Assembly (NCBI GenBank): GCA_020633895.1 | Contig: JACKCT010000001.1 | Span: 462,130 to 526,129, forward strand | Length of the DNA stretch: 64,000 bases | Reading direction: 5' to 3' | Source of the DNA: Deltaproteobacteria bacterium | Lineage (GTDB): Bacteria > Lernaellota > Lernaellaia > JACKCT01 | In this document: positions 1-64,000 of the stretch, piece by piece | How the letters are laid out: each line of letters opens with the position of its first letter | How positions within the stretch are numbered: position 1 is the stretch's first letter | Program-made: the position numbers and the translations under genes | Notes under the pieces: model-generated | Database searches by the model: none | What the model saw: only the letters and a program-made list of their open reading frames with translations | What the model was told of the DNA's origin: nothing

Positions 1-1
1 G

Positions 2-1003
2 CACCGCCAGACGCTGCCCGAAGACCTGATGCATGGCCTCATCGACGATCTGGCCGACCTGGGCACGCAGCGCGTGCGTTTCACCGGCGGCGGCGATCCG
101 TTCGTGCATCCGAAGATGATCGAGTTTTTGGAGCACGTGAAGGAGCGGGGCATGATTGCGTGCGTGACGACGAATTTCACGTCGATCACGCAAAAGAAAG
201 TGCATCGCATGGCTGAGATCGGCGTGGACGAAATCACCGCGTCGGTGTGGGCGGGAACGCCGGATATGTACGCGCGCAGCCATCCGGCCAAGACGCAAAA
301 ATCCTTCTGGCAGATCGAGTCGTTCCTGCGCGAGCTGTGCGCCGCGAAAAAGCCCCATATGCAGGTGGTCGTCGCGAATGTGCTGTTTTCCATGAATTAC
401 ATGGAGACACGGGAGATGCTGGACTTCGCGTTGCGCGTCGGCGCGGACGGCGTGTACTACACCGTCGTCGATTCGGTCGCCAAGCCCACGGACGGTCTGC
501 TGCTCACGCCGCCCCATCTGTCGGTGCTGCGTTCCCACTTGGACGAAGTGAAGCAGCGGGTGGACGACGAAAATCAGACCCGGCCCCGGCCGTTCATCCT
601 GGACAACTTCGACGGCCTGATCCGCCGCCTGGACGCGGTGGGCGCGACGCGGGGCGACTACGACCGCCAGACCGTGGACGCCATTCCCTGCTACATCGGG
701 TGGATTTTCGCGCGCATCACGGCGGACGGTAAGGTCGCGCCCTGCTGCCGGGGATCGAACATGCCCTTGGGCGATTTGCATGAGCAGAGCTTCAAGGAGA
801 TCTGGCACGGGCATCTGTACCGGCATTTTCGTAAGATGGCTCTCAACGAAAAGAAGTCCCATCCCTTCTTTAAGCCCATACAATGTCATCGCACTTGCGA
901 TAACCTGATGCACAACGAGAACCATCATCGAAAGATGATGCGGATCACGGCGGAAGAGAAGCGACATTTGATAGATTTCGTGGTCAACGGAGGTTCCCGA
1001 TGA
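2..1003 (+). CDS. radical SAM / SPASM-type auxiliary-cluster domain protein (5'-partial, continues upstream of window)
   Basis: Frame open from nt 2; the fragment starts after the CxxxCxxC motif (FTGGGDPF glycine-rich SAM motif present). C-terminal PCC...GxL...W cysteine-rich region resembles SPASM/twitch domains and is paralogous to 6422.. N-domain and 51860..52870. Stop overlaps next start (ATGA). Confidence 0.7.
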   Translation, partial: HRQTLPEDLMHGLIDDLADLGTQRVRFTGGGDPFVHPKMIEFLEHVKERGMIACVTTNFTSITQKKVHRMAEIGVDEITASVWAGTPDMYARSHPAKTQKSFWQIESFLRELCAAKKPHMQVVVANVLFSMNYMETREMLDFALRVGADGVYYTVVDSVAKPTDGLLLTPPHLSVLRSHLDEVKQRVDDENQTRPRPFILDNFDGLIRRLDAVGATRGDYDRQTVDAIPCYIGWIFARITADGKVAPCCRGSNMPLGDLHEQSFKEIWHGHLYRHFRKMALNEKKSHPFFKPIQCHRTCDNLMHNENHHRKMMRITAEEKRHLIDFVVNGGSR

Positions 1004-1968
1004 GCCGCCGCGTGCTCATCACCGGCGGCGCCGGCTTTATCGGCCACCACCTGTGCCGACGAATGTTGGCGGACGGCTATGAGGTGGGCGTCATCGACAA
1101 CGAGGCCACGGGACGTCGCGAGGACGTGCCCGAGGGCTGCGACTATCTCAAGGGCGACGTGCGCAACCTGGATGACCTGGCCCGGGCGTTCGACCCGGCG
1201 CCGGATGTGGTGTTTCACACCGCCGCCCAGGCGAGCAACATTCGTAGCTTCGACAATCCGCAGGAGGACATGGCCGTCAATCTGCTGGGCACGATCAACG
1301 TGGTCACGAAGTGCCTGGAGCTCAAGGTACCCAAGCTGGTCTATGCCAGCTCCATGACGGCGTACGGGATGATGAACACATTGCCGGTCAACGAACAGAC
1401 GCCCTTGGCGGCGATCTCCTATTACGGCATCGGGAAGGCCGCGGCGGAGAGATTCGTGCTGGCGACGGCGGCGCGGCCCGATCTGAAATCGCCGTTTTCG
1501 GCGACGTGCTTTCGCATGTTCAACGTCTACGGCCCCGGGCAGAGCCTGAGCAATCCGTACCAGGGCGTGCTGGCGATCTTCATCGGCAATGTCATGCGCG
1601 GTGAGCCCTGCCGGGTCGACTCGGACGGGGAGCAGACGCGGGATTTCGTCTACGTGGACGATGTGGCCGAGGCTTGGCGCCGGGCCGCGCACGTGGGCAA
1701 GGCGGATAATCTGGCGGTGAATCTGGGGTCGGGGAAGCAGATCAGCGTGAACGGTTTGGTCCAGGAGACCTGCCGCGCCTTGGGCGTCGATCCGGCGACG
1801 TATCCGTTCAATCATGCGCCCGAACGCCCCGGCGACCAGCGCCATGCCCAGGCCGATGTGGCTCTGGCCAAGAAAGTGCTGGACTGGGAGCCCACGGTCG
1901 ATTTTCCCGAAGGACTCAAACGCACCGTCGCGTGGGCCAAGGACAACGCGGGCGGGGAGGCGGCTTAA
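1000..1968 (+). CDS. NAD-dependent epimerase/dehydratase (GalE/UDP-sugar epimerase family SDR)
   Basis: N-terminal VLITGGAGFIGHHL Rossmann motif; YxxxK-type extended SDR layout over 322 aa; start ATG overlaps upstream stop, stop TAA overlaps next ATG (TAATG). Confidence 0.85.
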   Translation: MSRRVLITGGAGFIGHHLCRRMLADGYEVGVIDNEATGRREDVPEGCDYLKGDVRNLDDLARAFDPAPDVVFHTAAQASNIRSFDNPQEDMAVNLLGTINVVTKCLELKVPKLVYASSMTAYGMMNTLPVNEQTPLAAISYYGIGKAAAERFVLATAARPDLKSPFSATCFRMFNVYGPGQSLSNPYQGVLAIFIGNVMRGEPCRVDSDGEQTRDFVYVDDVAEAWRRAAHVGKADNLAVNLGSGKQISVNGLVQETCRALGVDPATYPFNHAPERPGDQRHAQADVALAKKVLDWEPTVDFPEGLKRTVAWAKDNAGGEAA

Positions 1969-3056
1969 TGAGCCAGTTCATGTCCGCCATTGAAAGCCAG
2001 TTGATGAACTTCAAGGCGTTCCGCCCGTTCTTCACGCCCGGCCGGGTGCTGCGCGACGCGGTGACGTTCCCGAAGGACTATTACCTGGGCGACGGCAAGA
2101 CGACGCGCTTTCCTTCGATCATCAACCTGAACATCACCACCGTATGCAATCTGAAATGCCCCTTCTGCTTCAACATGGACATCCTCGGCAAACGCACCGA
2201 ACTGTCCACCGAGCAGATGGAGGACATCGTCGATCAGGTCGCGGCGAACCGGGGCGGGCTGTTCCTCTCCGGCGGCGAGCCCTTCGCCCGCAAGGACATC
2301 TTCGAGATCATTGAACACGCCAAGTCCAAGGGCGTGCCCGTCGGTGTCGTCACCAACGCCACGCTCTTCACCCGCGAGAAGGTGCAGCGCCTGTACGACA
2401 TCGGCCTGGACGTGGTCGTCATCAGTTTCCACGGCACCGAGGAAGCCCACGACAAGGCCGTCCTGATGAAGGGCGCCTACAAGAAGACGTTGCAGGCCCT
2501 CAAATGGTTCGCGGAAATCTTCCCGTCGCCGGGGCCGATGATCAACTACGTCCTCACCGAGCACTCGATTCCCCATATGTCGGATTTCTTTAAGGAAATC
2601 GGTGATATCCCGAATGTCGCCAAGCGCCTGTCCCACCTGAATTTCGTGACGCCGGACGAGGCGAAGGCCAACGAGACTTATTGGATGGAGAAGTTCGGCG
2701 AGGCGCCCCAGTTGCTGCAGTACGAGTACCACCCGTCCGACCGGATGTACGAGCCCATCATCCAACAGCTCGAACGCAATCCCGAGATCTTCACCAAGCC
2801 TGTCATCAATCGGGAAGAAATGAAGACCTGGTACTCGGATCGCTTCGATCTCAAGCGCCGGTGCGTGTTTATCTGGAAGTCCACGTTCATCAACTCGGAC
2901 GGGGATATGTACCCTTGTCAGTTCCTGATGATGAAGATGGGCAACATCAAGGAACATTCCATCGAGGAGCTGTGGAACGGGGAGAAATACCGGCGATTCC
3001 GCGCCCTTTTGCGAGAAGGTCTCACGCCCGGTTGCGCCCGCTGCTGCAAGCTTTAA
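1968..3056 (+). CDS. radical SAM protein with C-terminal SPASM-like cysteine-rich domain
   Basis: CNLKCPFC (Cx3Cx2C) at N-terminus, LSGGEPF SAM-binding motif, C-terminal YPCQ...GNIKEHSIEELW...GCARCC cluster. Confidence 0.75.
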   Translation: MSQFMSAIESQLMNFKAFRPFFTPGRVLRDAVTFPKDYYLGDGKTTRFPSIINLNITTVCNLKCPFCFNMDILGKRTELSTEQMEDIVDQVAANRGGLFLSGGEPFARKDIFEIIEHAKSKGVPVGVVTNATLFTREKVQRLYDIGLDVVVISFHGTEEAHDKAVLMKGAYKKTLQALKWFAEIFPSPGPMINYVLTEHSIPHMSDFFKEIGDIPNVAKRLSHLNFVTPDEAKANETYWMEKFGEAPQLLQYEYHPSDRMYEPIIQQLERNPEIFTKPVINREEMKTWYSDRFDLKRRCVFIWKSTFINSDGDMYPCQFLMMKMGNIKEHSIEELWNGEKYRRFRALLREGLTPGCARCCKL

Positions 3057-3065
3057 AATCCGCGC

Positions 3066-4769
3066 ATGATTGTTCTCGGGATCTCGGATAACCACGGCTC
3101 CGGCGCCGCGCTGGTGCGCGACGGGATGCTCGTCGCCGCGGTGAATCAGGAGCGCCTCAATCGGGAGAAAAACTCCCTGGCTTTTCCCTGGGAGGCCATC
3201 GACGAGGTGCTCAAGATCGGCCAGGTCACGCCGGCGGACGTGGACCTGATCTCCGTGGGCAGCCAATTCACCCCGGTCTTTTTCCTGAGACTGGTCAAGT
3301 CGATCCACCAGCGCGCGAAAGACTCCACCAGCCAGTTCTCGCCGATCTACGACCTCTACGTCCTCTATCACCTGCTGGTCAAAAAGATTCGGCTGCTGCG
3401 TTGGGTGGAGATGCTTCTGTCCCGCGCCATGCTCACCCGACAGTTCCAAAGGCGTGGATATCGTTGCGATATTCACCTGATCGAGCATCACGAGGCCCAC
3501 GCCTACTCGACCTATTTGACCGGCCCGTTCGAGAAGGCCATGGTGGTCACTTGCGACGCCATGGGCGACGGCGTTTCGGCGACCGTGGGCCTGGGATCGG
3601 ACGGGCGCATCCGGCGCGTTTTCGAGCAGGACGGGCGTTGCGCGTTCAATCCGTATTACTCGCGGATCACCGAATTGCTGGGCTTTCGGCCCAATCGCCA
3701 CGAAGGCAAGGTGACGGGCCTGGCGGCCTACGGCGATCCGGAGAAGCTCCTGGCGGATTTTCGCCGTCACGCCCATTTCGTCGGGCCCGGATTTTCCCGT
3801 TTCCGTTTGTGGACCCCACGTCAGCAAACCAACGGTTTCTATGGGAAAATCAGGCATTATGGCCGTGAAGATATCGCCGCGGCCGCTCAAAGGAACCTGG
3901 AGGTTCAGATCGGGGCCTTTATTCGTTATTGGAAGGACAAATTAGGCGCCGAGCACGTGACTTTGGCGGGCGGGATCTTCGAGAATGTGAAACTCAATCA
4001 GCGGGTGCACGAGGTGCCGGGCGTGGCGGGTGTTTACATCTTTCCCAACATGTCCGACGGCGGCTTGGCCAGCGGCGCGGCGTTGTTTTCGTCGCGGGCT
4101 CCGCGCCGTGCCCTTGAAAGCGTTTTTTTGGGCGGCGGGTTCGATCGGGAGGTGATCGAGGCGGCGGCGGCGCGAAGCGGCGTGGCCTACGACGAGCCCG
4201 AGGATTTGGCCGCCGAGTGCGCGCGCCTGCTGGCCGACTGGCAGGTGGTGGTGCGATACGCCGGGCGGATGGAATACGGCCCCCGGGCATTGGGGCATCG
4301 TTCGATCCTCTATCGCCCCGACGATCGCGCCATTAACGACTGGCTCAACGTGAAGTTGCGCCGCACCGAGTTCATGCCCTTCGCGCCGGTGGTGCGCGAC
4401 GAGCGGGCGGCCGAGTGTTTTGTGCATCTGGACGGCGCCGAGTTTACGGCCCGGTTCATGAACGTCTGTTTCGATTGCACGCCGTATATGGCCGAAAAGT
4501 GCCCCGGCGTGGTGCATGTGGACGGTACGGCGCGGCCGCAGATTCTGCGTCGGACCGATGATGAGGAGTATTATCGGCTCCTGGAACAGTTCGAGGCGTT
4601 GACCGGCCTGCCGGCCCTGGTGAACACCTCGTTCAATATGCACGAGGAGCCGATTGTGCATACGCCCGACGAAGCCGTCCGGGCGTTTCAACAGGCCGAG
4701 CTGCCGTATATGGCGCTGGGACCGTTTTTGTTGCGGGCCGAGGAGCACCGCATCGCCCGCCGAAATTGA
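3066..4769 (+). CDS. carbamoyltransferase, NodU/CmcH (TobZ-like) family
   Basis: 567 aa; N-terminal ILGISDNHGSGAALV...NQERLNREK ASKHA/Kae1-like fold signature and HHEAHAYSTY metal motif, C-terminal YrdC-like carbamoyltransferase C domain; embedded in rSAM operon. Confidence 0.8.
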   Translation: MIVLGISDNHGSGAALVRDGMLVAAVNQERLNREKNSLAFPWEAIDEVLKIGQVTPADVDLISVGSQFTPVFFLRLVKSIHQRAKDSTSQFSPIYDLYVLYHLLVKKIRLLRWVEMLLSRAMLTRQFQRRGYRCDIHLIEHHEAHAYSTYLTGPFEKAMVVTCDAMGDGVSATVGLGSDGRIRRVFEQDGRCAFNPYYSRITELLGFRPNRHEGKVTGLAAYGDPEKLLADFRRHAHFVGPGFSRFRLWTPRQQTNGFYGKIRHYGREDIAAAAQRNLEVQIGAFIRYWKDKLGAEHVTLAGGIFENVKLNQRVHEVPGVAGVYIFPNMSDGGLASGAALFSSRAPRRALESVFLGGGFDREVIEAAAARSGVAYDEPEDLAAECARLLADWQVVVRYAGRMEYGPRALGHRSILYRPDDRAINDWLNVKLRRTEFMPFAPVVRDERAAECFVHLDGAEFTARFMNVCFDCTPYMAEKCPGVVHVDGTARPQILRRTDDEEYYRLLEQFEALTGLPALVNTSFNMHEEPIVHTPDEAVRAFQQAELPYMALGPFLLRAEEHRIARRN

Positions 4770-4784
4770 GGCGGGGCATGAGGG

Positions 4785-6422
4785 ATGCCGCGTATGGGTT
4801 TTGAAAAGCGACGACGCACGCCGCCGCAGGACGCCGACCGGGCCGCCGGGGGCGTGGCGCGCGTGTTGAAGATCGCCGATGACGAGGGCGTGCCGGTCGC
4901 CGAGACCCCCCCGGACATCCTGCTGTTCTCGCCGCCGCCTTGGCTGGTGACGGGCCCGCCGCTGGGTTTGGCCGCCGTGTCGGCGTACCTCAAGGCCCAG
5001 GGCTGGCGGGTCAAGATCATCGACGGCAACACCAAGGCCTACCACGACGCCAAGCCCAAGGATCAACTCCTATGGCGTTGGGAATATTCGGCGTTTTGGG
5101 AGGACGAGGCCGAGGTGGAGAAACGCTTCGGCGCGATGCTGCGCCGATTGGCCGAGGAAGCCGCGGCGGTCGGATCCTGGGCGATCGGCGTGAACGTGGT
5201 GCATCGCAAGGAGGCGGCGGTGGCCATCTTCCTGCGACGCCTCAAGGAGCTTCGACCGGACCTGCGCATTTTCGTCGGCGGACCGGGAGCGGGTTGGAAG
5301 GAATCCCGCGATCACCTGCGCGAGCTGGCCGGGGACCTGGTGGACGGCTTCGTGGTGGGCGAGGGCGAGGTCGTCTGCGACGAACTGCTGCGACGCATGC
5401 GCAAGGGTGAGAGCCTGGAAAACCTACCCGGATTCATGATCGCCGGGCCCGACGGCGAGGCGAAGTTCAAGCCGGGGCGCGTGATCCTGGACATGAACAA
5501 GCTGCCCGTGCCCGATTTCGGCGACTTCGAAATGGAGCACTACGACGACAATTCCCTGGTCGTGGAATGGAACCGGGGATGCGTCGCGCGATGCACCTAT
5601 TGCTCGGTCAACGACTTCTGGAACGCGTTCCGCTTCAAGGGCGCCAAGGCCGTCGCCCACGAACTCAAGACCCTCCACGACCGCCACGGCATCGAGAAAT
5701 TCGTCATCGTCGACCCCATGGTCAACGGCAACCCCGAGCACCTGGACGCCATCTGTGAGGCGATCATCGAGTCGGGGGTGAAGGTGCGTTGGTCGGCGGG
5801 CATCTCGCCCAACCGGGACGTGCCCAAGTCGACCTTCGTGAAGATGTCGGCGGCGGGGTGCTACCAACTCGAGTTCGGCGTGGACTCGGGATCGAACAAG
5901 ATCCTTCGCAAGATGGGCAAGCGCTTCAAGGCCGACCAGGCCGGACGCATGATGCGCGACGCCCACAACGCCGGCATCGACGTGATGCTCTACCTGATCG
6001 TCGGTTTCCCCGGCGAGACCGACGAGACCGTGCAGGAGACCATCGACTGGCTCGACGAGTACGGCGAGTCCATCGACATGGTGCGTTCGATCAATAGCCT
6101 GACCATCGAGGACGGCACGGCGGTCGAGCAGCGTTCCGAATTGTTCGGCGTGGAGAAGGACAAATCGGACGTGAACTGGCGCGACAACTGGCACGAGTCG
6201 GGCAGCTCGCCCGAGATGCGCAAGGCCCGGGTGGATCGGGTGATCGACAAACTCAAGGAACTGAAAATCCCCATCGAAGCCGAGATTATCGCCGAGCAGA
6301 CCGCCGGCGAGGATGGACCGACACTGCCCGACTGGGGCGGGGCCACGCAGTCCGCCGGACCGAGCGCCGGCGCGGGAACCTTCGGCTGCGCGTCCTTCCC
6401 CACGACGGGTGACGAGGGCTGA
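4785..6422 (+). CDS. B12-binding domain radical SAM protein (class B rSAM, stand-alone module)
   Basis: N-terminal cobalamin-binding-like region ILLFSPPPWLVTGPPLGLAAVSAYL...VKIIDGN; rSAM core VVEWNRGCVARCTYC (Cx3Cx2C); stop TGA overlaps start of next gene (TGATG). Same module architecture as the four repeats inside 6422..14053. Confidence 0.8.
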   Translation: MPRMGFEKRRRTPPQDADRAAGGVARVLKIADDEGVPVAETPPDILLFSPPPWLVTGPPLGLAAVSAYLKAQGWRVKIIDGNTKAYHDAKPKDQLLWRWEYSAFWEDEAEVEKRFGAMLRRLAEEAAAVGSWAIGVNVVHRKEAAVAIFLRRLKELRPDLRIFVGGPGAGWKESRDHLRELAGDLVDGFVVGEGEVVCDELLRRMRKGESLENLPGFMIAGPDGEAKFKPGRVILDMNKLPVPDFGDFEMEHYDDNSLVVEWNRGCVARCTYCSVNDFWNAFRFKGAKAVAHELKTLHDRHGIEKFVIVDPMVNGNPEHLDAICEAIIESGVKVRWSAGISPNRDVPKSTFVKMSAAGCYQLEFGVDSGSNKILRKMGKRFKADQAGRMMRDAHNAGIDVMLYLIVGFPGETDETVQETIDWLDEYGESIDMVRSINSLTIEDGTAVEQRSELFGVEKDKSDVNWRDNWHESGSSPEMRKARVDRVIDKLKELKIPIEAEIIAEQTAGEDGPTLPDWGGATQSAGPSAGAGTFGCASFPTTGDEG

Positions 6423-9400
6423 TGCACGCCCACGACGCCAAGAAGACGATTCTGTCGCCGGAACACCTGATGATCCAGACGACATCCCGGTGCAACTCGG
6501 GGTGCGTCATGTGTCCTTGGCCCGACACCGCCTCCGCCCAGCCCCAGGGCGATATGTCCGACGCCCTTTACCGACGCATTGTCGACGAAGTGCGCGAGTT
6601 TCCCGATCTGTCGCGCATCATGCTCTACCTGATGAACGAGCCCCTGCTCGACAAGAAGCTGCCCGAGCGCGTGAACCTGATGCGCAAGGCCCGGCCGTAC
6701 GATGAAATCTACATCGTCACCAACGGCCTTCTTCTCGACCGGGACTTGGGCGACCGGCTGATCGACTCGGGCCTGTCGTGGCTGTCGATCTCCATCCACG
6801 CCCTGGAACCGGCGACCTACGAGAAGATCACCAAGCGCAAGGACTGGGCCAAGCGCCGCGAGCCGATCGAGCGATTCATCGACCGGGCCATGGCCGCTCG
6901 GGGCGAGGACTTCGTGCAGATCAACATCACGAAGGTGCGCCCCCATATTTCCGACGAGGAATACAACGCCGCCGCCGAGCACTGGCGTTCGCTCGGTGTC
7001 CAGCGCGTCGATCTGGACGACGGCTATATCTCCCGCGCGGGCAATGTGGAGGTCTTCGGCCACCAGCGCCTGTCGACGCGCCGCACCAGCGGATGCAAAA
7101 CCATCTGGGCGTACAAGATGGCCCACGTGCTCTACAACGGCGACGTGCTGCCGTGCTGCATGGACTGGCGGCGCAAGGCGGTGTTCGGCAATGTGGAGCG
7201 CGACGGCGGCCTGCTTAACGTCTGGCGGGGCCAGGGGCGCCACGGCTTCCTGGACAAACTGGGTTCGGGCGACGAGTTGCCCGAGGACTTCCTGTGCGTG
7301 GGCTGCGAGGACGCCATCCCCGCGGAGGGCGCGGAGACGGTCGTCATCAACGAAGCCAAAAGCCCGCCGCCGCCGAAGAAAGCCGCCGTGCCCGTCAAGT
7401 TCGTCTCCAAGTCGGAAGCGGCGGTGACATACGCCGACGGCACTTCCGTCGCCGCGAGCGAGACCATCGTCCTTGCCGCCGCCCCGACCCCGGCCAAGGC
7501 GAACGGCCATTCCAACGGCAGTTCTAACGGCAGTTCCAACAGCAGCGCAAACGGCCATGACAACGGCGCGGCCGCCTTCGACACCGGCAGTTCGAATCCG
7601 ATCATCGCGACCTACGACGCCGCCGTCGACGAGAGCTTCCGCAAAGGCGGTCGCGAGACCGAGCCGACGGATTTTTCGAAGGGCGAGGTGGATGTCGTCT
7701 TCTTCGCGCCGCCGCCGTGGCTGACCAGCGCGCCGCCTCTGGGCTTGGCGTCGATCACCGGCTTCCTGCGCAAAATGGGCTGGCGAGTGAAGGTCGTGGA
7801 CGGCAACGTGCGCCTGTATCATTTCGCCGGGAAGACGCACCAGAACCTGTGGGACTGGGAGCGCGGGCCGTTCTGGGAGAAGTACGACAACGTTGCGGGC
7901 GTCTTCGGCGAAGAATTGCGCAAGATGGCCCGGGAAGTCGCCGAACTGCGGCCGAGCGTGGTGGGCGTGAACTGCGTCTCGCGCAAGGAAGTGGCCTTCG
8001 CGATCTTCCTGGACGAACTCAAAAAGCACCACCCGGAATGCAAAGTCTTTATCGGCGGGTCGGGTATCGGCCACTTCGAATTGCGTCGCCATGTGCGCAG
8101 CATCGTTCGCGACTACATGGACGGGTTCCTGGTCGGCGAGGGCGAGCTGATGATGCACAAGGTCCTCACGCGCATGCGCGACGGACGGACCTATGACGAC
8201 ATCCCCGGCGTGGCGACGTACGTCTTGGAAACCAGCGAGGAGATCTTCACGCCCCAGGAGGAGACGCCGGACCTGGGCATCCTGGCGCCGCCCGACTACA
8301 CCGATTTCGATCTGTCGGCCTATTCGTCGCCGAGCCTTATCGTCGAGTGGAGTCGCGGGTGCGTGGGGCGGTGTACATTCTGCAATATCAACGACCTGTG
8401 GAAGAAGGTGCGTGTCAAGGCGGCCGAGCAGGTCGTCGAGGAGATCAAGACTCTCCAGACCCGCCACGGCACCGAGTATTTCTCCGTCGTCGATCCCATG
8501 ACCAACAACGACGTGGACACCCTGGAAGCCGTTTGCGACGGTCTGATCCGGGAGAAAATCCACATCAAGTGGTCGTGCGGCATGTCGCCCAATCGGCGCC
8601 TCACCGCCGAGCAGTTCCGCAAGATGGCTGCCGCCGGGTGCTATCGCGTGGAATACGGCGTCGAGTCCGGTTCGGACACGGTGCTCAAGCGCATGGGCAA
8701 GGAATACAAGGCCGAAGTGGCCGAACAAATGATCCGTGACGCTCACAACGCGGGCATCATGGTCGTGCTATATTTGATCGTCGGTTTCCCCGGAGAGACG
8801 GAAGAGGACCTTCAGCAGACGATCGCGTTCCTGGAACGCAACGCGAAATACATCTCGCTGGTGCGCAGCGTGAACGGGATGGTCATCATCCACGGCGCGC
8901 CGGTGGAGCGAAAGCCCGAGGTCTTCGGCATCGGCGAGTTGGACCGGCTGGAGGACGGCTGGACCAACCGCTGGAGCGCCGGGGACAACACACCCGAGCT
9001 TCGGACCGAACGGGCGGCGCGGGTGACACGGAAGTTGAACGACCTCGGCATCCCGGTCGAGTTCGAGAATGTGGAAGAGGTTATGCCCAACGCGATGCTC
9101 TACGACAAACGCATGGACCAGACCAAGGAGCGCTTGGCCGCCGTCGAGAAGGATCTGAACGATCTGCTCGGCCTGATGGACAAGCTGATGCGCGGCGAGC
9201 CCACGCGGCAGGTGGTCGGCCACGACCAGTTGGCGTTGGTGCTCTGTCCCGTTTGGGGGGTCGACTCGCCGCCCCTGGGGTTGGCGGCCATGGCGGGCTT
9301 TGTGCGCAATCAGGGCTACGAGCCGATGGTGATCGACTTCAACATCGAACTGTTCCACAAGGCGAACGAAAAGCAAAAACCCTTCTTCGAGGAAGACTCT

Positions 9401-12400
9401 TTCCGTCATTGGACCGACGAGGCCGGCGCCGCGAAAATCGTCGCCGCCTTCACCAAGGAGATCGACGAGCTGGTCGACCGGCTCATCGACTCGGGCCGCA
9501 GCATGATCGGCTTCACGATCTATTCGGCCAACCGCTTGTTCGCCAAGGAAGTCATGCGGCGCATCAAGGCCCGCGATCCCAAACGCGTCATCGTCGTCGG
9601 CGGCCGGGGCGCCCACACGAAAAACGAGCGCCTGCTCTTCCCTCGCGATCTGGTCGACTACTTCATCGTGGGCGAGGGCGAGACGTCGCTGATCCCGTTG
9701 ATGGAGGAAGTCTTCGCCGGCAAATCGGGCCAAGGGCTGCCGGGCGTGGACACCTACGACGGATTCGAACTCACCGGCTACGAGCCGCGCCCGCGCCTGC
9801 ACGACCTGACGCTTCTGCCGCCCCCGGCGTACGACATGCTGCCGCTGGACCTGTATCGCGGCGACGAGATCCCCGTGCAGTTCTCGCGGGGGTGCGTGGC
9901 TCATTGCACCTTCTGCAACGACTCGCACAAGAACACGGGCTTTCGTTCCCGGCCCGGCAAGCACATGGCCGCCGAGATCAAGCAACTGGTCGAAGTCACG
10001 GGACGCAAGCGTTTCCGCTTTAACGACCTGCTGATCAACGGCAACCTGGAAGTGCTCGAGGAGTTGTGCGACGAGCTGATCGCCATGGACCTGGGCATCA
10101 AGTGGATCGCCCTGTTCCAGCCTCGCGGCGACATGAAGGACGAACTGCTTTTCAAGATGGCCAAGGCCGGATGCTACACGGTCAACATGGGCGTGGAGCA
10201 CGGCTCGACGCGCATCCTGAAGATCATGGGCAAGGGCTTCAAGGTCGCCGACATGGAGCGGGCGCTGCGCCAGACGCGGGCGGCCGGCATCAACACGATG
10301 CTCAATTTCATCATCGGCTATCCCGGCGAGACGCGGGAGGATGTCGACGAGACCATCGACTTCATCCGACGCAATCGCGAAAACATCTGCGGCGTCACGT
10401 CGGTCAACGCGTGCATCCTGCTTGAGGATTCGGCCATCGAACGCCGCGCGATCAAGCTGGGCGTCACGTACGACGACTATGCGACGCGGGACGTGAACTG
10501 GGTCCTGGGCGACAACACGCCCGACGAGCGCCAGGCGCGTCTGCGTAAGTTCGTGGAGTTTTTGGAAGCCGAGAACATTCCGTACCTGGTCACGAATCTC
10601 AAGGAACGCGCGGCGAACCTGGACGACCTGTCCATCGACGACATCGCCGCCGCGCCGGCCAACGGCGCCTCCAACGGTGAAACGCACGCCGTTCCCGGCG
10701 AATTGACGAATGTCGATCCCGAGCAGTTCGAATCGGTGGACGGTTTCATCCAAACCCGCGAGACCGGGTCGAACATCGCCGCCTACGCGACGCACGGCGA
10801 CCTGGGCGGCGGCCACGCCGAGGACGACGGCTTTGATCCGGCCAAGGGCGAGCCGCGATGGGAGGTCATTCCCACGGACTACGCGGACGTCATCTTCATC
10901 AAGTGTCCCCCCTGGGGCGTGGACGTCCCGCCGCTGGCCATTGCCTACCTGTCCGAGATGTGCCGCCAGGACGGCCTGAAGGTGCAGGCGGTCGACCTGA
11001 ACGTGAAGGTCTACAACCGCTGTCACGATCGCGGCCTGTGGGATATGGACCGCTACGCCGAGTGGGCCGACCCGAAATTCTTCCCCAAGACCTACAAGGA
11101 TTTGTGGGAGTGGACCGGGCACTACCTCAAGCAGATCGCCGAACATCCCGCGCCGGTCATCGGCCTGTCCACCAACACGGCCAACTACCGCTTCACCGTC
11201 GAGACGGCCCGCCGCCTCAAGGAGATGGCGCCGGAGAAGACCATCGTCATCGGCGGCACGGGTATTTCCAACAGTTTCGACGTGGAAGAACTCACGCCCA
11301 CCGACGCGGACTACCTCTTTTTCGGCGAAGCGGACATGGGCATCGCCAAGTTCGTGCGGGCCGTCGTGGACAAAAAAGATCCGGGAGACATCGAGGGCCT
11401 GATCAAGGTCGGCACCGAGTTTACTTACAGCTCGGTGCAGCGGGCGATTGTCGAGAAGGGCCTGAAGGTCGCCAACCCGACGATGATCGAACTGAACCTG
11501 AACGAGTACAGCTCCTCGGCCGTGCCGCTGCTGGCCAGCCGAGGATGCGTACGCCGATGCACCTTCTGCAACGACCATCAGATCTATCAGAAGTACCGTT
11601 ATCGCGAGGCCGAGGACGTGTTCAAGGACATGGAGTGGCACGTCAAGAATCGCGGCACGTCCCACTTCGCTTTCCTGGACCTGCTGCTCAACGGCAACAT
11701 GAAGACCCTCGTGGGTTTCTGCGATCTGGTCATCGAATCGGGCTACAAGGTGGCCTGGGGCGGGCAATGCATCGTGCGCAAGGAGATGCGCGCGGACGTG
11801 TTGCAGAAGATGGCCAAGGCCGGGTGCATGAGCATCGTGTACGGCATGGAGAGTTTCTCGGATGAAACGCTCAAGCTCATGCGCAAGTACTACACGCAGG
11901 AGTTGGCCAAGCGCGTCCTGACCGACACGAAAGAGGCGGGCATCGAGCCGATCATCAACATCATCTGCGGCTTCCCCGGCGAGACCGAGGAAGACTTCAT
12001 GCAGACCTACAACTTCATCAAGGACAATCCGGACATCGTCGGCCAGGTGGCGTCGGTGTCGCCGTGCCTGATCAACCTGGGTTCGGAACTGTTCGATCGC
12101 TACAAGGATTTCGACATCCGCTTCCCCGAGGAAGACGGGTCGGTCAAGTGGTACACGGGTGATAAGTCCAACACCTACGACATCCGGCTGCGTCGGGTGA
12201 TGATGATTACCGAGCTTCTCGCCAGCCGCGACAAGCACATCCACACGGTTAACATCTACGACAACGACGACAAAAAGGTCATGCGCGCCCGAGACGACAA
12301 GGCACGCTTCGACCGGGCCGTCGCGTCGGGTGGGTCGTTGCTCGGGGCGCCGCTGGTGGACGGGTCATCCCGCGCGGAGGCGGGGGAGTCGCCGGGAAAA

Positions 12401-14053
12401 TCTGAGACCGATGTCGCGGCGGCGGCGGCCTCGGTCGAGAATGCGCTGCCGCAAGTCGCCGTTCCGCAAAATGGAGCGCCGACGGTCGAAATCCACGCGC
12501 CGGGCACGAACGGCCATGCGAACGGTTCGACAAACGGCCACGCCAATGGTCGAACAAACGGGCACGGTAACGGCGTTGGCCAGCACCACATCGAGGACGT
12601 CGCGCCGGTGCAAAAGGCCGACATCGTTCTCGCGCTGCTGCCGCCTTGGGGTGTGAATTTCCCGCCGCTGGGTATCGCCAGCCTGGCCGCGTCGGCGCGG
12701 GACGCGGGCTTCAGCGTTTACGCCCGGGACATGAACATCGAGTGCTTCGATTATTGCGGCGAGTACCTGCGTTCCTGGTGGGAGCCGGAAAACCTCAAGT
12801 ATTGGTCGCCGGGCAAGCGTCTGGACGAAGTCTCCGCGTTCATCATGCCCAAGATCGACGCCTTCATCGAGGACGCCATCCGCCGCCGCCCGCTCGTGGT
12901 CGGCCTGTCGACGAACGAATCGAACCTGACCTTCTCCACCCGCGTCGCCAAAAAAATCAAAGAGGCGCTGCCCGATTGCAAAATCATGTTGGGCGGGCCG
13001 GGGGTGGCGTGGCCGGCGGATCGGCAAAAACTCGTCGGCGAGGCCTTCGACGCGTGCATTATCGGCGAGGGCGAGGACAGCCTGAACCAGGTGCTGACCA
13101 AGATGAAGGCCGGTGAGTCGTTGGACGATGTGAGCGGCCTGGAGTGGCTTTCCGGCGAGATCAAGAAGATTCCCGACAAGGGCGATCTGGTCAAATCGCT
13201 GGACGACCTGCCGCTGCCGCTGTTCGACGAGTTCCCGCTGCATATGTATCAGACCAAGCAGTTCCCGCTGATGATCGGCCGGGGTTGCACCAACCGATGC
13301 ACTTTCTGCAACGATCCGCAGATCACCCCGAAGTATCGCTTCAAGTCGCCCGAGCGCGTGCTCGACGAGGTGATGGCCTACAAGGAGCGCTACGACGCCC
13401 ACGACTTCCACTTCTGCGATCTGCTCATCAACGCCCACATCCGCAACCTGCGTGACTTCGCCCAGATGGTCGTCGACAAGGGCGTGCGCATGGCGTACTC
13501 GGGGCAGGCGCTGATCAAAAAACAGATGGACGACGAAACGCTGCGTATCATCGCCAAGTCGGGATGCACCAGCATGGTCTTCGGCGTGGAGAGTTTTTCC
13601 GATCGCGTGCTGACCGACATGCGCAAGGGCTATACGGTGCAGCAGGCCAAGGAATGCATCGAGCGGGTGCATAACGCGGGGATCAAGGTGATCGTCAATC
13701 TGATCGTCGGCTTCCCGACCGAGACGGAGGTGGAATTCCAGGAGACGATCGATTTCCTACGCGAGAACCACGGCCTCATCGATTCGATCTCGGCCCTGTC
13801 GGCGTGCATCGTGACGGCGCAGTCGGATCTGGAGAAGAATCCGGACAAATACGGCATCGTCCTGCCCAAGCCCGAGCATTGGTGCCAGTGGTACTCCAAG
13901 GACGGCGCCAACACCTACGACGTGCGCCAGGAACGGCTCTATCGCATGCTCGACGTGCTCAATGAGTTGAAAATCTCCCACGGGATGACGAATCGTTATT
14001 TGGAGATGATCGACGAGCGCCAATCGGAAGGTGAGCAACCGGCGGCCCATTGA
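6422..14053 (+). CDS. giant (2543 aa) multi-domain radical SAM fusion protein: SPASM-type rSAM domain + four tandem B12-binding rSAM modules
   Basis: Single uninterrupted 7.6-kb ORF. Domain 1 (nt ~6422-7320): TSRCNSGCVMCPW + LPCCMDWRRK...LCVGCE SPASM-like. Modules 2-5 begin at ~7689, ~9229, ~10885, ~12620, each with (F/L)xPPPW/PVWG..PPLGLA B12-like N-terminus and RGCxxxCTFCN rSAM motif (IVEWSRGCVGRCTFCN, VQFSRGCVAHCTFCN, LLASRGCVRRCTFCN, LMIGRGCTNRCTFCN). Inter-domain linkers are Asn/Gly/His/Ser-rich (NGHSNGSSNGSS..., NGHANGSTNGHANGRTNGHGNG). Confidence 0.7.
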   Translation: MHAHDAKKTILSPEHLMIQTTSRCNSGCVMCPWPDTASAQPQGDMSDALYRRIVDEVREFPDLSRIMLYLMNEPLLDKKLPERVNLMRKARPYDEIYIVTNGLLLDRDLGDRLIDSGLSWLSISIHALEPATYEKITKRKDWAKRREPIERFIDRAMAARGEDFVQINITKVRPHISDEEYNAAAEHWRSLGVQRVDLDDGYISRAGNVEVFGHQRLSTRRTSGCKTIWAYKMAHVLYNGDVLPCCMDWRRKAVFGNVERDGGLLNVWRGQGRHGFLDKLGSGDELPEDFLCVGCEDAIPAEGAETVVINEAKSPPPPKKAAVPVKFVSKSEAAVTYADGTSVAASETIVLAAAPTPAKANGHSNGSSNGSSNSSANGHDNGAAAFDTGSSNPIIATYDAAVDESFRKGGRETEPTDFSKGEVDVVFFAPPPWLTSAPPLGLASITGFLRKMGWRVKVVDGNVRLYHFAGKTHQNLWDWERGPFWEKYDNVAGVFGEELRKMAREVAELRPSVVGVNCVSRKEVAFAIFLDELKKHHPECKVFIGGSGIGHFELRRHVRSIVRDYMDGFLVGEGELMMHKVLTRMRDGRTYDDIPGVATYVLETSEEIFTPQEETPDLGILAPPDYTDFDLSAYSSPSLIVEWSRGCVGRCTFCNINDLWKKVRVKAAEQVVEEIKTLQTRHGTEYFSVVDPMTNNDVDTLEAVCDGLIREKIHIKWSCGMSPNRRLTAEQFRKMAAAGCYRVEYGVESGSDTVLKRMGKEYKAEVAEQMIRDAHNAGIMVVLYLIVGFPGETEEDLQQTIAFLERNAKYISLVRSVNGMVIIHGAPVERKPEVFGIGELDRLEDGWTNRWSAGDNTPELRTERAARVTRKLNDLGIPVEFENVEEVMPNAMLYDKRMDQTKERLAAVEKDLNDLLGLMDKLMRGEPTRQVVGHDQLALVLCPVWGVDSPPLGLAAMAGFVRNQGYEPMVIDFNIELFHKANEKQKPFFEEDSFRHWTDEAGAAKIVAAFTKEIDELVDRLIDSGRSMIGFTIYSANRLFAKEVMRRIKARDPKRVIVVGGRGAHTKNERLLFPRDLVDYFIVGEGETSLIPLMEEVFAGKSGQGLPGVDTYDGFELTGYEPRPRLHDLTLLPPPAYDMLPLDLYRGDEIPVQFSRGCVAHCTFCNDSHKNTGFRSRPGKHMAAEIKQLVEVTGRKRFRFNDLLINGNLEVLEELCDELIAMDLGIKWIALFQPRGDMKDELLFKMAKAGCYTVNMGVEHGSTRILKIMGKGFKVADMERALRQTRAAGINTMLNFIIGYPGETREDVDETIDFIRRNRENICGVTSVNACILLEDSAIERRAIKLGVTYDDYATRDVNWVLGDNTPDERQARLRKFVEFLEAENIPYLVTNLKERAANLDDLSIDDIAAAPANGASNGETHAVPGELTNVDPEQFESVDGFIQTRETGSNIAAYATHGDLGGGHAEDDGFDPAKGEPRWEVIPTDYADVIFIKCPPWGVDVPPLAIAYLSEMCRQDGLKVQAVDLNVKVYNRCHDRGLWDMDRYAEWADPKFFPKTYKDLWEWTGHYLKQIAEHPAPVIGLSTNTANYRFTVETARRLKEMAPEKTIVIGGTGISNSFDVEELTPTDADYLFFGEADMGIAKFVRAVVDKKDPGDIEGLIKVGTEFTYSSVQRAIVEKGLKVANPTMIELNLNEYSSSAVPLLASRGCVRRCTFCNDHQIYQKYRYREAEDVFKDMEWHVKNRGTSHFAFLDLLLNGNMKTLVGFCDLVIESGYKVAWGGQCIVRKEMRADVLQKMAKAGCMSIVYGMESFSDETLKLMRKYYTQELAKRVLTDTKEAGIEPIINIICGFPGETEEDFMQTYNFIKDNPDIVGQVASVSPCLINLGSELFDRYKDFDIRFPEEDGSVKWYTGDKSNTYDIRLRRVMMITELLASRDKHIHTVNIYDNDDKKVMRARDDKARFDRAVASGGSLLGAPLVDGSSRAEAGESPGKSETDVAAAAASVENALPQVAVPQNGAPTVEIHAPGTNGHANGSTNGHANGRTNGHGNGVGQHHIEDVAPVQKADIVLALLPPWGVNFPPLGIASLAASARDAGFSVYARDMNIECFDYCGEYLRSWWEPENLKYWSPGKRLDEVSAFIMPKIDAFIEDAIRRRPLVVGLSTNESNLTFSTRVAKKIKEALPDCKIMLGGPGVAWPADRQKLVGEAFDACIIGEGEDSLNQVLTKMKAGESLDDVSGLEWLSGEIKKIPDKGDLVKSLDDLPLPLFDEFPLHMYQTKQFPLMIGRGCTNRCTFCNDPQITPKYRFKSPERVLDEVMAYKERYDAHDFHFCDLLINAHIRNLRDFAQMVVDKGVRMAYSGQALIKKQMDDETLRIIAKSGCTSMVFGVESFSDRVLTDMRKGYTVQQAKECIERVHNAGIKVIVNLIVGFPTETEVEFQETIDFLRENHGLIDSISALSACIVTAQSDLEKNPDKYGIVLPKPEHWCQWYSKDGANTYDVRQERLYRMLDVLNELKISHGMTNRYLEMIDERQSEGEQPAAH

Positions 14054-14070
14054 TACGTGAGGTGAGATCT

Positions 14071-14143
14071 TTCAGATCCGCGACCGTCAGGGAGCGGGTT
14101 GCCGCGACGAACTAACCCGCTTGCTGACGCGCGCGGTTCTGAA
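14071..14143. repeat. REP-like imperfect palindromic intergenic repeat, family A (short 73-bp form)
   Basis: TTCAGAtCCGCGACCGTCAGGGAGCGGGTTG...CAACCCGCttgctgaCGcgCGCGGtTCTGAA; the same unit recurs at 41286..41358 and in longer forms at 21969, 46924 and 48431; sits between convergent gene ends. Confidence 0.5.
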
Positions 14144-14158
14144 GCGACGAGACCGCCG

Positions 14159-14542
14159 CTAACTCCCCATCATCCTTCCCAGCAAAATCCCCAGCGCGCC
14201 CGCGCCCAGGCCGAAGAACAGGTTTGCGCCGATGTTGCCCAGCGCAACGCCCGGCTTGCCGATCTGCACGAAATGCAGCGTCTCGTAGCTGAAGGTGGAG
14301 AAGGTCGTGAACGCGCCGAGGAAGCCGACGGTGACGGCTGTTTTCATGTCGATGGGCATCAATTCCTTGCCCGCGATGGACGCGGCGAGGATGAAGGCGA
14401 GGATGAACGAGCCGACCACGTTGACGATCAGCGTGCTCAAGGCAAGCTTGCCTTCGAAGGCGGTGTAGGCCCATTTCCCGACGCCGAAGCGAGCCAGGGC
14501 GCCGGCCGCGCCGGCCAGGGCAATGTAGACATAGAGCATCAT
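14159..14542 (-). CDS. crcB: fluoride ion channel CrcB/Fluc
   Basis: Approx. 127 aa, four TM segments, GFLGAFTTFSTFSYE signature typical of CrcB; start chosen at MMLYVYIALAG rather than the upstream alternative-start extension. Confidence 0.8.
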   Translation of the reverse strand: MMLYVYIALAGAAGALARFGVGKWAYTAFEGKLALSTLIVNVVGSFILAFILAASIAGKELMPIDMKTAVTVGFLGAFTTFSTFSYETLHFVQIGKPGVALGNIGANLFFGLGAGALGILLGRMMGS

Positions 14543-14651
14543 CGTCACATCCCGCGTTGCACGTAAAGCCAGCCTAAACGTCCGCGACCGATCCGCCAAG
14601 ACCCGCCGCGAAGGCGTTTGACGCTCGGGTGATTCTCGCTAAATTAACGTC

Positions 14652-16034
14652 ATGGCAAACTCATCCCAGACTTTCGATGTTGTCGTCGTTGGCGCCGGTA
14701 CGGCCGGGGCGGCGGCGGCGTATCATTTCGCGCGCACGGGTCGACGCACCGCGCTTGTGGATCGAGGCAGCATGGAGGCGGCGGGGGCGCGATGGGTCAA
14801 CGGCGTGTCGCCTTGGATGTTCGAAATGTCCGGCATCCCGCTGCCCGAGGGCGAGGAAATCCGCGCCGCGGATTTTGCCGTGTCCATTCAGAACGCCTCG
14901 CGCACCAAACGCATGGATATCCGCCGGTCGCCCCTGTGGAATATCGATATGCGTCTGCTGGTGGCGCGACTGCATGCCTTGGGCCGGGGGCAGGGGGTCG
15001 CGTTTTTTCCGAGCATGGCGTTGTCGGACCTCGAATTCGACGGCGATCGCCCCGTGGCGGCCAATATGGCGACGCAAGACGGCGCGACGGTTCGTTTTGA
15101 GGCCGGGCTGTTCGTCGATGCTTCGGGCCTATCCGGAGTCTTGCGAACGCGCGTGCCCGCGTTGGCGTCGGCGTGTCCCATGCCGGAACGTATCGACCTG
15201 TGCGACGCGGCTCAGCAGGTGCGTCGGGTGTTGGATCACCGGGCGGCGGAAGCGTGGCTGAAAAAGCGCGGTGTTCGCGCGGGCGAGACCGTGTCCTATC
15301 TGGGTGTCGACGGCGGATTTTCCACACTCAATGTCGAGGTGGATTTCGACGAGTCGACCGTGGAGTTGCTGACCGGCACGATCGCGACGGACGACTACAA
15401 ACCGGGCTTGCAGCTCATCGAGGAATTCGTCGCCGAGCACGAGTGGATCGGGGAGGAGGTCTTCGGCGGCTCGGGGCTCATCCCCTTGCGGCGGCCTTAC
15501 GATCGCTTCGTGTCGCCGGGCGCCGCGCTGATCGGCAACGCGGCTTGCCAGGTGTTCCCGGCCCACGGCAGCGGCATCGGCACCGGCATGATCGCCGCGA
15601 AAATGCTGGCGGAGGCGTGCGAAGGTGTCGAGGACGTGGGCGCGCTGGGGCCGCTGTGGGAATATCAGGCGACGTTCATGCGGTCCATCGGCGCGACCAA
15701 CGCGGCTTACGACGTCTTTCGCAAACTCTCGCAGCGTATCGGCAGTAGTGAACTCGAACAGCTCGTCGGCTCGCCCCTCATGCCCGCCGTCACCACCATT
15801 GCCGCCCTCGACCAACGCATGCCCAAACTCGGGCCCGTGGATCTGGCGAAAATGGCCGCCGGGGCCTTGCAGCATCCGGGCCTGGTTTTCAAGATGCTCC
15901 CCACCGTGATGCGCATGAACACCGTCTATGCCCACTACAAGCTCTATCCCAAGGAGCCGGACATGGACCGCCTCGCCGCCTGGGCCCGCCGTGCCGATAA
16001 GCTCGTCGGCCCCACGCCGACGCATCGGGCATAG
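14652..16034 (+). CDS. FAD-dependent oxidoreductase (geranylgeranyl reductase-like / FAD-binding monooxygenase family)
   Basis: N-terminal DVVVVGAGTAGAAAAYHFAR GxGxxG dinucleotide fold, 460 aa; ATG at 14652 diverges from crcB. Confidence 0.65.
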   Translation: MANSSQTFDVVVVGAGTAGAAAAYHFARTGRRTALVDRGSMEAAGARWVNGVSPWMFEMSGIPLPEGEEIRAADFAVSIQNASRTKRMDIRRSPLWNIDMRLLVARLHALGRGQGVAFFPSMALSDLEFDGDRPVAANMATQDGATVRFEAGLFVDASGLSGVLRTRVPALASACPMPERIDLCDAAQQVRRVLDHRAAEAWLKKRGVRAGETVSYLGVDGGFSTLNVEVDFDESTVELLTGTIATDDYKPGLQLIEEFVAEHEWIGEEVFGGSGLIPLRRPYDRFVSPGAALIGNAACQVFPAHGSGIGTGMIAAKMLAEACEGVEDVGALGPLWEYQATFMRSIGATNAAYDVFRKLSQRIGSSELEQLVGSPLMPAVTTIAALDQRMPKLGPVDLAKMAAGALQHPGLVFKMLPTVMRMNTVYAHYKLYPKEPDMDRLAAWARRADKLVGPTPTHRA

Positions 16035-16103
16035 GCTCAATTTTCATCGGGTGAGGCCAAAGAAAAAGGCCGCGACGCCAAGTCGCAGCCTTTGCATTTC
16101 GTG

Positions 16104-16176
16104 CAGTCCCAACGGGAATCGAACCCGTGTTTTCGGCGTGAGAGGCCGACGTCCTAGGCCGCTAGACGATGGGACC
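16104..16176 (-). tRNA. tRNA-Glu (anticodon CUC)
   Basis: Minus-strand sequence GGTCCCATCGTCTAGCGGCCTAGGACGTCGGCCTCTCACGCCGAAAACACGGGTTCGATTCCCGTTGGGACTG closely matches the canonical bacterial tRNA-Glu cloverleaf; anticodon loop CUCUCAC gives CUC; TTCGATT T-loop. Confidence 0.7.
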
Positions 16177-16265
16177 ACAACGCACAATCGATGTGCAAGA
16201 AACTCGATGTCGGGGGCGTCCCCGCGTCGGGCTTCCGACGTTCGACCCTCGGGGAGCCAAGACGA

Positions 16266-16336
16266 TTCAGGGACTAGGATTCGAACCTAGATAACAGGAG
16301 TCAGAGTCCTGGGTCTTACCATTAGACGATCCCTGA
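16266..16336 (-). tRNA. tRNA-Gln (anticodon CUG)
   Basis: Minus-strand TCAGGGATCGTCTAATGGTAAGACCCAGGACTCTGACTCCTGTTATCTAGGTTCGAATCCTAGTCCCTGAA: 7-bp acceptor stem TCAGGGA/TCCCTGA, D-stem GTCT/AGAC, anticodon stem CAGGA/TCCTG with loop CUCUGAC, T-arm CTAGG-TTCGAAT-CCTAG; U-start typical of tRNA-Gln. Confidence 0.7.
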
Positions 16337-16409
16337 CCACCAAGTCGCGCACAGGATACGAATTGGCGGACCGCTGTCAAGACCGCGCCCCGGCCTCTTC
16401 CCGGGAATT

Positions 16410-18221
16410 TCACAAAGAATCCACGACTTCCAAAATGTCCGCCGCGACAAGCAATCCCGAGATGTTGTGCTGGTTGTAATCGATGCGCGTGAAGCTGCGC
16501 AGGGGGTTATGGCGGAAGACGCCCAGGGCCCGCTCCGGGTTGGGGTAGAGATGCACAAACTCGGGGCGGATCATGCATCCGATCTGGTAACGCGCCGCCC
16601 TTTTGATACCGTCGGCCAGGCGGGTCATCCGTTCCTTGTCGCCAATACGCTGGGCGACGAGCCACGCGGCGGTGATGCCTTCGCTGCGCGATCCCGCGGG
16701 GGTGACGGCCGGCGGCGCGGGGAAGTACCCGCCGTGGTAGTCGCGCTGAGGGTACACGTCGATCCACTGGTCGGAAAGCATGCCCTCGGCGATTTTGAAG
16801 GCGTAGTCGGCGTATTCGGGCTTGGGCGAGACCTGGTGCAATTCCTCCAAGGCCAGCGCCAGCCACGCGTCCGGCGGCACGTTCCATTCCACGCCGAGCA
16901 TCCGCCAACGCTCGCCGACCAGGTAATCCGCCGCCTTTTGCACAACCTCCAGGATGTCTTTGCGTTCGGGGTGAATCTGATGATAGCGGATTAGGCCGAC
17001 CATCGCCTCGCCGGGGTAATAGATCGACCGACGCGATTTGTAGCTCAGGCCCGGCGCGTCGTGATAGCTCTCGAAACTGCCGTCCGGGTTTTGCGACAGC
17101 ATGCAGTGGCGCGCCAGACCCTCCATGATGCGCTCGTCCTCCGGCGTCGTTCCCACGGCGTGGTGCTTTTCCACGAACGCCATGAGGGCGAGGCCCGAGC
17201 CGCCCAGCTTGGCCTGACGATGGTCCTCGACGTAGAGACGCCCGTCGTCGCGAGGGTCGGCGCTGATCTTGGATTTGAGATAGCGGATGCCCGCGTCGGC
17301 GGCCTGGACGTATTTGGGGTCGGGGATCTTTCGATAGAGTTGATAGAGGCTGTAGGTCGTCCCCGCGTGACGCAGGATGTTGTAGTCGCGCTTTTCCAGT
17401 TTGTCGGTTTCCGGGTTGTATTCGTAGTACCATCGGCCGTTGGAGCGCTGGATGCGCGCGAGAAAGTCCCCGCCGATGCGGCATGCTTCGCGGATGGCGT
17501 TCGCGTCCAAGTCGTGAATCAGTGTCGAGGCTCGGTAGAGGCGGGCGGGCGCGGCGTCGGGGGCCGTACTGGTATAGCCCTCGTCCAGGAAGCGATGCAG
17601 CCCGCCGCCTTCGTCAATGTCGTCGATTTTCGCGCCGCCGCCCTTGTTCAGGCGCTTCAGGGCGGACGCGTAGCTTAAACCCCGCGCGTGAATCACCGGG
17701 CCGGGCAACGCGACGCACGAGCCGTCCCCGCAGGTCATCAGGCCATGCAGGCCGCGCTGGTAGGTGACGCCGTTTCGCGCCAGATAGTCCACCGACAGCT
17801 CCGACGGCCGCCGGACCAGATGCATACTCAAACCGGCGGGCAAAGCGCCCTGGCTTCGCGACTTGGATCTCAACTTGCCCGCGAGGGACGCGACCGTCGA
17901 ACGCAGGTCGTCACCCGCCGGTGCGCCGACCATCGTGGGGAAGGACTCGGGTTGGTCCTTGCTGTAGGCCGCCAGAACGACCGCCGCCACGTCGTCCGGG
18001 GTCGCGACCGAGCCGGAAGCGTCGTCCTTGTCGCCCAACACCGCCCAAGCCGTGTTCATCAGACGCGCCGCGTCCTGATCCGTGATCGACGGCGTCCACG
18101 CCGCGTCCGACCGGCCCCACCACACTTCGTGGAAGCTCAGCGAGAGAAACACGCCGAACACCAGCACCGCCGCCAGGCCCGACCCGGCGAATCGTCCGAT
18201 TTTCCTCAACCAAGGTGTCAA
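16410..18221 (-). CDS. membrane-anchored alpha/alpha-toroid-like protein with QW-type motifs (terpenoid cyclase/prenyltransferase-like or six-hairpin glycosidase-like); function unknown
   Basis: 603 aa; N-terminal TM helix (IGRFAGSGLAAVLVFGVFLSLSF); QxxxGxW-like motifs (IQRSNGRW, LSQNPDGSF, SDQW); start codon uncertain (non-ATG in ORF track). Confidence 0.45.
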   Translation of the reverse strand: MTPWLRKIGRFAGSGLAAVLVFGVFLSLSFHEVWWGRSDAAWTPSITDQDAARLMNTAWAVLGDKDDASGSVATPDDVAAVVLAAYSKDQPESFPTMVGAPAGDDLRSTVASLAGKLRSKSRSQGALPAGLSMHLVRRPSELSVDYLARNGVTYQRGLHGLMTCGDGSCVALPGPVIHARGLSYASALKRLNKGGGAKIDDIDEGGGLHRFLDEGYTSTAPDAAPARLYRASTLIHDLDANAIREACRIGGDFLARIQRSNGRWYYEYNPETDKLEKRDYNILRHAGTTYSLYQLYRKIPDPKYVQAADAGIRYLKSKISADPRDDGRLYVEDHRQAKLGGSGLALMAFVEKHHAVGTTPEDERIMEGLARHCMLSQNPDGSFESYHDAPGLSYKSRRSIYYPGEAMVGLIRYHQIHPERKDILEVVQKAADYLVGERWRMLGVEWNVPPDAWLALALEELHQVSPKPEYADYAFKIAEGMLSDQWIDVYPQRDYHGGYFPAPPAVTPAGSRSEGITAAWLVAQRIGDKERMTRLADGIKRAARYQIGCMIRPEFVHLYPNPERALGVFRHNPLRSFTRIDYNQHNISGLLVAADILEVVDSL

Positions 18222-21142
18222 AAGAAGGACCCCGTCCCGATGTAATAGCTATTCGGATCCTCGCGATCCGGCGCGTGGGCAAAGATAAATCGAATGCTGA
18301 AACTCGAATAGTAGGCGAATCGGATGGACTGGGACAATTCGAAGCCGTAGGACTCGTAGAGTTCGTCCGGATTGTCCTCGGTCAGATCGCCGCGCCACGC
18401 CGTACCCGCGGACGCGAACAGCGCACCGGAGAGGGTGTCGAAAAAGATCGGCCCGGTACCCAGGCCGGTCTGCTGGTACCAGATCGGCGTGTGGTAGTCG
18501 ACGGAGCCGACGACCGCCCGCTCGCCGCCGATGTCCCCCGACTCGTAGCCGCGCAGCCGGAAGCGATTGGTCGACGTCTCGGCCGTCAGATCGCCCTGCG
18601 TGAAACCGCCCAGGCGGAAGGTGTTGCGTCGGTAGAGACGGTCGCCTTGGGATGCGCCGCCGTAGAGGCTCAATTCGATGGAATTCTGATACCACGGCAG
18701 ACCGATAAACTGACGCGCGCTCGCGATACCGGCCATCACGTCGTAGTCCGAGCCGAAAATGTGGTTGTCGAAAGCGGCGGTGAAGGTGTAGATCCCGCCG
18801 CTCATGGGCGCGATGGACCGGGCATAGCCTTCGATATTGGAAAAGCTGAATCCCACGCGCGGCCCGATCTGCCAGCCCGTATCCGGCGTCCGGTTGATCG
18901 GCTCGTCGGACAGTTCGATGAAGTCGTCGTAGTGCTCGACCAGGAAGTTGGCGAAGACGCCGAAATCCTCGGTGAAAGCGTAGGACGCTCCGAGCGCCGC
19001 CGCGTCGCGAACGAGGAAGAAGGGGTGCTTTTCGCCGTTCTCGTCTTCCGCGAAATCGCCGTAGTTCAAACCCGTGTGGGCGGCGGAAACGCGAATCGTC
19101 GGCCGCCAGACATCGTACGCGTACGTCGCCGAGATGTTGGGGAAATCGCGGCGGAAGTCGTGGACGTAGGCCAGGGCCCATGAGTGCCTTCGCAAGGTGT
19201 CGCTGCCGTAGATGGAGAAGCCCAGGCGCGCGGCCTTGCCGTCGGAAATGTCCGAGTAAGAAAACAGGGGCGTCCACGACGACGGCAGGATGCTGGTGCC
19301 GACGGAGTAATCCTCCGGCGTCACGTCCAGCGCGTCGGCGCGACGTTGATAGTCCCGGCTGATCGGGCCGACGAGGATTTCGTCGCGGTCAATCGCCTCC
19401 ATGGGCCACTGGCGCCAAAGGCCGTCGGTGAGCGGCATCAGGTGAGCGTCGAATCCCTTGGACGAATAGCGGATGAAGGCAAGCTGCTTACCGTCGGGCG
19501 AAATCGCCGGGTCGAACGCGCCGCTGTAAACGTTCGTCACCTGATGGAGTTTTCTCGTCTTCAAGTCGAGGGCGTAGATATTGTCGATGCCCGATCGGTC
19601 GGAAACGAAGAACAGCGTTCGCCCGTCCGGCGAGAATTCGGCGTCCAGGTCGCGACCTCGCCAAGCGGTGACGCGCTCGAAAGTGTCGTCGGCGGGGCGG
19701 TAAAAAAAGATGTCCCGATTGCCGTCGTCGTGCATGATCGACATGGCGATCACATCCCCGTCCGGCGAGAAGGCGGGGCGGCTGATCTGCGTCATGCGGG
19801 GAAGGCGGTCGTAGTCGAAGATCGGCGTCATCGCGCCGCCCGGCAGATCGACCTTGACCAATCGGTGCAGCCCCAACTCCTGCTGCACGGCGACGACGTA
19901 GCGCCCCGAGGGGTGCATCGCCGGGTCGCGCAAACGTGCGCCTTGCGTGAGTTGCACCTCTGCGTCGTCCTCGGATCGGAACCACAGATCGTTGTACGCG
20001 GTCCACGGATCTTCGCTGTCGAGCGCGGCGAAAACGATGCCGTGGCCATCGGGCAAGGGGGCGAGGCCGGCGAGGGCTTCGGTGCGTTGCACGGTTTGAT
20101 GTTTGCCGTCGGGCAGGGCAATGCCCAGGATGCGGGGCTTTCGGACGCTGGTGCGTTCCTCGACGATCAGCGTGTCGTTGTCCAGCCAGCGCGGCCGGCG
20201 ATAGGCCACGCCGAGCTTGGTGAGCTTGCGCCCCGGCGTCAAACCCACGAGACGCAGCCGCTCGAGAATGGCGTCGCCCTGAGCCTCTTCGAAATAGCGG
20301 AATTCGTCCCACAGCGCCGTCATTTTTTTGCCGAAGATTTTCTTCGCGTTGTGATTGGCGGTGAACGGCCAGATCTGTCCCGAATGTTTTTTCGAGACCT
20401 TGCCCCAGCCGTCGGCGCCGTAGTGCGCGGCGACATAGGCGTGGAATCGCCCGCCGAAGATGTACGGGATCGCGCCGGAGGGCCAGTCGCGGATGGACGT
20501 CGCGGCTTCGTCGATCGTCGGGAATTGCCGCTCGATGGCCGAGGTGCGCAGGTACATGTCGGACGTGACCGTCGCATTGCGCCCGCGCGTGGTCAGATCG
20601 CTTTCCTGAAAAACCGCCAGGCCCTCGATCATGTAGATGGGCTGGAGATGGTTGAAGAAAAGATTGCGTCCGAAGAGGTAGCGATAGTATTTCGGGATCG
20701 CGCGCACCGCGTCGATATGCACCGTGTGCGTGAGTTCGTGATAGAGCAGCAGGCGCAGCCAGTCGTCGTAGGCGTCCAGGCGGTCGTCGCTGTTGGGCAC
20801 GGCCAGAAAGATGTGCACCGAGTTCCAGGGTTGGGGCGACGAAAAGCCGTTGGAGTCGTCGGTCTGGTCAGAGATGACGATGCGCACCACGCCACGGGGT
20901 GTCCACATCAGGCGGGCGGTGAGGATCGGCCAGACTTCCTCGGCGATGACGGCGACCTTGCGGGCGTAAAAGTCCGCGCCCTCGTGGTAGACGACCTCGA
21001 AATTATCCGTGCGGATTTGTCGCCAGTCATGGCCCGCTTCATACAGATTCGCGCCCCGCGCTTCGGTCGCGAAAAGGACGGCGACAGCCAAGAAAAAAAC
21101 GACGGGCCAAGAGCGCAAAATTCTGCTCCAACGCAATGCCAT
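18218..21142 (-). CDS. secreted 974-aa protein: N-terminal HExxH metallopeptidase-like region + TolB-like WD40 beta-propeller repeats + C-terminal beta-barrel-like domain ending in Phe
   Basis: Signal peptide after ATG at 21142; LLYHELTHTVHID HExxH motif; multiple TolB-type blades (SPDGKQLAFIRYS, FSPDGRTLFFVSDRSG, FSPDGDVIAMS); C-terminus ...YYIGTGSFF (aromatic terminal residue typical of OM beta-barrels). Confidence 0.55.
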   Translation of the reverse strand: MALRWSRILRSWPVVFFLAVAVLFATEARGANLYEAGHDWRQIRTDNFEVVYHEGADFYARKVAVIAEEVWPILTARLMWTPRGVVRIVISDQTDDSNGFSSPQPWNSVHIFLAVPNSDDRLDAYDDWLRLLLYHELTHTVHIDAVRAIPKYYRYLFGRNLFFNHLQPIYMIEGLAVFQESDLTTRGRNATVTSDMYLRTSAIERQFPTIDEAATSIRDWPSGAIPYIFGGRFHAYVAAHYGADGWGKVSKKHSGQIWPFTANHNAKKIFGKKMTALWDEFRYFEEAQGDAILERLRLVGLTPGRKLTKLGVAYRRPRWLDNDTLIVEERTSVRKPRILGIALPDGKHQTVQRTEALAGLAPLPDGHGIVFAALDSEDPWTAYNDLWFRSEDDAEVQLTQGARLRDPAMHPSGRYVVAVQQELGLHRLVKVDLPGGAMTPIFDYDRLPRMTQISRPAFSPDGDVIAMSIMHDDGNRDIFFYRPADDTFERVTAWRGRDLDAEFSPDGRTLFFVSDRSGIDNIYALDLKTRKLHQVTNVYSGAFDPAISPDGKQLAFIRYSSKGFDAHLMPLTDGLWRQWPMEAIDRDEILVGPISRDYQRRADALDVTPEDYSVGTSILPSSWTPLFSYSDISDGKAARLGFSIYGSDTLRRHSWALAYVHDFRRDFPNISATYAYDVWRPTIRVSAAHTGLNYGDFAEDENGEKHPFFLVRDAAALGASYAFTEDFGVFANFLVEHYDDFIELSDEPINRTPDTGWQIGPRVGFSFSNIEGYARSIAPMSGGIYTFTAAFDNHIFGSDYDVMAGIASARQFIGLPWYQNSIELSLYGGASQGDRLYRRNTFRLGGFTQGDLTAETSTNRFRLRGYESGDIGGERAVVGSVDYHTPIWYQQTGLGTGPIFFDTLSGALFASAGTAWRGDLTEDNPDELYESYGFELSQSIRFAYYSSFSIRFIFAHAPDREDPNSYYIGTGSFF

Positions 21143-21261
21143 GCCAACGCTCTACTTTAGCCAACCCCCGCGTCCCTGCAACGGGCTGGGCTACAATTTG
21201 TCGTCCGACGCTTGATCGGCGGCGACCCAGCGTTTAGCTTGCCCGAAACGCGGGAGCATCA

Positions 21262-21957
21262 ATGGCTTTTTTCGCCCTGGCCGACTTGCATCTGGGATTT
21301 TCCGTCGACAAACCGATGGACATTTTCGGCGACCAATGGATCGATCATCCGGCGAAGATCGAGGCCGGGTGGCGCGCGACGGTCGGCGAGGACGACGTGG
21401 TGCTGCTGGCCGGCGATATCTCGTGGGGGATGACGCTCGAGGAGGCGGCGGCCGATCTGGATTTCATTCACCGCTTACCCGGCCGCAAAATCATGATCCG
21501 AGGCAACCACGACTATTGGTGGTCGTCGGCCAACAAAGTGCGCCGGGCGCTGCCGCCGTCGATTCGGATTGTGCATCATGACTATGTGGTCGTGGACGAT
21601 TTTGTCGTCGCGGGAACGCGCGGCTGGAACATCCCCGTTCCCGAAATCTGCGACGACGACGTGGAAGCGGACGCGAAGATTTTCGAGCGGGAGCGCGGGC
21701 GTCTGGAATTGGCGTTTCGCGGCATCCCGAAGGACAAGCCGCTCATCGCCATGATGCACTACCCGCCGTTCTTTTCCGACATCGATCACGTCGGCTACAC
21801 CGACATCCTGGAGGCGGCCGGCGCCCGTATGGTCGTCTACGGCCATCTGCACGGCGAGGATCACGCGCTGGCGTTCAACGGCGTTCGCCACGGGGTTCGC
21901 TACGTATTCTGCGCGGCGGACGGGGTGGATTTTACGCCGGTGCGGTTGGAGGTTTGA
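21262..21957 (+). CDS. metallophosphoesterase (calcineurin-like phosphoesterase family)
   Basis: ALADLHLG ... GDISWG ... GNHDYWW motifs characteristic of the calcineurin-like fold. Confidence 0.8.
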   Translation: MAFFALADLHLGFSVDKPMDIFGDQWIDHPAKIEAGWRATVGEDDVVLLAGDISWGMTLEEAAADLDFIHRLPGRKIMIRGNHDYWWSSANKVRRALPPSIRIVHHDYVVVDDFVVAGTRGWNIPVPEICDDDVEADAKIFERERGRLELAFRGIPKDKPLIAMMHYPPFFSDIDHVGYTDILEAAGARMVVYGHLHGEDHALAFNGVRHGVRYVFCAADGVDFTPVRLEV

Positions 21958-21968
21958 TCTTGCTGTCG

Positions 21969-22067
21969 TTCAGAGCCCCGACCGGTAGGGACGGGTCTAC
22001 GCCAACCGGGCACGCCACGTTCGTGCAGAGGCGGACCGGACCGCTTACTACCGTGCGCGGCTCTGAA
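21969..22067. repeat. REP-like palindromic repeat, family A (long variant)
   Basis: TTCAGAGCCCCGACCGGTAGGGACGGG...CCAACCGGGCACG...CGTGCGCGGCTCTGAA, lying between convergent ends of the phosphoesterase and purF. Confidence 0.45.
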
Positions 22068-22084
22068 GGAGCGGAATTATGGTT

Positions 22085-23578
22085 CTAACAGGCGCTTTCA
22101 ATCGCCAGTGAATCGTCCCGCTCCCGACGGCGGTGTTCGACGCGGCGGACCGCTTCGGTCACGTCGGTGGGGTATCGGCGCGTCAGGCACGCCATACACA
22201 GCCGGTCCTTGGACAGTTCCAGTCCGCGCATCAGGCCTTCGTGGGAGACGAAATAGGTTCCGTCCGAGCCCATGATCTCGGCAATCTGTTCGGGCGTGCG
22301 TTCGTGGGCGATGAGCTTGGTTTCGTCGGGCGTGTCGATGCCGTAGAAGCACGGCCCGATGATCGGCGGTGTATAAAAAAGGAAGTAGACTTCCTTCGCG
22401 CCCAATTCCCGTAGGCGGGCGACGATCTTTGTCGCCGTCGTGCCTCGGACGATGGAATCGTCGACGATGGCGATGCGTTTTCCCTCGATAAAATCCCGGA
22501 TGAAAATGAACTTGTCGTCAATCGCTTTTTTGCGCTTTTCGTCGCTGGTTTCCAGGAAGCTGCGTTTATTGCCGACCTTGATGATCGCCTGGCGATAGGG
22601 CAGCCCGAGCGCTTCGGCGAAGGCGACACCGGTGGAGATAGCCGTGCCCGGCAGACCGCAGACGACGTCGAATTGATTTTTCAGGTGGACGAATTCTTCG
22701 GCGAGGATATTGCCCAGGCGCTGGCGGACGACCTCGACATAGCGCTGATGGAAATTCGAATCCGGGCGGGCGAAGTAGTTGTACTCGAAAAAGCAGAATG
22801 CCTCCGGCCGATCAGTCAGCACCCGGCGATGAGGCGTATCCAGGCTGTCCTTGGCGATGAACACCGCCTCGCCGGGACGCAGTTCGGTGATGCCCTTGTA
22901 GTCACCGAAGTAGTTGAAGACCGAGGACTCGGACGAGAACGCCCACTCGATGATATTGCCGTCCTCGTCCTCCCGATGGGCCATGCACAGCGGCCGGATG
23001 CCGTTGGGATCCTTGAAGGCCAGCAGGCCGTGCTCCAGCAGGCAGAGCGTCGAATACGCGCCGACCACTTCGTCCATCGTCGCGGCGACCGAGTCGAACA
23101 GATGGTCGACGAACGCGCCGTTACGGTCCGTCGTATAGAACTCGCGCTCGATGAGGTGCTGGATGATCAGGGCTTGGATGATCTTGGCGTCGACCTGCGT
23201 CTGGAAGGCGAATCCGAGCTTTCGCAGTTTGTCGGCCAGGGAGTAGATGTTGACCAGATCGCCGTTGTTGCAGGTGGCCATGCCGGGTCGATCGGAGAGG
23301 ACGGGCTGCGTGTTGCGCAGCAGGGACGAACCGTCCGTATGGCCGACGGTGGCGTAGCGGGTGTGGGCGATGCCCATGGCGCCGGGCAGTTCGCTGGTGG
23401 CGTCGTGTTCGAAGAACTGGAGGGAAGGGGGCTTGAGCCCGCCGGCGGCATGGAAAAACAGGCCGTCATGGGTGACAACCTTGACCGAGCGCTCGCCCCG
23501 ATTTTGGAGACGCATGGTTCCCGAGACCAGTCGCGAGGCGACCGGCTCATTGCCAATCATCCCTAATATTCCGCACAT
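22085..23578 (-). CDS. purF: amidophosphoribosyltransferase
   Basis: Starts MCGILGMIG (N-terminal nucleophile Cys after Met); PRPP-binding IAIVDDSIVRGTT; C-terminal cysteines for the Fe-S cluster; the ORF-track upstream extension is rejected. Confidence 0.9.
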   Translation of the reverse strand: MCGILGMIGNEPVASRLVSGTMRLQNRGERSVKVVTHDGLFFHAAGGLKPPSLQFFEHDATSELPGAMGIAHTRYATVGHTDGSSLLRNTQPVLSDRPGMATCNNGDLVNIYSLADKLRKLGFAFQTQVDAKIIQALIIQHLIEREFYTTDRNGAFVDHLFDSVAATMDEVVGAYSTLCLLEHGLLAFKDPNGIRPLCMAHREDEDGNIIEWAFSSESSVFNYFGDYKGITELRPGEAVFIAKDSLDTPHRRVLTDRPEAFCFFEYNYFARPDSNFHQRYVEVVRQRLGNILAEEFVHLKNQFDVVCGLPGTAISTGVAFAEALGLPYRQAIIKVGNKRSFLETSDEKRKKAIDDKFIFIRDFIEGKRIAIVDDSIVRGTTATKIVARLRELGAKEVYFLFYTPPIIGPCFYGIDTPDETKLIAHERTPEQIAEIMGSDGTYFVSHEGLMRGLELSKDRLCMACLTRRYPTDVTEAVRRVEHRRRERDDSLAIESAC

Positions 23579-23660
23579 ATCCTCGCCTTTGGGACGCCGC
23601 GGCCCGGTGCCGAACCCTGGAAGGGAACCTACCTGACGCGGTGCGTCTTGTAAAGCGAGG

Positions 23661-24599
23661 TTGTTCACTTTTGCGCCGTCTTTTGACAAGATACGCGCCA
23701 CGAATCCAACCCTGAAACGTGCGAGGCTGATATTGCGTCATTGGATTTTGCCCAAGTGCTCTTTTCGATTTTCTGCTCGTTCGATTTTTGCGCTGCTCCT
23801 GATCGCGATTCTGCTCCCCCTCGGTGAGGCCGCCGCCAAGGACGACGCGCCGTTTGAGGCCAACTACGCGATTTATCAAGAGGTTCTCGACGCCGTGGTC
23901 AAGGACGGCCGCGTGAACTATTCCCAGCTCAAGCTGGACCGGGAAAAGCTCGACCAATTCGTCGAGGCGATCGGCGACGTGAAGGAAAAGGACTACAACA
24001 CTTGGGCATTGGACCGGAAGCGCGCCTTCTGGATCAACGCCTACAACGCATTCGTGCTGACCGTCGTGATCGACAACTACCCGATCAACAATGTGAAATC
24101 GTTGCAGTATCCGTCCAACTCGCCCAAGACCATCGAGGGGGCATGGACGGATGTGGAATTCGATTCGCCGATGGACGACGTCACCTTGAGCCGCATCGAG
24201 CACGGCATCCTGCCCAAGCTCGGCAACCCGTACACCATCTTCGGCCTGTGCAACGGCACCAAGGGTTCGCCCGAGCTTTCCGGTCAGGTCTATCGGCCCG
24301 AGACCATTGACGCCCAACTCGAGACCGCGGCGACGAAATTCCTCGGTGACGAGAAGAACCTGAGCTTGTCCGAGGACGGCGGGACGTTGATGATCAGCGA
24401 GGAGATGCGCACCGCCTCCCGCACCTTCGTGTCGCGATTCTACAAGTCCAATCAATACGCCCGCCGCGACAAATACGAGGTGGCGTTGATGAACCTGATC
24501 CTCAAGCACACCGGCGACAAATACCAGGACGTGATCACGAAGAACCATTTCAACATCAAATGGGTCGAGCGGGATTGGTCGCTGAACGACGTTCTTTAA
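23661..24599 (+). CDS. DUF547 domain-containing secreted protein
   Basis: Signal-peptide-like N-terminus (SIFALLLIAILLPLGEAAA); FWINAYNAFVL motif typical of DUF547; start codon uncertain (TTG in ORF track). Confidence 0.65.
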   Translation: MFTFAPSFDKIRATNPTLKRARLILRHWILPKCSFRFSARSIFALLLIAILLPLGEAAAKDDAPFEANYAIYQEVLDAVVKDGRVNYSQLKLDREKLDQFVEAIGDVKEKDYNTWALDRKRAFWINAYNAFVLTVVIDNYPINNVKSLQYPSNSPKTIEGAWTDVEFDSPMDDVTLSRIEHGILPKLGNPYTIFGLCNGTKGSPELSGQVYRPETIDAQLETAATKFLGDEKNLSLSEDGGTLMISEEMRTASRTFVSRFYKSNQYARRDKYEVALMNLILKHTGDKYQDVITKNHFNIKWVERDWSLNDVL

Positions 24600-24694
24600 C
24601 AGCCAACTTTAAGATCACCGCACATCGATGCGTGCCGAGCGCGTTCGCCGAAGGGGCGTGACGCCCTTCGTTCGCGCCAAGGGAAGGACCGGCC

Positions 24695-25858
24695 ATGTTG
24701 AACTTTGATTTGACCGAACAGCAGAACATCCTGCGGGATCAGATCCGCAATTTCGCCGAAAAAGAGATCCGCCCCGTCGCCGAGGAATTGGATCGCACCG
24801 AGACCTTTTCCGTCGACCTGACGCGCAAGATGGCCGACCTGGGCCTGTTCGGCATGTTCGTTTCCGAGGAATACGGCGGCGCGGGGATGGACTACATCAG
24901 CTACATCATCGCGGTGGAGGAACTCTCCCGCGTCGACGCCTCCCAGGCCGCGACGGTAGCCGCAGGAAACTCGCTGGGCATTGGGTTGATCTACTATTTC
25001 GGCACCGAGGAGCAGAAGCGCGAATGGCTGCCCCGCCTATGCCGAGGCGAGATCCTGGCCAGCTTCGGCCTGACCGAACCCAACGCCGGTTCCGACGCCT
25101 CGGCCAGCAAGACCCGCGCGGTCCAGGACGGCGACCATTGGGTCATCAACGGCTCCAAGATCTTCATCACCAACAGCGCCTCCGAGATCGCGGGGGTGTG
25201 CATCGTGCAGGCCGTGACCGGCAAGGCGGACAACGGCAAGCCGGAGATTTCCTGCTTCATCGTTCCCCGCGACACGCCCGGTTTCACCGCCAAGGCCATG
25301 CACAACAAGATGATGTGGCGCGCCTCGGACACCGGCGAATTGACGTTCGAGGATGTGCGCGTGCCGGCGACAAGCATGCTCGGCCACCAGGGCAACGGCT
25401 TCAAGCAGATGATGCAGACCCTGGACGGCGGGCGGCTGTCCATCGGCGCGATGGGCTTGGGCGGCGCTCAGGGAGCCTACGAGGAAGCGCTCAAGTACGC
25501 CCAGGAGCGCACGCAGTTCGGCAAGAGCATCGGCGATTTTCAGGTCAACGCCTTCAAGTTGGCGGATATGGCGATGGAGATCGAGATGGCGCGGCTGCTG
25601 CTCTACAAGGCCACGTGGCTGCGTGACCACCACCGCTCCTTCGGCAAGGAAGCGGCCATGGCCAAGCTCTATTGCTCGGAGGTCATGCGGCGCGTGACGC
25701 ACTCGGCGGTGCAACTCCACGGCGGTTACGGCCTGATGCAGGAATTCCCGGTCGAGCGTTTCTATCGCGACCAGCGCCTGCTCGAAATCGGCGAAGGCAC
25801 CAGCGAGGTGCAGCGCATCGTCATCGCGCGGCATCTGGGGTTGAAGCCGATTTTCTAG
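24695..25858 (+). CDS. acyl-CoA dehydrogenase (short/branched-chain type)
   Basis: 387 aa, typical ACAD layout: GLFGMFVSEEYGGAGMDY, FGLTEPNAGSDA, C-terminal YRDQRLLEIGEGTSEVQR catalytic-base region. Confidence 0.9.
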   Translation: MLNFDLTEQQNILRDQIRNFAEKEIRPVAEELDRTETFSVDLTRKMADLGLFGMFVSEEYGGAGMDYISYIIAVEELSRVDASQAATVAAGNSLGIGLIYYFGTEEQKREWLPRLCRGEILASFGLTEPNAGSDASASKTRAVQDGDHWVINGSKIFITNSASEIAGVCIVQAVTGKADNGKPEISCFIVPRDTPGFTAKAMHNKMMWRASDTGELTFEDVRVPATSMLGHQGNGFKQMMQTLDGGRLSIGAMGLGGAQGAYEEALKYAQERTQFGKSIGDFQVNAFKLADMAMEIEMARLLLYKATWLRDHHRSFGKEAAMAKLYCSEVMRRVTHSAVQLHGGYGLMQEFPVERFYRDQRLLEIGEGTSEVQRIVIARHLGLKPIF

Positions 25859-25873
25859 CCGCGTAGTCGCGGC

Positions 25874-25913
25874 GGACTAACGGATACCTTCGGTATCCTT
25901 CACGCTGACGCGT
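25874..25913. repeat. stem-loop repeat, family B (GGACTAACGGATACCTTCGGTATCC..CACGCTGACGCG)
   Basis: Perfect hairpin GGATACC-TTC-GGTATCC right after the acyl-CoA dehydrogenase stop; a reverse-orientation copy lies at 51806..51844. Confidence 0.45.
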
Positions 25914-26018
25914 TGTCGAAAGACCCAATGTGGTTGTCGCGTTGCGCTGCTTGGGAATGAACGATGCCGGCCTTGCCGGTAATCTACAGAATAGGTATTT
26001 AGAACGAAGAATAGGAAT

Positions 26019-26046
26019 CGTGTCATCCTGAGCAACGCGAAGGATC
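26019..26046. repeat. left arm of 28-bp perfect inverted repeat flanking the GIY-YIG gene
   Basis: CGTGTCATCCTGAGCAACGCGAAGGATC; exact reverse complement found at 26389..26416. Confidence 0.8.
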
Positions 26047-26342
26047 TAGGTCCAACCTCGTACTCCGCTTAGGTCTTCCCATTCCGGGTTTCGAGATTCA
26101 ATTAATTCAATTTTTTTACGCCGGGTCCAACCCTTGATTTGCTTTTCGCGTGCGATGGCGCGGTCGACATCGGGATAGCGTTCGAAATAAACGAGTTGGT
26201 CGATCTTATATTTGGCCGTAAATCCCTTTTGCGTTCCGGTTTGATGTTCCGCCACACGACGATACACATCATTCGTCACCCCGACATAAAGCGTGCGGGA
26301 GTGATTTGTCATGATGTAGACCCAGTAGGACTTCGAACCCAT
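26046..26342 (-). CDS. GIY-YIG nuclease family protein (small stand-alone type)
   Basis: 98 aa; YWVYIMTNHSRTLYVGVTNDVYRRVAEH GIY-YIG motif; gene fully enclosed by 28-bp inverted repeats. Confidence 0.85.
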   Translation of the reverse strand: MGSKSYWVYIMTNHSRTLYVGVTNDVYRRVAEHQTGTQKGFTAKYKIDQLVYFERYPDVDRAIAREKQIKGWTRRKKIELIESRNPEWEDLSGVRGWT

Positions 26343-26388
26343 GGTCGGACCTTATTTCATCAACGTGCGCTGATCTGTGGTCGATGCC

Positions 26389-26416
26389 GGATCCTTCGCG
26401 TTGCTCAGGATGACAC
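26389..26416. repeat. right arm of 28-bp perfect inverted repeat flanking the GIY-YIG gene
   Basis: GATCCTTCGCGTTGCTCAGGATGACACG, reverse complement of 26019..26046. Confidence 0.8.
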
Positions 26417-26442
26417 GGTTGTCCGCCTCCTCACACTGGTCC

Positions 26443-27432
26443 CTACTCCGGAAACAACCGATCCCCCGTCACCAGAAACGGGGTCTTTGCGTCCACGGCC
26501 AGATAGCGCGGGTCGTGCGTGGTGACGATGGGCAGGTCGGGCTGCGCGCGGCGTAGTTGCCGCAGGCGTTCGAGCGTGTTTTCGGCTAGGGCTTCGTTCT
26601 CGGTCTCGCCGATGGGATCGGCCGCTGCGATATTTTCCATCCGCTGCGCCGCCTCGCCGACCAGCAGATACTCCGTCGTTCGCGTGCGGACCAGCACCGC
26701 CATCGACCCCGGCGTCCGCCCCGGCGCCGGCAGCAGGATGATCGACCCGTCGCCGTAAAGATCGAAATGCCCGGGGAAGGTCAGGTACGGCTCCGTGCGC
26801 CGGAAATCCACCTCCCGCACCTGGGCGAGCGGCACATCTTCCTTGCGAACGCCCCTCGCCTTGGGCGCGTTAAGCATGTAGTCAATTTCCCCGCGCCCCA
26901 TCAGGATCGGCGTCTTGCCGAACACCTGCAACTCGCCGGTATGATCGAAATGCACATTCGTCAGGATGATCTTGTCAATGTCGTCGGGCGTCAGGCCGAG
27001 GGTCGTGATCTGGGCGACCACATCCTGACCCGGCAGCATCGAACGCACTTCATAGGACATGCGCCCGGCGAAGAGTTTGGAGCCGCCCCAGTAGGCGGTC
27101 GGGTCGAAGCCGAAGTGATGGTTGAGGCCCGTGTCGACCAGGACGAAGTGGGAGCCCCACTTGATCAGCGCGCAGAGGAAGGGGATGCGCACCGTGCCCG
27201 AGCCGTCCGTGCCGGTCATGATGTGCCCCGGCGCCCGGCCGATGCCGGTGTTCATGATCCAGATGGCCTCGACTTGACCCGGCGTGTCCCGCCCCGGCGC
27301 CATTTTGATCGGCTCGGGGGGCAGGGCGGGCGACGGTTTGGTGAGGCATCCCGAAAAAACGACGACAAAAACGGTCGCGACCGCGAGCAAAATCCGGCGA
27401 CGACCACCGGCCCTGGGGATGAAAATGCGCAT
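26443..27432 (-). CDS. MBL-fold metallo-hydrolase (lactonase-like), probable lipoprotein
   Basis: Signal peptide with lipobox-like FSGC; metallo-beta-lactamase HxHxDH-type motif (NVHFDHTGE). Confidence 0.75.
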   Translation of the reverse strand: MRIFIPRAGGRRRILLAVATVFVVVFSGCLTKPSPALPPEPIKMAPGRDTPGQVEAIWIMNTGIGRAPGHIMTGTDGSGTVRIPFLCALIKWGSHFVLVDTGLNHHFGFDPTAYWGGSKLFAGRMSYEVRSMLPGQDVVAQITTLGLTPDDIDKIILTNVHFDHTGELQVFGKTPILMGRGEIDYMLNAPKARGVRKEDVPLAQVREVDFRRTEPYLTFPGHFDLYGDGSIILLPAPGRTPGSMAVLVRTRTTEYLLVGEAAQRMENIAAADPIGETENEALAENTLERLRQLRRAQPDLPIVTTHDPRYLAVDAKTPFLVTGDRLFPE

Positions 27433-27517
27433 CGGCGGGAGGCTAATTCACGCCGCGCGGGGCTGTCAATGTGACAACCGCGTGGATTTGCGGTTGACGT
27501 CGATTCGACGCCTGTGA

Positions 27518-29302
<1,785 letters not shown>

Positions 29303-29312
29303 GGGGCGGGCG

Positions 29313-29510
29313 ATGCGCGTGCAGGTCAACGGCGAGTCGATGCACCTCGACGACGCCACGACGCTCAAGGACATCCTGGCCCGCCTGGAGATTCCTCCCC
29401 GCTTCATCGCGGTCGAGCACAACGGCGAGATCTACGACGGTGAGCCCGAGGCGTGCTCGCTTTCCGACGGCGACCGCCTGGAAATCGTCCGCTTCGTCGG
29501 CGGAGGTTGA
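29313..29510 (+). CDS. thiS: sulfur carrier protein ThiS
   Basis: 65 aa, MRVQVNGE... ending in the diglycine VGGG; located between thiC and thiG. Confidence 0.85.
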   Translation: MRVQVNGESMHLDDATTLKDILARLEIPPRFIAVEHNGEIYDGEPEACSLSDGDRLEIVRFVGGG

Positions 29511-29513
29511 GGC

Positions 29514-30323
29514 ATGAGCGACATTCCCTCGACAATCGAAGGCGACAAGCTCGTCATCGCCGGGCGCGAGTTTTCCTCCCGCCTGCTGGTGGGCACGGGC
29601 AAGTTCGAATCGCCGCAAATGATGGCCGCCGCGCTCGAAGCCTCGGGCAGTGAACTGGTGACCATGGCGCTGCGTCGCGTGGATCTGACCAGCCCGGACG
29701 ACTCGATGATGAACCACCTGAACCCGGACCGGTATCTGCTGTTGCCCAACACCAGCGGCGCGCGGGACGCGGAGGAGGCGGTGCGTCTGGCGAAGATGTC
29801 CCGGGCCGCCGGCGGTTTCGACTGGGTTAAACTGGAGGTCACGCCCGAGCCCAACTACCTGCTGCCCGACCCCATCGAGACGCTCAAGGCGGCGCGGGAA
29901 CTGGTCAAGCTCGGCTTCACCGTTCTGCCGTACATGAACGCCGACCCGATCCTCGCCAAGCATCTGGAAGACGCCGGTTGCGCGACGGTCATGCCCTTGG
30001 CCGCGCCGATCGGCAGCAATCGGGGCATGAAGACCAAGGACCAGATCGGCATCATCATCGAGCAAGCCGGTGTGCCGGTGGTGGTCGACGCGGGCTTGGG
30101 CGCGCCGTCCCACGCCGCCGAGGCGATGGAGATGGGGGCCGACGCGGTGCTGGTCAACACGGCCATCGCCGTGGCCGACGATCCGGTGCGCATGGCCGAG
30201 GCGTTTAAGATCGGCACCGTCGCGGGACGCATGGCGTATCTGGCGGGGCCGGGCGGCGAGTCGCGACTGGCGCGGGCCAGCAGTCCGCTCACCGGATTTC
30301 TGCGCACGGGGGAAACGTCGTGA
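29514..30323 (+). CDS. thiG: thiazole synthase
   Basis: 269 aa TIM-barrel ThiG signature ([29 protein letters not shown]). Confidence 0.9.
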
Positions 30324-31450
30324 CGCGCCCGTCGTTCGCCGATCGAATTCGCGGCCTGCCCATGGACGTGCTGCGCCGCCGTTTGGACGACGTCACCGAG
30401 GGCCAGGCCGCGGGCGCCGTTGCCGCGCCGCAAATCACCGACGCCATGATCCCCGCGCTGTTTTCCCGCGCCGCCCAAGGTCATTTGGAGACAATGGCCC
30501 GCCGCGCCGCCGCGATCACCGAGCGCCGCTTCGGCAAGGTTATCAATCTCTTCGCGCCCCTCTACCTGTCCAACGAATGCGCGAACATCTGCCTGTATTG
30601 CGGCTTCTCGATGAACGTGGACATCCCGCGCCGTTCACTGACAACGGACGAAGTCGTCGACGAGGCCGAGCACCTGCGCCGCCAGGGCTTTCGCCATTTG
30701 CTGCTGGTGTCCGGCGAACATCGAGGGGCGTACAGCCTGAATGCCATGGCCGACGCGGTGGAGGCGTTGCGCGGCCGGTTCGCGTCGGTTTCGATCGAGG
30801 TCTTTCCGATGGAGACGCCCGAGTATCGCCGCCTGGAAACCGCCGGGGTCGACGGACTGACGCTCTATCAAGAGACCTACGATCCCGACGTCTACGCGCG
30901 ACTGCATACGAAGGGTCCGAAGAGCCGGTATGAGTATCGACTGCACGCCATCGAAAAGGGCGGCGAGGCGGGATTTCGCACGCTGGGCATCGGCGCGCTG
31001 CTGGGACTGTCCGATTGGCGCGTCGAGGCGACCATGCTCGCGATGCACGCCCGCTATCTGGCCAAGCGATTTTGGAAGAGCCGCATCGCGATCAGCTTTC
31101 CCCGCGTCAATCCCCACGAGGGCGATTACACGCCGGAGCACGCCGTTTCCGACGCGGAACTGGTGCAGATGATCGTCGCGATGCGCCTCCTGTTGCCCGA
31201 CGCCGAACTCGTGCTTTCCACGCGGGAGCGAGCCGCGCTGCGCGATCACCTGGTGGGCCTGGGCATCACGCGGATGAGCGCCGGGTCCAAGACCAACCCC
31301 GGCGGGTACAAGGTCGAGCAGTCCTCGCTCAAGCAATTCGACATTTCCGACGAACGCACTCCCGAGCAGGTGGCGGCGATGATCGAATCGCGCGGCTTCG
31401 AGCCGGTGTGGAAAGACTTCGATCCCACCTTCCTTCACGGCCCCCTTTAG
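30320..31450 (+). CDS. thiH: 2-iminoacetate synthase (tyrosine lyase), radical SAM
   Basis: [10 protein letters not shown] Cx3Cx2C motif; ThiH/HydG family length and position in the thi operon; GTG start overlapping the thiG stop. Confidence 0.85.
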
Positions 31451-31466
31451 TTCGACACGGACGACC

Positions 31467-32177
31467 ATGACGACGATTGCCGAACGACGACAACGCCTGC
31501 GTGACGTGGACCTCTACGTCGTGACCAGCCGCGAGCACTCCGCCGGACGCACCAGCCTCGAAGTGCTTGACGCGTGTTTGGCGGCGGGTGTGCGCATGGT
31601 GCAGTTACGTGAAAAGACGTTGAGCGGCGATCAACTGCGCGATCTGGCGCGGGAGTTTCGCGCGCGGACGCGAGACGCGGGATGCCTGCTGATCGTCAAT
31701 GATCGCGTGGACATCGCCCTGGATGTCGACGCGGACGGGGTACATCTCGGGCGGGGGGACATGGCGATCGAGGAGGCGCGAAAGCAAGCGCCGAGTCTGC
31801 TCATCGGCGCCAGTTCTCACGACATGTATTCGGCGCTCAACGCGGAGGCGGCGGGCGCGGACTATGTGAACATCGGGCCGATTTTCCCCACCGGCACCAA
31901 GCCCGAGCACAAGGTCTTTCTCGGACCCGAAGCCGTCGGCCTGATCGGGATGCATCTGCATGTGCCGTTCACGTGCATGGGCGGGATCAACGAAACGAAC
32001 ATCGACCAGGTTCTCGACGGCGGGGCGCAGATCGTGGCCCTCGTCACCGCCGTGACCAAGGCGGACGACATCGAAGCCGCCGCCCGGTCACTGCGTCATC
32101 GGATTCTCGATCACCGCGCGCGCATTGCGGAAATGGAGCGCTCGGGTTCAAACCCCTGGGGCTTGGAAACGGAATAG
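31467..32177 (+). CDS. thiE: thiamine-phosphate synthase
   Basis: LYVVTSR...MVQLREK...LIVNDRVDIALDVDADGVHLG typical ThiE motifs. Confidence 0.85.
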   Translation: MTTIAERRQRLRDVDLYVVTSREHSAGRTSLEVLDACLAAGVRMVQLREKTLSGDQLRDLAREFRARTRDAGCLLIVNDRVDIALDVDADGVHLGRGDMAIEEARKQAPSLLIGASSHDMYSALNAEAAGADYVNIGPIFPTGTKPEHKVFLGPEAVGLIGMHLHVPFTCMGGINETNIDQVLDGGAQIVALVTAVTKADDIEAAARSLRHRILDHRARIAEMERSGSNPWGLETE

Positions 32178-32180
32178 CCG

Positions 32181-32420
32181 CTAGGGCCCGGGGTTGCGCA
32201 CCTTTTCTTCGGCTTGTTCGCCGGCGTCTTCCCCTTCGATCGCGCTATTTTCCGCCGCGTCATCTTGGGCTTTGTCCTCCGGGGATTCGGTGACGTCTTC
32301 GTCCTCGGCGGTGTCGTCGTCGGTCGCCGGCGGTGCGTCATCGCCTTCGTCGGCAAAAGCCACCACGGCAACCACCATGGCCAGCAACGCGATCAAGATC
32401 GTCCATGCGAAAAACTTCAT
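32181..32420 (-). CDS. small secreted acidic protein (hypothetical)
   Basis: 79 aa; signal-peptide-like N-terminus then Asp/Glu-rich low-complexity tail; no homology recognised. Confidence 0.4.
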   Translation of the reverse strand: MKFFAWTILIALLAMVVAVVAFADEGDDAPPATDDDTAEDEDVTESPEDKAQDDAAENSAIEGEDAGEQAEEKVRNPGP

Positions 32421-32440
32421 GGCCTATTCCTTTCCCAGCG

Positions 32441-32956
32441 TTATTTCTTCTTCGATTCGGCTTCGGCGTCTTCGGCCTCTTTCTCGGCCTTCTCGGCTTT
32501 TTGGCGAGCCTCGCGCGCTTCCTTCATCGCTTCGGCGGCATCCTCCGCCTTCTCGGCGGCTTCAGCCTTGGCGTCGGCGGCTTTTTCCTCGGGCGATTCG
32601 GTCACGGCGTCCTTCACCGCGTCGGTCGCTTTTTCCGCCCCGGTCGCGATCGCGTCACCGGTTTTCTTGGCGCCGGATTTCACGGCGTCCCAGGTGTCGG
32701 AGGCGCCTTTTTCGATCTTTTCACCGACGGATTCGGTGCCGTCGGCGGCGTCCTTGCCCATCTCCTTGGTTTCCTTGGCGATCTCGTCCGGATTCCCCTT
32801 GCCGACGCCGGCCTTGGACATGGTCGTGGTGGTGACACCCATGGTCGTGGTCGTCGTCTTCGCCGATTCGTCGTCCGATTTGTCCGCGGCAAGGGCGGGG
32901 ACGGCCAGGGAAAAAGCGAGGGTGGCGGCGAAAAATATCGGGATGGATTTGGTCAT
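32441..32956 (-). CDS. secreted Lys/Ala/Glu/Asp-rich low-complexity protein (hypothetical)
   Basis: 171 aa; signal peptide (FFAATLAFSLAVPALAAD), Thr-rich stretch, then amphipathic KxxAxDA/EKAE repeats. Confidence 0.5.
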   Translation of the reverse strand: MTKSIPIFFAATLAFSLAVPALAADKSDDESAKTTTTTMGVTTTTMSKAGVGKGNPDEIAKETKEMGKDAADGTESVGEKIEKGASDTWDAVKSGAKKTGDAIATGAEKATDAVKDAVTESPEEKAADAKAEAAEKAEDAAEAMKEAREARQKAEKAEKEAEDAEAESKKK

Positions 32957-33194
32957 TTCAATCTCCTCATTTCATGGGGATTCGGCCTCCGCGTGAGGCG
33001 CTGTCAACGCCCGAAAGGGCGTCCGAAGAGGATCCGAGTGTAGGTCAAATAACCTGCGGCGTCCAGGAAAAACTGACCGCCGGTCGCCTTCCGAATCGGG
33101 ACGCTGGACGATGGAGCGCCGTTTCGCTACCGTAGTTGGACATCGAGAAAATCGCCGAATATCAATGTTTTGCGCGACATGTGGGGGCGGGAGT

Positions 33195-34049
33195 ATGGGA
33201 CATCGCGACGGTTGGAAAATGCTTGTGACCGGGGCGAGCACGGGCATCGGACAAGCCTTGGTTCGGTTAGCCGCGTCACGGGGATTTCGCGTCGCGGCGG
33301 TGGCGCGCAAGGACGAAGACCTGGCCGCGTTGTCCGCGATCGGGGAGAACGTCACGCCCTTCCGATGCGACCTAAACCATCCGGACCAAATCGAGGCGAT
33401 GGCCGCCGATGTGGCCGAAAAATTCGGTGACGTGGACATCCTCGTGAACAACGCCGGGTACGGCATTCGGGGCGCGGTCGACGAAGTGGATGAAGGCACC
33501 GTGCGCGCCATGTTCGAGGTCAACGTCTTCGCGCCGTGGCTGCTGATCAAGGCCTTCACCCCCGCCATGCGCGCGCGACGCAGGGGCCTTGTCGTCAACG
33601 TCAGCAGCGTCACCGGCTATTTCGTCTCGCCTTTCAACGGTATGTACTCCGCCACCAAGCACGCCATGGAGGGCTACTCGGACGCGTTGCGCATGGAGCT
33701 TTCGCCTTTCGGAATTTCCGTCGTGCTCATTGAGCCGGGTCCCGTGGCGACGCAGTTCATGGCGACGACGCAAAAGCATTCCGACGATCTGGTTTCGAAT
33801 CCCGACTCGATGTACGCCAAGGCCTACGACGCGGCGCTCAAGACGCTGGCGAATGTTCACGGCAACGCGCTGACCGCCGAGTCGGTCGCGATGTCGATCA
33901 TGAACGCCGTTGACGCAAAATGTCCCCGCCCGCGTTATCCGCTGCACAAGCTGTCGTGGATCGCGCTGTTCCTCAACACCTTCGTCCCGCGCCGCGTCGT
34001 CGACGGGATCCTCATGCGTCAGACCGGTTTGACGCTATTGAAAAAATAG
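33195..34049 (+). CDS. SDR family oxidoreductase (classical short-chain dehydrogenase)
   Basis: MLVTGASTGIGQAL TGxxxGxG motif, NNAG, YxxxK (YSATKHAME); start chosen at an internal Met of the ORF-track extension. Confidence 0.8.
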   Translation: MGHRDGWKMLVTGASTGIGQALVRLAASRGFRVAAVARKDEDLAALSAIGENVTPFRCDLNHPDQIEAMAADVAEKFGDVDILVNNAGYGIRGAVDEVDEGTVRAMFEVNVFAPWLLIKAFTPAMRARRRGLVVNVSSVTGYFVSPFNGMYSATKHAMEGYSDALRMELSPFGISVVLIEPGPVATQFMATTQKHSDDLVSNPDSMYAKAYDAALKTLANVHGNALTAESVAMSIMNAVDAKCPRPRYPLHKLSWIALFLNTFVPRRVVDGILMRQTGLTLLKK

Positions 34050-34199
34050 AGCCTCGCCGCGCGCGTCGTGTGATGGCGCTCAAGCTGCCGGGTGTTTCTT
34101 CCCGTCGATTTTCCGCCGCGCCTTGACGGCCCGCCATGCCCACGCCCATGCTGGCGCCGTTTCCTGATACCCATGATCCCCTTGCATTCCGAGGAGCTT

Positions 34200-36428
34200 A
34201 TGCCCCAGCAACCCCCCGGCGCCGAGGACTACGGCGATGTGCTGCTTTCCGAATTGGTCGACGCCTGGAAGGCCAAAGGCCCCGATTACCGGCCTCGCAC
34301 GCACCACTTCGAGGACGACGCCCACGCGACGCCGACCTACGTCAACCGCCTCATTCGCGAGACGAGCCCTTACCTGCTGCAACACGCCCATAACCCGATC
34401 AACTGGTACCCCTGGGGGGACGAGGCGTTCGAGGCGGCGCGTCGCCTGGGGCGGCCGGTGTTTTTGTCCATCGGTTATTCGACGTGCCACTGGTGCCACG
34501 TCATGGAGCGCGAGTCCTTCGAGAACGTGCAGATCGCCGAGTTCGTCAACGAGCGGTACATCCCGATCAAAGTGGATCGCGAGGAGCGGCCGGACGTGGA
34601 CGGCATCTACATGAAGTCGGTGCAGCTCATGACCGGGCAGGGCGGCTGGCCGATGTCCGTGTGGCTCGACCACGAGCGGCGTCCCTATTACGCGGGCACG
34701 TATTTCCCGCCGGGGGACGGCATGCGCGGCGCGCCGATCGGCTTCGCGAATCTGATGGCGCGGCTGCATCATGTGTTTGTGGAGGATCCCAAGCGTGTCG
34801 CCGAGTCGGCCGGCAGCCTGGTCAACGCCCTGCAAACGCACGCCGGCAGCCGGACCTCGGGCGACATGGTCGGGGCGGAAGTGCTGATGAAAGCGGCGGA
34901 GTATTACAAGGATCATTTCGATTCCAGCTACGGCGGCATCTCCGGCGCGCCGAAATTCCCGAGCAGCATGCCCGTGCGTGTCCTGCTTCGGATGCATCGC
35001 CGCACCGGCGACGACGAATTGCTCAAGATCGCGACATTCACGCTGGAGAAAATGGCCGACGGCGGCATGTACGACCACGCGGGCGGCGGCTTCCATCGCT
35101 ACTCGGTCGATCACTACTGGCTCGTGCCCCACTTCGAAAAGATGCTCTACGACAACGCGCTGCTCGCGACGGCGTATCTGGAAGGCTATCAGGCCACGGG
35201 CAACGCGCGTTTCGCCAAGGTGGCGCGCGAGATCCTGCGTTATGTGCAACGGGACATGACGGCGCCCGGCGGGGCGTTTTATTCCGCCACCGACGCCGAC
35301 AGCCTGACGCCGGAGGGGCATTCGGAAGAAGGGTATTTCTTCACCTGGACGCCCGACGAAATCGATCAGGTGTTGAACGCGGACGAAGCGAAGGTGGTCA
35401 AGGCGTATTTCGACGTGACCGACCGGGGTAACTTCGAGGGACGCAATATCCTCAACACGCCCGAACCGGCGGCCAAGGTGGCGTCAGCGCTGGGGATGTC
35501 GGCGGATGAACTCTTGGCGATCGCCGATAGGGCGAAGGAAAAGCTTTACGAAGTTCGCAAGTCGCGGCCGGCGCCGATTCGCGACGAGAAAATTCAGACG
35601 TCGTGGAACGGGTTGATGATCTCGGCGTTCGCGCGGGCCGGGCTGGCGTTGGCCGACGATTCGTACACCCGATCGGCGGTTCGCGCGGCGGAGTTTTTGC
35701 TCGCCGAGGTGGAGAAAGACGGGCGCTTGCTGCATACGTTTAATGAGGGCGAGGCGCGCTTCAACGGCTATTTGGACGACTACGCCTTCCTCACGCACGC
35801 CCTGATCGACCTGTTCGAGGCCACGGGCGAGGCGCGCTGGATCGGGAAGGCGATCGAGTTGACCGAGACCGTGGAGCGGCACTTCCGCGACGACGAGGTC
35901 GGTGGTTATTTTATGACCAGCGACGACCACGAAAAATTGCTGACGCGGGAGAAGCCGGATTACGACGGTGCGGAGCCGACGGGAAATTCGCTGCATGCGT
36001 TGAATCTGTTGCGCCTGCATGCGCTGACGAGTGACGATAAGTATCGCCGGCGAGCCCTCGCGCTGTTCCAGGGATTTCATGAGCAGCTCACCCGCATGCC
36101 CATGGCCCTTTCCGAGGCACTGGTGGCGCTCGATTTTTATCTCGACAAGGCCAAGGAGATCGTGCTGGTTTCACCGGAAGGCGACGCGACCGGGGATGCT
36201 TTGCTCGACGAGGTGCGTCGGGCGTTTGTGCCGAATCGGGTTCTGGCGCGCGCGACGGCGGGCGAGGTGGAGGCCCTGGCCATGACAGTGCCGATCGTCG
36301 AAGGCAAGGCGGCAATCGACGGCAAGGCGACGGCTTACGTCTGCCACGAGGGTGTGTGCCTCGAACCGGCTACGGAACCGGCGGCTTTGGTCCGCGAACT
36401 CACCTCGGCGGAGCCCTACACGCCGTAG
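34200..36428 (+). CDS. thioredoxin domain-containing protein (DUF255/YyaL-like; thioredoxin + six-hairpin alpha-toroid)
   Basis: [39 protein letters not shown] thioredoxin-fold motif at N-terminus; ~740 aa typical for this family. Confidence 0.8.
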
Positions 36429-36454
36429 TCAATCCCTCCACCGTTTCCACAAAA

Positions 36455-36496
36455 GAAAACGTGCGGCCGATCAAGGCCGCACGCGCATTTTCTTCC
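36455..36496. terminator. probable bidirectional Rho-independent terminator
   Basis: AAAACGTGCGGCC-GATCAA-GGCCGCACGCGCATTTTCTTCC: 8-bp GC stem flanked by an A-tract (left) and T-tract (right) between convergent genes. Confidence 0.5.
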
Positions 36497-36531
36497 TCAG
36501 CCTGATTTCCAGGCGTAACGACTAGTCGCGA

Positions 36532-36891
<360 letters not shown>

Positions 36892-36950
36892 CAATCCACT
36901 CCTGTTGCCCGTCACGGCGATCGTGACGGGGCTTGGGTTCACGACAGTTT

Positions 36951-38228
36951 TTACGGCGCGACCGACGCCGGCGGATCGCTCGCCGTGGCGAGTTCCTCGA
37001 CCCATTCCTGAAGCGACGTTCCGCCTTCCTCGATTTCGAAATAGGTGTCCGACGTGGACGGCGCATGGCCGGTGCCTTCGATGAAGAACGTGGACCAGCG
37101 GCCCGTCGGCTCGAGCAGGTTGTCGCGCAAATCCTCCAGACCCGCCGCGTACGCCTCGCCGGTGATCGGATCGCCGACCTGGAAGAAGTCGCGAATCGTC
37201 TCGTCCTCCAGGTACGAATACAGGCCGAAGGTGCTGTTCGGGTATTCCGTCGCGTTGTACTTCTGGATGTTCTCCAAGCCGTCGAACTTCGTGCCGCAGT
37301 CATCGCAGCCGGGCGGGGGCACGACGTTCCACAAGGAGCGCAGGCCGAATTGCAGCACCGGGCTGAGCACGTCGTTGTCGGCCGGCAGGGGAGCCGAGTC
37401 GTTGAAGACGTTCACGTCGTTGCCCGGGAACGCCTGGGCGAATTCCAGGAATCCCAAGTTGGTGCCGAAGCCGCCGGCACTCTGGCCGATCAGGAAGACC
37501 GTCTGTACGCCGTCGAAATACTCGCCGAGCAGGTCGGCGATGTTGCGGATGTTGATCAGGCCGACGAACTGCTGCTTGCCGGAGGCGCCTTTGATTTCCA
37601 CATCGGTCGCATTGCCCGAATGCACGTCGCCGGTGCAGTAGGGGACAAAGACATTGTGCCAACCGGAAAGCGCGCTCGTCTCGGCCGCCGCCGCGCCGCC
37701 GTCGGCGAAGACGCCCTTGGTCAGCTCCCCGGACTTGGCGGAGGTGAATTCGGGTTCGCCGAATTTTTTGGGATTGCCCGCGCAAGTGCCCGCGTCAAAA
37801 CAGGCGCCGCCACCCTGCATGAAGATCATCAGCTTGTTGGCGTTTTCCTGCAGACGCACGGCGATGCCGGTCGCCGATCCGTCGCGGCAGATGTTGCCGG
37901 GCACCGGCAGCCAGACCCACTCGCCCGCGTTTTCATCCGCGTCGGCAAACGGTCCGCCCACCGGGAAGAACGGCGCCTCGGCCGTGTCGTCGTCGCCGGT
38001 GTCGTCATCCGCGGTGTCGTCATCGGACGTATCGTCGTCGTCGGTGTCGTCGTCATCGTCATCATCGGTGATGTCGTCGTCGCCGGTGTCGTCATCGATG
38101 GACGAACTGCTGTCGTCGTCGTCATCATCGTCGCCGCAGGCCGCGCCGGCGATAGCCAGCATCAACAAGGCCGACAGGACGAATAGCAAGAACCATAAAC
38201 GGCGCTCGGCGCCAGGGGAACGTCTCAT
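36951..38228 (-). CDS. pectin acetylesterase / Notum-like (PAE family) esterase lipoprotein with Asp-rich N-terminal linker
   Basis: Lipobox AGAACGDDDDDD; GGGACFDAGTC, YCTGDVHSGN and GQSAGG (nucleophile Ser) motifs typical of the PAE/Notum alpha/beta-hydrolase family; AGGAG RBS. Confidence 0.7.
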   Translation of the reverse strand: MRRSPGAERRLWFLLFVLSALLMLAIAGAACGDDDDDDDSSSSIDDDTGDDDITDDDDDDDTDDDDTSDDDTADDDTGDDDTAEAPFFPVGGPFADADENAGEWVWLPVPGNICRDGSATGIAVRLQENANKLMIFMQGGGACFDAGTCAGNPKKFGEPEFTSAKSGELTKGVFADGGAAAAETSALSGWHNVFVPYCTGDVHSGNATDVEIKGASGKQQFVGLINIRNIADLLGEYFDGVQTVFLIGQSAGGFGTNLGFLEFAQAFPGNDVNVFNDSAPLPADNDVLSPVLQFGLRSLWNVVPPPGCDDCGTKFDGLENIQKYNATEYPNSTFGLYSYLEDETIRDFFQVGDPITGEAYAAGLEDLRDNLLEPTGRWSTFFIEGTGHAPSTSDTYFEIEEGGTSLQEWVEELATASDPPASVAP

Positions 38229-38401
38229 ACCCGTGCTCCTTTATCATCATGGGCCATGGGGCCCGGCAAAATGTCGATCGGTCTATTAAACGAGGGCTTT
38301 TAGCGCTTGTAAAGCGGAATCGCCGAAGGAATCCGCGGGGATCAACGAGAAAACGGGCGACCCGAAGGCCGCCCGTGTCGTCTCGAAACTAGGGAGAAGG
38401 G

Positions 38402-39649
38402 CTACGGCCCGACGGACGCCGGCGGCTGGTTGAGCGTGGGCGTGGCCAGCTCCGAAACCCAATCGGTGAGCATCTTGTCGCCCACTTCCATGGTGAAGTA
38501 TTCAGGCGAGGTCACGATGCCGTGGCCGGTGCCCGGCGCGATGTACACGGACCACTGCTCGGTGTCCTTGAGGACGTTGTTGCGCAGGTCGACCAGGGAA
38601 TTCTCATAAGCGTTGGCGTCGATGGCCACATCCTCGCCGTAGAGATTGCGCATCGTTTCGTCACCGGCGTAGGAGAACAGGCCGAAGGTGCTCTCGTCGT
38701 ATTCGAGGGCGATGAACTGCTGAATGAACTCCATGCCCGAGTTGCCCACGCCGCCGGTGCAGTTTTCGCAGTCCTCGGGAAGTTCGATGCCCCACTGCAG
38801 CTTGAAGCCGGTCTGCTCCAAAACCGAGAAGACGTTGTTGTCCTTGGGCATGGGGAACGAGTCGTTGAACACGCGGATGGTGTTGTCGTCGAAGGCCGCC
38901 TCGAACTCGATGGCCGCCCAGTTGGTGCCCATGCCGCCGGCGTCCTGGCCGACGATGAACACGCGCTTGAGGCCCGTGAAGTACTGGCCGATCAGGTCGG
39001 CGACATTGCGCATATTGCGGATGCCCACGTAGATCTGACGGGCTTCCACGCCCTCGGCCTTGCCGTTTTCCTCAAAGCCCACGTGCAGATCGCCCGTGCA
39101 ATAGGGGATCACCACGTTGTTCCAGTTGGCGAACTCGCTGACGTTGGACTCGGAGCCGGTGCCGTCCGAGAGGATGCCCGCGTTAAGCGACGTGTCGGCC
39201 TGCATCTGCGTCTTGCCGTACTTGGCCGGGTTGGCGTCGCACGAGTCCTTGTCGGCGCAGGCGCCGCCGCCTTGCAGGAAGATCATCAGGTCGTCCGAGC
39301 CCTCGCCCTCCTGCAGGCGCACCGCGATGCCCGTCTGGGAGCCGTCGCGGCACAGGTTGCCGACCACGGGGATCCACACCCAGTCGCCGACGTTGGCCTC
39401 GGCCTCGGAGAATGTGTCCGCGATTGTTGTGTCGTCGTCGCCCAGGTCGTCGTCGTCATCGTCGACCGTGTCGTCATCCGACGTGTCGTCGTCAGTCGTA
39501 TCGTCATCGTCCGCGGTGTCGTCGTCCGCGGTGTCGTCGTCGTCATCGTCATCGCCGCTGCTGGCGCAGGCCAAGCCCAACGCCGTCGTCGCCGCGAATA
39601 ATCCCACCAACACGATCACCCACAAAAGGGTGCGCCGTTGCCTATCCAT
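38402..39649 (-). CDS. PAE/Notum-like paralog lipoprotein with Asp-rich linker; nucleophile motif GQDAGG (Ser to Asp)
   Basis: Same architecture as 36951..38228 (lipobox LACASSGDDDDDDD; GGGACADKDSC; YCTGDLHVG) but the GxSxG Ser is Asp; GGAGG RBS before the ATG at ~39649. Confidence 0.7.
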   Translation of the reverse strand: MDRQRRTLLWVIVLVGLFAATTALGLACASSGDDDDDDDTADDDTADDDDTTDDDTSDDDTVDDDDDDLGDDDTTIADTFSEAEANVGDWVWIPVVGNLCRDGSQTGIAVRLQEGEGSDDLMIFLQGGGACADKDSCDANPAKYGKTQMQADTSLNAGILSDGTGSESNVSEFANWNNVVIPYCTGDLHVGFEENGKAEGVEARQIYVGIRNMRNVADLIGQYFTGLKRVFIVGQDAGGMGTNWAAIEFEAAFDDNTIRVFNDSFPMPKDNNVFSVLEQTGFKLQWGIELPEDCENCTGGVGNSGMEFIQQFIALEYDESTFGLFSYAGDETMRNLYGEDVAIDANAYENSLVDLRNNVLKDTEQWSVYIAPGTGHGIVTSPEYFTMEVGDKMLTDWVSELATPTLNQPPASVGP

Positions 39650-39697
39650 CCGGTGTACCTCCAAGGCGGCACTGACCGCCAAGACCATTTCATTCAG

Positions 39698-41263
39698 CTA
39701 ATTAAAATCCCGCCAGCCCTTCTTGTAAAGGTTAAACAGCAGCGGGGCCTCCAAAGTGTTCACAGGGCCGTCAATGCGCAAATTATCGTTTCCAAAGGCA
39801 AACATGGCCGAAAGTGCGCCGGGATTCAAGTACTTCGTCTTGACGCGGGGCGTCAGGCGCAACGGCTCGATGGGCTCCCGGGAGGCCATGACGAATCCCC
39901 ATTCGCCGAAGGACGGAACGAGCACGTGATAGGGATAGGCGTGCATCTCGTCCGGCGCGGCATCGGGAAACGCCGCCTCCATCGTCCGCACGATGCACCA
40001 AAAAGCCTCGGGAGCGTAGAAGGGCGACGTGGCCTGCGTGACCATCACGCCCTGGGCGGAAAGGCGCCGGGCCAGGAGGGCGTAGAATGCTCGCGAATAC
40101 AGGCGCGAGAGATTGTCCGAACTCGGATCGGGCAGGTCGACGAAAATCGCGTCGTAAAAATCCCGATCGCCCTCGACGAACGTCATCGCGTCCTGATTGA
40201 CGACACGCACCCGCGAATCGCCGAGACTGCCTTGGTTGAGGTCGACCAGGTCCGTGCGCGTGGAGGCGATCTTTGTCATCACCGGGTCCAGGTCGACCAG
40301 GGTGACGGATTTGACGGACGGGTATTTAAGCACCTCCCGCGTCGCCAGCCCGTCGCCGCCGCCCAGGATCAACACCGACTGCACCGGCGCGGCGGCCTCC
40401 ATGGCGGGGATCACGAGCGGTTCGTGGTAACGGGCCTCGTCGACGGACGAGAATTGGATGTGGCCGTTGAGGAAGAGGCGCACATCGTCGCGCCAGCGGG
40501 TGATGACAATGCGTTGGTAGGGGGTGTCCTCGGTGTAGACGACCTCGTCCTGGTAAAGCAGATCCTCAATGAAATGCACCGCCTTGACCGAATAGGCCAG
40601 CGACCCGAGCAGCACGACCATCGCCGCCGCCCATCCGCCGACCAGCCACCGTTTGCGTCCCGGCACCAGGGACATCGCCGCCCACGCGACCGCCAGGTTC
40701 ATCAGTCCGAAAACCACCGACGCCCGCGCCAAGCCCAGCACCGGCAAAGCCAGGAGAGGAAAGAGGATCGTCCCCGCCAGCGCGCCCAGGTAGTCCAATG
40801 CCAGGACGTTGCTCAGCACCCCGGTGGTGTCCGCGTCCGGATCGTCGCCGGAGAGGATGCGCACCAGGATCGGGATCTCCGCACCGATCAGCAGGCCGAG
40901 CACGGCGCATAGGCCGTAGAAGAAAACCGGGAACCACGGGTCGAAGAAAGCCGAGAACGCGAAGACGCTCATCGAACTGGTGCCGCCGACGACGCCGAGC
41001 CAGATTTCGATAGATACGAAGCGGCGCAGCAAATGTTTGCGGATGAATTGGGCCAGATACGATCCCGCGCCCATGGACGACAGAAAGACACCGATGACCA
41101 GGGAGAACTGCGTGACGGCGTCACCGCGCAGATAGCTGGAAATGGCCCCGGCGACCAACTCGTAGACCAGACCGCACGCCGCGACGACGAAGACCGTCGC
41201 CAGCAGGATCATGCGGCGGCGATTGGTGAGAGGCGGAGAAGGTGTGATATCGGGGGACGCCAT
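39698..41263 (-). CDS. speE: membrane-fused polyamine aminopropyltransferase (spermidine synthase with N-terminal multi-TM domain)
   Basis: N-terminal ~7 TM helices; C-terminal LILGGGDGLATREVLKYPSV...IFVDLPDPSS spermidine synthase motifs. Confidence 0.8.
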   Translation of the reverse strand: MASPDITPSPPLTNRRRMILLATVFVVAACGLVYELVAGAISSYLRGDAVTQFSLVIGVFLSSMGAGSYLAQFIRKHLLRRFVSIEIWLGVVGGTSSMSVFAFSAFFDPWFPVFFYGLCAVLGLLIGAEIPILVRILSGDDPDADTTGVLSNVLALDYLGALAGTILFPLLALPVLGLARASVVFGLMNLAVAWAAMSLVPGRKRWLVGGWAAAMVVLLGSLAYSVKAVHFIEDLLYQDEVVYTEDTPYQRIVITRWRDDVRLFLNGHIQFSSVDEARYHEPLVIPAMEAAAPVQSVLILGGGDGLATREVLKYPSVKSVTLVDLDPVMTKIASTRTDLVDLNQGSLGDSRVRVVNQDAMTFVEGDRDFYDAIFVDLPDPSSDNLSRLYSRAFYALLARRLSAQGVMVTQATSPFYAPEAFWCIVRTMEAAFPDAAPDEMHAYPYHVLVPSFGEWGFVMASREPIEPLRLTPRVKTKYLNPGALSAMFAFGNDNLRIDGPVNTLEAPLLFNLYKKGWRDFN

Positions 41264-41285
41264 TGAAGTTTACAACCCACGACAA

Positions 41286-41358
41286 TTCAGAGCCGCGCGC
41301 GTCAGCAAGCGGGTTGCCGCGACAAACCAACCCGCTCCCTCACGGTCGCGGCTCTGAA
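41286..41358. repeat. REP-like palindromic repeat, family A (short 73-bp form)
   Basis: TTCAGAGCCGCGCGCGTCAGCAAGCGGGTTG CCGCGACAAA CCAACCCGCTCCCTCACGGTCGCGGCTCTGAA; the arm variants are swapped left/right relative to the 14071 copy. Confidence 0.5.
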
Positions 41359-41385
41359 AGACCGAAGGCAAATCACCATCAAGGT

Positions 41386-41610
41386 CTACGACGAAATCAC
41401 CGCGCCGATGATGATCGCCAGGCCGATGATCACCGCGCCGACGATGAGCGCGAGGGCCATGTTCTGGTCGTCCTCGATCTCCTTGCGGATCGAAAACGGC
41501 GCGATCTTCACTATTGCCCAGAAGGCCAGGGAGAAGATCACAATGCCGATCGCGGTGTAGACCAGCGTCTGCACCAGGGGGGCGAGGGGGACAAGTTCGG
41601 TGGTGTTCAT
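41386..41610 (-). CDS. DUF350 domain membrane protein
   Basis: ~74 aa, two TM helices (LVYTAIGIVIFSLAFWAIV; ALALIVGAVIIGLAIIIGAVI); start taken at MNTTELV. Confidence 0.65.
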   Translation of the reverse strand: MNTTELVPLAPLVQTLVYTAIGIVIFSLAFWAIVKIAPFSIRKEIEDDQNMALALIVGAVIIGLAIIIGAVISS

Positions 41611-41659
41611 GGTGTCTCCTGACCTGTTCGTTCCAAGAAAACGGCGAGGCACATCGCCG

Positions 41660-41875
41660 CTATTTTCCGCCGCCAAGGCCGCCGCCCATATGGGAGCGCG
41701 TGCCGTACCATAAAAAGAATCCGGAGGGCCGATGGCCGCTGCCGTCGCGCAGGCTGATGCCCTGTTGTTCGTTGAGTTCGGACGCGCCGACGTTGAGCAG
41801 CGTCAAGGCACCGGCGAAGATCGTCCCGGCGACCATGGCGCCGATGAGAAAGGTGATCACGCCTCGTCCAAGCAT
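41660..41875 (-). CDS. small hypothetical membrane protein
   Basis: 71 aa, one TM helix, Gly-rich C-terminus; sits between the DUF350 and DUF4178 genes on the same strand; weak support. Confidence 0.3.
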   Translation of the reverse strand: MLGRGVITFLIGAMVAGTIFAGALTLLNVGASELNEQQGISLRDGSGHRPSGFFLWYGTRSHMGGGLGGGK

Positions 41876-41925
41876 GGGGACTCCTTCGACGTCGGAAAAC
41901 TGGTGTTATGCATGGGGGTTGTCCA

Positions 41926-43278
41926 TCAGTCGTCGTCCTCTTCCTCGATGTGGCCGCGCCAGGACGCGTACGACACGCCGTAGAGCAGCAGCAATGCGCC
42001 GCAGAAGATCGTCGATGCCAGGAACCACCACGGCACCATCGCGCCTTGGTAGATCCGCACGCCCACATCCGACGGCGCCCGGCCCATCGTTTCGTTGACG
42101 CCCGAGTTGCCGCCGCCCTGGAACATGATCCGATAGTCGGCGGTGCGGTCGATCCGCCAATATTTGGTCGTGCTGTGCGAGCCCTCGCTCCACGATTCGC
42201 CGCCTTCGATGCCGTGGTAATATTCCATGTCCACATCGTCCGCATGCACCAACATCTCGTCGCGCACCAGTCCGATATTCAGCGCCAGCCAATCGTTGTT
42301 GAGCTGGGGGGCGCTGATCTTCACCTTCACCACGCCGGGACGCAGGTGGAATTCGTTGGTCATCACCTCGCCGGCCAGCCGGGACGCCGCCACGGATTCC
42401 TCATGCACCAGCGATCCCTTGCCCATCACCAGGCCGAAAAGAACCGCGTTGACGATCAGGCCGGCGATCATCGCCGCCATCGCCATCTTGAAACGACGCA
42501 TTTTCTGCGCCGCGTCCAGGTGTTCGCCCAGATCGGGAAAGACCTTCTCGTCCTTGCCGGTGCATCGACGCATTTCCTGGGGCGAGACCCGGTGGCCGAT
42601 GCCGTATTCGATCTCCTTGCTTCGCTTTTCCGCTTCGTAGAACTCGCCGCTGCCGCTCTTGTCGGCAAACTCGGCATACTGAACCCAGTTGCCGATGCGC
42701 GCTTTCCAGGGCAGGGCGCCGTCGACGTAGGACAACGTCATGCGGCCGGTCTCTTCCAGGACCCACTTGCGGTTGTCGTAGGTTTCCATCGCGTCGCCCG
42801 GATCTCCGTCCACGAACGGATCGCTGGTGGGCATGACGTGCGTGGCGACCGAAAGGGTGTAGCGACCGGCGTATTCGGAAAGCCACAACGGGCCCCGGCG
42901 CGGGTTCCATAGGAGATAATCGCGGGTCGGGTCCCAGGTCTCGCCGTCTTCCACCCAGGCCAGGCGACCGATGACCTCGTAGCGCGCTCCCTTGTGCCGG
43001 AACGAGTCGCCGACCCGAAGGGCGAAGCGCCACTGGGCGTCGTCTCCCTTGGCGCCGACGACTTGCAACTCGGTTTCCGACAGATCCAGCAGGCTGCCGC
43101 AGTATTGGCACGAGACGGTCTGCGCCCGCTCCGTGACGACCGTCAGGCCCGCTCCGCAATTCGGGCAATGGATGTCCAGGGGTTTGTACTCGGGCCGCTT
43201 GCGTCCCGCGCCCAGGGCGAAACGATCGCCGAGGCCTCCGCCGCTTTCGATGGATTCATGGGCGACGTTGCGACTCAC
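41926..43278 (-). CDS. DUF4178 domain protein with N-terminal zinc-ribbon and C-terminal TM segment
   Basis: CPNCGA...CQYCG zinc ribbon; 450 aa; hydrophobic C-terminal helix; start overlaps the upstream gene's stop. Confidence 0.7.
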   Translation of the reverse strand: MSRNVAHESIESGGGLGDRFALGAGRKRPEYKPLDIHCPNCGAGLTVVTERAQTVSCQYCGSLLDLSETELQVVGAKGDDAQWRFALRVGDSFRHKGARYEVIGRLAWVEDGETWDPTRDYLLWNPRRGPLWLSEYAGRYTLSVATHVMPTSDPFVDGDPGDAMETYDNRKWVLEETGRMTLSYVDGALPWKARIGNWVQYAEFADKSGSGEFYEAEKRSKEIEYGIGHRVSPQEMRRCTGKDEKVFPDLGEHLDAAQKMRRFKMAMAAMIAGLIVNAVLFGLVMGKGSLVHEESVAASRLAGEVMTNEFHLRPGVVKVKISAPQLNNDWLALNIGLVRDEMLVHADDVDMEYYHGIEGGESWSEGSHSTTKYWRIDRTADYRIMFQGGGNSGVNETMGRAPSDVGVRIYQGAMVPWWFLASTIFCGALLLLYGVSYASWRGHIEEEDDD

Positions 43279-43904
43279 CAGTCGTCCCCCTCGTCATCCA
43301 GGCGCATCGCCGCGTATTTGAGCCAGTGGCCGCGAAAGAGCGTCGGCGGGGTGTCGTCGTATTCGACGGAAAGGTTATAGCGGCCGTCCGGGCTGGAGGC
43401 GTCGGCGTAGCGATATTCTTCGCCGATCGTCACCACTTTGGGCAGATCCCCTTCCACGCCGATGCATTTGGCCGTGCCCACTTCCTCGACAACGAAACGC
43501 TCGTCGCCGACCGCCAACCAAGCGCCCACTTTCGGAGATCGGGACGAAAAATCCTTCGGCGTGTCGATTTGCTTTTGCAGGGACAACTCGCCGTCGTCCT
43601 CGGTGAGCCACTCCACGCTTCCGTCATGCATTTCCAGGTACCATTCGTCCCAGAATCCCTCGCCGTACGAATATCGCGCCCGGCCCAGGACACAGAAGCG
43701 CCGCTGGAACAGCGACCCGGTCGCGCCTCGGTAGAGTCGGGTAAAGCCTTCGGGCAGCACGGCCTGCTTGCCGGCGTCCTGGATGCGCCCTTCGTCCCAA
43801 TAGACCGCGTTATCGCAGTATTCGCACACGAACATGGCCAAGCCGGGATTGTAGATCTCGTGGGGCGCGCCGCAGGACGGACAAGTGATGAAGCGATCGG
43901 CCAT
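43275..43904 (-). CDS. zinc-ribbon / DUF4178-like protein (shorter paralog)
   Basis: MADRFITCPSCGAP...CEYCDNAVYW zinc-ribbon N-terminus like 41926..43278; start chosen at an internal Met (ATGA overlap with speH stop). Confidence 0.6.
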   Translation of the reverse strand: MADRFITCPSCGAPHEIYNPGLAMFVCEYCDNAVYWDEGRIQDAGKQAVLPEGFTRLYRGATGSLFQRRFCVLGRARYSYGEGFWDEWYLEMHDGSVEWLTEDDGELSLQKQIDTPKDFSSRSPKVGAWLAVGDERFVVEEVGTAKCIGVEGDLPKVVTIGEEYRYADASSPDGRYNLSVEYDDTPPTLFRGHWLKYAAMRLDDEGDDW

Positions 43905-44299
43905 CAGGACGCCTCGCCCGGCTTGCGTTCGTGGCTGGGGGGCTCCATGCCCCGGGCGATGGAGGTGACTCGGTGCTCCTCGGAGGGAAGGGCGGCCACC
44001 AGACCCTCGACGATGCGCTCCCCGATGGAGGGGTCGCCGCAGGTGAACACGTCCAATGTCGCCGCGCCGCGCTCGGGCCAAGTGTGGATCGTGACATGGC
44101 TTTCGGCCAGGATCACCACGCCGGTTACGCCCTGGGGTTCGAAACGGCGGAAGTGCGTTGCGAGGATGGTGGCTCCGCCGTCCCGGGCGCAGCGGCTCAG
44201 CGTCGCCTCCAAGGCGGATTCGTCGTCCAGCAGCGCCGCGTCGACCCCGAAAAGGTCGAGCAGATGGTGCGTGCCGAGTGCGGAAGTATGAGGCATCAC
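43904..44299 (-). CDS. speH: S-adenosylmethionine decarboxylase proenzyme (class 1 small type)
   Basis: LGTHHLLDLFGVD and ESHVTIHTWPE motifs (conserved self-processing site region of bacterial SpeH/SpeD). Confidence 0.85.
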   Translation of the reverse strand: MMPHTSALGTHHLLDLFGVDAALLDDESALEATLSRCARDGGATILATHFRRFEPQGVTGVVILAESHVTIHTWPERGAATLDVFTCGDPSIGERIVEGLVAALPSEEHRVTSIARGMEPPSHERKPGEAS

Positions 44300-44481
44300 G
44301 TCAGTTCGAGCGATCTATCGTTGGCGGTGAAATCCTGCGATTCCTCTTACGGATACACGAATCGGGCGTGCCTTGCCAGTCCAAAGATCCCTTGGATTTA
44401 TCCCGCCCGTCGGATACCGTGATCCGGCGGCGCGGATGTCGCGAAAAATCACCCATAGACTTCATCGAAAGCGAGGGGGCC

Positions 44482-44718
44482 ATGAGCGAACCGAAGATTG
44501 CGGCGAAGATGCCGGCGGTGTTGGACTTGGAAGCGGGCGACTACAAATGGTGCGCGTGCGGCATGTCGGCCAACCAGCCTTTTTGCGACGGCTCCCACGC
44601 CGGGTCGGGGATGTTCCCCATGCCGGTCAAAATCGAAGCCCCCAAGAAGGTCGCCCTCTGCCAATGCAAGCACTCGGCGAACAAACCCTTCTGCGACGGG
44701 ACGCACTCGGGGTTGTAG
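44482..44718 (+). CDS. CDGSH iron-sulfur domain protein (two CDGSH-type motifs)
   Basis: 78 aa with CACGMSANQPFCDGSH and CQCKHSANKPFCDGTH; the longer ORF-track N-terminal extension is not supported. Confidence 0.8.
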   Translation: MSEPKIAAKMPAVLDLEAGDYKWCACGMSANQPFCDGSHAGSGMFPMPVKIEAPKKVALCQCKHSANKPFCDGTHSGL

Positions 44719-44841
44719 AGCCACGGCCAATCAGGGTGCCACACTTTCACGGCGCGGTACGCAGCGGGAAGGTGTGAATTTCTGAGCCGCAACCTGTAGG
44801 GAGCGCGTTGGTCCGACCAGACAAACCTGGTCGATCCGACC

Positions 44842-45684
44842 CTAATTCCCCGCCCAGAACGACCGCACACTTTTGTCGTGGTCGTGGATGTATTGGCCGA
44901 TGCGGCGGAAGCGCTCGTCTTCGTCGGTGGAGATCGGCCCGTCTTTCAGGGCCATGAGGGCTTCGTCGACCTGGGCCGCGTCGGCCGGGCCGGACATGCA
45001 CACGTCGATGTCCGGGTTGCTCAAAGCGAATCGATAGCAGTCCCGCCCGCGCAGCGGCGTTTCGCCGTCGGGCACCGCCTTGGGATCGAGCAGCGAACCC
45101 CAGCGCGTCGCCGTGTACGCCACCGTCCCCGGCCGCTCCAACCCGGCCGCCGCCAGCGCGTCCTTCATCGGCGGAAACGTATCCCGCTCCGCCCCCGTAT
45201 GCACCGCGTTGTAGCGAATTTGCAGGATGTCGTAATCCCGTGTCTTGGCGTAGTCCACGAAACTCGGCCGATGGTGGCACGATACGGACAGGGCCTTGAA
45301 CATGCCTTTTTCGCGCATCCGAAGCGCCGCTTCGAGCACGCCCGCCGGCGCTCCATGGTTGTACCAGCCCAATAGCAGCACGTCCGCGTGGTCGATTTTG
45401 AGCTTGCGCAGGCCCATCGCGAAGGTCTTTTCCATCAACAAACCCGACCGGGAATAGCTTTGCAGCACAATCGCCAGCTCGTCCCGTTTTCCGGCCGCGA
45501 CCAGTTCCCGGATCGCGTCGGTCATCCCCGGGGCGCGGCGCGAGCCGTGATACCAGTAGTTGACCCCGTGGTCGAAGGCTTTGAGCAGGGAGGCCTTGTC
45601 GGCGCCGTATCCGCCGGACATGGCCAGCGGCCCCACCGACAGGCCGGATCGTCCCAAAGTTACACGTTCGGGAAAGGCGCCCAT
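44842..45684 (-). CDS. aldo/keto reductase
   Basis: MGAFPERVTLGRSGLSVGPLAMSGGYG... typical AKR N-terminus and TIM-barrel length. Confidence 0.75.
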   Translation of the reverse strand: MGAFPERVTLGRSGLSVGPLAMSGGYGADKASLLKAFDHGVNYWYHGSRRAPGMTDAIRELVAAGKRDELAIVLQSYSRSGLLMEKTFAMGLRKLKIDHADVLLLGWYNHGAPAGVLEAALRMREKGMFKALSVSCHHRPSFVDYAKTRDYDILQIRYNAVHTGAERDTFPPMKDALAAAGLERPGTVAYTATRWGSLLDPKAVPDGETPLRGRDCYRFALSNPDIDVCMSGPADAAQVDEALMALKDGPISTDEDERFRRIGQYIHDHDKSVRSFWAGN

Positions 45685-45795
45685 TTTCGTACCCCCGCAC
45701 CGAAAGTTCACAGGCCGTTGTTGACGACGTCGCGGTGATTCCCCCACAATGTCGCCCACTCATCGTATCATGATGAGGCGCGAAAGGAACCGGAC

Positions 45796-46896
45796 GTGTC
45801 CGAAAACGCCCAGCGACTTCTCGAACAGTACGCCAAGCTCAATGACGAAGAGAAGGCGTTGGTCCGCGCCGAGCTTCTGGCCCAGGCCGAAATGCGCGTC
45901 CGAGGCAACAAATCGTCCGGCGCCAACGGCTCGGCCAACGGCTCGACGTACCGTGCGACCAACGGCGCCGTCAAGGTCTCCCGGCGCGCCGCCGACCATA
46001 TCCCGTCCGGATCGCGCGTTACGCCCACGACCGAGTTCACGCCGCTCACCGACAGCCTCGTGAACTATTTCATCTCCTGCAAAAACGCCTGGTCCCACTA
46101 CATCCCGACGGACCGCTACCGGCCCGGCGACGAGGATCGGCTGGATCTTTTCCGCAAGGACACGCTGGACGCGATCGAGCCGCTGGAATGGCTGCTCAAG
46201 ACCTATTTCCGCTACGAAGCCATCGGCATGGAGAACGTGCCTCAGCAGGGGCGGGCGATCATCATCTCCAACCACGGCCTGCTGCCCATCGACGGCATGT
46301 TTCTCAACTTCGAGATCATGCGTCACACCGGTCGCTGGGTCCGGGGGCTGACCGACTGGCGCATCTATAAGATGCCGTTGCTGCGCCAGTTCTTCATGGA
46401 CATGGGCATCGTCGTCGGGACGCACGAAAACGGCGACCGTCTGCTCAACAATGAAGAGATGATTTTCATCATGCCCGGCGGCTCCAAGGAGGCTTGGAAG
46501 TCCTCCAAATTCCGCTATCGCCTCCTGTGGGACGGGCGCTACGGATTCATCAAGATGGCCCTGCGCAATCAAGCGCCGATCATCCCCTCGGCCAACGTGG
46601 GCACCGACGACACCTACCACGTCTTCTTCGACGGTTACACGACGGCCTACAAGGTCTTCCGTTCCAAGAAGGTGCTGCTGCCCATTAGCTTGCCGATCGG
46701 CCTGGGGGTGTTGCCGATGCCGGTGAAGATGAAGCAGTACATCGGCGAGCCCATCTATCTGCCGTATCCGCCCGAGGCCGCCGACGATCAGGAAGTCGTC
46801 AAGGAGTGCCAACGCCTGGTGAAGGGGCGTGTCTACGAGCTGATCGACCGGGGCCTGCGCGAACGCGAAGAAACCATGCTCAATCGATTTATTTAG
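45796..46896 (+). CDS. lysophospholipid/glycerol acyltransferase family protein (PlsC-like) with N-terminal NG(S/A)-repeat extension
   Basis: SNHGLLPIDG (HxxxxD-like acyltransferase motif) and IMPGGSKE (FPEG-like) motifs; N-terminal SSGANGSANGS repeat resembling the megaprotein linkers. Confidence 0.65.
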   Translation: MSENAQRLLEQYAKLNDEEKALVRAELLAQAEMRVRGNKSSGANGSANGSTYRATNGAVKVSRRAADHIPSGSRVTPTTEFTPLTDSLVNYFISCKNAWSHYIPTDRYRPGDEDRLDLFRKDTLDAIEPLEWLLKTYFRYEAIGMENVPQQGRAIIISNHGLLPIDGMFLNFEIMRHTGRWVRGLTDWRIYKMPLLRQFFMDMGIVVGTHENGDRLLNNEEMIFIMPGGSKEAWKSSKFRYRLLWDGRYGFIKMALRNQAPIIPSANVGTDDTYHVFFDGYTTAYKVFRSKKVLLPISLPIGLGVLPMPVKMKQYIGEPIYLPYPPEAADDQEVVKECQRLVKGRVYELIDRGLREREETMLNRFI

Positions 46897-46923
46897 CCGT
46901 TACATCGTGGCGCTCCGTATCCT

Positions 46924-47058
46924 TCAGAGCCGCGACCGTAAGGGAGCGGGTTGGCCCAACCCGGCACGATCTCTCGATGACCGGGCTGACGACGGAACCA
47001 ACCGCCCCCGTCCGGTTTCCCAGATTCGACCCCAACCGCTCCACCGGTCTTTCACAAA
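46924..47058. repeat. REP-like repeat family A (long, degenerate variant)
   Basis: Left arm TTCAGAGCCGCGACCGTAAGGGAGCGGGTTGG intact; right arm degenerate (CCCCAACCGCTCCACCGGTC). Confidence 0.35.
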
Positions 47059-47183
47059 AAGCGTGACATCGCCGCCACGTCAGGTGACATCGCTCATATC
47101 ATTTTCCTGACCGAACGGTTTTCAATGTTCGCGCTGCATTCCGACGCGTCGCTTTCGGCGTGTCGTTGAGGAGGAAAAAGCCC

Positions 47184-47666
47184 ATGTCCGTCTCTCGCAA
47201 AATGACCCTGCTCGCGTTCCTGATCGCCTTCGCCATGGTCGGTTCCTACGCCGCGCAGGCCCGGGCCCATTGCCAAATCCCCTGCGGTATCTATGACGAC
47301 CACGCGCGCGTCCATCAGATCCGCGAGGACATCACCACCATCGAAAAGGCCGTCACCGGCATCAACGAGCTGGCCGGCAAGACCGATGCCCAAAGCCAGC
47401 AGCAGCTTATCCGCTGGGTGACGAACAAGGAAAAGCACGCCACCAAGATCCAGCGCACCGTCGCCGATTACTTCCTCACGCAGGTCGTCAAACCGGCGGA
47501 CACCGCGGACAAGGACGCTTACTCCAAGTATCTGCTCAAGCTGGCTGATCATCACGCCGTTCTGGTCGCGGCCATGAAATGCAAGCAAAACGCCACCATG
47601 GACGCGGTCAACGCCCTCAAGGCGGCGGTCGACAAGCTGGAGACGTATTATCCGAAATCCGAATAG
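47184..47666 (+). CDS. sodN: nickel superoxide dismutase with Sec-type signal peptide
   Basis: HCQIPCGIYDD matches the NiSOD Ni-hook (HCxxPCGxY); ~130-aa four-helix mature region; N-terminus is a signal peptide with A-R-A just before His1; alternative ATG at 47160. Confidence 0.8.
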   Translation: MSVSRKMTLLAFLIAFAMVGSYAAQARAHCQIPCGIYDDHARVHQIREDITTIEKAVTGINELAGKTDAQSQQQLIRWVTNKEKHATKIQRTVADYFLTQVVKPADTADKDAYSKYLLKLADHHAVLVAAMKCKQNATMDAVNALKAAVDKLETYYPKSE

Positions 47667-47729
47667 TTCGCCCGAACACTTGGGCGACGCGGGACCGATT
47701 CATTAACGAAACGAGAGGAGAACCCGAAC

Positions 47730-48338
47730 ATGATGGGACGCTACGCGAAGATCCTGGGGATCTTTGCCCTGATCTTGGCGATGCCCGTGGCGGTTGTCGC
47801 GGCGGTGGCCAACGGCTCCAAGGCCCCCGATTTCAAGCTGACCGATATTGACGGCAAGGCCCACGCCCTGTCGGACCTGGAAGGCAAGTACGTGGTCATC
47901 GAGTTCACCAACCCCGGCTGTCCGTACGTGCAAAAGCACACCAAGGCCGGAACGATCGCCAAACTCGCCGCGAAGTACCCGGACGTGGCGTTTTTGGGCG
48001 TGAACAGCACGAACGCCGACCACAAGGACTACCTGACCCCCGAGGAATACAAGAAGTGGGTGGCCGACAAGCACCTGGTGCATCCGCAGCTTTATGACAC
48101 GGACGGGGCCGTCGGCCAGGCCTACGGCGCCAAGACGACGCCCCATATGTTTGTCGTCAATCCGGCGGGCGAGGTGATCTACCAGGGCGCCATCGACAAC
48201 GACGCCGGGGTGGTCTTCGGCAAGGACGAGGACGAAATCGTCAACTACGTCGACGCCGCCCTGACCGCCGCCAAGGCCGGCAAGACCGTCGATCCGGCCC
48301 AGACCAAGCCCTACGGCTGCTCGGTCAAGTACAAGTAA
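47730..48338 (+). CDS. secreted thioredoxin-like/redoxin family protein
   Basis: Signal peptide; FTNPGCPYV single-Cys redoxin-like active-site region; AhpC/TSA-like fold length. Confidence 0.55.
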   Translation: MMGRYAKILGIFALILAMPVAVVAAVANGSKAPDFKLTDIDGKAHALSDLEGKYVVIEFTNPGCPYVQKHTKAGTIAKLAAKYPDVAFLGVNSTNADHKDYLTPEEYKKWVADKHLVHPQLYDTDGAVGQAYGAKTTPHMFVVNPAGEVIYQGAIDNDAGVVFGKDEDEIVNYVDAALTAAKAGKTVDPAQTKPYGCSVKYK

Positions 48339-48430
48339 ATCCTTTTCGAACGCCGAAACGTGAACGCCGACCCATTGTGGGTCGGCGTTCGTTGCTTGGT
48401 GGGGATTCGATTTTTCAACGCGTTTCTCGA

Positions 48431-48554
48431 AACAGAGCCCCAAGCGTCAGCGCGGGGTTGTCGAGCATGACGTCCTTGCGAGACGCACGAACAACGAGTT
48501 TTCAACAGGGTTGAAGGGCTACGACAACCCCTCCCTGACAGTCGGGGCTCTGAA
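48431..48554. repeat. REP-like repeat family A (long variant)
   Basis: AACAGAGCCCCAAGCGTCAGCGCGGGGTTG ...~60 nt... CAACCCCTCCCTGACAGTCGGGGCTCTGAA between convergent gene ends. Confidence 0.45.
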
Positions 48555-48573
48555 ATCTTTATACCGCCCGCGA

Positions 48574-49191
48574 TTACTCCAGCGTCTCGAACGCCAGCAC
48601 CCGCTCCAGCGGCAGCCGTGCCAGGCGCTCCTTTTCCTTGCCCGACGGGTAGCCCAGCGCGATGTAGAACGAGATCACCCAGCCGTCGCCCACGCCGAGG
48701 TATTCCGTCAGCTTCTTCTTGTCGAACCCGATCATCGGGCAAGTCGCCAGACCCATCCCGTGAGCGGCGAGCATGAGATTCTGCGCCGCGAACGAGCTGT
48801 TGCGCATGGCGTAGGCGACGCGCGCCTCGTCGGTGCCGTAGGCGTATTGCAGGCCGCTCAGCGACTTTTCCGCCCGGTCCGGCGTGTAGTAACCCTGCTC
48901 GACCCAGTTGGCGAAGATCTCCTCGGCGTAGCGCTCGGGACGCGTGTCGGCCAGTACGATGACCAGGGCGCTTGACTCGCTGGCCTGCTTCTGGTTGTAG
49001 GAAATCTCGCGGATCTTCTGCCGCCGCTCCTCGTCCAGAATCACCAGGAACTTCCACGGCTGCAGATTGAACGACGACGGCGCCAGGCACGCCAGCTCGA
49101 TAAGCCGTTCGATCGTCTCGCGGGAGATCGTCCGGTCCGGGATGAAATTGTGGCAGGATCGGCGCGTCTCGATCGCCTCGATCACGTCCAT
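48574..49191 (-). CDS. nitroreductase family protein
   Basis: IETRRSCHNF...LQPWKF motifs typical of the NADH oxidase/flavin nitroreductase fold. Confidence 0.85.
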   Translation of the reverse strand: MDVIEAIETRRSCHNFIPDRTISRETIERLIELACLAPSSFNLQPWKFLVILDEERRQKIREISYNQKQASESSALVIVLADTRPERYAEEIFANWVEQGYYTPDRAEKSLSGLQYAYGTDEARVAYAMRNSSFAAQNLMLAAHGMGLATCPMIGFDKKKLTEYLGVGDGWVISFYIALGYPSGKEKERLARLPLERVLAFETLE

Positions 49192-49347
49192 AAAAATCGC
49201 TCCTTAGGGCGTGCCGGGCACAAGGCGTCGCCCGGTCGAAGGCATTCCTTTGCGGGACCGGGCCCGGTCTGTCAAGCCGCCGCGCCGTCGCTCGCGCTCC
49301 AAACGAGCGGGACGTGACGAGAATCGCCGGATCGCGCAAGATAAGCC

Positions 49348-50499
49348 ATGCGCTTTTCCCAAGACGCCGACGTTGCCTTTGTCATCCCCACGCGCAACCG
49401 CCGCGACCGCCTGCTAGCGACCTTGGAACGCCTGGGGGAGACGCCGGGACCGGACGTCGAGGTGGTTGTCGCCGACAACGCCTCGGACGACGGCACCGTG
49501 GAAGCCGTGCGGGAGGCCCATCCCCACGTTCGGGTTTTGGCGCTGGATTCCAACCGCGAGTCGATGGCGCGAAACGTCGCGGCGCAGGCAACCGGCGCTC
49601 GGGTGATTGTGATGCTCGACGACGATTCCTACCCCGAGGAAGGCGCGACCGAGGCGCTGGCGCGGGCGTTGGAGGACCCGTCGTTGGGCATCGCGGCGGC
49701 GATGGTGCGTTTGCCCGATGGCATCCGGGAGGAAGGCGGCGCGCCCCATGTGCCCATCGGATGCGGCATGGCCCTGCGTCGCGCGGATTTCCTCGCCCTC
49801 GGCGGATTCGCGCCGTACTACGGCACCTATGTCGAGGAATACGATCTGGCGATCCGCATGCTCGACCGGGGCCTGCGCGTCGAATACCTCCACAACGCCG
49901 TCGTAACGCACGAGCAAGGCGAGCGCGCGAGCTTCGATTTTCTCGTCGGACGCTTGATGCGCAACAACGTCTATCTGGCCTATCGCTTTTTTCCGGACGC
50001 CGACGCCCAGCGCTTCGCCGATTGGGCCTGCAAGCGCTACGCGGTTTTGGCCGATCAAAAAGGGGCGAAGGAAGGCTATCTGAACGCGCTTTCGCAGGTG
50101 AAAAAGGCGGTCAAGGACGGACGCCGCGACCGCTTCGACCTGGCGGACGAGGCGACGCTCGACATGGTGTTTCCCTATCGCCTGGCCCGTCGCCGCATTG
50201 CCGAAGCTCTGCCGGACGACGCCCGCCCGGTCGTTTTCCTGCGCGCGGGAAAAGAGATCAACGACCTCATCGCGGCGGCCCGCTCCCTGGACCACGACGT
50301 CTTCGCCGTCTACGACGACGGCCTTCTCTCGCGCCTGCGGGAAATCGACGGCGTCCCCGTGCGTCCTATCGCCGATTTTGTTTCCTTCGACGAACACCTG
50401 GTCATCGGCGGGCTCTCGCCGGGATTCATCGAAAACACGAAGCGCCTCGCCGTCGGCACTGATTGGCCGACACCGGTGGCGTTGGACGGCTCCGAATGA
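49348..50499 (+). CDS. glycosyltransferase family 2
   Basis: VAFVIPTRNRRDRL...VVVADNASDDGT...MLDDDS GT-A fold DxD signatures. Confidence 0.8.
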   Translation: MRFSQDADVAFVIPTRNRRDRLLATLERLGETPGPDVEVVVADNASDDGTVEAVREAHPHVRVLALDSNRESMARNVAAQATGARVIVMLDDDSYPEEGATEALARALEDPSLGIAAAMVRLPDGIREEGGAPHVPIGCGMALRRADFLALGGFAPYYGTYVEEYDLAIRMLDRGLRVEYLHNAVVTHEQGERASFDFLVGRLMRNNVYLAYRFFPDADAQRFADWACKRYAVLADQKGAKEGYLNALSQVKKAVKDGRRDRFDLADEATLDMVFPYRLARRRIAEALPDDARPVVFLRAGKEINDLIAAARSLDHDVFAVYDDGLLSRLREIDGVPVRPIADFVSFDEHLVIGGLSPGFIENTKRLAVGTDWPTPVALDGSE

Positions 50500-51644
50500 C
50501 GCAAAAGACCGCCCTGATCGTGACCGACGTGACCGCTCCGGGCGGCGTGGACACGTACATCGTCGCGCTGCACGACGCGGCGTATCGCGACGGTTGGGAT
50601 GTGCATGTGCTGATGGACAAAGGCGAGGGATCCGACCGCCTTTTTCGGACGCTGCATCGCCGGGGAGCACGGATCACCCGCGCGGGTCTATACCACCGGA
50701 CGCACGACGAAACGGCGCGGGCGGCGGCGACGGACGCCGTGCTGCATGACATTGCCCCGACCGTCGTCCATGCCGTTTGTCCGGCGCCCTGGAACACGGT
50801 GGTGCCTCGCGAGCGTGCGTTGGAGGCCGGAGCGAGGCTGATCTTCACGGAGCAGTATGTCGCGGAGGGATTCACCTTTGAGCCTTCCTTGAAGGAACGC
50901 ATCGACGAGCTTTACCGCCGCGCCGATCGCGCCATCGCTGTGAGCAAAAACAACCAACGTCTCCTCGCCGATATGTACGGCTTCCCGTCCGACAAATTGG
51001 TGCTCATCCCCAACGCCGTGCCCACCGAGGGGCCGCCCGCCAAATCGGTCATGGAGAAAGCCCGCGTCCTGGCCGATCTGGGATTGCCCGAACGCCCGCA
51101 CCAAGCCGTGTGCGTCGCGCGCCTGGACGACCAGAAGGGCATCGATGTGCTGGTGCAGGCGGCGGCTCGGCTGCCGGTGGAACTGCGTCGCGGGTTGTGC
51201 ATATCCGTTTTCGGCGACGGACCGAATCGCGAGGCCCTTTTCCAGATGGGCATGCGCGCCGGTGTGGGCGATGTGATGTACTACTGGGGTTGGCGCGAGA
51301 ACGCCGCCGAGATGATCGACGCGTTCGACCTGTTCATCCTGCCCAGCCGCTCCGAAGGCCAGCCCTTCGCCTTGCTCGAAGCCCTGGCGCGAGGCATTCC
51401 CACCATCGCGACGCGCGTCTCCGGCATCCCGGAAGTGCTCATGGACGGCCAAGGCGGCGATCTGGTCCCCCCCGACGACCCGGCCGCCCTCGCCATCGCC
51501 ATCGAAGCCTATCTGCGCGATCCAAGCATCCTGACGCAAAAATCCCGCGTCGGCCGCGCCCATGTGCGGACGTATCACGACCTGACAACGAATATGGCGA
51601 CGACGATGAAGTTGTGGCGGGGTGGGGTAGTCGGCACGGACTGA
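50496..51644 (+). CDS. glycosyltransferase family 4 (GT-B)
   Basis: C-terminal EGQPFALLEALARGIPTIATRVSGIPE GT4 motif; ATGA overlap with upstream GT2. Confidence 0.8.
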   Translation: MTQKTALIVTDVTAPGGVDTYIVALHDAAYRDGWDVHVLMDKGEGSDRLFRTLHRRGARITRAGLYHRTHDETARAAATDAVLHDIAPTVVHAVCPAPWNTVVPRERALEAGARLIFTEQYVAEGFTFEPSLKERIDELYRRADRAIAVSKNNQRLLADMYGFPSDKLVLIPNAVPTEGPPAKSVMEKARVLADLGLPERPHQAVCVARLDDQKGIDVLVQAAARLPVELRRGLCISVFGDGPNREALFQMGMRAGVGDVMYYWGWRENAAEMIDAFDLFILPSRSEGQPFALLEALARGIPTIATRVSGIPEVLMDGQGGDLVPPDDPAALAIAIEAYLRDPSILTQKSRVGRAHVRTYHDLTTNMATTMKLWRGGVVGTD

Positions 51645-51805
51645 CGGATCGCAAGCGATCCTGCATGCCGGCGTGTGAGTCGGACGGGGCACGGGAAAGC
51701 GATGCGTTGAATTGACTTGTACCGTTACGAGCAAGGCTCGGCAGGGCTTAGCGCGATTCTGAATTCGGCTGGAGCGAAGCGACGAACGGCACGGGTCTTT
51801 CAACG

Positions 51806-51844
51806 ACGCGTCAGCGTGCAGGATACCTTGGTATCCGTTAGTCC
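51806..51844. repeat. stem-loop repeat, family B (reverse orientation copy)
   Basis: ACGCGTCAGCGTGCAGGATACCTTGGTATCCGTTAGTCC, reverse complement of the 25874..25913 unit; between convergent GT4 and rSAM genes. Confidence 0.45.
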
Positions 51845-51859
51845 GTCGGGACTACCCGA

Positions 51860-52870
51860 CTAGCAGCCCGCCGTGTTTTCACAGCGTTTGCAGAGGAAAT
51901 CGTCGGGCGACTCGACTTGGCCCGTGACCATGCCGACGAGATTGCTGTAGGGGTCGGATTGGAAATATTCGACGAGGCTCATGTCGGCCAGGGACGGCAG
52001 TGCCGTTTCGCCATGGTAATCCATGCAGCACATGCGGATGCGGCCGTCGTAGAGGATGTGGATCCACTGGTCGACGCGCCAGCAGTGGAAGGGGTTGGCC
52101 GGGCCGATTTCCCGCACGCGCCCGATTTTGTTGAGATGGGCGTTGCGCTCGGTGCGTCGGATGGTCCCGGCCCGGTCGTGAAAAAGGAACGCGTCCACGT
52201 CAACGGTCGCCGGGTCGATGCCTTCGCGCTCGAGAACCCGCTCCCAATAGGCGCGATAGTCGGCCTTGCCGAAGTAGGTGATGTTGCCTTTCAGTGACGT
52301 TCCCGCGCCCCGTAGTTTCAAATTCAACCGCCCGCCTGATCGCTTGAACAACCGCACCAGATTCGCCGTCGCCCGCTCGTAGTCGAGCTTCATGATGAAT
52401 TCCATCGACGTTGAGTCGATGCCGTGGTGAGAGAGCCAGATCTCGTGGCGACGGCCGTCGAACGCGGCCAGGAGTTTGTCGATCACCTTGTCGGTCAGGG
52501 CCGCGCCGTTGGTGGAAATCTCGACGAGGGTGCCGGGGAAGGCGTCGTAGATGCGTTCGATGCGCTCGAAGATTTTCGGGTCGATCAACGGCTCCTGCAT
52601 CAAATAGGGGCAGACCTTGCCGTCGTTGATCGTCGCGCCGAAGGGCGCCAGGTCGTCGAGGATCTTCTCGAACAGCGCGTCGCTCATCCGCCCGGGATTC
52701 TGCGCGTGCCAGCTTTCCGAATACGGGCAAAACACGCAGTCCGCGTTGCAGCGGGAGTGCGTTTGGATCTGGACGTAACGGATCTTCGGCACACCCGGCG
52801 GCAAAGGGGCGAGCACATCATCGTGGATTTTTTCGGGAATCGCGGCCATGAAACCTCGCCTTATCGTCAA
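51860..52870 (-). CDS. radical SAM / SPASM-domain protein (paralog of the N-terminal domain of the 6422..14053 megaprotein)
   Basis: IQTHSRCNADCVFCPY (Cx3Cx2C), RMCCMDYHGE...LCKRCE line up with IQTTSRCNSGCVMCPW, LPCCMDWRRK...LCVGCE of the megaprotein. Confidence 0.8.
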   Translation of the reverse strand: MTIRRGFMAAIPEKIHDDVLAPLPPGVPKIRYVQIQTHSRCNADCVFCPYSESWHAQNPGRMSDALFEKILDDLAPFGATINDGKVCPYLMQEPLIDPKIFERIERIYDAFPGTLVEISTNGAALTDKVIDKLLAAFDGRRHEIWLSHHGIDSTSMEFIMKLDYERATANLVRLFKRSGGRLNLKLRGAGTSLKGNITYFGKADYRAYWERVLEREGIDPATVDVDAFLFHDRAGTIRRTERNAHLNKIGRVREIGPANPFHCWRVDQWIHILYDGRIRMCCMDYHGETALPSLADMSLVEYFQSDPYSNLVGMVTGQVESPDDFLCKRCENTAGC

Positions 52871-52915
52871 CGTGTCATCGTCATCGGCGGCGAAGTTCTT
52901 GACGATCCGCGAACG

Positions 52916-54553
52916 TCAGACGGCGTCGGCGACGGGCAGGGAGTCGGCCTCGCGAGGGGCGAGGATGGGGCGGTTGTTGAGCAAGCCGTCGACGATGAGA
53001 TCCAGCTCCGGGATGCGCCCTTCGGCCAATTCATCCAGCGACGAGATGCACAGCCGTGAGATTTCGAAGGGGCGGCTGGTCTCGAAGAACCGCAGTTGGA
53101 GGTGCGTTCGGTTGAGGAAGAAATAGAGATAGCGTCGCGCGATTTCGATTTCGTGTTTCGTCGGCGCCGAGAGGTCGGCGGGGGACTCGACCCAGCGCAG
53201 ATATTCGTCCACGGACGCGGGATGCCGTCCAAAGCCGCGATTCGCGAAGTGAGCGTCCCCGGCGATGATCGCCGGCACGCCGTGCAGAAGCGCTTCCAGG
53301 CCGATCTTCGAGGTGTAGGCGACCACGGCGTCGGACATTCGCAATAGTTCGTAGGAGCTGACGCGGTCGTCGTTGCGGACGATGCGCACGTTCGCGGGCA
53401 GCGGGTCGAATTTCGAGGCCAGGTGCCCGGCGACGCTCTCCCGCGAACGGTTGCCTTCCATGACCATGTCCTCGGCCGGGTGGGGGCGAATGACGACTTG
53501 CACATCGGTGCCGGCCAGGTGCGCGACCGTTTGCTCGACCCACTCCATCATCGAAAAGAACACCGTTCGCCGGTCCACGGCGGCGCCGTCCCAAGACACA
53601 TTGCTGAATAGCGTGACGACCGGTCGCGCCGGGTGCAGGTGGAGCATTTCGCGAATCGCGGCCGGATCGTCGACCGGATTCGGGTTGTAAAACGAGTCGC
53701 GATACTGCTCGCGAATCCACGCATCCAGGCGCGCGTTTTCCGCGTCCGACAGCGGCTCGTCGCGCCAAGCGTTCCACCCATCCGCGAAACGCAGCCGCGA
53801 AACGCGGTAGCGATTGTCGAAGCTCCAATACCCGCCGCTGCCGCAATAGCCGGGCAGAAAGCCCGATTCGTAACTGGCCACGCGCACGCCTCGGCGTTCG
53901 GCGACGGCGTAGAGCAGGTTGTACCAGAAGAAGTCGCCGTTCGGCGCGACGATCAGATCGTACGACGTCTCGTTGAGCAACGCTTCGTACGCGTCGATCA
54001 ACGTGATTGCCGAGGCCAGATACTTGCGCCAGGTTTCGGTGGCGAAGTCGTCGTCGGCGATGGCGTCGCGGCACAAGTGGCGCGAGACGGAGACCTCGCA
54101 CAATCTTCCGACGGGCAGGCCTCGGTGAGAAAAGTCGAAACACTCGCGGGTCGAAAGATGGCGCAAACTTTCGTGCGTCGCCTGCACCTGGCCGGGTCGG
54201 CGAAAGTCCTTGATCGAACGCACGGGAAAATCCAACGCTCCGGCAAGGCGCTGCGTTGTCGAGGCGCAGCCTTCGCAGATGAATTCGGGTTCAGGCCGGT
54301 CGATCGAACGATTGTTGCAGATCGGCAGATTGCGACAGGAAAGGAACTCGACCTCGCTTCCGTCCAGCCGCAGTCGGTGGGCAAGCATCAATTCGAACGT
54401 CAGCAGAAACGAGCCGCCGCGTAGGTTCGCGAACAGAACGCGAGGTCCGTGGCCGTGCCGAGGACGCAGTGCCGCCTTTTCGCGACACGCCCGCAACGCA
54501 TCGGCGAGCGCTCCAACAGGATCGTCGCTTAAAGCGAACCCGCCGTCCGCCAT
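52916..54553 (-). CDS. capsule polysaccharide biosynthesis-like protein (KpsS/LpsZ-type; putative glycosyl- or phospho-transferase)
   Basis: ~545 aa, Cys-rich N-terminal region, central GT-B-like region (RPHPAED..., VPAIIAGDAHF); family assignment tentative; start chosen at MADGG. Confidence 0.45.
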   Translation of the reverse strand: MADGGFALSDDPVGALADALRACREKAALRPRHGHGPRVLFANLRGGSFLLTFELMLAHRLRLDGSEVEFLSCRNLPICNNRSIDRPEPEFICEGCASTTQRLAGALDFPVRSIKDFRRPGQVQATHESLRHLSTRECFDFSHRGLPVGRLCEVSVSRHLCRDAIADDDFATETWRKYLASAITLIDAYEALLNETSYDLIVAPNGDFFWYNLLYAVAERRGVRVASYESGFLPGYCGSGGYWSFDNRYRVSRLRFADGWNAWRDEPLSDAENARLDAWIREQYRDSFYNPNPVDDPAAIREMLHLHPARPVVTLFSNVSWDGAAVDRRTVFFSMMEWVEQTVAHLAGTDVQVVIRPHPAEDMVMEGNRSRESVAGHLASKFDPLPANVRIVRNDDRVSSYELLRMSDAVVAYTSKIGLEALLHGVPAIIAGDAHFANRGFGRHPASVDEYLRWVESPADLSAPTKHEIEIARRYLYFFLNRTHLQLRFFETSRPFEISRLCISSLDELAEGRIPELDLIVDGLLNNRPILAPREADSLPVADAV

Positions 54554-57500
54554 GATCCCTGACCCTTTCGTAGCGCCCGTTTCGCGGGGCCGTAGTTGAT
54601 TTCGAATCCGCCGCCGGCCACGTCGATGCGGATCGGCCGCTCCATCGTATAAATATCCGCGAACCATTCCGGCCCCAGCGTCGCGACCTTTTCGTCCGCC
54701 TCCACATCCACCATGTCATGCACGTCCTGCGCGGTCCAAAGACCGTCCAGCTCCCGCACCCAGACCACCGACTCGTACGAATCCACCAGCGCCATGCGAC
54801 CGTTCGGATGCACCGCGATGTCTTCAATGAAGTCGATGCGGCGGTCGGGCAGAGGGATCGTCTCCCACTTGCGGAAACCGCGCCCGAAGCGCACCGTTTG
54901 CGGTGGTTCGGCGTCGACGACGTACAATCCCTCCCGCGTCACGGCCAGCGGGGTCGAGGCGTCAAAGACGATGCCCAGGTCGACCCATTTGCTGTTTTCC
55001 CGGTCCCACACACGTACGCGTTGTGACTCGGAATGCAGCACATAGACGCGGAAGTGCATCCAGTTGTGGACCGAGCGGATGAAATCGCCGGCCATGTCCT
55101 CGAACGCGCACGGGTCGTCCTCGAACGCCGCTCGGGCCGTCGCCACCTCGGCCATGCGATTTTCGTAGTCCTTGAGCATGCGGAAGCTTTTCTGCGTCAC
55201 GGTCCCGCGCGGCGACGATTTCATCCAGTCTGACAGGCGCTCCCACGACCGCTGGGCCGCCTCCGCGTCCCAACAACGCAGAGCGCATTCGAGAGCCAGA
55301 CGCAAGGGATAGCCGGTCAGATCCCGTTCGTTGATCGCCCGATCGACAACCTGAAACGCCCGCTGGGGCCAGCCTTTTTGCAGCAGACGGATGACGTCCA
55401 CGTACAGGTCGGTCTCCGGCAGCTTGTGCTGCTTCATGGCCTCGGCGGTCAGGACACGATGGCGCTCCATGTTCGGGCGGTGGTGGCGCGTATAAATGGC
55501 CATGCGTCGGTCGCGGCGGAAGGCGCTCAAGTCGGTGCGACGACGCACGCCGTCGCGACGATGACGATAGGCGAATTGGGCGCCGTCTTCTCCGGCGAGC
55601 CAGGACTGCATCAGGCTTAGGCCGTTGGAGACGCGAGTGTCATCCGGCGATTTCCACGCGGCGTCCACGGCAACGGACACGCGTGCGATCGCCTCCGCGG
55701 ACAGGGCACGGGGCCAGGTCGAAGCGCCGAAGCGGTCGTGATAGGCGTCGAGCCGCGCGATCTTCACGGCCAGGACACCCGCCTGGATCGGTGTCGTCGT
55801 TACGACGCGCGCCATCATCGCTTGCAGCAGCGCGAGGTCGCGACGGCGCGGATCGTCGTATTCCGCGTCCACGCTGGCGGCCACGGAAATGACGAGTTCG
55901 CGCAAGTGGTCGTCATCGACGGTGCATAGATATTCGTCGAGCAACAGCGCGGCGAAATATGTCAAAGCGCGCGTCAGGCCGACATCGTACGTCGCCCATT
56001 CGCGGATGATTTCCTGTTGGCGCGCGACGACCTCTCCGCGTAGTTCTTCGTCGGCGGCGTAGCGATCGAATAGGGCGGCGAGCTGTTTTTCGTCGTCGAA
56101 CAGGCATTCGTCCATTTCGAGCAGGCCGATCGACGGCGCTCGGCGAGCCAAAAAGAATCCGCCCGCCATCAAGCCGTCCACCAGGCGCGGGTGCTCGAGC
56201 TGGTATTGGTTGACGTGCAGGTTGATCGGCGTCTCGGCGAACAGACGCGCCAGTTCGGGGCCGTTGTCGATCACTCCGCGTGCGAACTTCGACAACTTCG
56301 GATGGGCGTCCCAGCGACGGCCGTAGAGCCCGATCTTGTCGGTTTTTGCGGCCAGCGTTTCAATCGCCCGATGGCGTGACGAGGCGCCGACGATGTTGTC
56401 GAAAACCTCGACGACCAGATTGTCGTTCACATGGGCGCCGAGCTTTCTCGCTTCGAACGCGCTCTTGATTTCGCGATAAATCGTGTCGAACGACGGCAGA
56501 TCTTCGCCGCATTCCAGGCGCGCCAGCAGTTCGTCGACAAAATCCTGGAGCGCGTCGGCGATTTCCGGCTTGCCTTCCCGGTAGCGCTGCACCATCGTCA
56601 CAGCGCCTTCACGGGCGTCTTTGCTGATATTGCTGACGAACGCGACGTCGTGCTCGCCGTTCCCGGCGTCGTCCGATTCGGCGTAGATCTCCGGATTGGT
56701 CAGCGGCGGTAATTCGAACAGCCGCTCCGGCGCCATTCCCACCGTTTCCAGCGATCGCGTAAACCCGACGCACAAATCCCGTCGGCCCAACAGGCGGATC
56801 GACGGGCGCGTGTGGATCGACGGCATGTGGTCCTGGGCCCAGCAGACGAACGGCAGATTCTTCGGATAAATCTTCGCGTACTCGCCGCGCAGATGATCGA
56901 CGAAAATCAACCAATCCGGACGAAACTCGTCCAACTCCGCCAGGAGCCACGCGCCGTTGAGGCGATCAACCGGCGTCGCTTCCTCGATCACGCGCACCGT
57001 TCCGCCCATCGCCTCCAACGCCATGCGAATATCCCGCACGGAGTATTGGATGAAATACGAATGGCGGTTGGAGATGATCATCGTCTTCAGTCCGCCCGGC
57101 GTCAGGAAGCGGGACATCATCGTGCGCGCGTCCAGGGCGTCGTAGTAGGCATCGATTTCGACCTTGCGGCGGCCGGTGATATTCGTCACCTGCGTTTTCG
57201 CGCGACGCATCGATTCCAGCAGCGCCCCGGCATCGAACGCGCCCAGCGGCAGAACTCGATCCGGAAACGGCTTGGCCAGATCGCCGGTGAAGAAGGCCTC
57301 CAGGTCGTTGCCGGCCTCGGGTCCGATAAAGAAGTACAAACGCCCGGACGCAATCGCGTCGGCAAAATCGTGGGCCGCCATGTTCAAGCGGAAGACGTCC
57401 ATCGTCGGCTCGACGATATACACCGGCGTTTTCGGCCCGCCGTCGACCGGCGGCTGGGCTTCGAGGCAAGCGAGGATCTCGTAACCGGCGCGCATGCCGA

Positions 57501-57753
57501 GCAGGAGAGGCGGGCTCTGCTTTCCGGCGGCGGCGACGTGGTTGGCGGCAAACGTCGCGGCAACCTGGGCGGCGTTGTCGATGGGCGAGAGCGCCGTCAG
57601 GCCCAGGGGATCCTTGCGCACGATGACCCATTCACCGGCGTTATTTTGCGTGGCCTGGTATCGCGAGTCGGGTTCGGCCGCCAGCAGTCGTTCAACGACA
57701 TGCGGCTGGTGGGCGTGCAGCGCGGTGAGGTTGGATTCGAGAAAGTTGCTCAT
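54529..57753 (-). CDS. large (1075 aa) multidomain protein with N-terminal DUF115 (Maf/MptE-like) domain
   Basis: N-terminus MSNFLESNLTALHAHQPHVVERL matches the conserved start of DUF115/motility-accessory-factor-type proteins; GGAG RBS 9 nt upstream; long C-terminal extension of unknown function. Confidence 0.55.
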   Translation of the reverse strand: MSNFLESNLTALHAHQPHVVERLLAAEPDSRYQATQNNAGEWVIVRKDPLGLTALSPIDNAAQVAATFAANHVAAAGKQSPPLLLGMRAGYEILACLEAQPPVDGGPKTPVYIVEPTMDVFRLNMAAHDFADAIASGRLYFFIGPEAGNDLEAFFTGDLAKPFPDRVLPLGAFDAGALLESMRRAKTQVTNITGRRKVEIDAYYDALDARTMMSRFLTPGGLKTMIISNRHSYFIQYSVRDIRMALEAMGGTVRVIEEATPVDRLNGAWLLAELDEFRPDWLIFVDHLRGEYAKIYPKNLPFVCWAQDHMPSIHTRPSIRLLGRRDLCVGFTRSLETVGMAPERLFELPPLTNPEIYAESDDAGNGEHDVAFVSNISKDAREGAVTMVQRYREGKPEIADALQDFVDELLARLECGEDLPSFDTIYREIKSAFEARKLGAHVNDNLVVEVFDNIVGASSRHRAIETLAAKTDKIGLYGRRWDAHPKLSKFARGVIDNGPELARLFAETPINLHVNQYQLEHPRLVDGLMAGGFFLARRAPSIGLLEMDECLFDDEKQLAALFDRYAADEELRGEVVARQQEIIREWATYDVGLTRALTYFAALLLDEYLCTVDDDHLRELVISVAASVDAEYDDPRRRDLALLQAMMARVVTTTPIQAGVLAVKIARLDAYHDRFGASTWPRALSAEAIARVSVAVDAAWKSPDDTRVSNGLSLMQSWLAGEDGAQFAYRHRRDGVRRRTDLSAFRRDRRMAIYTRHHRPNMERHRVLTAEAMKQHKLPETDLYVDVIRLLQKGWPQRAFQVVDRAINERDLTGYPLRLALECALRCWDAEAAQRSWERLSDWMKSSPRGTVTQKSFRMLKDYENRMAEVATARAAFEDDPCAFEDMAGDFIRSVHNWMHFRVYVLHSESQRVRVWDRENSKWVDLGIVFDASTPLAVTREGLYVVDAEPPQTVRFGRGFRKWETIPLPDRRIDFIEDIAVHPNGRMALVDSYESVVWVRELDGLWTAQDVHDMVDVEADEKVATLGPEWFADIYTMERPIRIDVAGGGFEINYGPAKRALRKGQGSWRTAGSL

Positions 57754-57764
57754 TTTCAACTCCG

Positions 57765-58787
57765 CTAACGGCGGTGCGCAACGGCGGCCGAGCGAGGCGC
57801 CGTGCGGGGGAGGCGAGAGGCCAGATTCCAAATTGTCGAAAAACCCAAGAGGGGCTGCATCCGTTCGATGAGACGCCAGGAACGCGCCCCGGCCAGATAC
57901 GCGATCTCCTTGAGGCGCGCGCGGCCGATGTCCGGGCGTCCGTAGGCCAGCGCAAACTGCGCCTCGGCGAGGGCGTCTTCGATGAGCTGGTTGCGCAGGC
58001 GCGGCGTCGCGTTGTCATGACCGAGAAGGCGTCGTTCGGCGTCGAACAATCGTTGAACAGCCGCGGCGGCGTCGTATTTCGCCGCGTTAATCGTCGGGCG
58101 AGTTTGCCAGAACGCCCGCCGGACGGCGTCCGAGTTTGAATCCTGCGTCGTGTTGTGCCGCGTCGAAACGCTCGCCTCGTGACGCCGATAATGCAGCAGC
58201 ACCTCGGGCACATTGGCGAAGCGCGCGCGGTCGGCGAGGCTCAGCCACAGGGCGTAGTCTTCCGCATGGGGAACGTCGGGGTAGCCGCGATCGGCAATCA
58301 CCTCGCGACGCATCATGACACTGGGATGGGCGAACGGCGGATGCAGCGCCACGCGGCGCGCCAGCCATTCGGGCGAGCAGGGGACGTGCCATTTGTCGAC
58401 AACATTGTCGTCCCCGTCGATGACGGCGATGAAGCTGCCGGCGATGCCGATGCCCGGTTGCTCGTCCAAAAACGCGACCTGCCGCTCCAGGCGCGTGGGC
58501 AGGGCGATGTCGTCGGCGTCCATGCGCGCGATGTAGCGCCCTCGGGCCAGGGCGAGCCCGGCGTTGAGTGTCGCGACAAGTCCGGCGTGGGCCCGTCGAA
58601 TGTAGCGGACGCGCGAGTCGTCGCCGGCACAGGCAATATCGGCCGAGGCGTCGGTGGAGCCGTCATCGACGATCAGCAATTCGAAGTCGTCGAACGTCTG
58701 ACCGAGAATGCTCGCGACGGCCGACGCCAGGTATCGCTCGCCGTTGTGCACCGGCATCAGGACGCTGACGATGGGCGCCTTGCTCAT
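57765..58787 (-). CDS. glycosyltransferase family 2
   Basis: MSKAPIVSVLMPVHNGERYL...ELLIVDDGSTD GT2 signatures; ATGA overlap with the upstream GT4 stop. Confidence 0.8.
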   Translation of the reverse strand: MSKAPIVSVLMPVHNGERYLASAVASILGQTFDDFELLIVDDGSTDASADIACAGDDSRVRYIRRAHAGLVATLNAGLALARGRYIARMDADDIALPTRLERQVAFLDEQPGIGIAGSFIAVIDGDDNVVDKWHVPCSPEWLARRVALHPPFAHPSVMMRREVIADRGYPDVPHAEDYALWLSLADRARFANVPEVLLHYRRHEASVSTRHNTTQDSNSDAVRRAFWQTRPTINAAKYDAAAAVQRLFDAERRLLGHDNATPRLRNQLIEDALAEAQFALAYGRPDIGRARLKEIAYLAGARSWRLIERMQPLLGFSTIWNLASRLPRTAPRSAAVAHRR

Positions 58788-60115
58788 GGCGTCGCCTCCG
58801 ACGTCGAAGGCGAACCGGCCGCCGAGTTGGCGTGCATCGAGTGGATGAGAGCCGCCAGGGAGGGCGCCGCCGTGCGCCACGTCTGGGGATGCACCCGCGC
58901 GGTGCGTTGCGCCAGATCGGAAACGCCGCCGCATTGGTCGATCACCCGGCGGTAATATTCCAATCTCCACTGAGCCGCGCGAGCGGGGGTGTAGCGGTCG
59001 CGCACGCGCAGGTAGGTCAGCGCCGCCAGCGTATCCCGCAGGCGATGGTTGCGACGCAGCCGCAGCATGGCCTCGGCCAGGTCCGCCGGGTCGTCGGGCT
59101 CGACGAACACACCCGTCTCGCCGAGCATTTCCACCATGCCCGTGCCGTACGTGGCGATCACCGGCCGCCCGGCGCTCATCGCCTCCAGGCAGACGTTCGG
59201 AAAGTTTTCGAACAATGACGGAAAAACGCAGAAGCTGGCGCGCCGGTAGCTCTCGGCCAATTCGTGCCGGGGAATCGCGTCGAGAAAACGCACTCGCCGA
59301 CGTTCGTGATCGGTGAGCAGACCCTGCAAGTAGTCGCGCATCGAGCCGCCGCCCGGCGCCGTATTCGTGTCCCGGCCGATCAGCGTAAAGACGACGTTCG
59401 CGTCCAGGGCCAACATCGCCTTGGCCGCCTGAATCAACGTGACCACGCCCTTGCGATGCTCCAGTCGGCCGACAAACAGGATTTCGTCGCCGATCGGCGG
59501 CGTATAACCCTGGATGAAACCGTCGGCGTCGTAGGGGTGGGGCACCACCTCCACATCCCCGCGATGCACATCGTCGGCGAGATGGTCGATCATCGCCCGC
59601 GACGGGGCGCAGACGCCGTCCGCCGCTTCAATCGGCAGGCGTTCCAAATGCTTCCAGGCGGGGGTGTCGGAATGATTGAGGGCGGCGACGACATAGTCGG
59701 GCGTGTGCAGGTTCACGACCGTCGGCACGCGCAGCGCCGGGTCGCCCAGCGCCATCCAGCCGGTCGCCAGGCATTCCGGGATTTCAACGATGTCCAATTC
59801 GCCGCGCTGCAAAAACTCACGCAGTTGGCGGCGCATGATGGACGCCAAATGAATCCACGTGCCCGCCTCGGCGAAACGGCCGATCAGGCCCCGGGCCAGC
59901 GGCTCGGGAGGGTCGAAGGGCGCTCGATGGACATGCACGCCGCTGGCGTCGATGGTCGTGGGATCGTCCGGCCGGCGGATGGTGAAGATGTGCACCTCGT
60001 GGCCGGATTGGGCGAACGCGCGGCTGATCTGCTCGACGTACGTGCCGATGCCGCCGCCGAAAAACGGCGGATATTCGTGCGTCACGAATCCGATACGCAG
60101 GCGCGGTCCGTTCAT
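58784..60115 (-). CDS. glycosyltransferase family 4
   Basis: Real coding part starts MNGPRLRIGFVTHEYPPFFGGGIGTY (443 aa); the ORF-track's longer Arg-rich N-terminal extension is rejected; C-terminal CVFPSLFENFPNVCLEAMSAGRPVIAT GT4 motif. Confidence 0.8.
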   Translation of the reverse strand: MNGPRLRIGFVTHEYPPFFGGGIGTYVEQISRAFAQSGHEVHIFTIRRPDDPTTIDASGVHVHRAPFDPPEPLARGLIGRFAEAGTWIHLASIMRRQLREFLQRGELDIVEIPECLATGWMALGDPALRVPTVVNLHTPDYVVAALNHSDTPAWKHLERLPIEAADGVCAPSRAMIDHLADDVHRGDVEVVPHPYDADGFIQGYTPPIGDEILFVGRLEHRKGVVTLIQAAKAMLALDANVVFTLIGRDTNTAPGGGSMRDYLQGLLTDHERRRVRFLDAIPRHELAESYRRASFCVFPSLFENFPNVCLEAMSAGRPVIATYGTGMVEMLGETGVFVEPDDPADLAEAMLRLRRNHRLRDTLAALTYLRVRDRYTPARAAQWRLEYYRRVIDQCGGVSDLAQRTARVHPQTWRTAAPSLAALIHSMHANSAAGSPSTSEATP

Positions 60116-61783
60116 CCCACCGCCTCCCGCACCGGGAAGTGATACAGGCGCACCACTTCGATGCCCGCGTTCAGGAAGATCTCGCTGTTGGCCCACAGAG
60201 TCGATTCGATCGTGTCCGACGAGAGTACCACCGCGTCCAGATCCATCCCGACCGCGTCCGATCGCGAGACGATGGGCCATTCTCCGAGCGTCAGTCCGCG
60301 CTGATCCGGGCTGTCGTCGATGACGGCGAGGATGCGCAGGCCGTGTTGCTCCAGATAGGACTGGGAAGACAGCAGCTTTCGTGTGTGCTGACCGGCGCCG
60401 TAGAAGGCGATGCGCTTGATGCCGCGTTCGGGAGCGACTTTTTGCACGATGCGTTCGGCGACGGGATGCACCCCCTGCGTCACCTCGTCGACGCGGCGGT
60501 GGAGCATCAGATCGACCGCGTCGGCGATGTCCGGCATCACCGCTTCCCAGACCGCGTTGTCCACCCGCGCCAAACGGCGGTCCAGGCTCGACTGCCCCGC
60601 GTACGCGCCGACCACGTGCTCGTAAAACGCGACCCGCGCGGCGGCGATTTTGGCCGGGGCGAAGTTTTCGCGAACGCGGCGCGCGACTTTCGAACCGATG
60701 GCGGCGCACCGTTCGGGCGCGTTCCAAAGGGTGAGGATCTTGGCGGCCAAACCTTCGGCGTCGTCCGGGTCCACGTACACGCCGTCGTCGGCCAGCATGT
60801 CGACCATGCCCGAGCGACGCCCGGCGATCACGGCCCGTCCGGCGGCCATCGCTTCCAGACAGACGTTCGGGAAATTTTCGAAGCGGGAGGGGAACACGCA
60901 GAATCGCGCCTCGGCCAGGTGCGTCGCGAGGACGGCGCGGTCGACCTTGCCGACGAAACGCACCCGCTGGGCCGTCGCGTCCGTCAGCCGGGACGTGAGA
61001 TATTCGCTCATGGAACCGCCGCCGGGCGCGTCGGGCGTGTCGGCGCCGATCAGGTCCAGATGCACATCCGGCGCGATTTGCCACACCCGCTCCATGGCGT
61101 CCATCAGCGTCAGGATGCCTTTGCGCGGCTCCAACCGGCCGACGAACGCGATGCGCTTACTGTCCGCGGGCCAAGGGGACGGCTCGCGGCAGAAGGCGTC
61201 GGCGTCGAAGGGATGGGGCAGGACACGGGGCGTGCCGACCAGGCGCACGCGACCGTCGATGTAGTCGGCCATGGCCTGGCAGGGCGCGCAAACGGCGTCG
61301 GCCAACGCCATCTCCAACCATTCGAACGACGTGCCGCGCAGGGCGGGCGTTTGGTTGAGTTCGTTGATGAAATCCGACGGCGTGTGGCAGTTGACGACCG
61401 ACGGCGTCGTCCACTCGGCCGACAGCAGCGTCAGCCAGCCCGGCGCTTCCCATTCGGGAAACTCGACAATGTCCAGCCGCGTCGAGGCCGCGAAATCCAA
61501 AAGGGCGTCATGGAACAAGGAGGCCGCGTGCAGCCATTCGTTGGCCGCGTGCCAGAAACCGGAAAGCCCGCGCGCGTCGGCGGCGGGCGGGTCCCAGCGT
61601 AATCGGTGGACATGGACGCCGGGCGGGTCGCCGTCGGCGGGGCGGTCGTCGGGCCGTCGGATCGTGAAGACGTGCACCTCGTGTCCCTGTTCGGCCAGCG
61701 CGCGGGAGACTTCGGCGACATACGTGCCGACCCCGCCGCCGAATTCGGGAGGGAACTGACGGGTGACGAATCCGATTTTCACG
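60112..61783 (-). CDS. glycosyltransferase family 4 fused to a C-terminal PglD/NeuD-N-terminal-like Rossmann domain
   Basis: Tandem paralog of 58784..60115 (KIGFVTRQFPPEFGGGVGTY); GTG start with GGAGA RBS, overlapping upstream stop (GTGA); extra ~150-aa C-terminus IAFYGAGQHTRKLL...ILAVIDDSPDQRG...PIVS. Confidence 0.7.
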
Positions 61784-63137
61784 CGGAAATCTCCATGGCC
61801 GCTTTCATGATGGACCGGCGTCGGTCGTGCGTTTTGCGCAGTTGGGAGACGAGATCCTGCGATTCCTGGGACCACGCCGTTTCGTCCGGCGCCGTCGCGT
61901 CAGCGTAAATTTTCACGAACGCCGCCACGTCCTCGTCGATGCCGCGCGGGCACACGGAGGCGTCGGCCAGGCTCTCGAAGAGCTTGTCGTCGTCGGCCAG
62001 ACGCGCCACGCGCTCGGCCAAGGCTTTCGCGTCGCCGGTGGGGAAGGTCAGGCCGTTTTGCCCGTCGCGCACCAGGCACGTCATGCCCGGCAGATCGGTA
62101 CAGACGACCGGTGTGCCCAGGCTCAGCGCTTCGAGGATCGCGACCGGCGCATTCTCCGGGCTGATGGACGGCAGTACGAGCACGTCGATGTCGCGATACA
62201 GCGCCAGCAACGCAGAAGGTTCGAAGCTTCCGGCCAACTCCACGTTGGGCAGTTTGCCGGCTTCCACATAGAGCCCGGCGTCGCGGGGATTCTTGTTCCA
62301 GATTTCCGGCTCGCCGTAGATCTTCCAGACCAGGTTGTCCCGATCGGCCAGCGCCTTCATCGCGTCAAAGAGCGCTTCCACGCCCTTGATGCGGTTCCAG
62401 CGGCCGACGAAGGCGAAGCGCCGCTTGGCCGAGGGCTTTTTCGTGAAGTCGGCCTTGGCGATGGACTCGGGCATGCCGTAGGGCCAGACCTGGATCTTCT
62501 CCCCGGACGCTCCGGCGAAGCTGATGTAGTCGGCCATGATCGGCGAGGGGCAGTGGTGCATCGCGTAGCCGGTGGCCAGGGTGCGGATGATCTTCGAGCG
62601 GTACTCGGAGACGAACTCCCAATCGTCGTCGTCCACGTCCGGGTAGCAGCCCCGGCACTCGGCCTTGGGCGGCATGGCGCAAAGCGACGCGTCGGGCAGG
62701 AGGAACCGGCCGTTGCGGCACGACCACAGAAAGTCCACGTGCGTTCCGACGACGGGGATGTTTTCGTGCATGGCGGCCAGGGCGACCGAACTCATGAACC
62801 AGTGATTGGTCACATGCACCACATTCGGCCGGGTGGCGCGAAAATGCAGACGAGCCTCGTCATAGAGCTCGGGGTAGAACTGCAACGCGTACAGCGGCGC
62901 GGGAACCTTCGGAAAATCGAACGCGAAGCGATGGACGGGCACGCCGTCGTAGCGCCCCTCGATCGCCCGGCCGCGCCGGTAATGGAAATCCAGCGTGGTC
63001 ACGCTCGCGTCGTGTCCCTGGGCGCGCATGGCACGGGCCAGATGATGGGTATAAACCTCGGCTCCGCCGTAAACTTCCGGCAGATACCCGGTAATCGCGT
63101 ATTGAATCCGCAAGTTATTCCTCCCGGTCTTTCTCAA
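61779..63137 (-). CDS. glycosyltransferase family 4
   Basis: 452 aa, GT-B layout, C-terminal LVLPSISPENAPVAILEALSLGTPVVCTDLPG motif. Confidence 0.75.
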   Translation of the reverse strand: MRKTGRNNLRIQYAITGYLPEVYGGAEVYTHHLARAMRAQGHDASVTTLDFHYRRGRAIEGRYDGVPVHRFAFDFPKVPAPLYALQFYPELYDEARLHFRATRPNVVHVTNHWFMSSVALAAMHENIPVVGTHVDFLWSCRNGRFLLPDASLCAMPPKAECRGCYPDVDDDDWEFVSEYRSKIIRTLATGYAMHHCPSPIMADYISFAGASGEKIQVWPYGMPESIAKADFTKKPSAKRRFAFVGRWNRIKGVEALFDAMKALADRDNLVWKIYGEPEIWNKNPRDAGLYVEAGKLPNVELAGSFEPSALLALYRDIDVLVLPSISPENAPVAILEALSLGTPVVCTDLPGMTCLVRDGQNGLTFPTGDAKALAERVARLADDDKLFESLADASVCPRGIDEDVAAFVKIYADATAPDETAWSQESQDLVSQLRKTHDRRRSIMKAAMEISA

Positions 63138-63182
63138 GTGTCTCTATCGGGCGGGAGGGCGAAGTGAATGAGGATATGGGAG

Positions 63183-63935
63183 TTACAGAAGGATGACCGG
63201 GCGTCGGTCCGATGTGACGGCGCGACAGCGATGGACCATGTCGTCGGCGAATTGGGACGACGGGATGAGGATGGCGGCGGCGGGCGTCTCGACGACCCGT
63301 TCCATGGAAACGACGGGAATGTCGAACAGGCGCGTGCCGTGGAGGGCGTCGTCGTCGTCGATGATGGCGCAGACGCTGCCGCCCAGCTCCGGCGCCAGGC
63401 AGAACAGCCGCCAGGTCGACAGCCCCGCTCCGTAGACGGCGAAGGGCACCTTGGTCGCCAGGCCGTTGTGGAAACGGCGGATCAGCCGAGCCGAGGGGGC
63501 CAAGCTGGGGAATTCGTTCTCGATTTGCTCGGCCGGGCGGCTTTCGATGATCGCCTGGGCCAGCCGGATCATGGGCGCGGTCATGTCCGAATCCAGCGCG
63601 CTGCGTCGCCCGGCGAAGAACGCATGAAAAGCCAATTCCAAGGCTTCGACCGGCAGATCGTCGTCGCGGCCGTCGGCAATCGCGCTTTCGGAAAGATTAA
63701 GCCAGCGCATGACGGAGCACGACACGGACGGGTGCTCGGCACGCAAGGCGAATTCGATCAGCCGCTGGGGGAGGTGGCGCAATTCGACGTCGGAAAGCTC
63801 GGAGCCTTGAGCGCTCCACCAGTCAATCGGCCCCTCCGGCCCGCGCAGCAAATCCATGACGGCCACGGCGGCGTCCCGGCGGCGGTCGTTGTCCGCGTCC
63901 AGTTCGTTGTACCAATCCCACAGGTCGAGATGCAT
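63183..63935 (-). CDS. hypothetical protein with C-terminal PglD/NeuD-N-terminal-like Rossmann domain
   Basis: C-terminus FAVYGAGLSTWRLFCLAPELGGSVCAIIDDDDALHGTRLFDIPVVS is paralogous to the C-terminal domain of 60112..61783. Confidence 0.5.
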   Translation of the reverse strand: MHLDLWDWYNELDADNDRRRDAAVAVMDLLRGPEGPIDWWSAQGSELSDVELRHLPQRLIEFALRAEHPSVSCSVMRWLNLSESAIADGRDDDLPVEALELAFHAFFAGRRSALDSDMTAPMIRLAQAIIESRPAEQIENEFPSLAPSARLIRRFHNGLATKVPFAVYGAGLSTWRLFCLAPELGGSVCAIIDDDDALHGTRLFDIPVVSMERVVETPAAAILIPSSQFADDMVHRCRAVTSDRRPVILL

Positions 63936-64000
63936 CTTGAGTAGGGCCTGGCGCTCGGGCGAGGTCAGATCCCGGTCGGCCAGCAGGCCGCGGACCTTCG

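Follow-up and report, generated by a model that had tools for sequence, protein, structure and literature searches.

Six genes at the start of the 64,000-nt stretch of DNA analysed here (the window) combine eight radical SAM (rSAM) domains with a GalE-like SDR and a TobZ/GdmN-type carbamoyltransferase, and five of the eight domains are fused in a single protein of 2,543 residues. The question raised by this locus is what kind of molecule such a set of enzymes would modify. In this study, we report the gene content, fusions, conservation, domain orthology and genomic context of the block, a conserved operon from uncultivated bacteria which is real and hitherto undescribed. No description of it was found in the literature searched, and its designation as an uncharacterised tailoring pathway in an earlier reading made from the sequence alone (the sequence-only reading) stands.

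Organisation and boundaries of the operon

The six genes are tightly packed on the forward strand between positions 2 and 14053, and the gene order and the eight radical SAM domains of the sequence-only reading were reproduced by ORF calling and Pfam. Direct reading of the junctions revealed the three overlaps reported earlier, ATGA at 1000-1003, TAATG at 1966-1970 and TGATG at 6420-6424, but the other gaps, previously given as 10-16 nt, measured 9 nt (3057-3065) and 15 nt (4770-4784), the second being 24 nt if ATG 4794, the choice of another gene caller, is the true start. The earlier description of the block as a translationally coupled operon is upheld. The starts are preceded by GGAGG-like ribosome-binding sites, GC3 in the operon frames is 78-87%, and promoter- or terminator-like matches within the block were no commoner than in shuffled sequence.

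Directly downstream, a CrcB gene (14159..14599, minus strand) is convergent with the block, so 14053 is the end of the operon, and the GGR-like gene beyond crcB, at 14652, forms a separate unit. The latter has its own promoter-like site at 14618-14645, and a check of 84 related loci found no homologue of it. Upstream, the operon was said to continue beyond nt 1, and in L001, which adds 300 nt on that side, the first ORF indeed remains open. In relatives the operon begins two genes earlier, with a GT4-glycosyltransferase/rSAM fusion; such GT4 + rSAM + SPASM proteins, of 902-1,057 aa, open it in L002, L005, L006 and L007.

Genes preceding the megaprotein gene

The first ORF (2..1003, +; 333 aa in the window) is the 3' part of a gene whose product joins a Kae1-like carbamoyltransferase N-domain to a radical SAM/twitch-SPASM domain. 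Pfam detected SPASM (50.7 bits) and Radical_SAM (35.6 bits), and the cluster motif CDNNCLAC (CxxxCxxC) was located just upstream of window nt 1 in L001, where the frame stays open and reaches 433 aa or more. The orthologues in L002, L005, L006 and L007 are 905-939 aa long, with 64-65% identity in the closest, and carry Carbam_trans_N, Radical_SAM and SPASM; by homology, the ORF is the C-terminal part of a Carbam_trans_N-rSAM-SPASM fusion of about 900 aa. The gene had been recognised correctly as partial, but the Carbam_trans_N fusion had been missed.

The next gene (1000..1968, +), whose start overlaps the stop of the first ORF, encodes an extended-SDR nucleotide-sugar epimerase/dehydratase (GalE-like) of 322 aa (PF01370, 185 bits) with GxxGxxG at aa 9-15 and YxxxK at aa 142-146. 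Its best solved relatives are the UDP-glucose 4-epimerases 7ys8, 4zrm and 2p5u (166-155 bits), followed by MoeE5 and UDP-GlcA decarboxylases, and its score against the GalE equivalog model (157.8) is below the cut-off of 262.3. Overlapping the epimerase stop is the gene for a stand-alone radical SAM protein with a C-terminal SPASM/twitch domain (1968..3056, +; 362 aa; CNLKCPFC; Radical_SAM 88.9 and SPASM 62.9 bits). This protein showed only weak similarity to SkfB, PqqE, BlsE, GDGT-MAS and BtrN, with every NCBIfam match far under its cut-off, and has five conserved C-terminal cysteines; its orthologues are found at this position in L002, L005, L007 and L008, and L006 lacks one. All four SPASM-type domains of the operon have only 4-5 conserved C-terminal cysteines which, as a sequence pattern, is twitch-like and not the full 7-Cys SPASM motif, so that the earlier SPASM label has to be replaced.

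A full-length O-carbamoyltransferase of 567 aa (Kae1-like N and YrdC-like C domains) is encoded at 3066..4769 (+). Pfam gave 115.4 bits for Carbam_trans_N and 187.3 for Carbam_trans_C, HxxxH is found at aa 137-141, and among known relatives GdmN scored 217 bits, NovN 191 and TobZ 163. Its gene is the most constant partner of the megaprotein gene, lying directly upstream of it in L002, L003, L007 and L108 and one gene away in the window, L005 and L006. The gene in between in the window (4785..6422, +; start perhaps ATG 4794) encodes a stand-alone B12-binding radical SAM protein (class B) of 545 aa with the motif CVARCTYC, and was found only in the window, L005 and L006. Radical_SAM scored 79.3 bits and B12-binding 32.9 bits (cut-off 32.1); the best NCBIfam match, TIGR03975, reached 139 bits, under its cut-off of 281.85. 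The protein is a paralogue of the second megaprotein domain (D2), with 46% identity versus about 32% to D3.

The megaprotein

The last gene (6422..14053, +), whose start overlaps the upstream stop (TGATG), encodes the 2,543-aa megaprotein, in which Pfam and NCBIfam place five radical SAM domains. Pfam detected five Radical_SAM stretches (373 bits), four B12-binding stretches (166 bits) and one SPASM, connected by low-complexity linkers, and no membrane segment was predicted. The giant ORF is no assembly artefact: an independent NCBI MAG encodes P0001, which matches it at 100% identity along 2,346 aa, and the family, of 24 clusters, includes another 23 homologues with lengths of 1,513-2,742 aa and identities of 27-59%. 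All five CxxxCxxC motifs are kept in the complete close family members, and positional orthologues of the domains are 41-74% identical versus 31-34% for paralogous domains; retention of motifs and positional orthology across homologues of 27-59% identity shows that every domain is under selection.

D1 (aa 1-300; 6422..7321, +) is of the twitch type, with CNSGCVMC at aa 24, a SPASM score of 32.2 bits and, in 22 sequences, conserved cysteines at 24, 28, 31, 225, 245, 246, 292 and 295. In Foldseek searches its AF2 model (pLDDT 83.6, pTM 0.85) best matched DesII and BtrN (E 3e-10 to 1e-9; TM 0.71 normalised to BtrN), slightly ahead of CteB, MoaA and SuiB, the E-values of the peptide-modifying rSAMs being only 10-100x worse. 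The D1 family has 881 cluster representatives at E<=1e-30, many of them stand-alone proteins of about 300 aa. The remaining domains, all on the plus strand, combine B12-binding and radical SAM parts: D2 (about aa 421-935; 7682..9226) with CVGRCTFC at aa 647; D3 (about aa 936-1450; 9227..10771) with CVAHCTFC at aa 1158, whose best solved-structure match by sequence is weak (9ccb, QCMT, 56.7 bits) and which also matches AprD4 weakly; D4 (about aa 1488-2000; 10883..12421) with CVRRCTFC at aa 1709, the form C[IV]RRC being retained there in most family members; and D5 (about aa 2066-2543; 12617..14050) with CTNRCTFC at aa 2289 and a weak match to TokK.

Genomic context in related genomes

In the closest clade, the operon of L012 and L008 is immediately preceded, on the same strand, by genes for LpxI, PAP2-LpxB, MsbA, an ArnT-like PMT_2 protein and the Kdo transferase WaaA; in L020 and L022 this lpx/waaA block is also upstream, separated from the operon by about 1.8 and 6 kb. 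A deeper subclade (L003, L108) conserves the order carbamoyltransferase - megaprotein - (GDSL) - MBOAT - GDSL, a GDSL gene overlapping the megaprotein stop in L108; MBOAT and GDSL genes form a classic pair for glycopolymer O-acylation. Among 78 loci of the GT4-rSAM family, the neighbours included ABC ATPases (40), GT2 (24 + 13) and GT4-like (22) genes, with ABC-2 (Wzm-like) permeases near 17 of the 78, and Wzm/Wzt-type ABC exporters with GT2/GT4 genes are recurrent in distant relatives. The GT4 half of the fusion best matched exopolysaccharide, WcaI and MshA glycosyltransferases. Other rSAM fusions were B12-rSAM + GT2 (L004, which also carries Wzt_C, PMT_2 and Bac_transf), rSAM + GT9 (L104) and GT4-GT4 + D1-type rSAM (L106). 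D1-family members were also present between an LpxL-type acyltransferase and a GT4 gene (L105) and, in the window itself, at 51860..52870 within a KpsC/S-like, GT-rich cluster; outside the operon, D1-type rSAMs have LpxL-like, GT9 and GT4 genes as neighbours.

Proposed function and alternative explanations

The substrate suggested by the context in related genomes is a cell-surface sugar chain, which would be heavily modified by radical chemistry, and neither a lipid nor a peptide. With a probability of roughly 0.55, the window block represents the 3' two-thirds of a conserved operon whose soluble cytoplasmic enzymes would assemble a sugar residue or a short glycan for the cell envelope and subsequently tailor it heavily. 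A glycan substrate is favoured because of the rSAM-glycosyltransferase fusions and the LPS, polysaccharide and exporter genes near the relatives, and because the SDR is nearest to UDP-glucose 4-epimerases and the carbamoyltransferase is related to TobZ, GdmN and NovN; the same evidence supports the sugar or glycan hypothesis of the sequence-only reading. The proximity of the D1 model to the sugar-acting rSAMs DesII and BtrN may also be counted in its favour. The sugar chain is probably linked to LPS, the most likely target being decoration of Kdo-lipid A or LPS core in this clade and an ABC-exported, O-antigen-like polymer in distant relatives. Against the glycan, the lpx/waaA linkage is seen at four loci of one subclade only, L010 and L013 have the first three genes of the operon without LPS genes nearby, and the top models of the B12-rSAM domains, all sub-cut-off, are the RiPP C-methyltransferase TIGR03975 and a ladderane-lipid model. 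Gene neighbourhood is, moreover, correlative, ABC ATPases and glycosyltransferases being common genes.

A diffusible small glycoside or pseudo-oligosaccharide (an aminoglycoside-like antibiotic, a signal or a compatible solute), made from a free sugar scaffold, is an unlikely product. The weak matches to BtrN, AprD4 and TobZ, the predicted solubility of all operon proteins, and the lack of envelope genes near the first module in L010 and L013 agree with such a product, but a cyclitol synthase, an aminotransferase, a resistance gene and a dedicated exporter for small molecules are all missing from the operon, and lpx/waaA, Wzm/Wzt, MBOAT/GDSL, GT9 and LpxL recur as neighbours.

Quite unlikely is C-methylation or cross-linking of acyl or isoprenoid chains (lipid A acyl chains, membrane-spanning lipids) by the B12-rSAMs, with the sugar enzymes making a glycolipid head group. 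The lipid A genes upstream in close relatives and the MBOAT genes adjoining the megaprotein in L003 and L108 are consistent with it, as are sub-threshold similarity to a ladderane-lipid B12-rSAM (TIGR04072, 115 bits for the stand-alone enzyme of the operon), HpnJ, HpnR and Tes, and GDGT-MAS among the weak structural matches; all lipid-family scores, however, are far under cut-offs and lower than the RiPP-methylase score, none of the proteins has a predicted membrane segment, and the rSAM fusion partners are glycosyl- and carbamoyl-transferases, not lipid enzymes. The GGR-like gene, on which the lipid hypothesis had been based, no longer supports it, since that gene lies beyond crcB and is absent from the related loci; a lipid A acyl-chain target retains a small probability.

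Maturation of a ribosomal peptide or protein in proteusin/polytheonamide-like fashion (C-methylation and epimerisation or cross-links, then glycosylation and carbamoylation) is very improbable: TIGR03975 ('RiPP maturation radical SAM C-methyltransferase') and then ApyD are the best curated models of every B12-rSAM domain, SPASM rSAMs are typical peptide maturases and CteB and SuiB are among the D1 matches, but the TIGR03975 scores of the individual domains reach only about 136-139 bits, the domains for auxiliary clusters follow the twitch and not the full SPASM pattern, gaps of at most 15 nt are too short for a precursor gene, in keeping with the earlier report of no precursor-like small ORF in the window, and no conserved small ORF, RRE domain, protease or RiPP transporter was called in the megaprotein loci of the nine relatives that have gene calls.

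For the envelope glycan, we infer the substrate, every reaction type (C-methylation, oxidation/epimerisation, O-carbamoylation) and the order of steps as follows. The GalE-like SDR would provide the right UDP-sugar epimer, and the rSAM-fused GT4 domain, whose gene in relatives lies just before the part matched by the window, would join the sugar to its acceptor. Four twitch-type rSAM domains (GT4-fused, carbamoyltransferase-fused, stand-alone and D1) may then take hydrogen from unactivated sugar C-H bonds, leading to oxidation, epimerisation or deoxygenation, and five B12-rSAM domains (the stand-alone enzyme and D2-D5) would each act at a different position, most likely by C-methylation, class B rSAMs including some non-methylating enzymes. 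Finally, two carbamoyltransferases, one full-length and the other split, its Kae1-like half being part of an rSAM fusion protein, would form carbamoyl-AMP and O-carbamoylate hydroxyl groups. Five fused active sites and the rSAM-transferase fusions would allow one assembly to retain a substrate that is lipid-anchored or polymeric.

By analogy, the proposed twitch-type steps resemble the mode of action of BtrN, DesII and NeoN. Aminoglycoside pathways employ BtrN/AprD4/NeoN-type rSAMs, the B12-rSAMs GenK and GenD1, TobZ and GT4 glycosyltransferases, and the previously drawn aminoglycoside analogy holds for these enzyme families but not for 2-deoxy-scyllo-inosose synthase and the aminotransferase, both absent from the operon. 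The spread of the family across many uncultivated phyla (Omnitrophota and DPANN archaea among them), together with its envelope-gene context, fits a cell-surface glycan better than an antibiotic.

Organisation of the operon

Six genes were identified on the plus strand by ORF, Pfam and NCBIfam analysis, with the domain content that had been read from the sequence: a partial radical SAM (rSAM) protein with a SPASM domain (2-1003), an extended-SDR epimerase (1000-1968), a stand-alone rSAM-SPASM protein (1968-3056), a two-domain carbamoyltransferase (3066-4769), a stand-alone cobalamin-binding rSAM (B12-rSAM, 4785-6422) and a megaprotein of 2,543 aa (6422-14053), in which Radical_SAM matched five times, B12-binding four times and SPASM once. 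The overlaps claimed in the sequence-only reading were present in the sequence (ATGA at 1000-1003, TAATG at 1966-1970 and TGATG at 6420-6424); the remaining gaps were 9 and 15 nt, and GGAGG Shine-Dalgarno-like motifs lay ahead of the starts. Third-position GC in the operon frames was 78-87%. None of the six proteins had a hydrophobic membrane-like segment, and no regulatory RNA was detected inside or adjoining the operon by an Rfam scan. Promoter- and terminator-like sites within the block were no more frequent than in shuffled sequence and are uninformative on co-transcription.

The operon had been expected to continue upstream of nt 1, and it does so. An exact-protein look-up with the epimerase returned a sole match, a 6.3-kb Logan contig (L001), identical to the window and extending it by 300 nt; the first ORF is still open at its end and is at least 433 aa long. 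A 48-nt exact search of metagenome contigs for the 5' end of the operon gave no match, and a protein-guided metagenome scan for it gave no relative above 66%.

Downstream, the neighbour of the megaprotein gene is a CrcB-like fluoride channel gene on the opposite strand (14159-14599; PF02537, 80 bits), so that the two genes converge. The inverted repeat AGCGGGTT...AACCCGCT lies in the 105-nt spacer between them, and no fluoride riboswitch near crcB reached the Rfam gathering score. A geranylgeranyl reductase (GGR)-like FAD enzyme is encoded at 14652-16034 (plus strand), with a promoter-like site of its own at 14618-14645; it scored best against a model of the archaeal-type DGGGPL reductase, with 161 bits well short of the cut-off of 580. 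This gene had been taken as a hint of a lipid product. The link is rejected as a conserved feature, since the convergent crcB lies between the two genes and homologues of crcB and of the GGR-like gene were found in none of the 84 related loci checked.

Other features of the window were also recorded. Two tRNA genes (16104-16176 and 16266-16336, both minus strand) are located just past the GGR-like gene, beside a strong terminator-like hairpin (16093-16065, minus strand). In the region 27527-32177 (plus strand), a TPP riboswitch (27527-27643, 55.2 bits) precedes a thiamine operon encoding ThiC, ThiG, a BATS-domain rSAM of the ThiH type and ThiE. Since this riboswitch extends over the first ATG given for the thiC ORF, thiC probably starts at a later codon; the NCBI protein has 526 aa. 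An identical ThiC is carried on a 582-kb NCBI contig of a 'Deltaproteobacteria bacterium' MAG. At 36951-39688 (minus strand), two tandem paralogous pectinacetylesterase-like (PAE) genes adjoin a gene for a 521-aa spermidine-synthase-domain protein.

The complete operon in related genomes

A common gene order was seen in the related loci L002/L012, L005, L006, L007, L008, L020 and L022, which bears out the expectation that the gene set is clustered, not scattered, in related genomes. The order is a GT4 glycosyltransferase fused to an rSAM-SPASM domain (902-1,057 aa), a YrdC-like carbamoyltransferase C-domain encoded on its own (~207 aa), a fusion of a Kae1-like carbamoyltransferase N-domain with rSAM-SPASM (905-939 aa), the SDR epimerase, the rSAM-SPASM protein, the full carbamoyltransferase, an optional B12-rSAM and the megaprotein. 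By this order the first ORF of the window is the tail of the third gene, and the complete system comprises nine rSAM domains.

The split and reordered carbamoyltransferase (L002, 2913-6253) was likewise observed in L005, L006, L007, L008, L010 and L013, the ~207-aa C-domain gene directly preceding and overlapping the fusion gene. Its retention in many genomes indicates that it is not a frameshift artefact, and we know of no described member of the TobZ/NodU-type family arranged in this way, with a Kae1-like half fused to an rSAM.

The five-rSAM megaprotein

An independent NCBI MAG protein was 100% identical to the megaprotein over 2,346 aa, and 23 further cluster representatives of 1,513-2,742 aa shared 27-59% identity with it, the homologues being labelled Deltaproteobacteria, Myxococcales, Candidatus Lernaella stagnicola and Omnitrophica. 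Judged from these homologues, the giant ORF is real and conserved. The five CxxxCxxC motifs occupy the same positions in complete family members, and even position-specific forms persist, the third domain showing CxxHC and the fourth C[IV]RRC, for example. Each domain had its best matches in same-position domains of other genomes (41-74% identity), whereas the paralogous B12-rSAM domains within one megaprotein were a mere 31-34% identical, a pattern that argues for the long-past fusion of five distinct enzymes, each under selection of its own, and not for a recent internal repeat. The inter-domain linkers are of low complexity, with NGSS and NGHANG repeats. The stand-alone B12-rSAM is a paralogue of the second domain (46% identity) and is present only in the window, L005 and L006.

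The predicted fold of the first, twitch-type domain (D1) was confident (pLDDT 83.6), and the best structural matches of the model were the sugar-acting enzymes DesII and BtrN, with CteB, MoaA and SuiB just behind. A D1 profile retrieved 881 cluster representatives at E ≤ 1e-30 among 1.84 billion, many of them stand-alone proteins of ~300 aa, named in the source databases only as 'radical SAM protein with SPASM domain'.

Assignment of the enzyme families

The CxxxCxxC motif that marks the Radical SAM superfamily was located within a PF04055 core scoring over the cut-off in every case: at aa 24, 647, 1158, 1709 and 2289 of the megaprotein, aa 266 of the stand-alone B12-rSAM and aa 60 of the stand-alone rSAM, with the motif of the first ORF (CDNNCLAC) found in L001, 60-83 nt ahead of the window. 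The rSAM-SPASM label of the sequence-only reading holds in part. PF13186 matched above its cut-off (32-63 bits), yet in place of the seven-Cys SPASM motif (CX9-15GX4C-gap-CX2CX5CX3C-gap-C) only four to five C-terminal Cys are kept in each of the four domain types. These SPASM-type domains appear twitch-like, their cysteine pattern fitting one predicted auxiliary cluster.

In class B rSAMs, by definition, a Rossmann-type B12-binding domain (PF02310) stands N-terminal to the rSAM core. This arrangement was found in the megaprotein, whose four B12-binding stretches scored 166 bits, and in the stand-alone enzyme (32.9 against a cut-off of 32.1). No curated family was matched by the B12-rSAM domains. 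The best model was the RiPP C-methyltransferase TIGR03975 (cut-off 281.85 bits), at 139.3 bits for the stand-alone enzyme and 545.8 bits summed over the four megaprotein domains, or ~136 each; ApyD, PhpK and the ladderane-lipid B12-rSAM followed. Weak matches were obtained to the solved structures of QCMT (9ccb), AprD4, OxsB, CysS, TokK and TsrM, among which OxsB is a non-methylating class B member that performs a ring contraction. BchE, HpnJ and BzaD are other non-methylating class B rSAMs. The methylating members transfer the methyl group through methylcobalamin and release SAH and 5'-deoxyadenosine.

The carbamoyltransferase at 3066-4769 has the two-domain architecture of the TobZ/NodU type (PF02543, 115.4 bits; PF16861, 187.3 bits; both over the Pfam cut-offs), with HxxxH at aa 137-141. 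It matched the solved members GdmN, NovN and TobZ at 217, 191 and 163 bits. With 117.7 bits where 1000 are required, it does not qualify as a NodU equivalog. The SDR carries the GxxGxxG NAD motif and the catalytic YxxxK; among solved structures it lies closest to UDP-glucose 4-epimerases, with MoeE5, a UDP-GlcA epimerase, and UDP-GlcA decarboxylases ranking next. Its score against TIGR01179 (GalE), 157.8 with a cut-off of 262.3, marks it as a relative and does not fix the exact substrate or reaction.

An anti-phage defence system was also considered as a candidate. PADLOC gave only generic pVip matches (21-66 bits) and matches to the candidate family PDC-M51A (56 bits for the stand-alone B12-rSAM, 162 bits summed over the four megaprotein domains). 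As these do not go beyond generic rSAM similarity, the candidate was rejected.

Genomic context and distribution

When the genomes of 185,579 species were scanned with an alignment of the GT4-rSAM fusion, 171 relatives were obtained, from which 78 distinct loci of species-representative genomes were retrieved. Their MAG labels include Lernaellota/FEN-1099, Myxococcota, Cloacimonadota, Wallbacteria, Omnitrophota, Planctomycetia, 'Rickettsiales', Desulfobacterota and DPANN archaea. The 78 loci gave counts of at least 49 for B12-rSAMs, at least 19 for D1-type domains and at least 17 for carbamoyltransferases, lower bounds since many contigs are short. The commonest other neighbours were ABC ATPases (40), GT2 (24 and 13), GT4-like (22) and ABC-2/Wzm-like permeases (17), and type I phosphodiesterases (9) and GDSL proteins (7) also recurred. 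Gene-neighbourhood evidence of this kind is correlative.

In L012 and L008, LpxI, a protein of 535 aa, PAP2-LpxB, MsbA, an ArnT-like PMT_2 and the Kdo transferase WaaA are encoded directly upstream of the operon on the same strand. The lpx-waaA block is also upstream in L020 and L022, with gaps of ~1.8 and 6 kb, so that the linkage covers four loci of one subclade. The 535-aa protein between lpxI and PAP2-lpxB (L012, 1575-3179) has no Pfam match and is kept in L008 and L020. In a deeper subclade (L003, from Lernaella, and L108) the order is carbamoyltransferase, megaprotein, (GDSL), MBOAT and GDSL, the first GDSL gene of L108 overlapping the megaprotein stop. MBOAT and SGNH/GDSL proteins are the standard O-acylation machinery for extracytoplasmic glycopolymers such as alginate, cellulose, peptidoglycan and teichoic acids. 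A PolyA_pol gene (CCA-adding/poly(A) polymerase family) lies directly ahead of the carbamoyltransferase-megaprotein pair in both (L003, 6735-8249; L108, 6775-8256). The three-gene module of L010 and L013 is flanked by fatty-acid beta-oxidation genes and genes of unknown function, and is uninformative.

Fusions of the operon's rSAM domain types to glycosyltransferases were found with GT4 (operon relatives), GT2 (L004), GT9 (L104) and a double GT4 (L106). L004 also holds Wzt_C, PMT_2 and Bac_transf, and a D1-type gene in L105 is flanked by genes for an LpxL-type lipid A acyltransferase and a GT4. L046 (Ca. Saelkia) encodes a 1,929-aa fusion of a B12-rSAM with three rSAM-SPASM domains, and L038 a triple rSAM-SPASM protein, both in clusters of a similar kind. 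The fusions indicate that these domain families are functionally linked, in a variable fusion pattern. In L079 (11377-21193), L036, L066, L076 and others, from Omnitrophota and Planctomycetia MAGs, up to about nine stand-alone rSAM-SPASM genes run in tandem and adjoin B12-rSAM/rSAM-SPASM fusions, GT4 genes and carbamoyltransferases; such loci look like clusters of this kind with a still higher density of rSAMs.

A second glycan cluster was noted within the window (49348-63998), comprising GT2, several GT4, KpsC/KpsS-like Capsule_synth and a GT-like protein of 1,100 aa. Among its genes is a stand-alone D1-type rSAM gene (51860-52870, minus strand; 28% identity to D1), and the genome thus employs the D1-type family in at least two sugar clusters.

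Proposed function and novelty

With a probability of roughly 0.55, we propose that the block belongs to an operon whose cytoplasmic enzymes build and tailor sugars for an envelope glycan, which is probably a decoration of the LPS core or lipid A in the clade of the window and probably an ABC-exported polymer elsewhere. Gene content, fusions, conservation and context were observed; from them we infer a substrate, reactions and their order, sequence itself assigning no rSAM reaction. The SDR would supply a UDP-sugar, and the GT4 domain would attach the UDP-derived sugar. The twitch rSAM domains may oxidise, epimerise or deoxygenate sugar carbons, the five different B12-rSAM domains would serve one distinct position each, most likely by C-methylation, and the two carbamoyltransferases would O-carbamoylate hydroxyls.

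The window's multi-rSAM protein combines one twitch-type and four distinct B12-dependent predicted active sites in a single chain. A wider and more tentative proposal is that radical hypermodification may be a general way in which uncultivated bacteria of many phyla diversify their surface glycans, assembly-line-like multi-rSAM proteins equipping LPS or O-antigen-like sugars with carbamates and with several centres that are C-methylated, oxidised, deoxygenated or epimerised. It would then be the carbohydrate counterpart of polytheonamide-type peptide hypermodification, and both the resulting C-branched envelope sugars, as a class, and the class B rSAM chemistries behind them would be new.

The component families are all known ones, and antibiotic pathways offer precedents for the tailoring of sugars by rSAMs, B12-rSAMs and carbamoyltransferases. 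To our knowledge, rSAM and B12-rSAM sugar tailoring is confined to a handful of such pathways, none of them tied to LPS or envelope glycans. What appears new is a five-rSAM megaenzyme with domains orthologous by position across homologues, the fusion of rSAM domains with a glycosyltransferase and with one half of a split carbamoyltransferase, the LPS/polysaccharide envelope context and the breadth of the family in uncultivated phyla. A full-text literature search found no description of the operon or the megaenzyme; a 2026 Omnitrophota preprint names radical SAM and GT1 solely among the Pfam domains that are frequent in giant proteins, and the Lernaellota paper does not mention radical SAM. 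If the envelope-glycan proposal is correct, it predicts unknown C-branched, carbamoylated surface sugars that could affect phage/host recognition in microbial dark matter, offers enzymologists at least nine new rSAM activities, and provides a natural multi-rSAM scaffold on which the cooperation of several oxygen-sensitive radical sites on one substrate can be studied. Were the target a lipid or a peptide instead, the megaenzyme would still lack a precedent that we could find.

Comparison with known systems

The aminoglycoside set (BtrN, NeoN, AprD4, GenK/GenD1, TobZ and GT4), in which twitch-type rSAMs act on sugar or cyclitol C-H bonds and class B rSAMs C-methylate sugars, resembles the operon in pairing both rSAM classes with a TobZ-type O-carbamoyltransferase, a GT4 and an NDP-sugar SDR; similarity to BtrN, AprD4 and TobZ is detectable, and weak. 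As regards shared enzyme families, the earlier analogy to aminoglycoside pathways stands, and these families are what favours a diffusible aminoglycoside-like glycoside as the product. The analogy fails for the cyclitol and aminotransferase genes: 2-deoxy-scyllo-inosose synthase and L-glutamine:DOI aminotransferase were absent from the window operon and from the megaprotein loci of nine relatives. Unlike the aminoglycoside set, moreover, the operon fuses five rSAMs in one chain, an rSAM to GT4 and an rSAM to a Kae1-like domain, it lies among LPS/polysaccharide genes and not in a resistance/export cassette, and it occurs not in actinomycetes but in uncultivated lineages labelled Deltaproteobacteria/Myxococcota, Lernaellota, Omnitrophota, Cloacimonadota and others. 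Given these differences, a diffusible glycoside seems improbable.

That lipid tails are the target is likewise improbable, for the rSAM fusions are to sugar enzymes and relatives do not share the GGR link. Lipid A and MBOAT genes do lie nearby in relatives, and the lipid rSAMs (Tes/GDGT-MAS, GrsA/B, HpnP/HpnR/HpnJ and the ladderane B12-rSAM) belong to the same two classes, SPASM-type and B12-type, and attack inert C-H bonds. The operon scores against them, however, were sub-threshold, far under the cut-offs, and no squalene/hopene, GDGT or ladderane genes were present near the operon.

Maturation of a RiPP or protein is very improbable, since the best HMM, a RiPP methylase, scored at half its cut-off, no precursor-peptide-like ORF was seen, as the sequence-only reading had noted for the window, and there is no room for one, the gaps in the window block being at most 15 nt and the operons of nine relatives' megaprotein loci with gene calls holding no conserved small ORF. 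The operon shares with the proteusin system (polytheonamide; the C-methyltransferases PoyB/PoyC and the epimerase PoyD) the use of many rSAM active sites for one product, TIGR03975 as the closest curated model for its B12-rSAM domains and a logic of multiple C-H functionalisations of a polymer. It differs in that sugar-nucleotide, glycosyl- and carbamoyl-transfer enzymes are integral to it, and in having four or five different B12-rSAM domains, each kept by position, where PoyC is a single iterative enzyme.

For the envelope-glycan proposal, the comparison is with pathways that decorate lipid A or the LPS core, such as Arn (L-Ara4N; ArnA-type SDR and ArnT). The operon likewise has an SDR predicted to act on a UDP-sugar, and in the closest relatives an ArnT-like PMT_2, lpxB, msbA and waaA are found immediately upstream on the same strand; GT4 enzymes are typical glycosyltransferases of the LPS core. 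In contrast to Arn, the operon has no aminotransferase or formyltransferase, and the lpx linkage was seen in one subclade of relatives. We know of no LPS decoration pathway that employs rSAM or B12-rSAM enzymes. Unlike TobZ, NodU, CmcH, GdmN and NovN, the second carbamoyltransferase of the operon is split, with its Kae1-like half fused to an rSAM.

Follow-up and report, generated by a model that had tools for sequence, protein, structure and literature searches.

A 2543-residue protein with five predicted radical SAM active sites and a candidate role in sugar tailoring

One gene in the 64,000-nucleotide stretch of Lernaellota DNA analysed here (the window) encodes a protein with five radical SAM (rSAM) domains. 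The chain begins with a BtrN-like domain (D0), which is followed by four modules of the cobalamin-dependent type (M1 to M4; Table 1). On the sequence evidence, it is one real, conserved chain with five independent predicted rSAM active sites. Its function can be proposed by analogy, and slightly better than even confidence is placed in a multi-active-site tailoring enzyme that would act on a sugar-derived, probably envelope-linked substrate, combining class B C-methylation by the modules with oxidation or epimerisation by D0.

Table 1. Features of the giant gene and its upstream neighbours (positions in the window; aa, amino acids)
Feature	Position (nt)	Strand	Length or residues	Details
Carbam_trans_N-rSAM-SPASM fusion gene, 3' end	2..1003	+		rSAM-SPASM part; cut by window start
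NAD-dependent NDP-sugar epimerase/dehydratase	1000..1968	+	322 aa	GalE-like, below NCBIfam cut-off
rSAM-SPASM protein	1932..3056	+	374 aa	Assigned by Pfam; syntenic in type A loci
O-carbamoyltransferase	3066..4769	+	567 aa	Pfam Carbam_trans_N 115.4 bits, Carbam_trans_C 187.3 bits
Stand-alone B12-binding rSAM gene	4785..6422	+	545 aa	M1-type paralog
Giant ORF, D0 and M1-M4	6422..14053	+	2543 aa	Starts at ATG; no stop within the frame
D0	6422..7321	+	aa 1-300	BtrN-like rSAM, one auxiliary-cluster (twitch) motif
Linker D0-M1	7322..7696	+	aa 301-425	Low complexity, P/A/S with NGH/NGS repeats; 15-126 aa in orthologs
M1	7697..9196	+	aa 426-925	Rossmann (B12-type), rSAM core and C-terminal domain; CVGRCTFC at nt 8360-8383; Radical_SAM 97.5 bits
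M2	9239..10621	+	aa 940-1400	CVAHCTFC at nt 9893-9916; Radical_SAM 76.8, B12-binding 53.3 bits
Linker M2-M3	10622..10885	+	aa 1401-1488	35-89 aa in orthologs
M3	10886..12271	+	aa 1489-1950	CVRRCTFC at nt 11546-11569; Radical_SAM 74, B12-binding 46.2 bits
Linker M3-M4	12272..12619	+	aa 1951-2066	21-121 aa in orthologs
M4	12620..14050	+	aa 2067-2543	CTNRCTFC at nt 13286-13309; Radical_SAM 100.6, B12-binding 59.3 bits

The giant gene is the last of its operon, and its ATG overlaps the TGA of the upstream gene by one base (TGATG). Searched as a whole, the protein contains five Radical_SAM stretches (E = 2.8e-112), four B12-binding stretches (E = 3.3e-49) and one SPASM match in Pfam. When the domains are searched in isolation, all five exceed the PF04055 gathering cut-off of 29.5 bits (67.4, 97.5, 76.8, 74.0, and 100.6 from D0 to M4). 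A CxxxCxxC motif starts at residues 24 (CNSGCVMC), 647, 1158, 1709, and 2289, the last four within RGCxxxCTFCN. The core motifs GxE(S/H)xS and G(F/Y)PxET are found in every module and are invariant across 19 orthologs. An earlier note on this DNA had claimed one uninterrupted 7.6-kb ORF of 2543 codons, five rSAM domains of which four bind B12, and the cluster-binding cysteines in each. The ORF and its translation confirm the first claim, the cysteines are present in all five domains, and the per-domain search agrees on the domain content, with a sub-threshold B12-binding hit for M1. The module starts proposed in the note (nt 7689, 9229, 10885, and 12620, or residues 423, 937, 1489, and 2067) fit the domain boundaries, but its module length of ~550 residues does not, as ~460-510 residues plus linkers were found.

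Neighbouring, separate rSAM genes might have been joined by mis-assembly or by a sequencing frameshift. Such an origin gains some support from a related metagenome-assembled genome (MAG) in which the locus (L013, identical with L019) is read in four overlapping pieces (ORFs of 324, 1143, 639, and 473 aa) that break within the linkers. However, 14 other loci, drawn from differing samples, assemblers, and sequence sources, are uninterrupted; among the fetched loci with a complete copy, 14 of 15 have an unbroken ORF of 2297-2779 codons. A partial copy in an independent NCBI MAG (P0001), whose contig begins inside the giant gene, is 100% identical; an exact-sequence look-up with the full giant protein returned no match. 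Third-position GC (GC3) stays at 0.78-0.89 in all segments of the ORF, and this uniformly high value, linkers included, indicates that one frame is coding throughout. The M1-M2 junction also keeps a short, conserved length of 11-16 aa in orthologs, whereas the other linkers vary. The assembly-artefact reading is thus contradicted at the sequence level and is considered extremely improbable. Pairwise protein identity among M1-M4 is 30-32% and their DNA similarity is not meaningful, so the modules reflect neither a recent duplication nor a collapsed repeat. An imperfect 24-nt tandem repeat is present in the D0-M1 linker (7502-7567), and it resembles a 24-nt repeat encoding NGHxNGSx in the M3-M4 linker (12509-12573).

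More than 15 independent metagenome assemblies contain orthologs of 2266-2779 codons without interruption, and 22 proteins of 2266-2742 aa in the databases show the same Pfam set. Public databases already list more than 20 orthologs, with no annotation beyond 'radical SAM protein'. Essentially all of ~20 orthologs retain the five CxxxCxxC motifs, and the motifs of M2 are invariant in 19. Modules at the same position are 52-58% identical across orthologs, and modules at other positions are only ~30% identical. By this sequence comparison, M1-M4 are specialised rather than redundant and diverged anciently. Conserved, position-specific modules in one chain fit a machine that makes radical modifications at several sites or in several steps, which was part of what the earlier note had suggested; its further term 'processive' finds no support.

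Sequence and model both identify D0 as a twitch domain like that of BtrN, with the SAM cluster and one predicted auxiliary [4Fe-4S] cluster. BtrN is the 2-deoxy-scyllo-inosamine dehydrogenase of the butirosin pathway (PDB 4M7S/4M7T), and its substrate belongs to the carbohydrates or cyclitols. It is the best PDB match of D0 by sequence (4M7S, phmmer E = 3.7e-12), with both the rSAM and the C-terminal parts aligned. It is also the top Foldseek match of the D0 AlphaFold2 (AF2) model (pLDDT 84), with E = 5e-10 and a TM-score of 0.71 on the target 4M7T; SkfB, CteB, and SuiB are among the further fold matches. The CxxxCxxC motif of D0 (residues 24-31, nt 6491-6514) is followed by only five conserved C-terminal cysteines (C225, C245, C246, C292, and C295), which align with the four ligands of the single auxiliary cluster of BtrN. 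Pfam gives D0 67 bits for Radical_SAM and 35.5 bits for SPASM, the latter match spanning profile positions 3-52 of 67. The seven-cysteine SPASM motif with two auxiliary clusters was sought in D0 and is absent. The N-terminal domain had earlier been described as SPASM-like: an rSAM domain with auxiliary-cluster cysteines is indeed present, but of the BtrN-like twitch kind rather than a strict SPASM. D0 differs from BtrN in its low identity (18-21%), in an extra invariant cysteine (C246) beside a ligand cysteine, and in its fusion to four further enzymes.

From sequence and structural models, M1-M4 are predicted to fold like cobalamin-dependent (class B) rSAM enzymes. Each consists of a Rossmann (B12) domain, a CxxxCxxC rSAM core, and a C-terminal domain, as in TokK, CysS, MgmA, and TsrM. 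The AF2 model of M1 (pLDDT 90) has full-length fold matches, the best in Foldseek being TsrM, MgmA, OxsB, AprD4, CysS, and TokK, and it superposes on TsrM, MgmA, CysS, and TokK over ~450-500 columns. By sequence, M4 matches TokK, MgmA, OxsB, and CysS. Identity between the modules and any solved enzyme is only 15-18%. The B12-binding profile (PF02310, cut-off 32.1 bits) scores M2-M4 above its cut-off and M1, at 29.1 bits, just below. AprD4 shares the fold and binds no cobalamin. Because AprD4 is among the structural matches and the B12 hit of M1 is sub-threshold, cobalamin use by the modules is a prediction. To our knowledge, no universal cobalamin-ligand motif exists, and a search for a cobalamin riboswitch in the window found none.

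Curated family models place the modules in no named family, as all NCBIfam scores are far below the cut-offs. TIGR03975 gives 158.2, 133.1, 126.9, and 153.4 bits for M1 to M4 and 139.3 bits for the upstream paralog, against a cut-off of 281.85. With the ApyD, PhpK, TIGR04072, HpnJ, and BchE models, no score exceeds 152 bits, and the cut-offs lie at 360-750. The best of these far-sub-threshold matches are C- and P-methyltransferase families, and by sequence and analogy M1-M4 are probably C-methyltransferases. GenK and GenD1 are B12-rSAM C-methyltransferases of sugars. Ring contractions, cyclisations, and other reactions are also known from class B enzymes, and methylation is therefore just the commonest outcome.

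The known class B enzymes carry one module per polypeptide, and TokK and CysS use a single active site repeatedly to add several methyl groups. In contrast, the giant protein has four distinct, position-conserved modules and a fifth rSAM domain. The textbook chain with two rSAM domains is FbiC (CofG + CofH), neither of which is cobalamin-dependent. FbiC likewise places more than one complete rSAM domain of a single pathway in one chain, but it has two such domains rather than five (six in the relative L003), and the relationship is only at the superfamily level.

The genes upstream of the giant gene encode candidate partners (Table 1). The nearest is the stand-alone B12-binding rSAM gene, which the earlier note had regarded as paralogous to every module. 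It is related to all four, but it is specifically of the M1 type, with 46% identity to M1 and 26-33% to M2-M4. Its mean identity is 42-43% to M1 orthologs and 27-30% to the other positions, and such a paralog occurs only in the window, L001, and L007. The O-carbamoyltransferase matches GdmN (E = 3e-63), NovN (E = 2e-55), and TobZ (E = 1e-46) in the PDB and falls short of the NodU equivalog model (117.7 vs 1000 bits). The rSAM-SPASM protein has weak PDB matches to SkfB, PqqE, BlsE, BtrN, and DesII. The Carbam_trans_N-rSAM-SPASM fusion, truncated in the window, is 906-939 aa long in L001 and L004. Downstream, a 155-aa ORF (14099..14566, forward strand) was considered as a precursor or carrier and rejected; it has no family match, and the opposite strand encodes CrcB.

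Across orthologous loci, the context of the giant gene, read from sequence, points to carbohydrate or glycoconjugate tailoring. Of the 15 loci whose upstream sequence is readable, 14 have an O-carbamoyltransferase gene upstream. It is directly upstream except in the window and L001, where one extra B12-rSAM gene intervenes, and it often overlaps the start of the next gene. In type A loci, genes for a glycosyltransferase fused to rSAM-SPASM (GT4-GT1-rSAM-SPASM), for Carbam_trans_N-rSAM-SPASM, and for the epimerase recur together with further rSAM-SPASM genes. In the type B loci (about nine), the conserved neighbours are only the carbamoyltransferase and, 1-10 kb away, MBOAT and GDSL genes; no glycosyltransferase gene was found near these loci. 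One locus (L008) has a Kdo transferase (WaaA) gene and an ArnT-like PMT_2 gene directly upstream. The cassette of GT-rSAM-SPASM, rSAM-SPASM, and epimerase genes is also found in Wzm/Wzt loci with Wzy_C, heptosyltransferase, and B12-rSAM-GT2 fusion genes, and the six-domain relative lies within such a glycan locus. This resembles O-polysaccharide loci, the related cassettes being located between Wzm/Wzt (with Wzt_C) and Wzy_C, heptosyltransferase, or Bac_transf genes. The window lacks Wzm/Wzt genes because its start cuts the cluster, and the link to lipopolysaccharide (LPS) comes from the one locus plus these more distant relatives. We know of no radical SAM or cobalamin chemistry in characterised O-antigen pathways.

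The same chemistry could instead serve a diffusible natural product, a glycoside or cyclitol of the aminoglycoside, moenomycin, or novobiocin kind, with another product class and role, and this reading is rated rather unlikely. The conserved carbamoyltransferase partner is homologous over its full length to TobZ, NovN, and GdmN, and for both this enzyme and D0 (BtrN) the nearest relatives of solved structure belong to antibiotic pathways. AprD4 among the module matches, the sugar C-methyltransferases GenK and GenD1, and the absence of polysaccharide export genes from type B loci also favour a natural product. A further parallel is moenomycin biosynthesis, which pairs the carbamoyltransferase MoeM5 with the putative B12-rSAM methyltransferase MoeK5. 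MoeK5 is mentioned in PMC12931638. TobZ, NovN, GdmN, MoeM5, and MoeK5 are single-domain enzymes of actinomycete antibiotic pathways, and phosphoglycerate-lipid and aminocyclitol genes are absent here. However, no locus has exporter, resistance, or regulator genes of the antibiotic-cluster type. The giant gene is also a syntenic core gene in many MAGs labelled FEN-1099/Lernaellota or 'Deltaproteobacteria', which suits envelope biogenesis better than an accessory metabolite, and WaaA, ArnT-like, Wzm/Wzt, Wzy_C, and heptosyltransferase genes adjoin related cassettes.

Two other substrate classes are considered improbable. In polytheonamide biosynthesis, PoyB and PoyC C-methylate many residues of a ribosomal peptide, and the modules might act likewise as maturases of a ribosomally synthesised and post-translationally modified peptide (RiPP), with D0 as a peptide-modifying twitch/SPASM enzyme. 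TIGR03975, 'RiPP maturation radical SAM C-methyltransferase', is the top NCBIfam match for M1, M3, M4, and the paralog upstream, four of the five B12 domains tested, with 127-158 bits; for M2 it is ApyD (140.5 bits). In addition, MgmA, the solved relative closest in sequence, C-methylates glutamine in a protein, and the fold matches of D0 include the SkfB, CteB, and SuiB structures noted above. Against this stand the scores themselves, which are well under the cut-offs (281.85 and 750 bits) and cover the generic B12 and rSAM core only. A search of 17 loci for a conserved small ORF beside the giant gene (25-130 aa, common to at least three) found none; protease, RRE/PqqD, lanthipeptide-type, and peptide-exporter genes are listed in no neighbourhood, and the neighbours are sugar enzymes. 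Membrane-lipid tailoring, in which acyl or isoprenoid chains would be methyl-branched, cyclised, or cross-linked by analogy with hopanoid methylases or ladderane-type and GDGT-modifying rSAM enzymes, has a similarly low standing. The modules match TIGR04072 (lipid biosynthesis B12/rSAM; 76-113 bits), HpnJ (75-113 bits), and HpnR; type B loci have MBOAT and GDSL genes for acyl transfer nearby, and a geranylgeranyl-reductase-like gene is found at 14652..16034. However, a convergent CrcB gene separates the reductase-like gene from the giant gene, and the reductase-like gene was dropped as a lipid clue for its absence from all six annotated ortholog neighbourhoods. Squalene-hopene cyclase, fatty-acid, polyketide, and ether-lipid genes are in no locus, and the partners that are conserved comprise carbamoyltransferase, glycosyltransferase, and sugar epimerase.

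For the favoured tailoring of a sugar-derived substrate, a sequence of steps can be proposed. The substrate would be on the cytoplasmic side, most likely as a lipid-linked envelope glycan (LPS/O-antigen-like) or a glycolipid. D0 would abstract a carbinol hydrogen and then oxidise or epimerise a sugar position, like BtrN. Each B12 module would perform its own regiospecific step, most likely C-methylation of an unactivated sp3 carbon. In this class B cycle, cob(I)alamin and SAM would first give methylcobalamin; a second SAM would provide the 5'-deoxyadenosyl radical that abstracts hydrogen from the substrate, and the substrate radical would take the methyl group from methylcobalamin. The carbamoyltransferase would then O-carbamoylate the product. 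Tethering five catalysts may fix their stoichiometry and let intermediates pass between adjacent sites.

A more far-reaching version is tentative and on balance doubtful. It would make the giant protein a carrier-free radical 'assembly line' that installs varied C-C (methyl) and redox changes on a lipid-linked surface glycan before export. This would be the first cobalamin-dependent rSAM chemistry on a bacterial envelope polysaccharide, and the founding example of a widespread combinatorial family of tandem fusions, each with two to six rSAM domains, that build heavily C-branched sugars in uncultured phyla. Class B rSAM enzymes are among the largest blocks of enzymes without an assigned function and are hard to study singly. 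One polypeptide with four such modules and a twitch domain would have to hold about six [4Fe-4S] clusters and as many as four cobalamins. A protein in which nature wires radical catalysts together offers one defined system for dissecting in what order and with what specificity successive radical steps proceed, and how cofactors move among them. The gene neighbourhoods suggest that envelope glycans are tailored by cobalamin-dependent radical chemistry, as yet undocumented for LPS/O-antigen-type polymers. Candidate phyla such as Lernaellota would then be expected to make unusual sugars that are C-methylated and carbamoylated.

The earlier note knew of no characterised multi-rSAM fusion with this architecture. 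This holds for the literature searched, 2026 reviews included, in which no characterised enzyme of this architecture was found, but the architecture is not unique, given its orthologs and relatives. Literature searches on fused rSAM, polysaccharide, O-antigen, carbamoyltransferase, Lernaellota, and PDB 9CCB likewise returned no description of tandem rSAM fusions or of B12-rSAM chemistry on surface glycans. Two possible counterparts were set aside: the rSAM clusters of Elusimicrobia are linked to nitrogenase paralogs, and the giant proteins of Omnitrophota are a different phenomenon. Related tandem fusions carry two to six rSAM domains in arrangements such as B-B, D0-B-B, and B-B-B-B, and the giant protein is among the largest members of this combinatorial family. 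At E <= 1e-30, 1607 representative sequences were matched. Some loci hold about a dozen rSAM domains. Fusions of two to six domains and loci of this kind indicate a broader, unexplored biosynthetic logic.

An ORF scan reads the giant gene (Table) as one frame of 2543 codons that opens with ATG and translates without internal stops. Its product joins an N-terminal radical SAM (rSAM) domain, D0, to four B12-binding rSAM modules, M1 to M4. Across the whole protein, Pfam matches Radical_SAM in five stretches, B12-binding in four, and SPASM in one. Scanned alone, each of the five domains exceeds the Radical_SAM gathering score; M2, M3, and M4 pass the B12-binding threshold, and M1 falls narrowly under it (29.1 vs. 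32.1 bits). Each domain has its own CxxxCxxC motif (aa 24, 647, 1158, 1709, and 2289). All four B12 modules contain the core motifs GxE(S/H)xS and G(F/Y)PxET and share the C-terminal signature W...NT..R..R. GC3 is 0.78-0.89 in all eight segments of the gene, including three low-complexity linkers, and this uniformity indicates that the same frame is coding end to end. The earlier note's single ORF is borne out by the absence of stops, the GC3, and the uninterrupted orthologs, and its five rSAM domains are confirmed by Pfam. Its module starts agree with the domain boundaries obtained here, and the per-module Pfam check it proposed is positive apart from the B12-binding score of M1.

A search of 5.8 billion proteins with the giant protein recovered 24 proteins. 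Twenty-two of them, from NCBI, ENA, JGI, and Logan assemblies, share the Pfam set at lengths of 2266-2742 aa and 27-59% identity, and one is a partial, 100% identical copy in an NCBI MAG labelled 'Deltaproteobacteria bacterium'. Twelve more loci, every one in an uncultured MAG, came from scanning the GTDB species representatives; two of them are labelled fen_1099 / FR-FEN-1099. The relative P0012 comes from Candidatus Lernaella stagnicola (phylum Lernaellota). The database search suggested earlier yields full-length relatives from uncultured MAGs with conserved neighbours, and existing entries are annotated only as 'radical SAM protein'. It is exceedingly improbable that misassembly or a frameshift joined separate rSAM genes. 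Of the 15 fetched loci with a complete copy, 14 hold the giant ORF uninterrupted (2297-2779 codons). Pairwise, M1-M4 are 30-32% identical in protein with no meaningful DNA similarity, which excludes a collapsed or duplicated repeat. The exception, in an FR-FEN-1099 MAG (L013, the same as L019), has four overlapping ORFs of 324, 1143, 639, and 473 aa, with frame changes exactly in the D0-M1, M2-M3, and M3-M4 linkers. The split is either a frameshift error in repetitive linkers or a true gene fission, and its breaks mark the same domain boundaries under both. The five cysteine motifs are kept in essentially every ortholog, and invariant positions are dense in all five domains of a 19-sequence alignment.

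From end to end, the M1 model (pLDDT 90, pTM 0.87) can be superposed on TsrM, MgmA (9CCB), OxsB, AprD4, CysS, and TokK, a set also recovered by sequence searches. The top NCBIfam matches of the modules are the methyltransferase families TIGR03975, ApyD, and PhpK, followed by TIGR04072, BchE, HpnJ, and BzaD; no cut-off is reached, and all scores are far below. The modules have a class B fold and lie outside every named family. Across orthologs, identity is 52-58% between modules that occupy the same position and 29-34% between those at different positions. Thus, the four-module order predates the divergence of these lineages, and constraint acts separately on each position. This sequence pattern speaks for four distinct roles and against redundancy. 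The earlier note held each module to be a paralog of the stand-alone B12-rSAM gene upstream; paralogy stands, but the gene is specifically of M1 type (46% identical to M1). Besides the window, only L001 and L007 have it. Ortholog linkers span 15-126 aa (D0-M1), 11-16 aa (M1-M2), 35-89 aa (M2-M3), and 21-121 aa (M3-M4). Each variable linker of the window protein is the longest or nearly so, which accounts for most of the protein's excess length relative to its orthologs. Imperfect, mutually similar 24-nt tandem repeats (AACGGCCAYxCCAACGGY..., encoding NGHxNGSx) occur in two different linkers, and the linker lengths suggest repeat expansion.

D0 was previously described as SPASM-like, which is not upheld. 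Among solved structures, BtrN is the nearest to D0 in sequence (E 3.7e-12); the alignment covers both the SAM-cluster portion and the Cys-rich portion, including PCC(M/F)(D/E) and CxxC. BtrN is also the best Foldseek match (E 5e-10) of the AlphaFold model (pLDDT 84, pTM 0.85), ahead of SkfB, CteB, DesII, SuiB, MoaA, and BlsE. A SPASM motif has seven cysteines and two auxiliary clusters, whereas D0 conserves only five C-terminal cysteines (C225, C245, C246, C292, and C295), a pattern that fits a twitch domain with one auxiliary cluster. D0 has an invariant Cys-Cys pair where BtrN has Cys-Phe. The second cysteine of the pair, C246, adjoins a ligand cysteine; it is not required as a cluster ligand itself and, speculatively, could donate a hydrogen atom by analogy with rSAM epimerases.

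The giant gene ends the operon, of which the window shows six genes, since a convergent CrcB fluoride-channel gene follows it; an Rfam scan of the window found no fluoride riboswitch at threshold. A carbamoyltransferase homologous over its full length to GdmN, NovN, and TobZ precedes the giant gene in 14 of the 15 loci whose upstream sequence is readable. The extra B12-rSAM gene separates the two in the window and L001; in L002, L004, L005, and L006, the carbamoyltransferase gene extends four bases past the giant start codon. Type A neighbourhoods (window, L001, L004/L008, L009, L010, and L013) have the full gene set of the window operon. Where loci extend far enough, a GT4-GT1-rSAM-SPASM fusion (GT, glycosyltransferase) and a separate Carbam_trans_C gene lie upstream, and in L008 the genes directly upstream encode a Kdo transferase (WaaA) and an ArnT-like PMT_2 protein. 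Type B neighbourhoods (L002, L005, L006, L011, and L014-L017) have only the carbamoyltransferase-giant pair, with MBOAT and GDSL genes 1-10 kb away. Homologs of the first gene in the window are mostly stand-alone (about 390 aa). Around them, long contigs show the order Wzm / Wzt(+Wzt_C) / phosphodiesterase / GT / GT4-GT1-rSAM-SPASM / rSAM-SPASM / two epimerases, with further rSAM genes, B12-rSAM-GT2 fusions, a heptosyltransferase, and Wzy_C nearby. Single genes fusing a B12-rSAM module to GT2 lie inside Wzt-type glycan loci (L003 and L020).

Features in the window and in related loci (operon genes numbered from the window start)
Feature	Position	Strand	Remark
Carbam_trans_N-rSAM-SPASM fusion, 3' end			1st in operon; truncated by window start
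NDP-sugar epimerase/dehydratase			2nd in operon
rSAM-SPASM gene			3rd in operon
O-carbamoyltransferase	3066..4769	+	4th in operon
Stand-alone B12-rSAM gene	4785..6422		5th in operon
Giant gene	6422..14053	+	6th in operon; ATG overlaps TGA of preceding gene
D0 Cys-Cys pair	7154-7159		aa 245-246
24-nt linker repeats	7502-7567, 12509-12573
CrcB gene	14159-14599	-
Two tRNA genes	16104-16176, 16266-16336	-
603-aa ORF	16410-18221	-	No family match
974-aa ORF	18218-21142	-	One PD40 repeat the sole family signal
TPP riboswitch	27527-27643	+	55.2 bits
thiC	27635..29302
Split ortholog	L013:10001-17229 (= L019:14813-...)
P0023 gene	L003:9890-18226	+
B12-rSAM-GT2 fusions	L003:22745-25117, L020:16023-18539
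B-B-B-B stretch	L022:1-24824

An exhaustive HMMER search with residues 1-1200 gave 1607 cluster representatives at E <= 1e-30, and local HMMs assigned architectures to the best 150 (B, B12 module): B (70), B-B (39), D0-B (9), D0-B-B (8), B-B-D0 (5), D0 alone (5), B-D0 (4), B-B-B (3), D0-B-B-B-B (2), and D0-B-B-B, B-B-B-B, B-B-B-D0, and D0-B-B-D0 (1 each). The window protein is thus among the largest of a combinatorial tandem-fusion set, not a one-off. P0023, a distant giant variant inside a Wzm/Wzt-type glycan locus, has 2778 aa when read from an upstream ATG instead of the database start. It comprises D0, four B12 modules, and a C-terminal rSAM-SPASM domain; its six CxxxCxxC motifs mean that five domains are not the maximum. 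A B-B-B-B protein (2096 aa) lies amid eight further rSAM genes in a 25-kb stretch (L022) with about 12 rSAM domains in total, GT2, GT1, a PAPS-reductase-like gene, and a phosphodiesterase of the family found in Wzm/Wzt-type loci. A B-B protein adjoins another B-B protein and three rSAM-SPASM genes.

The giant gene encodes one conserved chain with five intact rSAM sites, four position-specific class-B-fold modules, and a BtrN-like D0, and it is coupled to an O-carbamoyltransferase and sugar genes. The strongest argument for a glycoside as the pathway substrate is the direct fusion of these kinds of rSAM domain to glycosyltransferases and to a carbamoyltransferase half. The enzyme would act in the cytoplasm on a glycan or glycolipid that is probably lipid-linked. 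D0 would oxidise or epimerise a carbinol position, each B12 module may perform one regiospecific step, most likely sp3 C-methylation via methylcobalamin, and the carbamoyltransferase would cap a hydroxyl. Taken as a whole, this carbohydrate reading is somewhat favoured. A diffusible glycoside antibiotic as the product is unlikely. RiPP maturation is less plausible still: NCBIfam scores are sub-threshold, none of 17 loci has a conserved small ORF, and peptide-pathway genes are absent. Lipid tailoring is similarly improbable, as its clues are not conserved.

In the literature that was searched, chains of more than two rSAM domains are nowhere described, and neither is B12-rSAM chemistry on surface polysaccharides. 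Such an architecture is not mentioned in 2026 reviews of B12-dependent and of lipid-modifying rSAM enzymes or in the paper naming Lernaellota, in line with the earlier note, which knew of no characterised multi-rSAM fusion of this kind. Novelty lies in the architecture and its glycan-type context, not in the domain families, which are known. To a specialist the architecture, whose function we infer, would be unexpected, and it gives a practical means of studying radical steps that follow one another.

Elsewhere in the window, the 603- and 974-aa ORFs are probably real genes, given their high GC3. The two tRNA genes lie between a geranylgeranyl-reductase-like gene and the 603-aa ORF. The TPP riboswitch is directly upstream of thiC, which is followed by thiG and a ThiH/BATS-type rSAM gene in an ordinary thiamin operon.

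Follow-up and report, generated by a model that had tools for sequence, protein, structure and literature searches.

Dispersed foot-bearing hairpin units, mostly in inverted pairs, in a deltaproteobacterial MAG: probable REP/REPIN-like elements of the class 3 TnpA-Y1 kind

The 64-kb stretch of DNA analysed here, hereafter the window, belongs to a MAG designated "Deltaproteobacteria bacterium". An arm of about 30 nt occurs ten times within it, arranged as four inverted pairs, one decayed pair and one degenerate solo arm. These make up six sites, or about one per 10 kb as measured in this window only, which lie 1.5-19 kb apart, in both orientations, amid housekeeping genes. The original prediction described a family of REP-like imperfect palindromes at five or more intergenic sites; the five that it listed are all present, the fourth beginning at 46923 instead of 46924, and a sixth site (44780-44813) had been missed. 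As was also proposed, the copies accompany the ends of convergent or tandem genes: each of the six sites adjoins a gene 3' end on at least one side, and four of the sites lie between convergent genes.

The two short pairs are closely related to each other. The first (14071-14143) carries its feet outward around an 11-nt spacer, with a type A unit (GACC-GTCA-GGGA; 14071-14100, + strand) and a type B unit (GCGC-GTCA-GCAA; 14114-14143, - strand) that score 44.1 and 42.8 bits with the covariance model, and it is flanked by the convergent stops of a 2543-aa radical-SAM ORF (14053) and crcB (14159). The second (41286-41358; units of 46.8 and 48.3 bits) has type B on the left (41286-41315, + strand) and type A on the right (41329-41358, - strand); two - strand genes border it, a DUF350 gene with its 3' end and a spermidine-synthase-like gene with its 5' side (Pfam assignments). 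When the two pairs are compared, the arms match in inverted order (29/31 and 29/31), while the central spacer has kept the orientation that it has in the first pair (10/11 positions direct vs 3/11 inverted). This flip/flop relationship confirms the earlier description of two arm variants in swapped left and right order.

The long pairs are more diverse. The copy at 21969-22067, between convergent metallophosphoesterase and amidotransferase/PRTase genes (Pfam), consists of a GGTA-loop variant with a 1-nt deletion (21969-21998, + strand) and a GCAC/GTAA variant (22038-22067, - strand), with unit scores of 28.6 and 36.7 bits and an inner segment of about 40 nt that contains CCAACCGGGCACG. In the copy at 48431-48554, between convergent peroxiredoxin and nitroreductase genes, the left unit (48431-48460, + strand) is a CCCC-AAGC-GTCA-GCGC-GGGG variant and the right unit (48525-48554, - strand) reads CCCC-GACT-GTCA-GGGA-GGGG (33.1 and 39.5 bits); the stem extends inward through GGGGTTGTCG and CGACAACCCC around an insert of about 60 nt. 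The remaining long pair (46923-47055) is decayed. It retains an intact type A unit on the left (46923-46952, + strand; 48.4 bits), followed by an insert of about 75 nt that begins with CCAACCCGGCACG and by a truncated, degenerate right arm without a foot (about 47030-47055), and lies between acyltransferase and Ni-superoxide-dismutase genes, both on the + strand. The degenerate solo unit (44780-44813, + strand; nhmmer E = 2.3e-7) has CTGA as its foot, a broken stem and one inserted nucleotide, and is located inside a 123-nt gap between convergent zf-CDGSH and aldo/keto-reductase-like genes. The CCAACC(C/G)GGCACG core once assigned to all long forms is restricted to the copies at 21969 and 46923 and is lacking at 48431.

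The arms of the window conform to TTCAGAGCCGCGACCGT[C/A/G]AGGGAGCGGG and variants thereof. With up to three mismatches, the 31-nt arm pattern has three matches in the window against 0.00 expected, and the 12-nt outer motif TTCAGAGCCSCG, with up to one mismatch, has eight against 1.13, a number reached in none of 100 shuffles. An nhmmer profile of the arm recovers exactly ten arms (E from 4e-10 to 7e-6), the next match having E = 1. The covariance model, run over the whole window with filters off, detects nine intact units (E <= 6e-5, 28.6-48.4 bits); the degenerate unit (44780-44809) scores 14.9 bits (E = 0.13), and all remaining matches score 15.8 bits or less (E >= 0.08), the best of them at 58968-58989. 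The unit can be written as the search pattern CNGAGCCSCGNNNGNNAGNNAGSGG. The motif recurs well beyond the window: at least 115 stretches from other genomes contain it, as do 97 viral contigs. That the copies reflect a local duplication or chance, with no wider family, has a negligible probability in view of these counts and of the presence of the family in the literature, and the proposed dispersed, intergenic, REP-like nature of the repeats is upheld.

The 73-bp palindrome, originally taken as the repeated unit, is a pair of units. The unit of the family is the arm of about 25-30 nt, which is itself a hairpin and often occurs solo. An unpaired 5' foot CnGA (CAGA in nine of the ten window arms, CTGA in the degenerate one) and a single linker base are followed by a G+C stem of 4 bp (CCGC/GCGG), an internal 2x2 loop (G.A beside A.G or C.A), a second stem of 2 bp and, at the tip, a GTNA loop; the hairpin as a whole reads CCGC-GA-CC-GTNA-GG-GA-GCGG. 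Among regex matches in which the pattern left the foot free, the feet across loci are CAGA, CCGA, CGGA and TAGA. We examined covariation in 129 distinct units from about 100 sources in many genomes. The inner pair is C-G in 86, G-C in 36 and A-U in 3 of these units, at columns 10/25 the stem pair appears as G-C 113 times and as C-G 8 times, and pairing is kept in 98.6% of the stem cells. Covariation scores 0.139, compared to 0.030 in shuffled alignments (none of 500 reached the observed value) and at most 0.031 when partners were slid. The unit hairpin is thus real, both of its stems being supported by covariation. The non-Watson-Crick position also co-varies: in a regex tally of 178 units, A occurs with G in 101 and C with A in 41, versus 12 cases of A.A and 6 of C-G.

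As DNA, the single unit folds into the shape ((((..((....))..)))) at -6.2 and -6.3 kcal/mol, values that do not differ significantly from those of shuffled sequences (z = -1.8 and -0.8). The two short pairs, folded whole as DNA, reach -28.0 and -27.7 kcal/mol (z = -5.3, for the copy at 14071, and -5.8). As RNA, the copies at 14071, 41286 and 48431 each adopt a long, imperfect hairpin fold with energies between -45 and -68 kcal/mol (z from -5.4 to -7.4), with -48 kcal/mol (z = -6.0) for the first, z = -6.5 and -6.8 for the second and z = -5.4 and -7.4 for the third. The copy at 21969 reaches z = -2.4 only, and the fold of the decayed pair at 46923 is no better than those of its shuffles (z = -1.3 and -1.5). 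By these calculated energies, the long hairpin of a pair (-28 kcal/mol as DNA) would be favoured over the hairpins of its units (-6 kcal/mol). Most units of the window are joined, in the manner of REPINs, into inverted pairs whose feet point outward. All four intact pairs in the window are heterotypic, that is, they combine two different unit variants, and consequently the long hairpin is imperfect while each unit hairpin is kept. A rule that pairs are always heterotypic is not general: outside the window, 17 pairs combine the same and 17 different variants. Of the pairs outside the window, 33 have their feet outward and 9 inward; solo copies are frequent there, and tandem arrays with periods of 34-39 nt also occur. 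Three of the arrays (loci L018, L095 and L061) were considered as candidate REPtrons and discarded, since their neighbours are ordinary genes.

The position of the repeats and their stability as RNA raise the possibility of a function in the transcript, whereby 3' UTR hairpins would serve as terminators or as barriers to 3' exonucleases, as has been proposed for the REPs of E. coli, and would have spread by selection. Such a role would be in keeping with the location of all six sites at gene 3' ends, four of them convergent, with the strong RNA folds of the pairs and with the gene contexts across phyla, where tandem and convergent arrangements together number 78 and divergent ones 12; moreover, with feet-outward pairs, each of two converging transcripts would meet a sense unit first. 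Nevertheless, we consider this explanation unlikely. No copy in the window has a T-run after its stem, and the tails, as read directly, are GCGACG, AGACCG, GGAGCG and ATCTTT. Upstream of the pair at 48431, the peroxiredoxin gene has retained a separate terminator-like hairpin (48365-48389) with a T-rich tail behind it, and the suggested terminator role is not borne out. At the copies at 41286, 46923 and 48431, no terminator-like call covers a repeat unit; the sole such call near a copy (44841-44829, - strand) lies in the gap that holds the solo unit, 3' of that unit, and corresponds to the tail hairpin of the aldo/keto-reductase-like gene. Solo units show no preferred orientation, with 15 sense and 15 antisense to the upstream gene in tandem contexts and a 6:9 split in convergent ones, which lends no support to a strand-specific role at the RNA level. 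Finally, stability by itself needs no conserved sequence, yet the foot, the internal loop and the loop ends are conserved across phyla. The copies have no match in Rfam at gathering thresholds. The best sub-threshold scores belong to microRNA hairpin models (15-19 bits, against thresholds of 67-90), and a permissive search of 41240-41400 returned generic microRNA hairpin models and Acido-Lenti-1 (12.7 bits, against a threshold of 37).

Comparison with related genomes bears on how the copies arose. At the site of the solo unit, the gaps in syntenic relatives measure 13, 6 and -4 nt, versus 123 nt in the window. At the 48431 site the gap is 45 nt in one relative (L127) and 235 nt in the window, and at the 46923 site it is 95 nt in another (L126) and 305 nt in the window, or 263 nt with an alternative gene start. 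These relatives, whose proteins are 55-62% identical, were compared by gap length only; the short gaps, together with the dispersal of the copies, are consistent with insertion. One relative possesses three units, at a different site. In the sister assemblies (98.7-99.6% identity) no insertion polymorphism was seen, since they carry every compared element at the same site; the decayed pair at 46923 is identical in two of them, and the single change is a 2-nt deletion in the right arm of the pair at 14071. Around 36 feet-outward pairs, flanking direct repeats measure 0 nt in 23 cases, 1 nt in 8, 2 nt in 3 and 3 nt in 2 (25, 8, 2 and 1 in the shuffled control), giving no excess that would indicate target-site duplication.

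The latter result weighs against the proposed MITE-like spread, in which the palindromes of 73-135 bp would be deletion derivatives of DDE-type insertion sequences with terminal inverted repeats, moved by cut-and-paste. The copies are indeed short, intergenic and non-coding, with inverted ends (TTCAGAG...CTCTGAA), and the short gaps in the relatives would suit such elements as well. Apart from the absence of target-site duplication, however, the arms also occur solo and in direct tandem arrays, unlike the terminal repeats of MITEs, each arm has its own covarying hairpin, and no parent insertion sequence was seen. We regard a MITE origin as very improbable.

The distribution of the unit is broad. 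Among the matches listed, the hosts are MAGs labelled Planctomycetota, Acidobacteriota, Proteobacteria, Verrucomicrobia, Dehalococcoidia and Gemmatimonadales, and Legionella adelaidensis also carries units. In two related phages, units lie between the portal, scaffold and capsid genes. The viral contigs also hold arrays with a period of 67-69 nt; a CRISPR interpretation of these arrays was rejected because the "spacers" are themselves repeated. In the case of the window, the copies are dispersed, and intervening sequence is likewise repeated in the 34-39-nt arrays elsewhere, so that a CRISPR array is not an adequate description of the family. The reverse strand of the unit translates into peptides of the "PLPDGRGS" type in spurious ORFs.

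To our knowledge, a single description of class 3 Y1 HuH enzymes and their hairpins exists, based purely on sequence analysis. In that study, class 3 TnpA-Y1 genes (HuH single-strand DNA transposases) of Solibacter, Planctomyces and Legionella were reported to be flanked by "atypical secondary structures with a CnGA foot" (Quentin et al. 2018, BMC Genomics 19:475, PMC6006769, Table S1), a structure present in about 600 copies in Solibacter usitatus (PMC6006769). The entries in Table S1 include CAGAGCCGCGACCGTCAGGGAGCG from Solibacter (ABJ83822.1), CCGAGCCGCGACCGTAAGGGAGCGGA from Legionella pneumophila, with the fold .....((((..((....))..))))., and ACGAGCCGGAAGCGTCAGCGACGGGC from Planctomyces limnophilus (PMC6006769). 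The hairpin CCGCGACCGTNAGGGAGCGG, of the shape ((((..((....))..)))), matches these entries literally. Judging from this match, the repeats of the window are the same element as the published class 3 hairpins, and the distribution of the unit appears to match that of the class 3 hosts. A search of papers for the literal repeat sequence returned one irrelevant primer match only. The class 3 tnpA-Y1 genes encode proteins of about 178 aa with NHVH, W[TA] and YV[VI]xEQ motifs, the Y motif resembling that of class 1; they are rare, occurring in fewer than 0.3% of species, and the authors call for further work on the action of the enzyme on the hairpin (PMC6006769). The partner enzyme published for this family is a class 3 TnpA-Y1 protein, in place of the canonical RAYT that had been envisaged.

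We searched the window and about 1.8 Mb of loci for such a gene with E. coli RayT, RAYT/TIRYT sequences and motif regexes, a set of queries that includes no class 3 protein and whose sensitivity for class 3 is uncertain. Neither the motif regexes nor phmmer with E. coli RayT revealed a Y1/HuH gene in this DNA, and an HMM of 18 RAYT/TIRYT sequences (Di Nocera Additional file 5) gave a best value of E = 0.5. Since no Y1 gene was found in the window, the link to the enzyme rests on the literature. Several candidates from the other loci were discarded: L098:4466-4900 belongs to no Pfam family, those in L116 and L122 are hypothetical Legionella proteins without a HuH motif, and L012:6921-7460, which lies between two units, shows neither a HuH nor a catalytic-Y motif on direct reading.

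Alternatively, a protein of the host or of a phage that is not a Y1 enzyme could bind the units, for example a nucleoid protein, a topoisomerase or a structure-specific protein that binds DNA or RNA. An almost identical 25-nt sequence recurs in Legionella and in MAGs whose labels span six or more phyla, as well as in the viral contigs, including the positions between phage structural genes, and class 3 genes are reported to be rare; the co-varying non-Watson-Crick position (A.G or C.A), in addition, suggests that a shape is recognized. On the other hand, there is no known candidate for such a protein, the genomic association that has been published links the hairpin to class 3 Y1 genes (PMC6006769), MAG labels are fallible through mis-binning, and horizontal transfer of a mobile system would also explain the spread. 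We judge a non-Y1 binding site improbable.

The window and the published hairpins share the CnGA foot, with which CAGA agrees, the sequence and shape of the hairpin and an occurrence in Planctomycetes, Acidobacteria and Proteobacteria; judging from the six sites in 64 kb, a high-copy dispersed habit may be common to both as well. They differ in that the structures of Quentin et al. flank a transposase gene and are abundant as single hairpins, whereas the window has no such gene in view and most of its units belong to heterotypic inverted pairs, 73-135 bp long, whose stem is further extended by GGGTTG/CAACCC. The host, a "Deltaproteobacteria" MAG, also falls outside their sampling.

Like the REP/REPIN elements that accompany class 2 RAYT genes in E. 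coli and Pseudomonas fluorescens, the units described here are short, G+C-rich, imperfect hairpins with an unpaired 5' tetranucleotide; both are intergenic and, presumably so for the present units, of high copy, lie mostly past gene 3' ends, form inverted doublets in which heterodimers are common, lack target-site duplication and have a single-copy Y1 HuH enzyme as their proposed partner. Unlike them, the foot is CAGA rather than GT[AG]G, the letters GTNA occurring only as the loop, and the stem, interrupted by a conserved purine-rich internal loop, has only 4+2 bp. The Y....Q motif of the class 3 enzyme replaces the YxxNP of RAYT. REP/RAYT pairs normally diverge between lineages, and REPs are usually lineage-specific, whereas the present sequence is almost constant across phyla. 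The subterminal hairpins of IS200/IS605 elements (IS608, ISDra2) are likewise imperfect DNA hairpins that a Y1 HuH transposase reads on one strand; a tetra- or pentanucleotide serving as guide or cleavage site lies nearby, and the target site is not duplicated. Those hairpins, however, occur once per end of an element bearing tnpA and/or tnpB, in contrast to the probably hundreds of free units and pairs without cargo in the present case. The GTAG- and CGTC-tagged REP superfamilies (Di Nocera et al. 2013, PMC3733652) are also small tagged palindromes, mostly head-to-head dimers and often heterodimers, between convergent or tandem genes. In the CGTC repeats, the stem of 8-9 bp begins with A/T pairs, the loops measure 4-5 nt, the tails are CCA and the tag stands outside the stem (PMC3733652). 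The present units depart from these rules for stem, loop and tail, their stem being CCGC and the CGTC/GTAG-like letters lying inside the loop region, and do not belong to those superfamilies. An integron attC site was rejected by reading of the sequence rather than with an attC model: the ends are TTCAGAG / CTCTGAA and not RYYYAAC...GTTRRRY, and the copies are dispersed in both orientations.

Taken together, these features lead us to propose, with a probability of about 0.7, that the repeats are non-autonomous REP/REPIN-like units of a class 3 Y1-type family, moved as single-stranded DNA. The unit would fold when the DNA is single-stranded, for example at a replication fork, and its foot and irregular stem would be recognized by a class 3 Y1 enzyme whose gene lies at another place in the genome. 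By cutting and rejoining the strand, the enzyme could move units or pairs into intergenic DNA without target-site duplication. Copies would persist where they do least harm, namely past gene 3' ends, and would then decay; effects on transcripts, if any, would be secondary.

The near-identity of the unit across phyla is atypical for REP/RAYT systems, and another conserved binding partner could be involved. One extension, which we consider rather unlikely, is that the foot and hairpin together constitute a shape-specific module, which recognition by a conserved partner would have kept nearly constant in phage structural operons and in six or more phyla. Heterotypic pairing would then be selected, as it allows each unit hairpin to survive while the long palindrome remains imperfect. 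The conserved partner could be the class 3 Y1 protein as a domesticated host factor, or another protein.

As REP/REPIN-like units of the class 3 kind, probably mobile, the repeats represent a new host and a new arrangement for an already published kind of selfish repeat. The window provides a clean set of units, with intact pairs, a decayed pair and a decayed solo unit, and is complemented by the short gaps in relatives, a covariance model and the covariation that fixes the structure. The co-varying non-Watson-Crick position is a feature that an enzyme could read, and the unit offers a ready substrate design for biochemistry. Recognition of the family avoids the mis-annotation of spurious ORFs, and our scan indicates that the hairpin is present in more phyla than first reported, and also in phage genomes.

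The repeated unit is the arm itself, and by sequence it belongs to a published family that is known at the level of sequence description. Its 5' to 3' order is (T)TCAGA, then a single linker base, followed by CCGC, G-x1-x2-C, GTNA, G-y1-y2-A and GCGG. Pairing of CCGC with GCGG and of x2-C with G-y1 leaves three parts unpaired: the CAGA foot, the four-base loop and a 2x2 internal loop made up of G.A and x1.y2. Quentin et al. 2018 (PMC6006769) defined, among HuH-Y1 proteins, a small class 3 with members in Planctomycetes, Acidobacteria and Proteobacteria; the associated structures number about 600 in Solibacter usitatus, and the paper called for experiments. Their Table S1 lists CAGAGCCGCGACCGTTAGGGAGCG and CAGAGCCGCGACCGTCAGGGAGCG for Solibacter, ACGAGCCGGAAGCGTCAGCGACGGGC for Planctomyces limnophilus and, for Legionella pneumophila, CCGAGCCGCGACCGTAAGGGAGCGGA with the fold .....((((..((....))..)))). 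The arm of the window is the same as these structures letter for letter, and its independently derived fold is also the same. The label "REP-like" in the original prediction was apt. Rfam holds no matching family, and we found no later literature on class 3 beyond PMC6006769. Membership in the GTAG- or CGTC-tagged REPs of Di Nocera et al. was rejected, as the stem, loop and tail rules of those families differ.

Direct reading located REP-like sequences, as described, at all five places originally proposed. Four are intact inverted pairs (14071-14143, 21969-22067, 41286-41358 and 48431-48554), and the fifth (46923-47055) is a decayed pair which has lost the outer half of its right arm; a decayed solo arm at 44780-44813 had been overlooked. 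The core CCAACC(C/G)GGCACG, thought to be common to the long forms, occurs in the 21969 and 46923 copies but is missing from the 48431 copy. The 31-nt arm (up to 3 mismatches) gave 3 matches in the window versus 0.00 in shuffles, and the outer 12-mer TTCAGAGCCSCG (up to 1 mismatch) gave 8 versus 1.13 expected, a count reached in 0 of 100 shuffles. An nhmmer arm profile recovered ten arms, the next match appearing only at E = 1. The unfiltered covariance model, run over all 64 kb, returned nine intact units and a degenerate tenth (44780-44809), with no further convincing copies; the remaining matches, all at or below 15.8 bits, were judged by score.

This model was built from 50 diverse units and yielded 184 matches in 100 sources. 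Among 129 distinct aligned units, 98.6% of the stem cells are paired; for the inner pair the counts are 86 C-G, 36 G-C and 3 A-U, and for the stem pair at columns 10/25 they are 113 G-C and 8 C-G. The covariation score of these units, for which the free columns 10/25, 13/22 and 14/21 alone count as evidence since several stem positions were preset by the search pattern, is 0.139, versus 0.030 for shuffles (0 of 500 reach 0.139) and at most 0.031 for slid partners. Coupling extends to the unpaired x1.y2 position (A.G 101, C.A 41, A.A 12, C-G 6); since each of the four combinations of the two variable positions occurs commonly, it does not reflect one inherited subfamily. The two arm variants recognized originally are two of these four unit types (ACC/GGG and CGC/GCA). 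As RNA, the pairs at 14071, 41286 and 48431 fold far beyond shuffles (z = -5.4 to -7.4); the 21969 pair gets no further than z = -2.4, and the fold of the decayed pair at 46923-47055 is not significant against shuffles. As DNA, z is -5.3 and -5.8 for the two short pairs. A single unit adopts the published shape as DNA at -6.2 kcal/mol and its complement folds less well, at -4.1 kcal/mol, neither significant against shuffles; the two energies fit one active strand only weakly.

All four intact pairs of the window join two different unit types. Elsewhere, 17 pairs are same-type and 17 different-type (random expectation, 34% same); heterotypic pairing is thus common without being a rule. Di Nocera et al. 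saw this preference in other REP families too, and related it to long perfect palindromes being unstable. In the fetched loci, pairs with the feet outward outnumber the others (33 versus 9), and Legionella adelaidensis carries the feet-inward form. The arms of the 14071 and 41286 pairs are related by inversion, while their 11-nt loops (14102-14112 and 41317-41327) are co-oriented and identical at 10 of 11 positions; such a flip/flop could have arisen if exchange within the inner stem had inverted the loop. The loop begins with CCGCGAC, as does the stem of the unit.

Consistent with the expected placement at convergent or tandem gene ends, four window sites have convergent neighbours and two have tandem ones, with none divergent. 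Ordinary genes flank the sites (among them a five-module radical-SAM protein, crcB, metallophosphoesterase, amidotransferase/PRTase, spermidine-synthase-like, DUF350, zf-CDGSH, aldo/keto-reductase-like, acyltransferase, Ni-SOD, peroxiredoxin and nitroreductase). In two sister assemblies (99.56% and 98.7% identical) every compared element is at the same place, and the sole difference is that 2 nt are deleted in one arm. Three more distant relatives, which share the gene order and whose peroxiredoxin is 55-62% identical, were compared by gap length, not by intergenic alignment. The CDGSH/reductase junction, which holds the solo arm, measures 13, 6 and -4 nt in the relatives and 123 nt in the window; the peroxiredoxin/nitroreductase junction (48431 pair) measures 45 nt in a relative and 235 nt here, and the acyltransferase/SOD junction (46923 pair) 95 and 305 nt. 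One distant relative carries three tandem units at a different junction. Judging from these gap lengths and the units at another junction, the repeats look like insertions that differ between lineages.

Several other features of the window were recorded. The radical-SAM gene (6422-14053, + strand) is a single 2543-aa frame of five tandem paralogous modules with no intervening stop codon, comprising five radical-SAM and four B12-binding domains and a SPASM domain. Two tRNA genes lie at 16104-16336 (- strand), and a TPP riboswitch (27527-27643, 55.2 bits) precedes a 555-aa ORF (27635-29302). Another repeat, some 90 nt long, is unrelated to the first; it carries a GGATACCTTCGGTATCC hairpin and occupies two intergenic sites in inverted orientation (25855-25945 and 51774-51863; 78-88% complementary). 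A 98-aa GIY-YIG nuclease ORF (26046-26342, - strand; Pfam PF01541, E = 4e-16), with G+C apparently below its surroundings by eye, is flanked by 31-nt inverted repeats (26016-26046 and 26390-26420; 97%); together (26016-26420) they have the look of a small selfish cassette within an intergenic gap of 584 nt. Two paralogous pectinacetylesterase-like genes (36951-38228 and 38402-39688, within 36522-39688, - strand) adjoin long GAT/GAC (Asp-rich) tandem repeats, and a sister assembly contig (L119) ends in this region, its start falling at window position 38854.

A terminator role, as suggested originally, is not supported: no window copy is followed by a T-run, and no terminator-like call covers a unit in the scanned 41000-49000 interval. 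The sole such call near a copy (44841-44829, - strand) belongs to the reductase-like gene, whose tail hairpin it marks in the gap of the solo arm. For the peroxiredoxin gene, a hairpin of its own lies at 48365-48389 and has a T-rich tail. According to crude gene calls based on third-position G+C, the unit clusters of the fetched loci are tandem in 50 cases, convergent in 28, divergent in 12 and apparently coding in 14. Solo units in tandem contexts are divided equally between sense and antisense to the upstream gene (15 each), which argues against a strand-specific RNA role, where a bias would be predicted. The proposed MITE-like spread was examined through target-site duplications: 36 feet-outward pairs showed none beyond the shuffled control, which argues against a DDE-type MITE. 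"Peel and paste" HuH-Y1 chemistry is established for IS200/IS605, and the lack of duplications fits it.

The original prediction proposed a check for association with a RAYT gene; the published partner is a class 3 Y1 enzyme and not a canonical RAYT. No Y1 gene was detected in the window or in about 1.8 Mb of repeat-bearing loci using E. coli RayT (phmmer), an HMM of 18 RAYT/TIRYT sequences and, as the only representation of class 3, regular expressions of its published motifs. Candidate Y1 genes adjoining units turned out to be unrelated. From the literature, we infer that a class 3 enzyme would mobilise the elements in this genome.

A scan with the pattern CAGAGCCSCGNNNGTNAGNNAGSGGG, using one genome per species, matched at least 115 stretches in other genomes. 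The MAG labels among the matches listed include Planctomycetota, Acidobacteriota (Bryobacterales, Solibacter), Verrucomicrobia, Dehalococcoidia, Gemmatimonadales and Alpha-, Beta- and Deltaproteobacteria; of the listed copies, many stand alone, some form inverted pairs and a few direct tandem arrays (34-39-nt periods). L. adelaidensis NCTC12735 in PLSDB (L116 3955-4030 and others) has a CCGA-foot unit, paired feet-inward; its records "plasmid 8, 9, 11, 13, 19, 23" carry the housekeeping genes dnaK, atpD, valS, proS and murB, and therefore look like pieces of chromosome.

The unit is also present in 97 IMG/VR viral contigs. In two related phages (L191 1983-3853; L196 10117-12131) it follows both the portal gene and the major capsid gene, lying between the portal, scaffold and major-capsid genes, and its reverse strand gives rise to spurious ORFs with PLPDGRGS. 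Two further loci (L193 13100-13480; L139 1340-1700) contain a 67-69-nt composite repeat in 5-6 tandem copies, each with one full unit and truncated unit starts (CCGAGCCGCGCCTGT). The period resembles that of a CRISPR array, but this assignment was rejected as the intervening sequence is itself repeated.

What is new here is the REPIN-like paired arrangement, in a lineage not sampled before. It is unusual for a REP-like hairpin to be near-identical over so many labelled phyla. Mis-binning of MAGs and horizontal transfer are the ordinary explanations, and no feature other than this cross-phylum near-identity leaves room for a more interesting reading.

Follow-up and report, generated by a model that had tools for sequence, protein, structure and literature searches.

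A 98-residue GIY-YIG nuclease gene between inverted hairpin motifs: very probably an ordinary SRM-ssn-SRM unit of the Ssn family

What kind of element is a small nuclease gene that is framed exactly by a perfect inverted repeat? This question is raised by a locus in the 64-kb stretch of DNA analyzed here (the window), where CGTGTCATCCTGAGCAACGCGAAGGATC lies at 26019-26046 (+ strand) and its exact reverse complement at 26390-26417, identical at 28 of 28 positions and delimiting a unit of 399 bp. The original prediction had recognized this repeat and the gene that it encloses; its left arm was placed correctly, whereas the right arm was set one base off (26389-26416) and the length given as 398 bp. 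With one mismatch allowed, the inverted repeat grows to 31 nt (26016-26046 and 26390-26420), and the whole unit including this imperfect repeat spans 26016-26420, the GTCAT ends of both motifs facing outward. An inverted repeat of 28 nt was found in none of 100 dinucleotide-preserving shuffles of the window. Other copies of the repeat, which had been proposed as something to look for, did not appear, as the window holds no third copy of the 28-nt arm at up to 3 mismatches. The left arm shares a single base (26046) with the stop codon of the gene and the right arm ends 47 nt before its ATG at 26342, both as first described.

The unit occupies the convergent 3'-3' intergenic gap between genes for an acyl-CoA dehydrogenase (acdh, 24695-25858, + strand) and an MBL-fold hydrolase (26443-27432, - strand), the neighbors named at the outset. 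These are chromosomal housekeeping genes, with no intron, intein or phage context. The MBL gene has the same orientation as the nuclease gene, and the two might be co-transcribed from their common strand; a scan of 25700-26700 for sigma-70-like promoters and terminators returned none. The repeat of about 100 nt said to adjoin the unit (family B) was also found, at 25855-25945, with an inverted copy of approximately 79% identity at 51774-51863. Both copies begin exactly at a stop codon, one that of acdh (24695-25858, + strand) and the other that of an ORF at 51860-52870 (- strand), and both contain a GGATACC...GGTATCC hairpin that is not an Ssn motif.

Several further features were recorded in the window. 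A palindromic, REP-like family of about 76 nt (TTCAGAGCCGCGACCGT.AGGGAGCGGGTTG ... CAACCCGC...CGGCTCTGAA) is scattered at 14068-14143, 21965-22070, 41286-41361, 44776-44817, 46919-46969 and 48527-48554 and is separate from the arms. Rfam matches at gathering thresholds comprise a TPP riboswitch (27527-27643) preceding thiC and two tRNA genes on the - strand (16104-16176 and 16266-16336). Five tandem paralogous genes lie at approximately 5300-14000, with conserved blocks spaced by 2780, 1533, 1653 and 1740 nt, one common block encoding a cysteine-rich stretch with a radical-SAM-like motif. In addition, long GTCATC/GTCGTC repeats with a 9-nt period are present in three neighboring paralogues (36505-36800, 37974-38145 and 39431-39566) and would encode Asp-rich tracts on the - strand.

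The enclosed gene (26046-26342, - strand, stop codon 26046-26048) encodes a single-domain GIY-YIG protein of 98 aa, in agreement with the initial annotation as a GIY-YIG nuclease. Residues 6-77 match the Pfam family GIY-YIG (PF01541) with E = 4e-16; the sole other Pfam match is T5orf172 (E = 2.7e-4, overlapping stretch), and NCBIfam gave weak, sub-threshold matches only. Catalytic-type residues are present as Y9, Y19, R29, H33, E66 and N85, the last four of which correspond to invariant columns of alignment A2. The public record lists an 88-aa product under the name 'GIY-YIG nuclease family protein', with an uncultured 'Deltaproteobacteria bacterium' as its source. This shorter call begins at an internal ATG (26312 instead of 26342, - strand) and drops the first catalytic tyrosine of the GIY motif. 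We took the 98-aa form as the real product because homologues align from residue 5 of this ORF and because a Shine-Dalgarno-like AAGG (26353-26350, - strand) is located 7 nt before the ATG at 26342, inside the 47 nt that separate the start codon from the upstream hairpin (26343-26389, - strand, read from the sequence). An exact look-up of the 98-aa ORF gave no match because the gene is called at 88 aa by NCBI. A total of 3931 homologues at 60-74% identity were found across phyla. The nearest solved structures by sequence are BH0048 (PDB 1zg2, E = 3.8e-7) and EF2693 (PDB 1ywl, E = 4.6e-5), both UPF0213 proteins, and no Ssn structure was found in the PDB by sequence.

A family of single-strand-DNA-specific nucleases with recognition repeats, named Ssn, has been described by Chenal et al. 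(Nat Commun 2025; PMC11893778). Its members are single-domain GIY-YIG proteins of about 94 aa (CDD cd10448), and their hairpin repeats are termed NTS in Neisseria and SRM in general (PMC11893778). At least one such repeat was reported near 71% of Ssn homologues, and repeats on both sides for 42%; dispersed copies of the motif are not required by the family description (PMC11893778). SsnA of N. meningitidis and three homologues bind the repeat as ssDNA only, cut a few nt 5' of it and are inactive on dsDNA, RNA and the complementary strand (PMC11893778). Binding depends critically on the C that directly follows the palindrome and cutting on the 3 nt that precede it, and in Neisseria the enzyme reduces transformation by NTS-carrying DNA (PMC11893778).

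The locus in the window fits this description closely. The 98-aa ORF has the family's small size and single GIY-YIG domain with no extra domain, and the NTS (CGTCATTCCCGCGMAVGCGGGAATCYRG) and the window arm share one frame, namely GTC, an AT...AT stem and then C. Moreover, the protein is 57% identical (E = 9e-36) to that encoded at locus L073, whose gene, like that at L081, has canonical Neisseria-type NTS on both sides (GTCATTCCCGCG...GCGGGAATCC). From the NTS-like frame, the NTS-flanked genes at these two loci and the identity to the L073 protein, we conclude that the locus is very probably an SRM-ssn-SRM unit, an ordinary member of the Ssn family and not a new kind of element. A protein search seeded with an NTS-flanked homologue gave no named Neisseria protein among the best 120 matches.

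The published SRM pattern, HGTCWYN(0-2)YYVSBRHN(0-5)WNVSBRGN(0-2)RNCYNB (PMC11893778), matches neither strand of the window. As a sanity check, it was confirmed to match the canonical NTS; of 80 homologous loci it hits 5, whereas a class with GA...GA interruptions was found at 54. The pattern is the authors' search heuristic and no defining trait, and its failure here is a matter of sensitivity that does not indicate a different system. The window arms are a stem variant with a tandem G-A interruption that this pattern misses.

To see how general this arrangement is, the 80 loci were taken from species-representative genomes that encode homologues, including Acidobacteriota, Chloroflexota, Bacteroidota, Cyanobacteriota, Planctomycetota, Patescibacteria and several proteobacterial classes. 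An ungapped inverted-repeat search across each gene recovered the same type of arm repeatedly, and extended homologue ORFs end in VILSAAKDL or LRCAQDD, which are the translated motif (ILRVAQDD for the window arm). In a scan for GTCAT followed by a stem, counted up to 400 nt from the gene, 68 of the 80 loci had a hairpin and 52 had one on both sides. The density was 3.1 per kb near the gene versus 0.12 per kb in the remaining 1.1 Mb, an approximately 25-fold difference. The commonest layout (33 of 80 loci) has the motif forward upstream and reversed downstream with GTCAT outward, exactly as in the window. Thus, the suggestion that the repeat belongs functionally with the gene is borne out by a family-wide association over 80 loci. 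The original prediction was to count as refuted if the repeat proved to be part of a larger family unrelated to the gene; this applies by half, as the family is indeed very large but is tied to the gene.

The consensus of the motif is GTC / AT-NNN / GA / GC-NNN-GC / GA / N'N'N'-AT / C. We examined its pairing in 75 distinct motif cores, which were picked by a pattern fixing non-stem letters only to avoid circularity. Stem pairing was observed in 96.4% of cells versus 84.6% in shuffles (reached by 0 of 500), and fell to 19-50% when the partners were slid. Two-sided changes numbered 72 versus 17 in shuffles, and covariation is seen at each of the five variable pairs. Among the outer triplets are CCT/AGG, TCT/AGA, GCT/AGC, CCC/GGG, TCC/GGA and GTT/AAC, and the inner clamp includes GC/GC, AC/GT, GT/AC and AT/AT. 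By nearest-neighbor folding, an isolated arm reaches about -2.5 to -3.9 kcal/mol, no better than shuffles. The evidence for the hairpin is therefore evolutionary, in the form of covariation, and not energetic. GTC and C were fixed by the pattern behind alignment A3, which is thus no independent evidence for them; in a stem-anchored scan of the homologous loci, both recur at nearly every hairpin.

Each window arm contains one such motif and reads GTC-ATCCT...AGGAT-C, with GTC 5' and C directly 3' of the palindrome. In the downstream arm (26019-26046, + strand), which is the exact repeat and scores 42.7 bits (E = 8.9e-10) with R1, a covariance model built from the motif cores above, the 5' half comprises GTC (26022-26024), the stem strand ATCCT (26025-26029), GA (26030-26031) and GC (26032-33). 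The AAC loop (26034-36) is followed by GC (26037-38), GA (26039-40), the stem strand AGGAT (26041-45) and C (26046), and the stem pairs have covariation support from the 75 distinct family members. The upstream arm (26390-26417, - strand) is the exact reverse complement of 26019-26046 and carries the motif forward on the coding strand of the gene, with GTC at 26414-26412 and C at 26390 (R1 39.2 bits, E = 8.6e-09). Run on the window with filters off, R1 reported these two arms and nothing else better than E = 1. Motif copies beyond the flanking pair are likewise absent within 10 kb on either side at 38 of the 80 homologous loci. One Chloroflexota MAG contains two ssn paralogues (L012 6238-6671 and L017 1937-2365), whose stem variants ATCCT/AGGAT and ATTCC/GGAAT suggest matched enzyme-site pairs in one genome.

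Why, then, are the two arms identical? The original prediction had offered two readings, recent mobility or selection for a long-range RNA hairpin across the mRNA, and neither is upheld. The exact 25-mer core GTCATCCTGAGCAACGCGAAGGATC occurs in more than 120 metagenome contigs, and 80 retrieved stretches (L105-L184) span 35-67% GC. Because an identical 25-mer recurs in so many contigs of such wide GC, the core must be highly constrained, and 3 of the 28 matching bases lie outside it. The perfect match of the arms hence reflects constraint on the motif, not recent movement. In these stretches, 48 copies of the 25-mer are flanked by 700 nt or more in both directions, and for all 48 an ssn gene is absent from the nearest 400 nt.

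According to the second reading, the arms were selected to pair in the mRNA, and the resulting 28-bp helix would close off the transcript and govern how stable it is or how well it is translated. Folded as RNA, the unit (416 nt) does pair its arms end to end at -153.7 kcal/mol (z = -5.6 versus shuffles), and both arms could be transcribed, since the MBL gene has the same orientation and the upstream arm falls between it and the start codon. However, among 39 further loci with this forward/reverse arrangement, one has identical arms, 17 have arms with only the stem in common and 21 have arms with different stems, and each arm retains its own compensated hairpin. Most identical copies of the 25-mer elsewhere are far from any ssn gene, and SsnA does not bind RNA (PMC11893778). 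In addition, Rfam has no match at the locus, either at gathering thresholds or at E <= 10, nor in nine homologous loci. We consider selection for such a helix very unlikely; what is conserved is the local hairpin, not pairing between the arms, and inter-arm RNA pairing is at most a minor local possibility in the window. As a separate candidate, we considered the 'COG2827' RNA motif, which we take to lie upstream of GIY-YIG genes, and dropped it for want of an Rfam match at the locus. Nothing relevant to the motif sequence or to the peptides read through it was found in the literature.

If this were an autonomous IS-like transposon, with a GIY-YIG transposase and hairpin ends, its perfect arms would mark a recent insertion. 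The layout is indeed IS-like, in keeping with the minimal mobile element first suggested, and the authors of the Ssn study likewise liken it to an insertion sequence (PMC11893778). The convergent 3'-3' gap would be a safe landing site, and pairs of the 25-mer without a gene, in the order '+ then -' and 4-56 nt apart, are present on many metagenome contigs and resemble REPIN or MITE derivatives. On the other hand, three genomes with 97-99% mutual identity have the unit at one and the same site: two assemblies that are 99.4% and 97.1% identical to the window have it in place with both arms intact and two substitutions within it. No direct repeat that could be a target-site duplication lies outside the arms. 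Two Ssn proteins that recur without any change on 21 and 24 contigs always keep their ssn-proximal gene context, with one downstream difference, and no pair of cassettes among 80 species exceeds 77% DNA identity (all-against-all, 81 cassettes). Furthermore, one cleavable motif per strand makes single-strand excision in the style of IS200/IS605 unavailable, and no strand-transfer activity is known for the Ssn family.

The search for an empty site that had been proposed, carried out via the MBL neighbor, yielded one relative with conserved synteny. This locus (L083) retains MBL ... acdh-DUF547 and lacks both ssn and the motif, which would suit an insertion; however, its MBL and acdh proteins share 43% and 68% amino-acid identity with those of the window, too distant for a precise, true empty site. 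Taken together, an active, autonomous transposon at this locus, its perfect arms marking a recent insertion, appears distinctly unlikely to us, and mobility of the SRM-ssn-SRM unit is unproven.

For the family as a whole, a related proposal is that SRM-ssn-SRM units are, or recently were, autonomous ssDNA transposons, with the gene-less doublets as their non-autonomous REPIN/MITE-like derivatives. We regard this as improbable, if worth keeping in mind; were it true, a GIY-YIG enzyme would for the first time be at the core of a prokaryotic transposon family. Of 88 copies of the 25-mer, 42 are accompanied within 150 nt by a partner on the opposite strand; 36 of these 42 are arranged '+ then -' with gaps of 4-56 nt, which is the cassette geometry without the gene. 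Locus L149 has 11 model matches (6 of them exact 25-mers) within about 1 kb (1312-2367), a BIME-like array surrounding an ssn gene that is 61% identical to that of the window. Loci L091 and L085, each with its gene at 4001-4288, encode an identical Ssn protein and agree in their upstream genes but not in their downstream neighbor, which is EamA in L091 and DUF2480 in L085; a breakpoint of rearrangement possibly falls on this downstream flank of the ssn unit.

Could the gene instead be a free-standing GIY-YIG homing endonuclease, a toxin-like nuclease or an integron cassette with attC-like ends, as had also been suggested? The catalytic domain is of the right type, the group I intron endonuclease model TIGR01453 scores 16 bits (cut-off 56), and a small gene is bounded by imperfectly palindromic sites. 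Yet the 98 aa form one domain only, with no extension for DNA binding, and no intron or intein is present, nor is an antitoxin, integrase or transposase in the surrounding 20 kb. Integron cassettes have one 3' attC, not two inverted sites, whereas here two identical sites are inverted and no integrase is among the called genes in 20 kb. Finally, the flanking motif is the family-wide Ssn hairpin. All three identities are exceedingly improbable for this gene.

With the locus read as an SRM-ssn-SRM unit, a working scheme can be drawn by homology with the characterized Ssn enzymes. Each arm would serve as one recognition element of the small GIY-YIG endonuclease, and the oriented hairpin would form only in single-stranded DNA, for example during replication, repair, conjugation or uptake in transformation. 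The protein may bind the folded hairpin and, a few nt 5' of the motif, cut the strand that carries it. Activity would probably depend on the stem together with the bases that directly adjoin it, GTC on the 5' side and C on the 3' side, while dsDNA, RNA and the complementary strand would not be substrates. As the arms are inverted, each strand would be cleavable at a single site, on the unit's outer edge. Based on the biochemistry of SsnA (PMC11893778), cuts are predicted on the + strand left of approximately 26019 and on the - strand right of approximately 26417, and the window protein probably cleaves beside these two sites. Its role might be to restrict or trim ssDNA, incoming or exposed, around the locus; otherwise, the unit may be an IS-like relic.

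The striking perfect inverted repeat around a tiny nuclease is thus explained by a family described in 2025 and should not be flagged as a new mobile element. What the present analysis adds to that family is small, namely an under-detected class of motif and widespread gene-less doublets. The commonest class in the 80 genomes, GTC-AT-NNN-GA-GC-NNN-GC-GA-N'N'N'-AT-C, is missed by the published SRM pattern, and surveys using that pattern therefore probably under-count Ssn targets. The 25-mer, found across hosts of 35-67% GC and often as gene-less doublets, offers a defined and very widespread site for testing the specificity of Ssn and whether such units move.

Comparison with known systems places the unit as follows. 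GIY-YIG homing endonucleases of the I-TevI type share the type of catalytic domain, but they add to it a long linker and a domain for DNA binding, cleave dsDNA and belong to introns or phage genomes, none of which applies here. UPF0213/YhbQ-type proteins (1zg2, 1ywl) are of the same size and also consist of a single GIY-YIG domain, but at about 30% identity they form a separate family, and we know of no hairpin repeat associated with them. In IS200/IS605 elements (TnpA, Y1), sub-terminal ssDNA hairpins are likewise recognized and cleavage takes place a short distance away; their hairpins, however, are on one strand, which can be excised, whereas the window motifs are on opposite strands, and the enzyme has another fold. 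The REP/REPIN system with RAYT (TnpA-REP, HUH Y1) resembles the unit in its single-copy nuclease gene between inverted short hairpin repeats, in repeats that are also dispersed and found in inverted doublets, and in the ssDNA hairpin recognition proposed for it, and it is thought to be a domesticated transposon. It differs in that the window enzyme is GIY-YIG and not a HUH tyrosine transposase, with no homology and no known joining activity; the 98-aa protein has no Pfam match to Y1_Tnp (RAYT, IS200/IS605). The closest system is Ssn with its NTS/SRM repeats. The window stem has 5 bp, a tandem G-A, a 2-bp GC clamp and a 3-nt loop, whereas that of the NTS is a continuous, GC-rich 8 bp. Two motif copies are present in 64 kb here versus hundreds per Neisseria genome, and this genome may lack dispersed targets of the Neisseria kind; the host, an uncultured 'Deltaproteobacteria' MAG, is not known to be competent. 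What the two have in common is a single-domain GIY-YIG protein of about 95 aa, inverted and oriented hairpins on both sides of its gene, and a distribution over many phyla.
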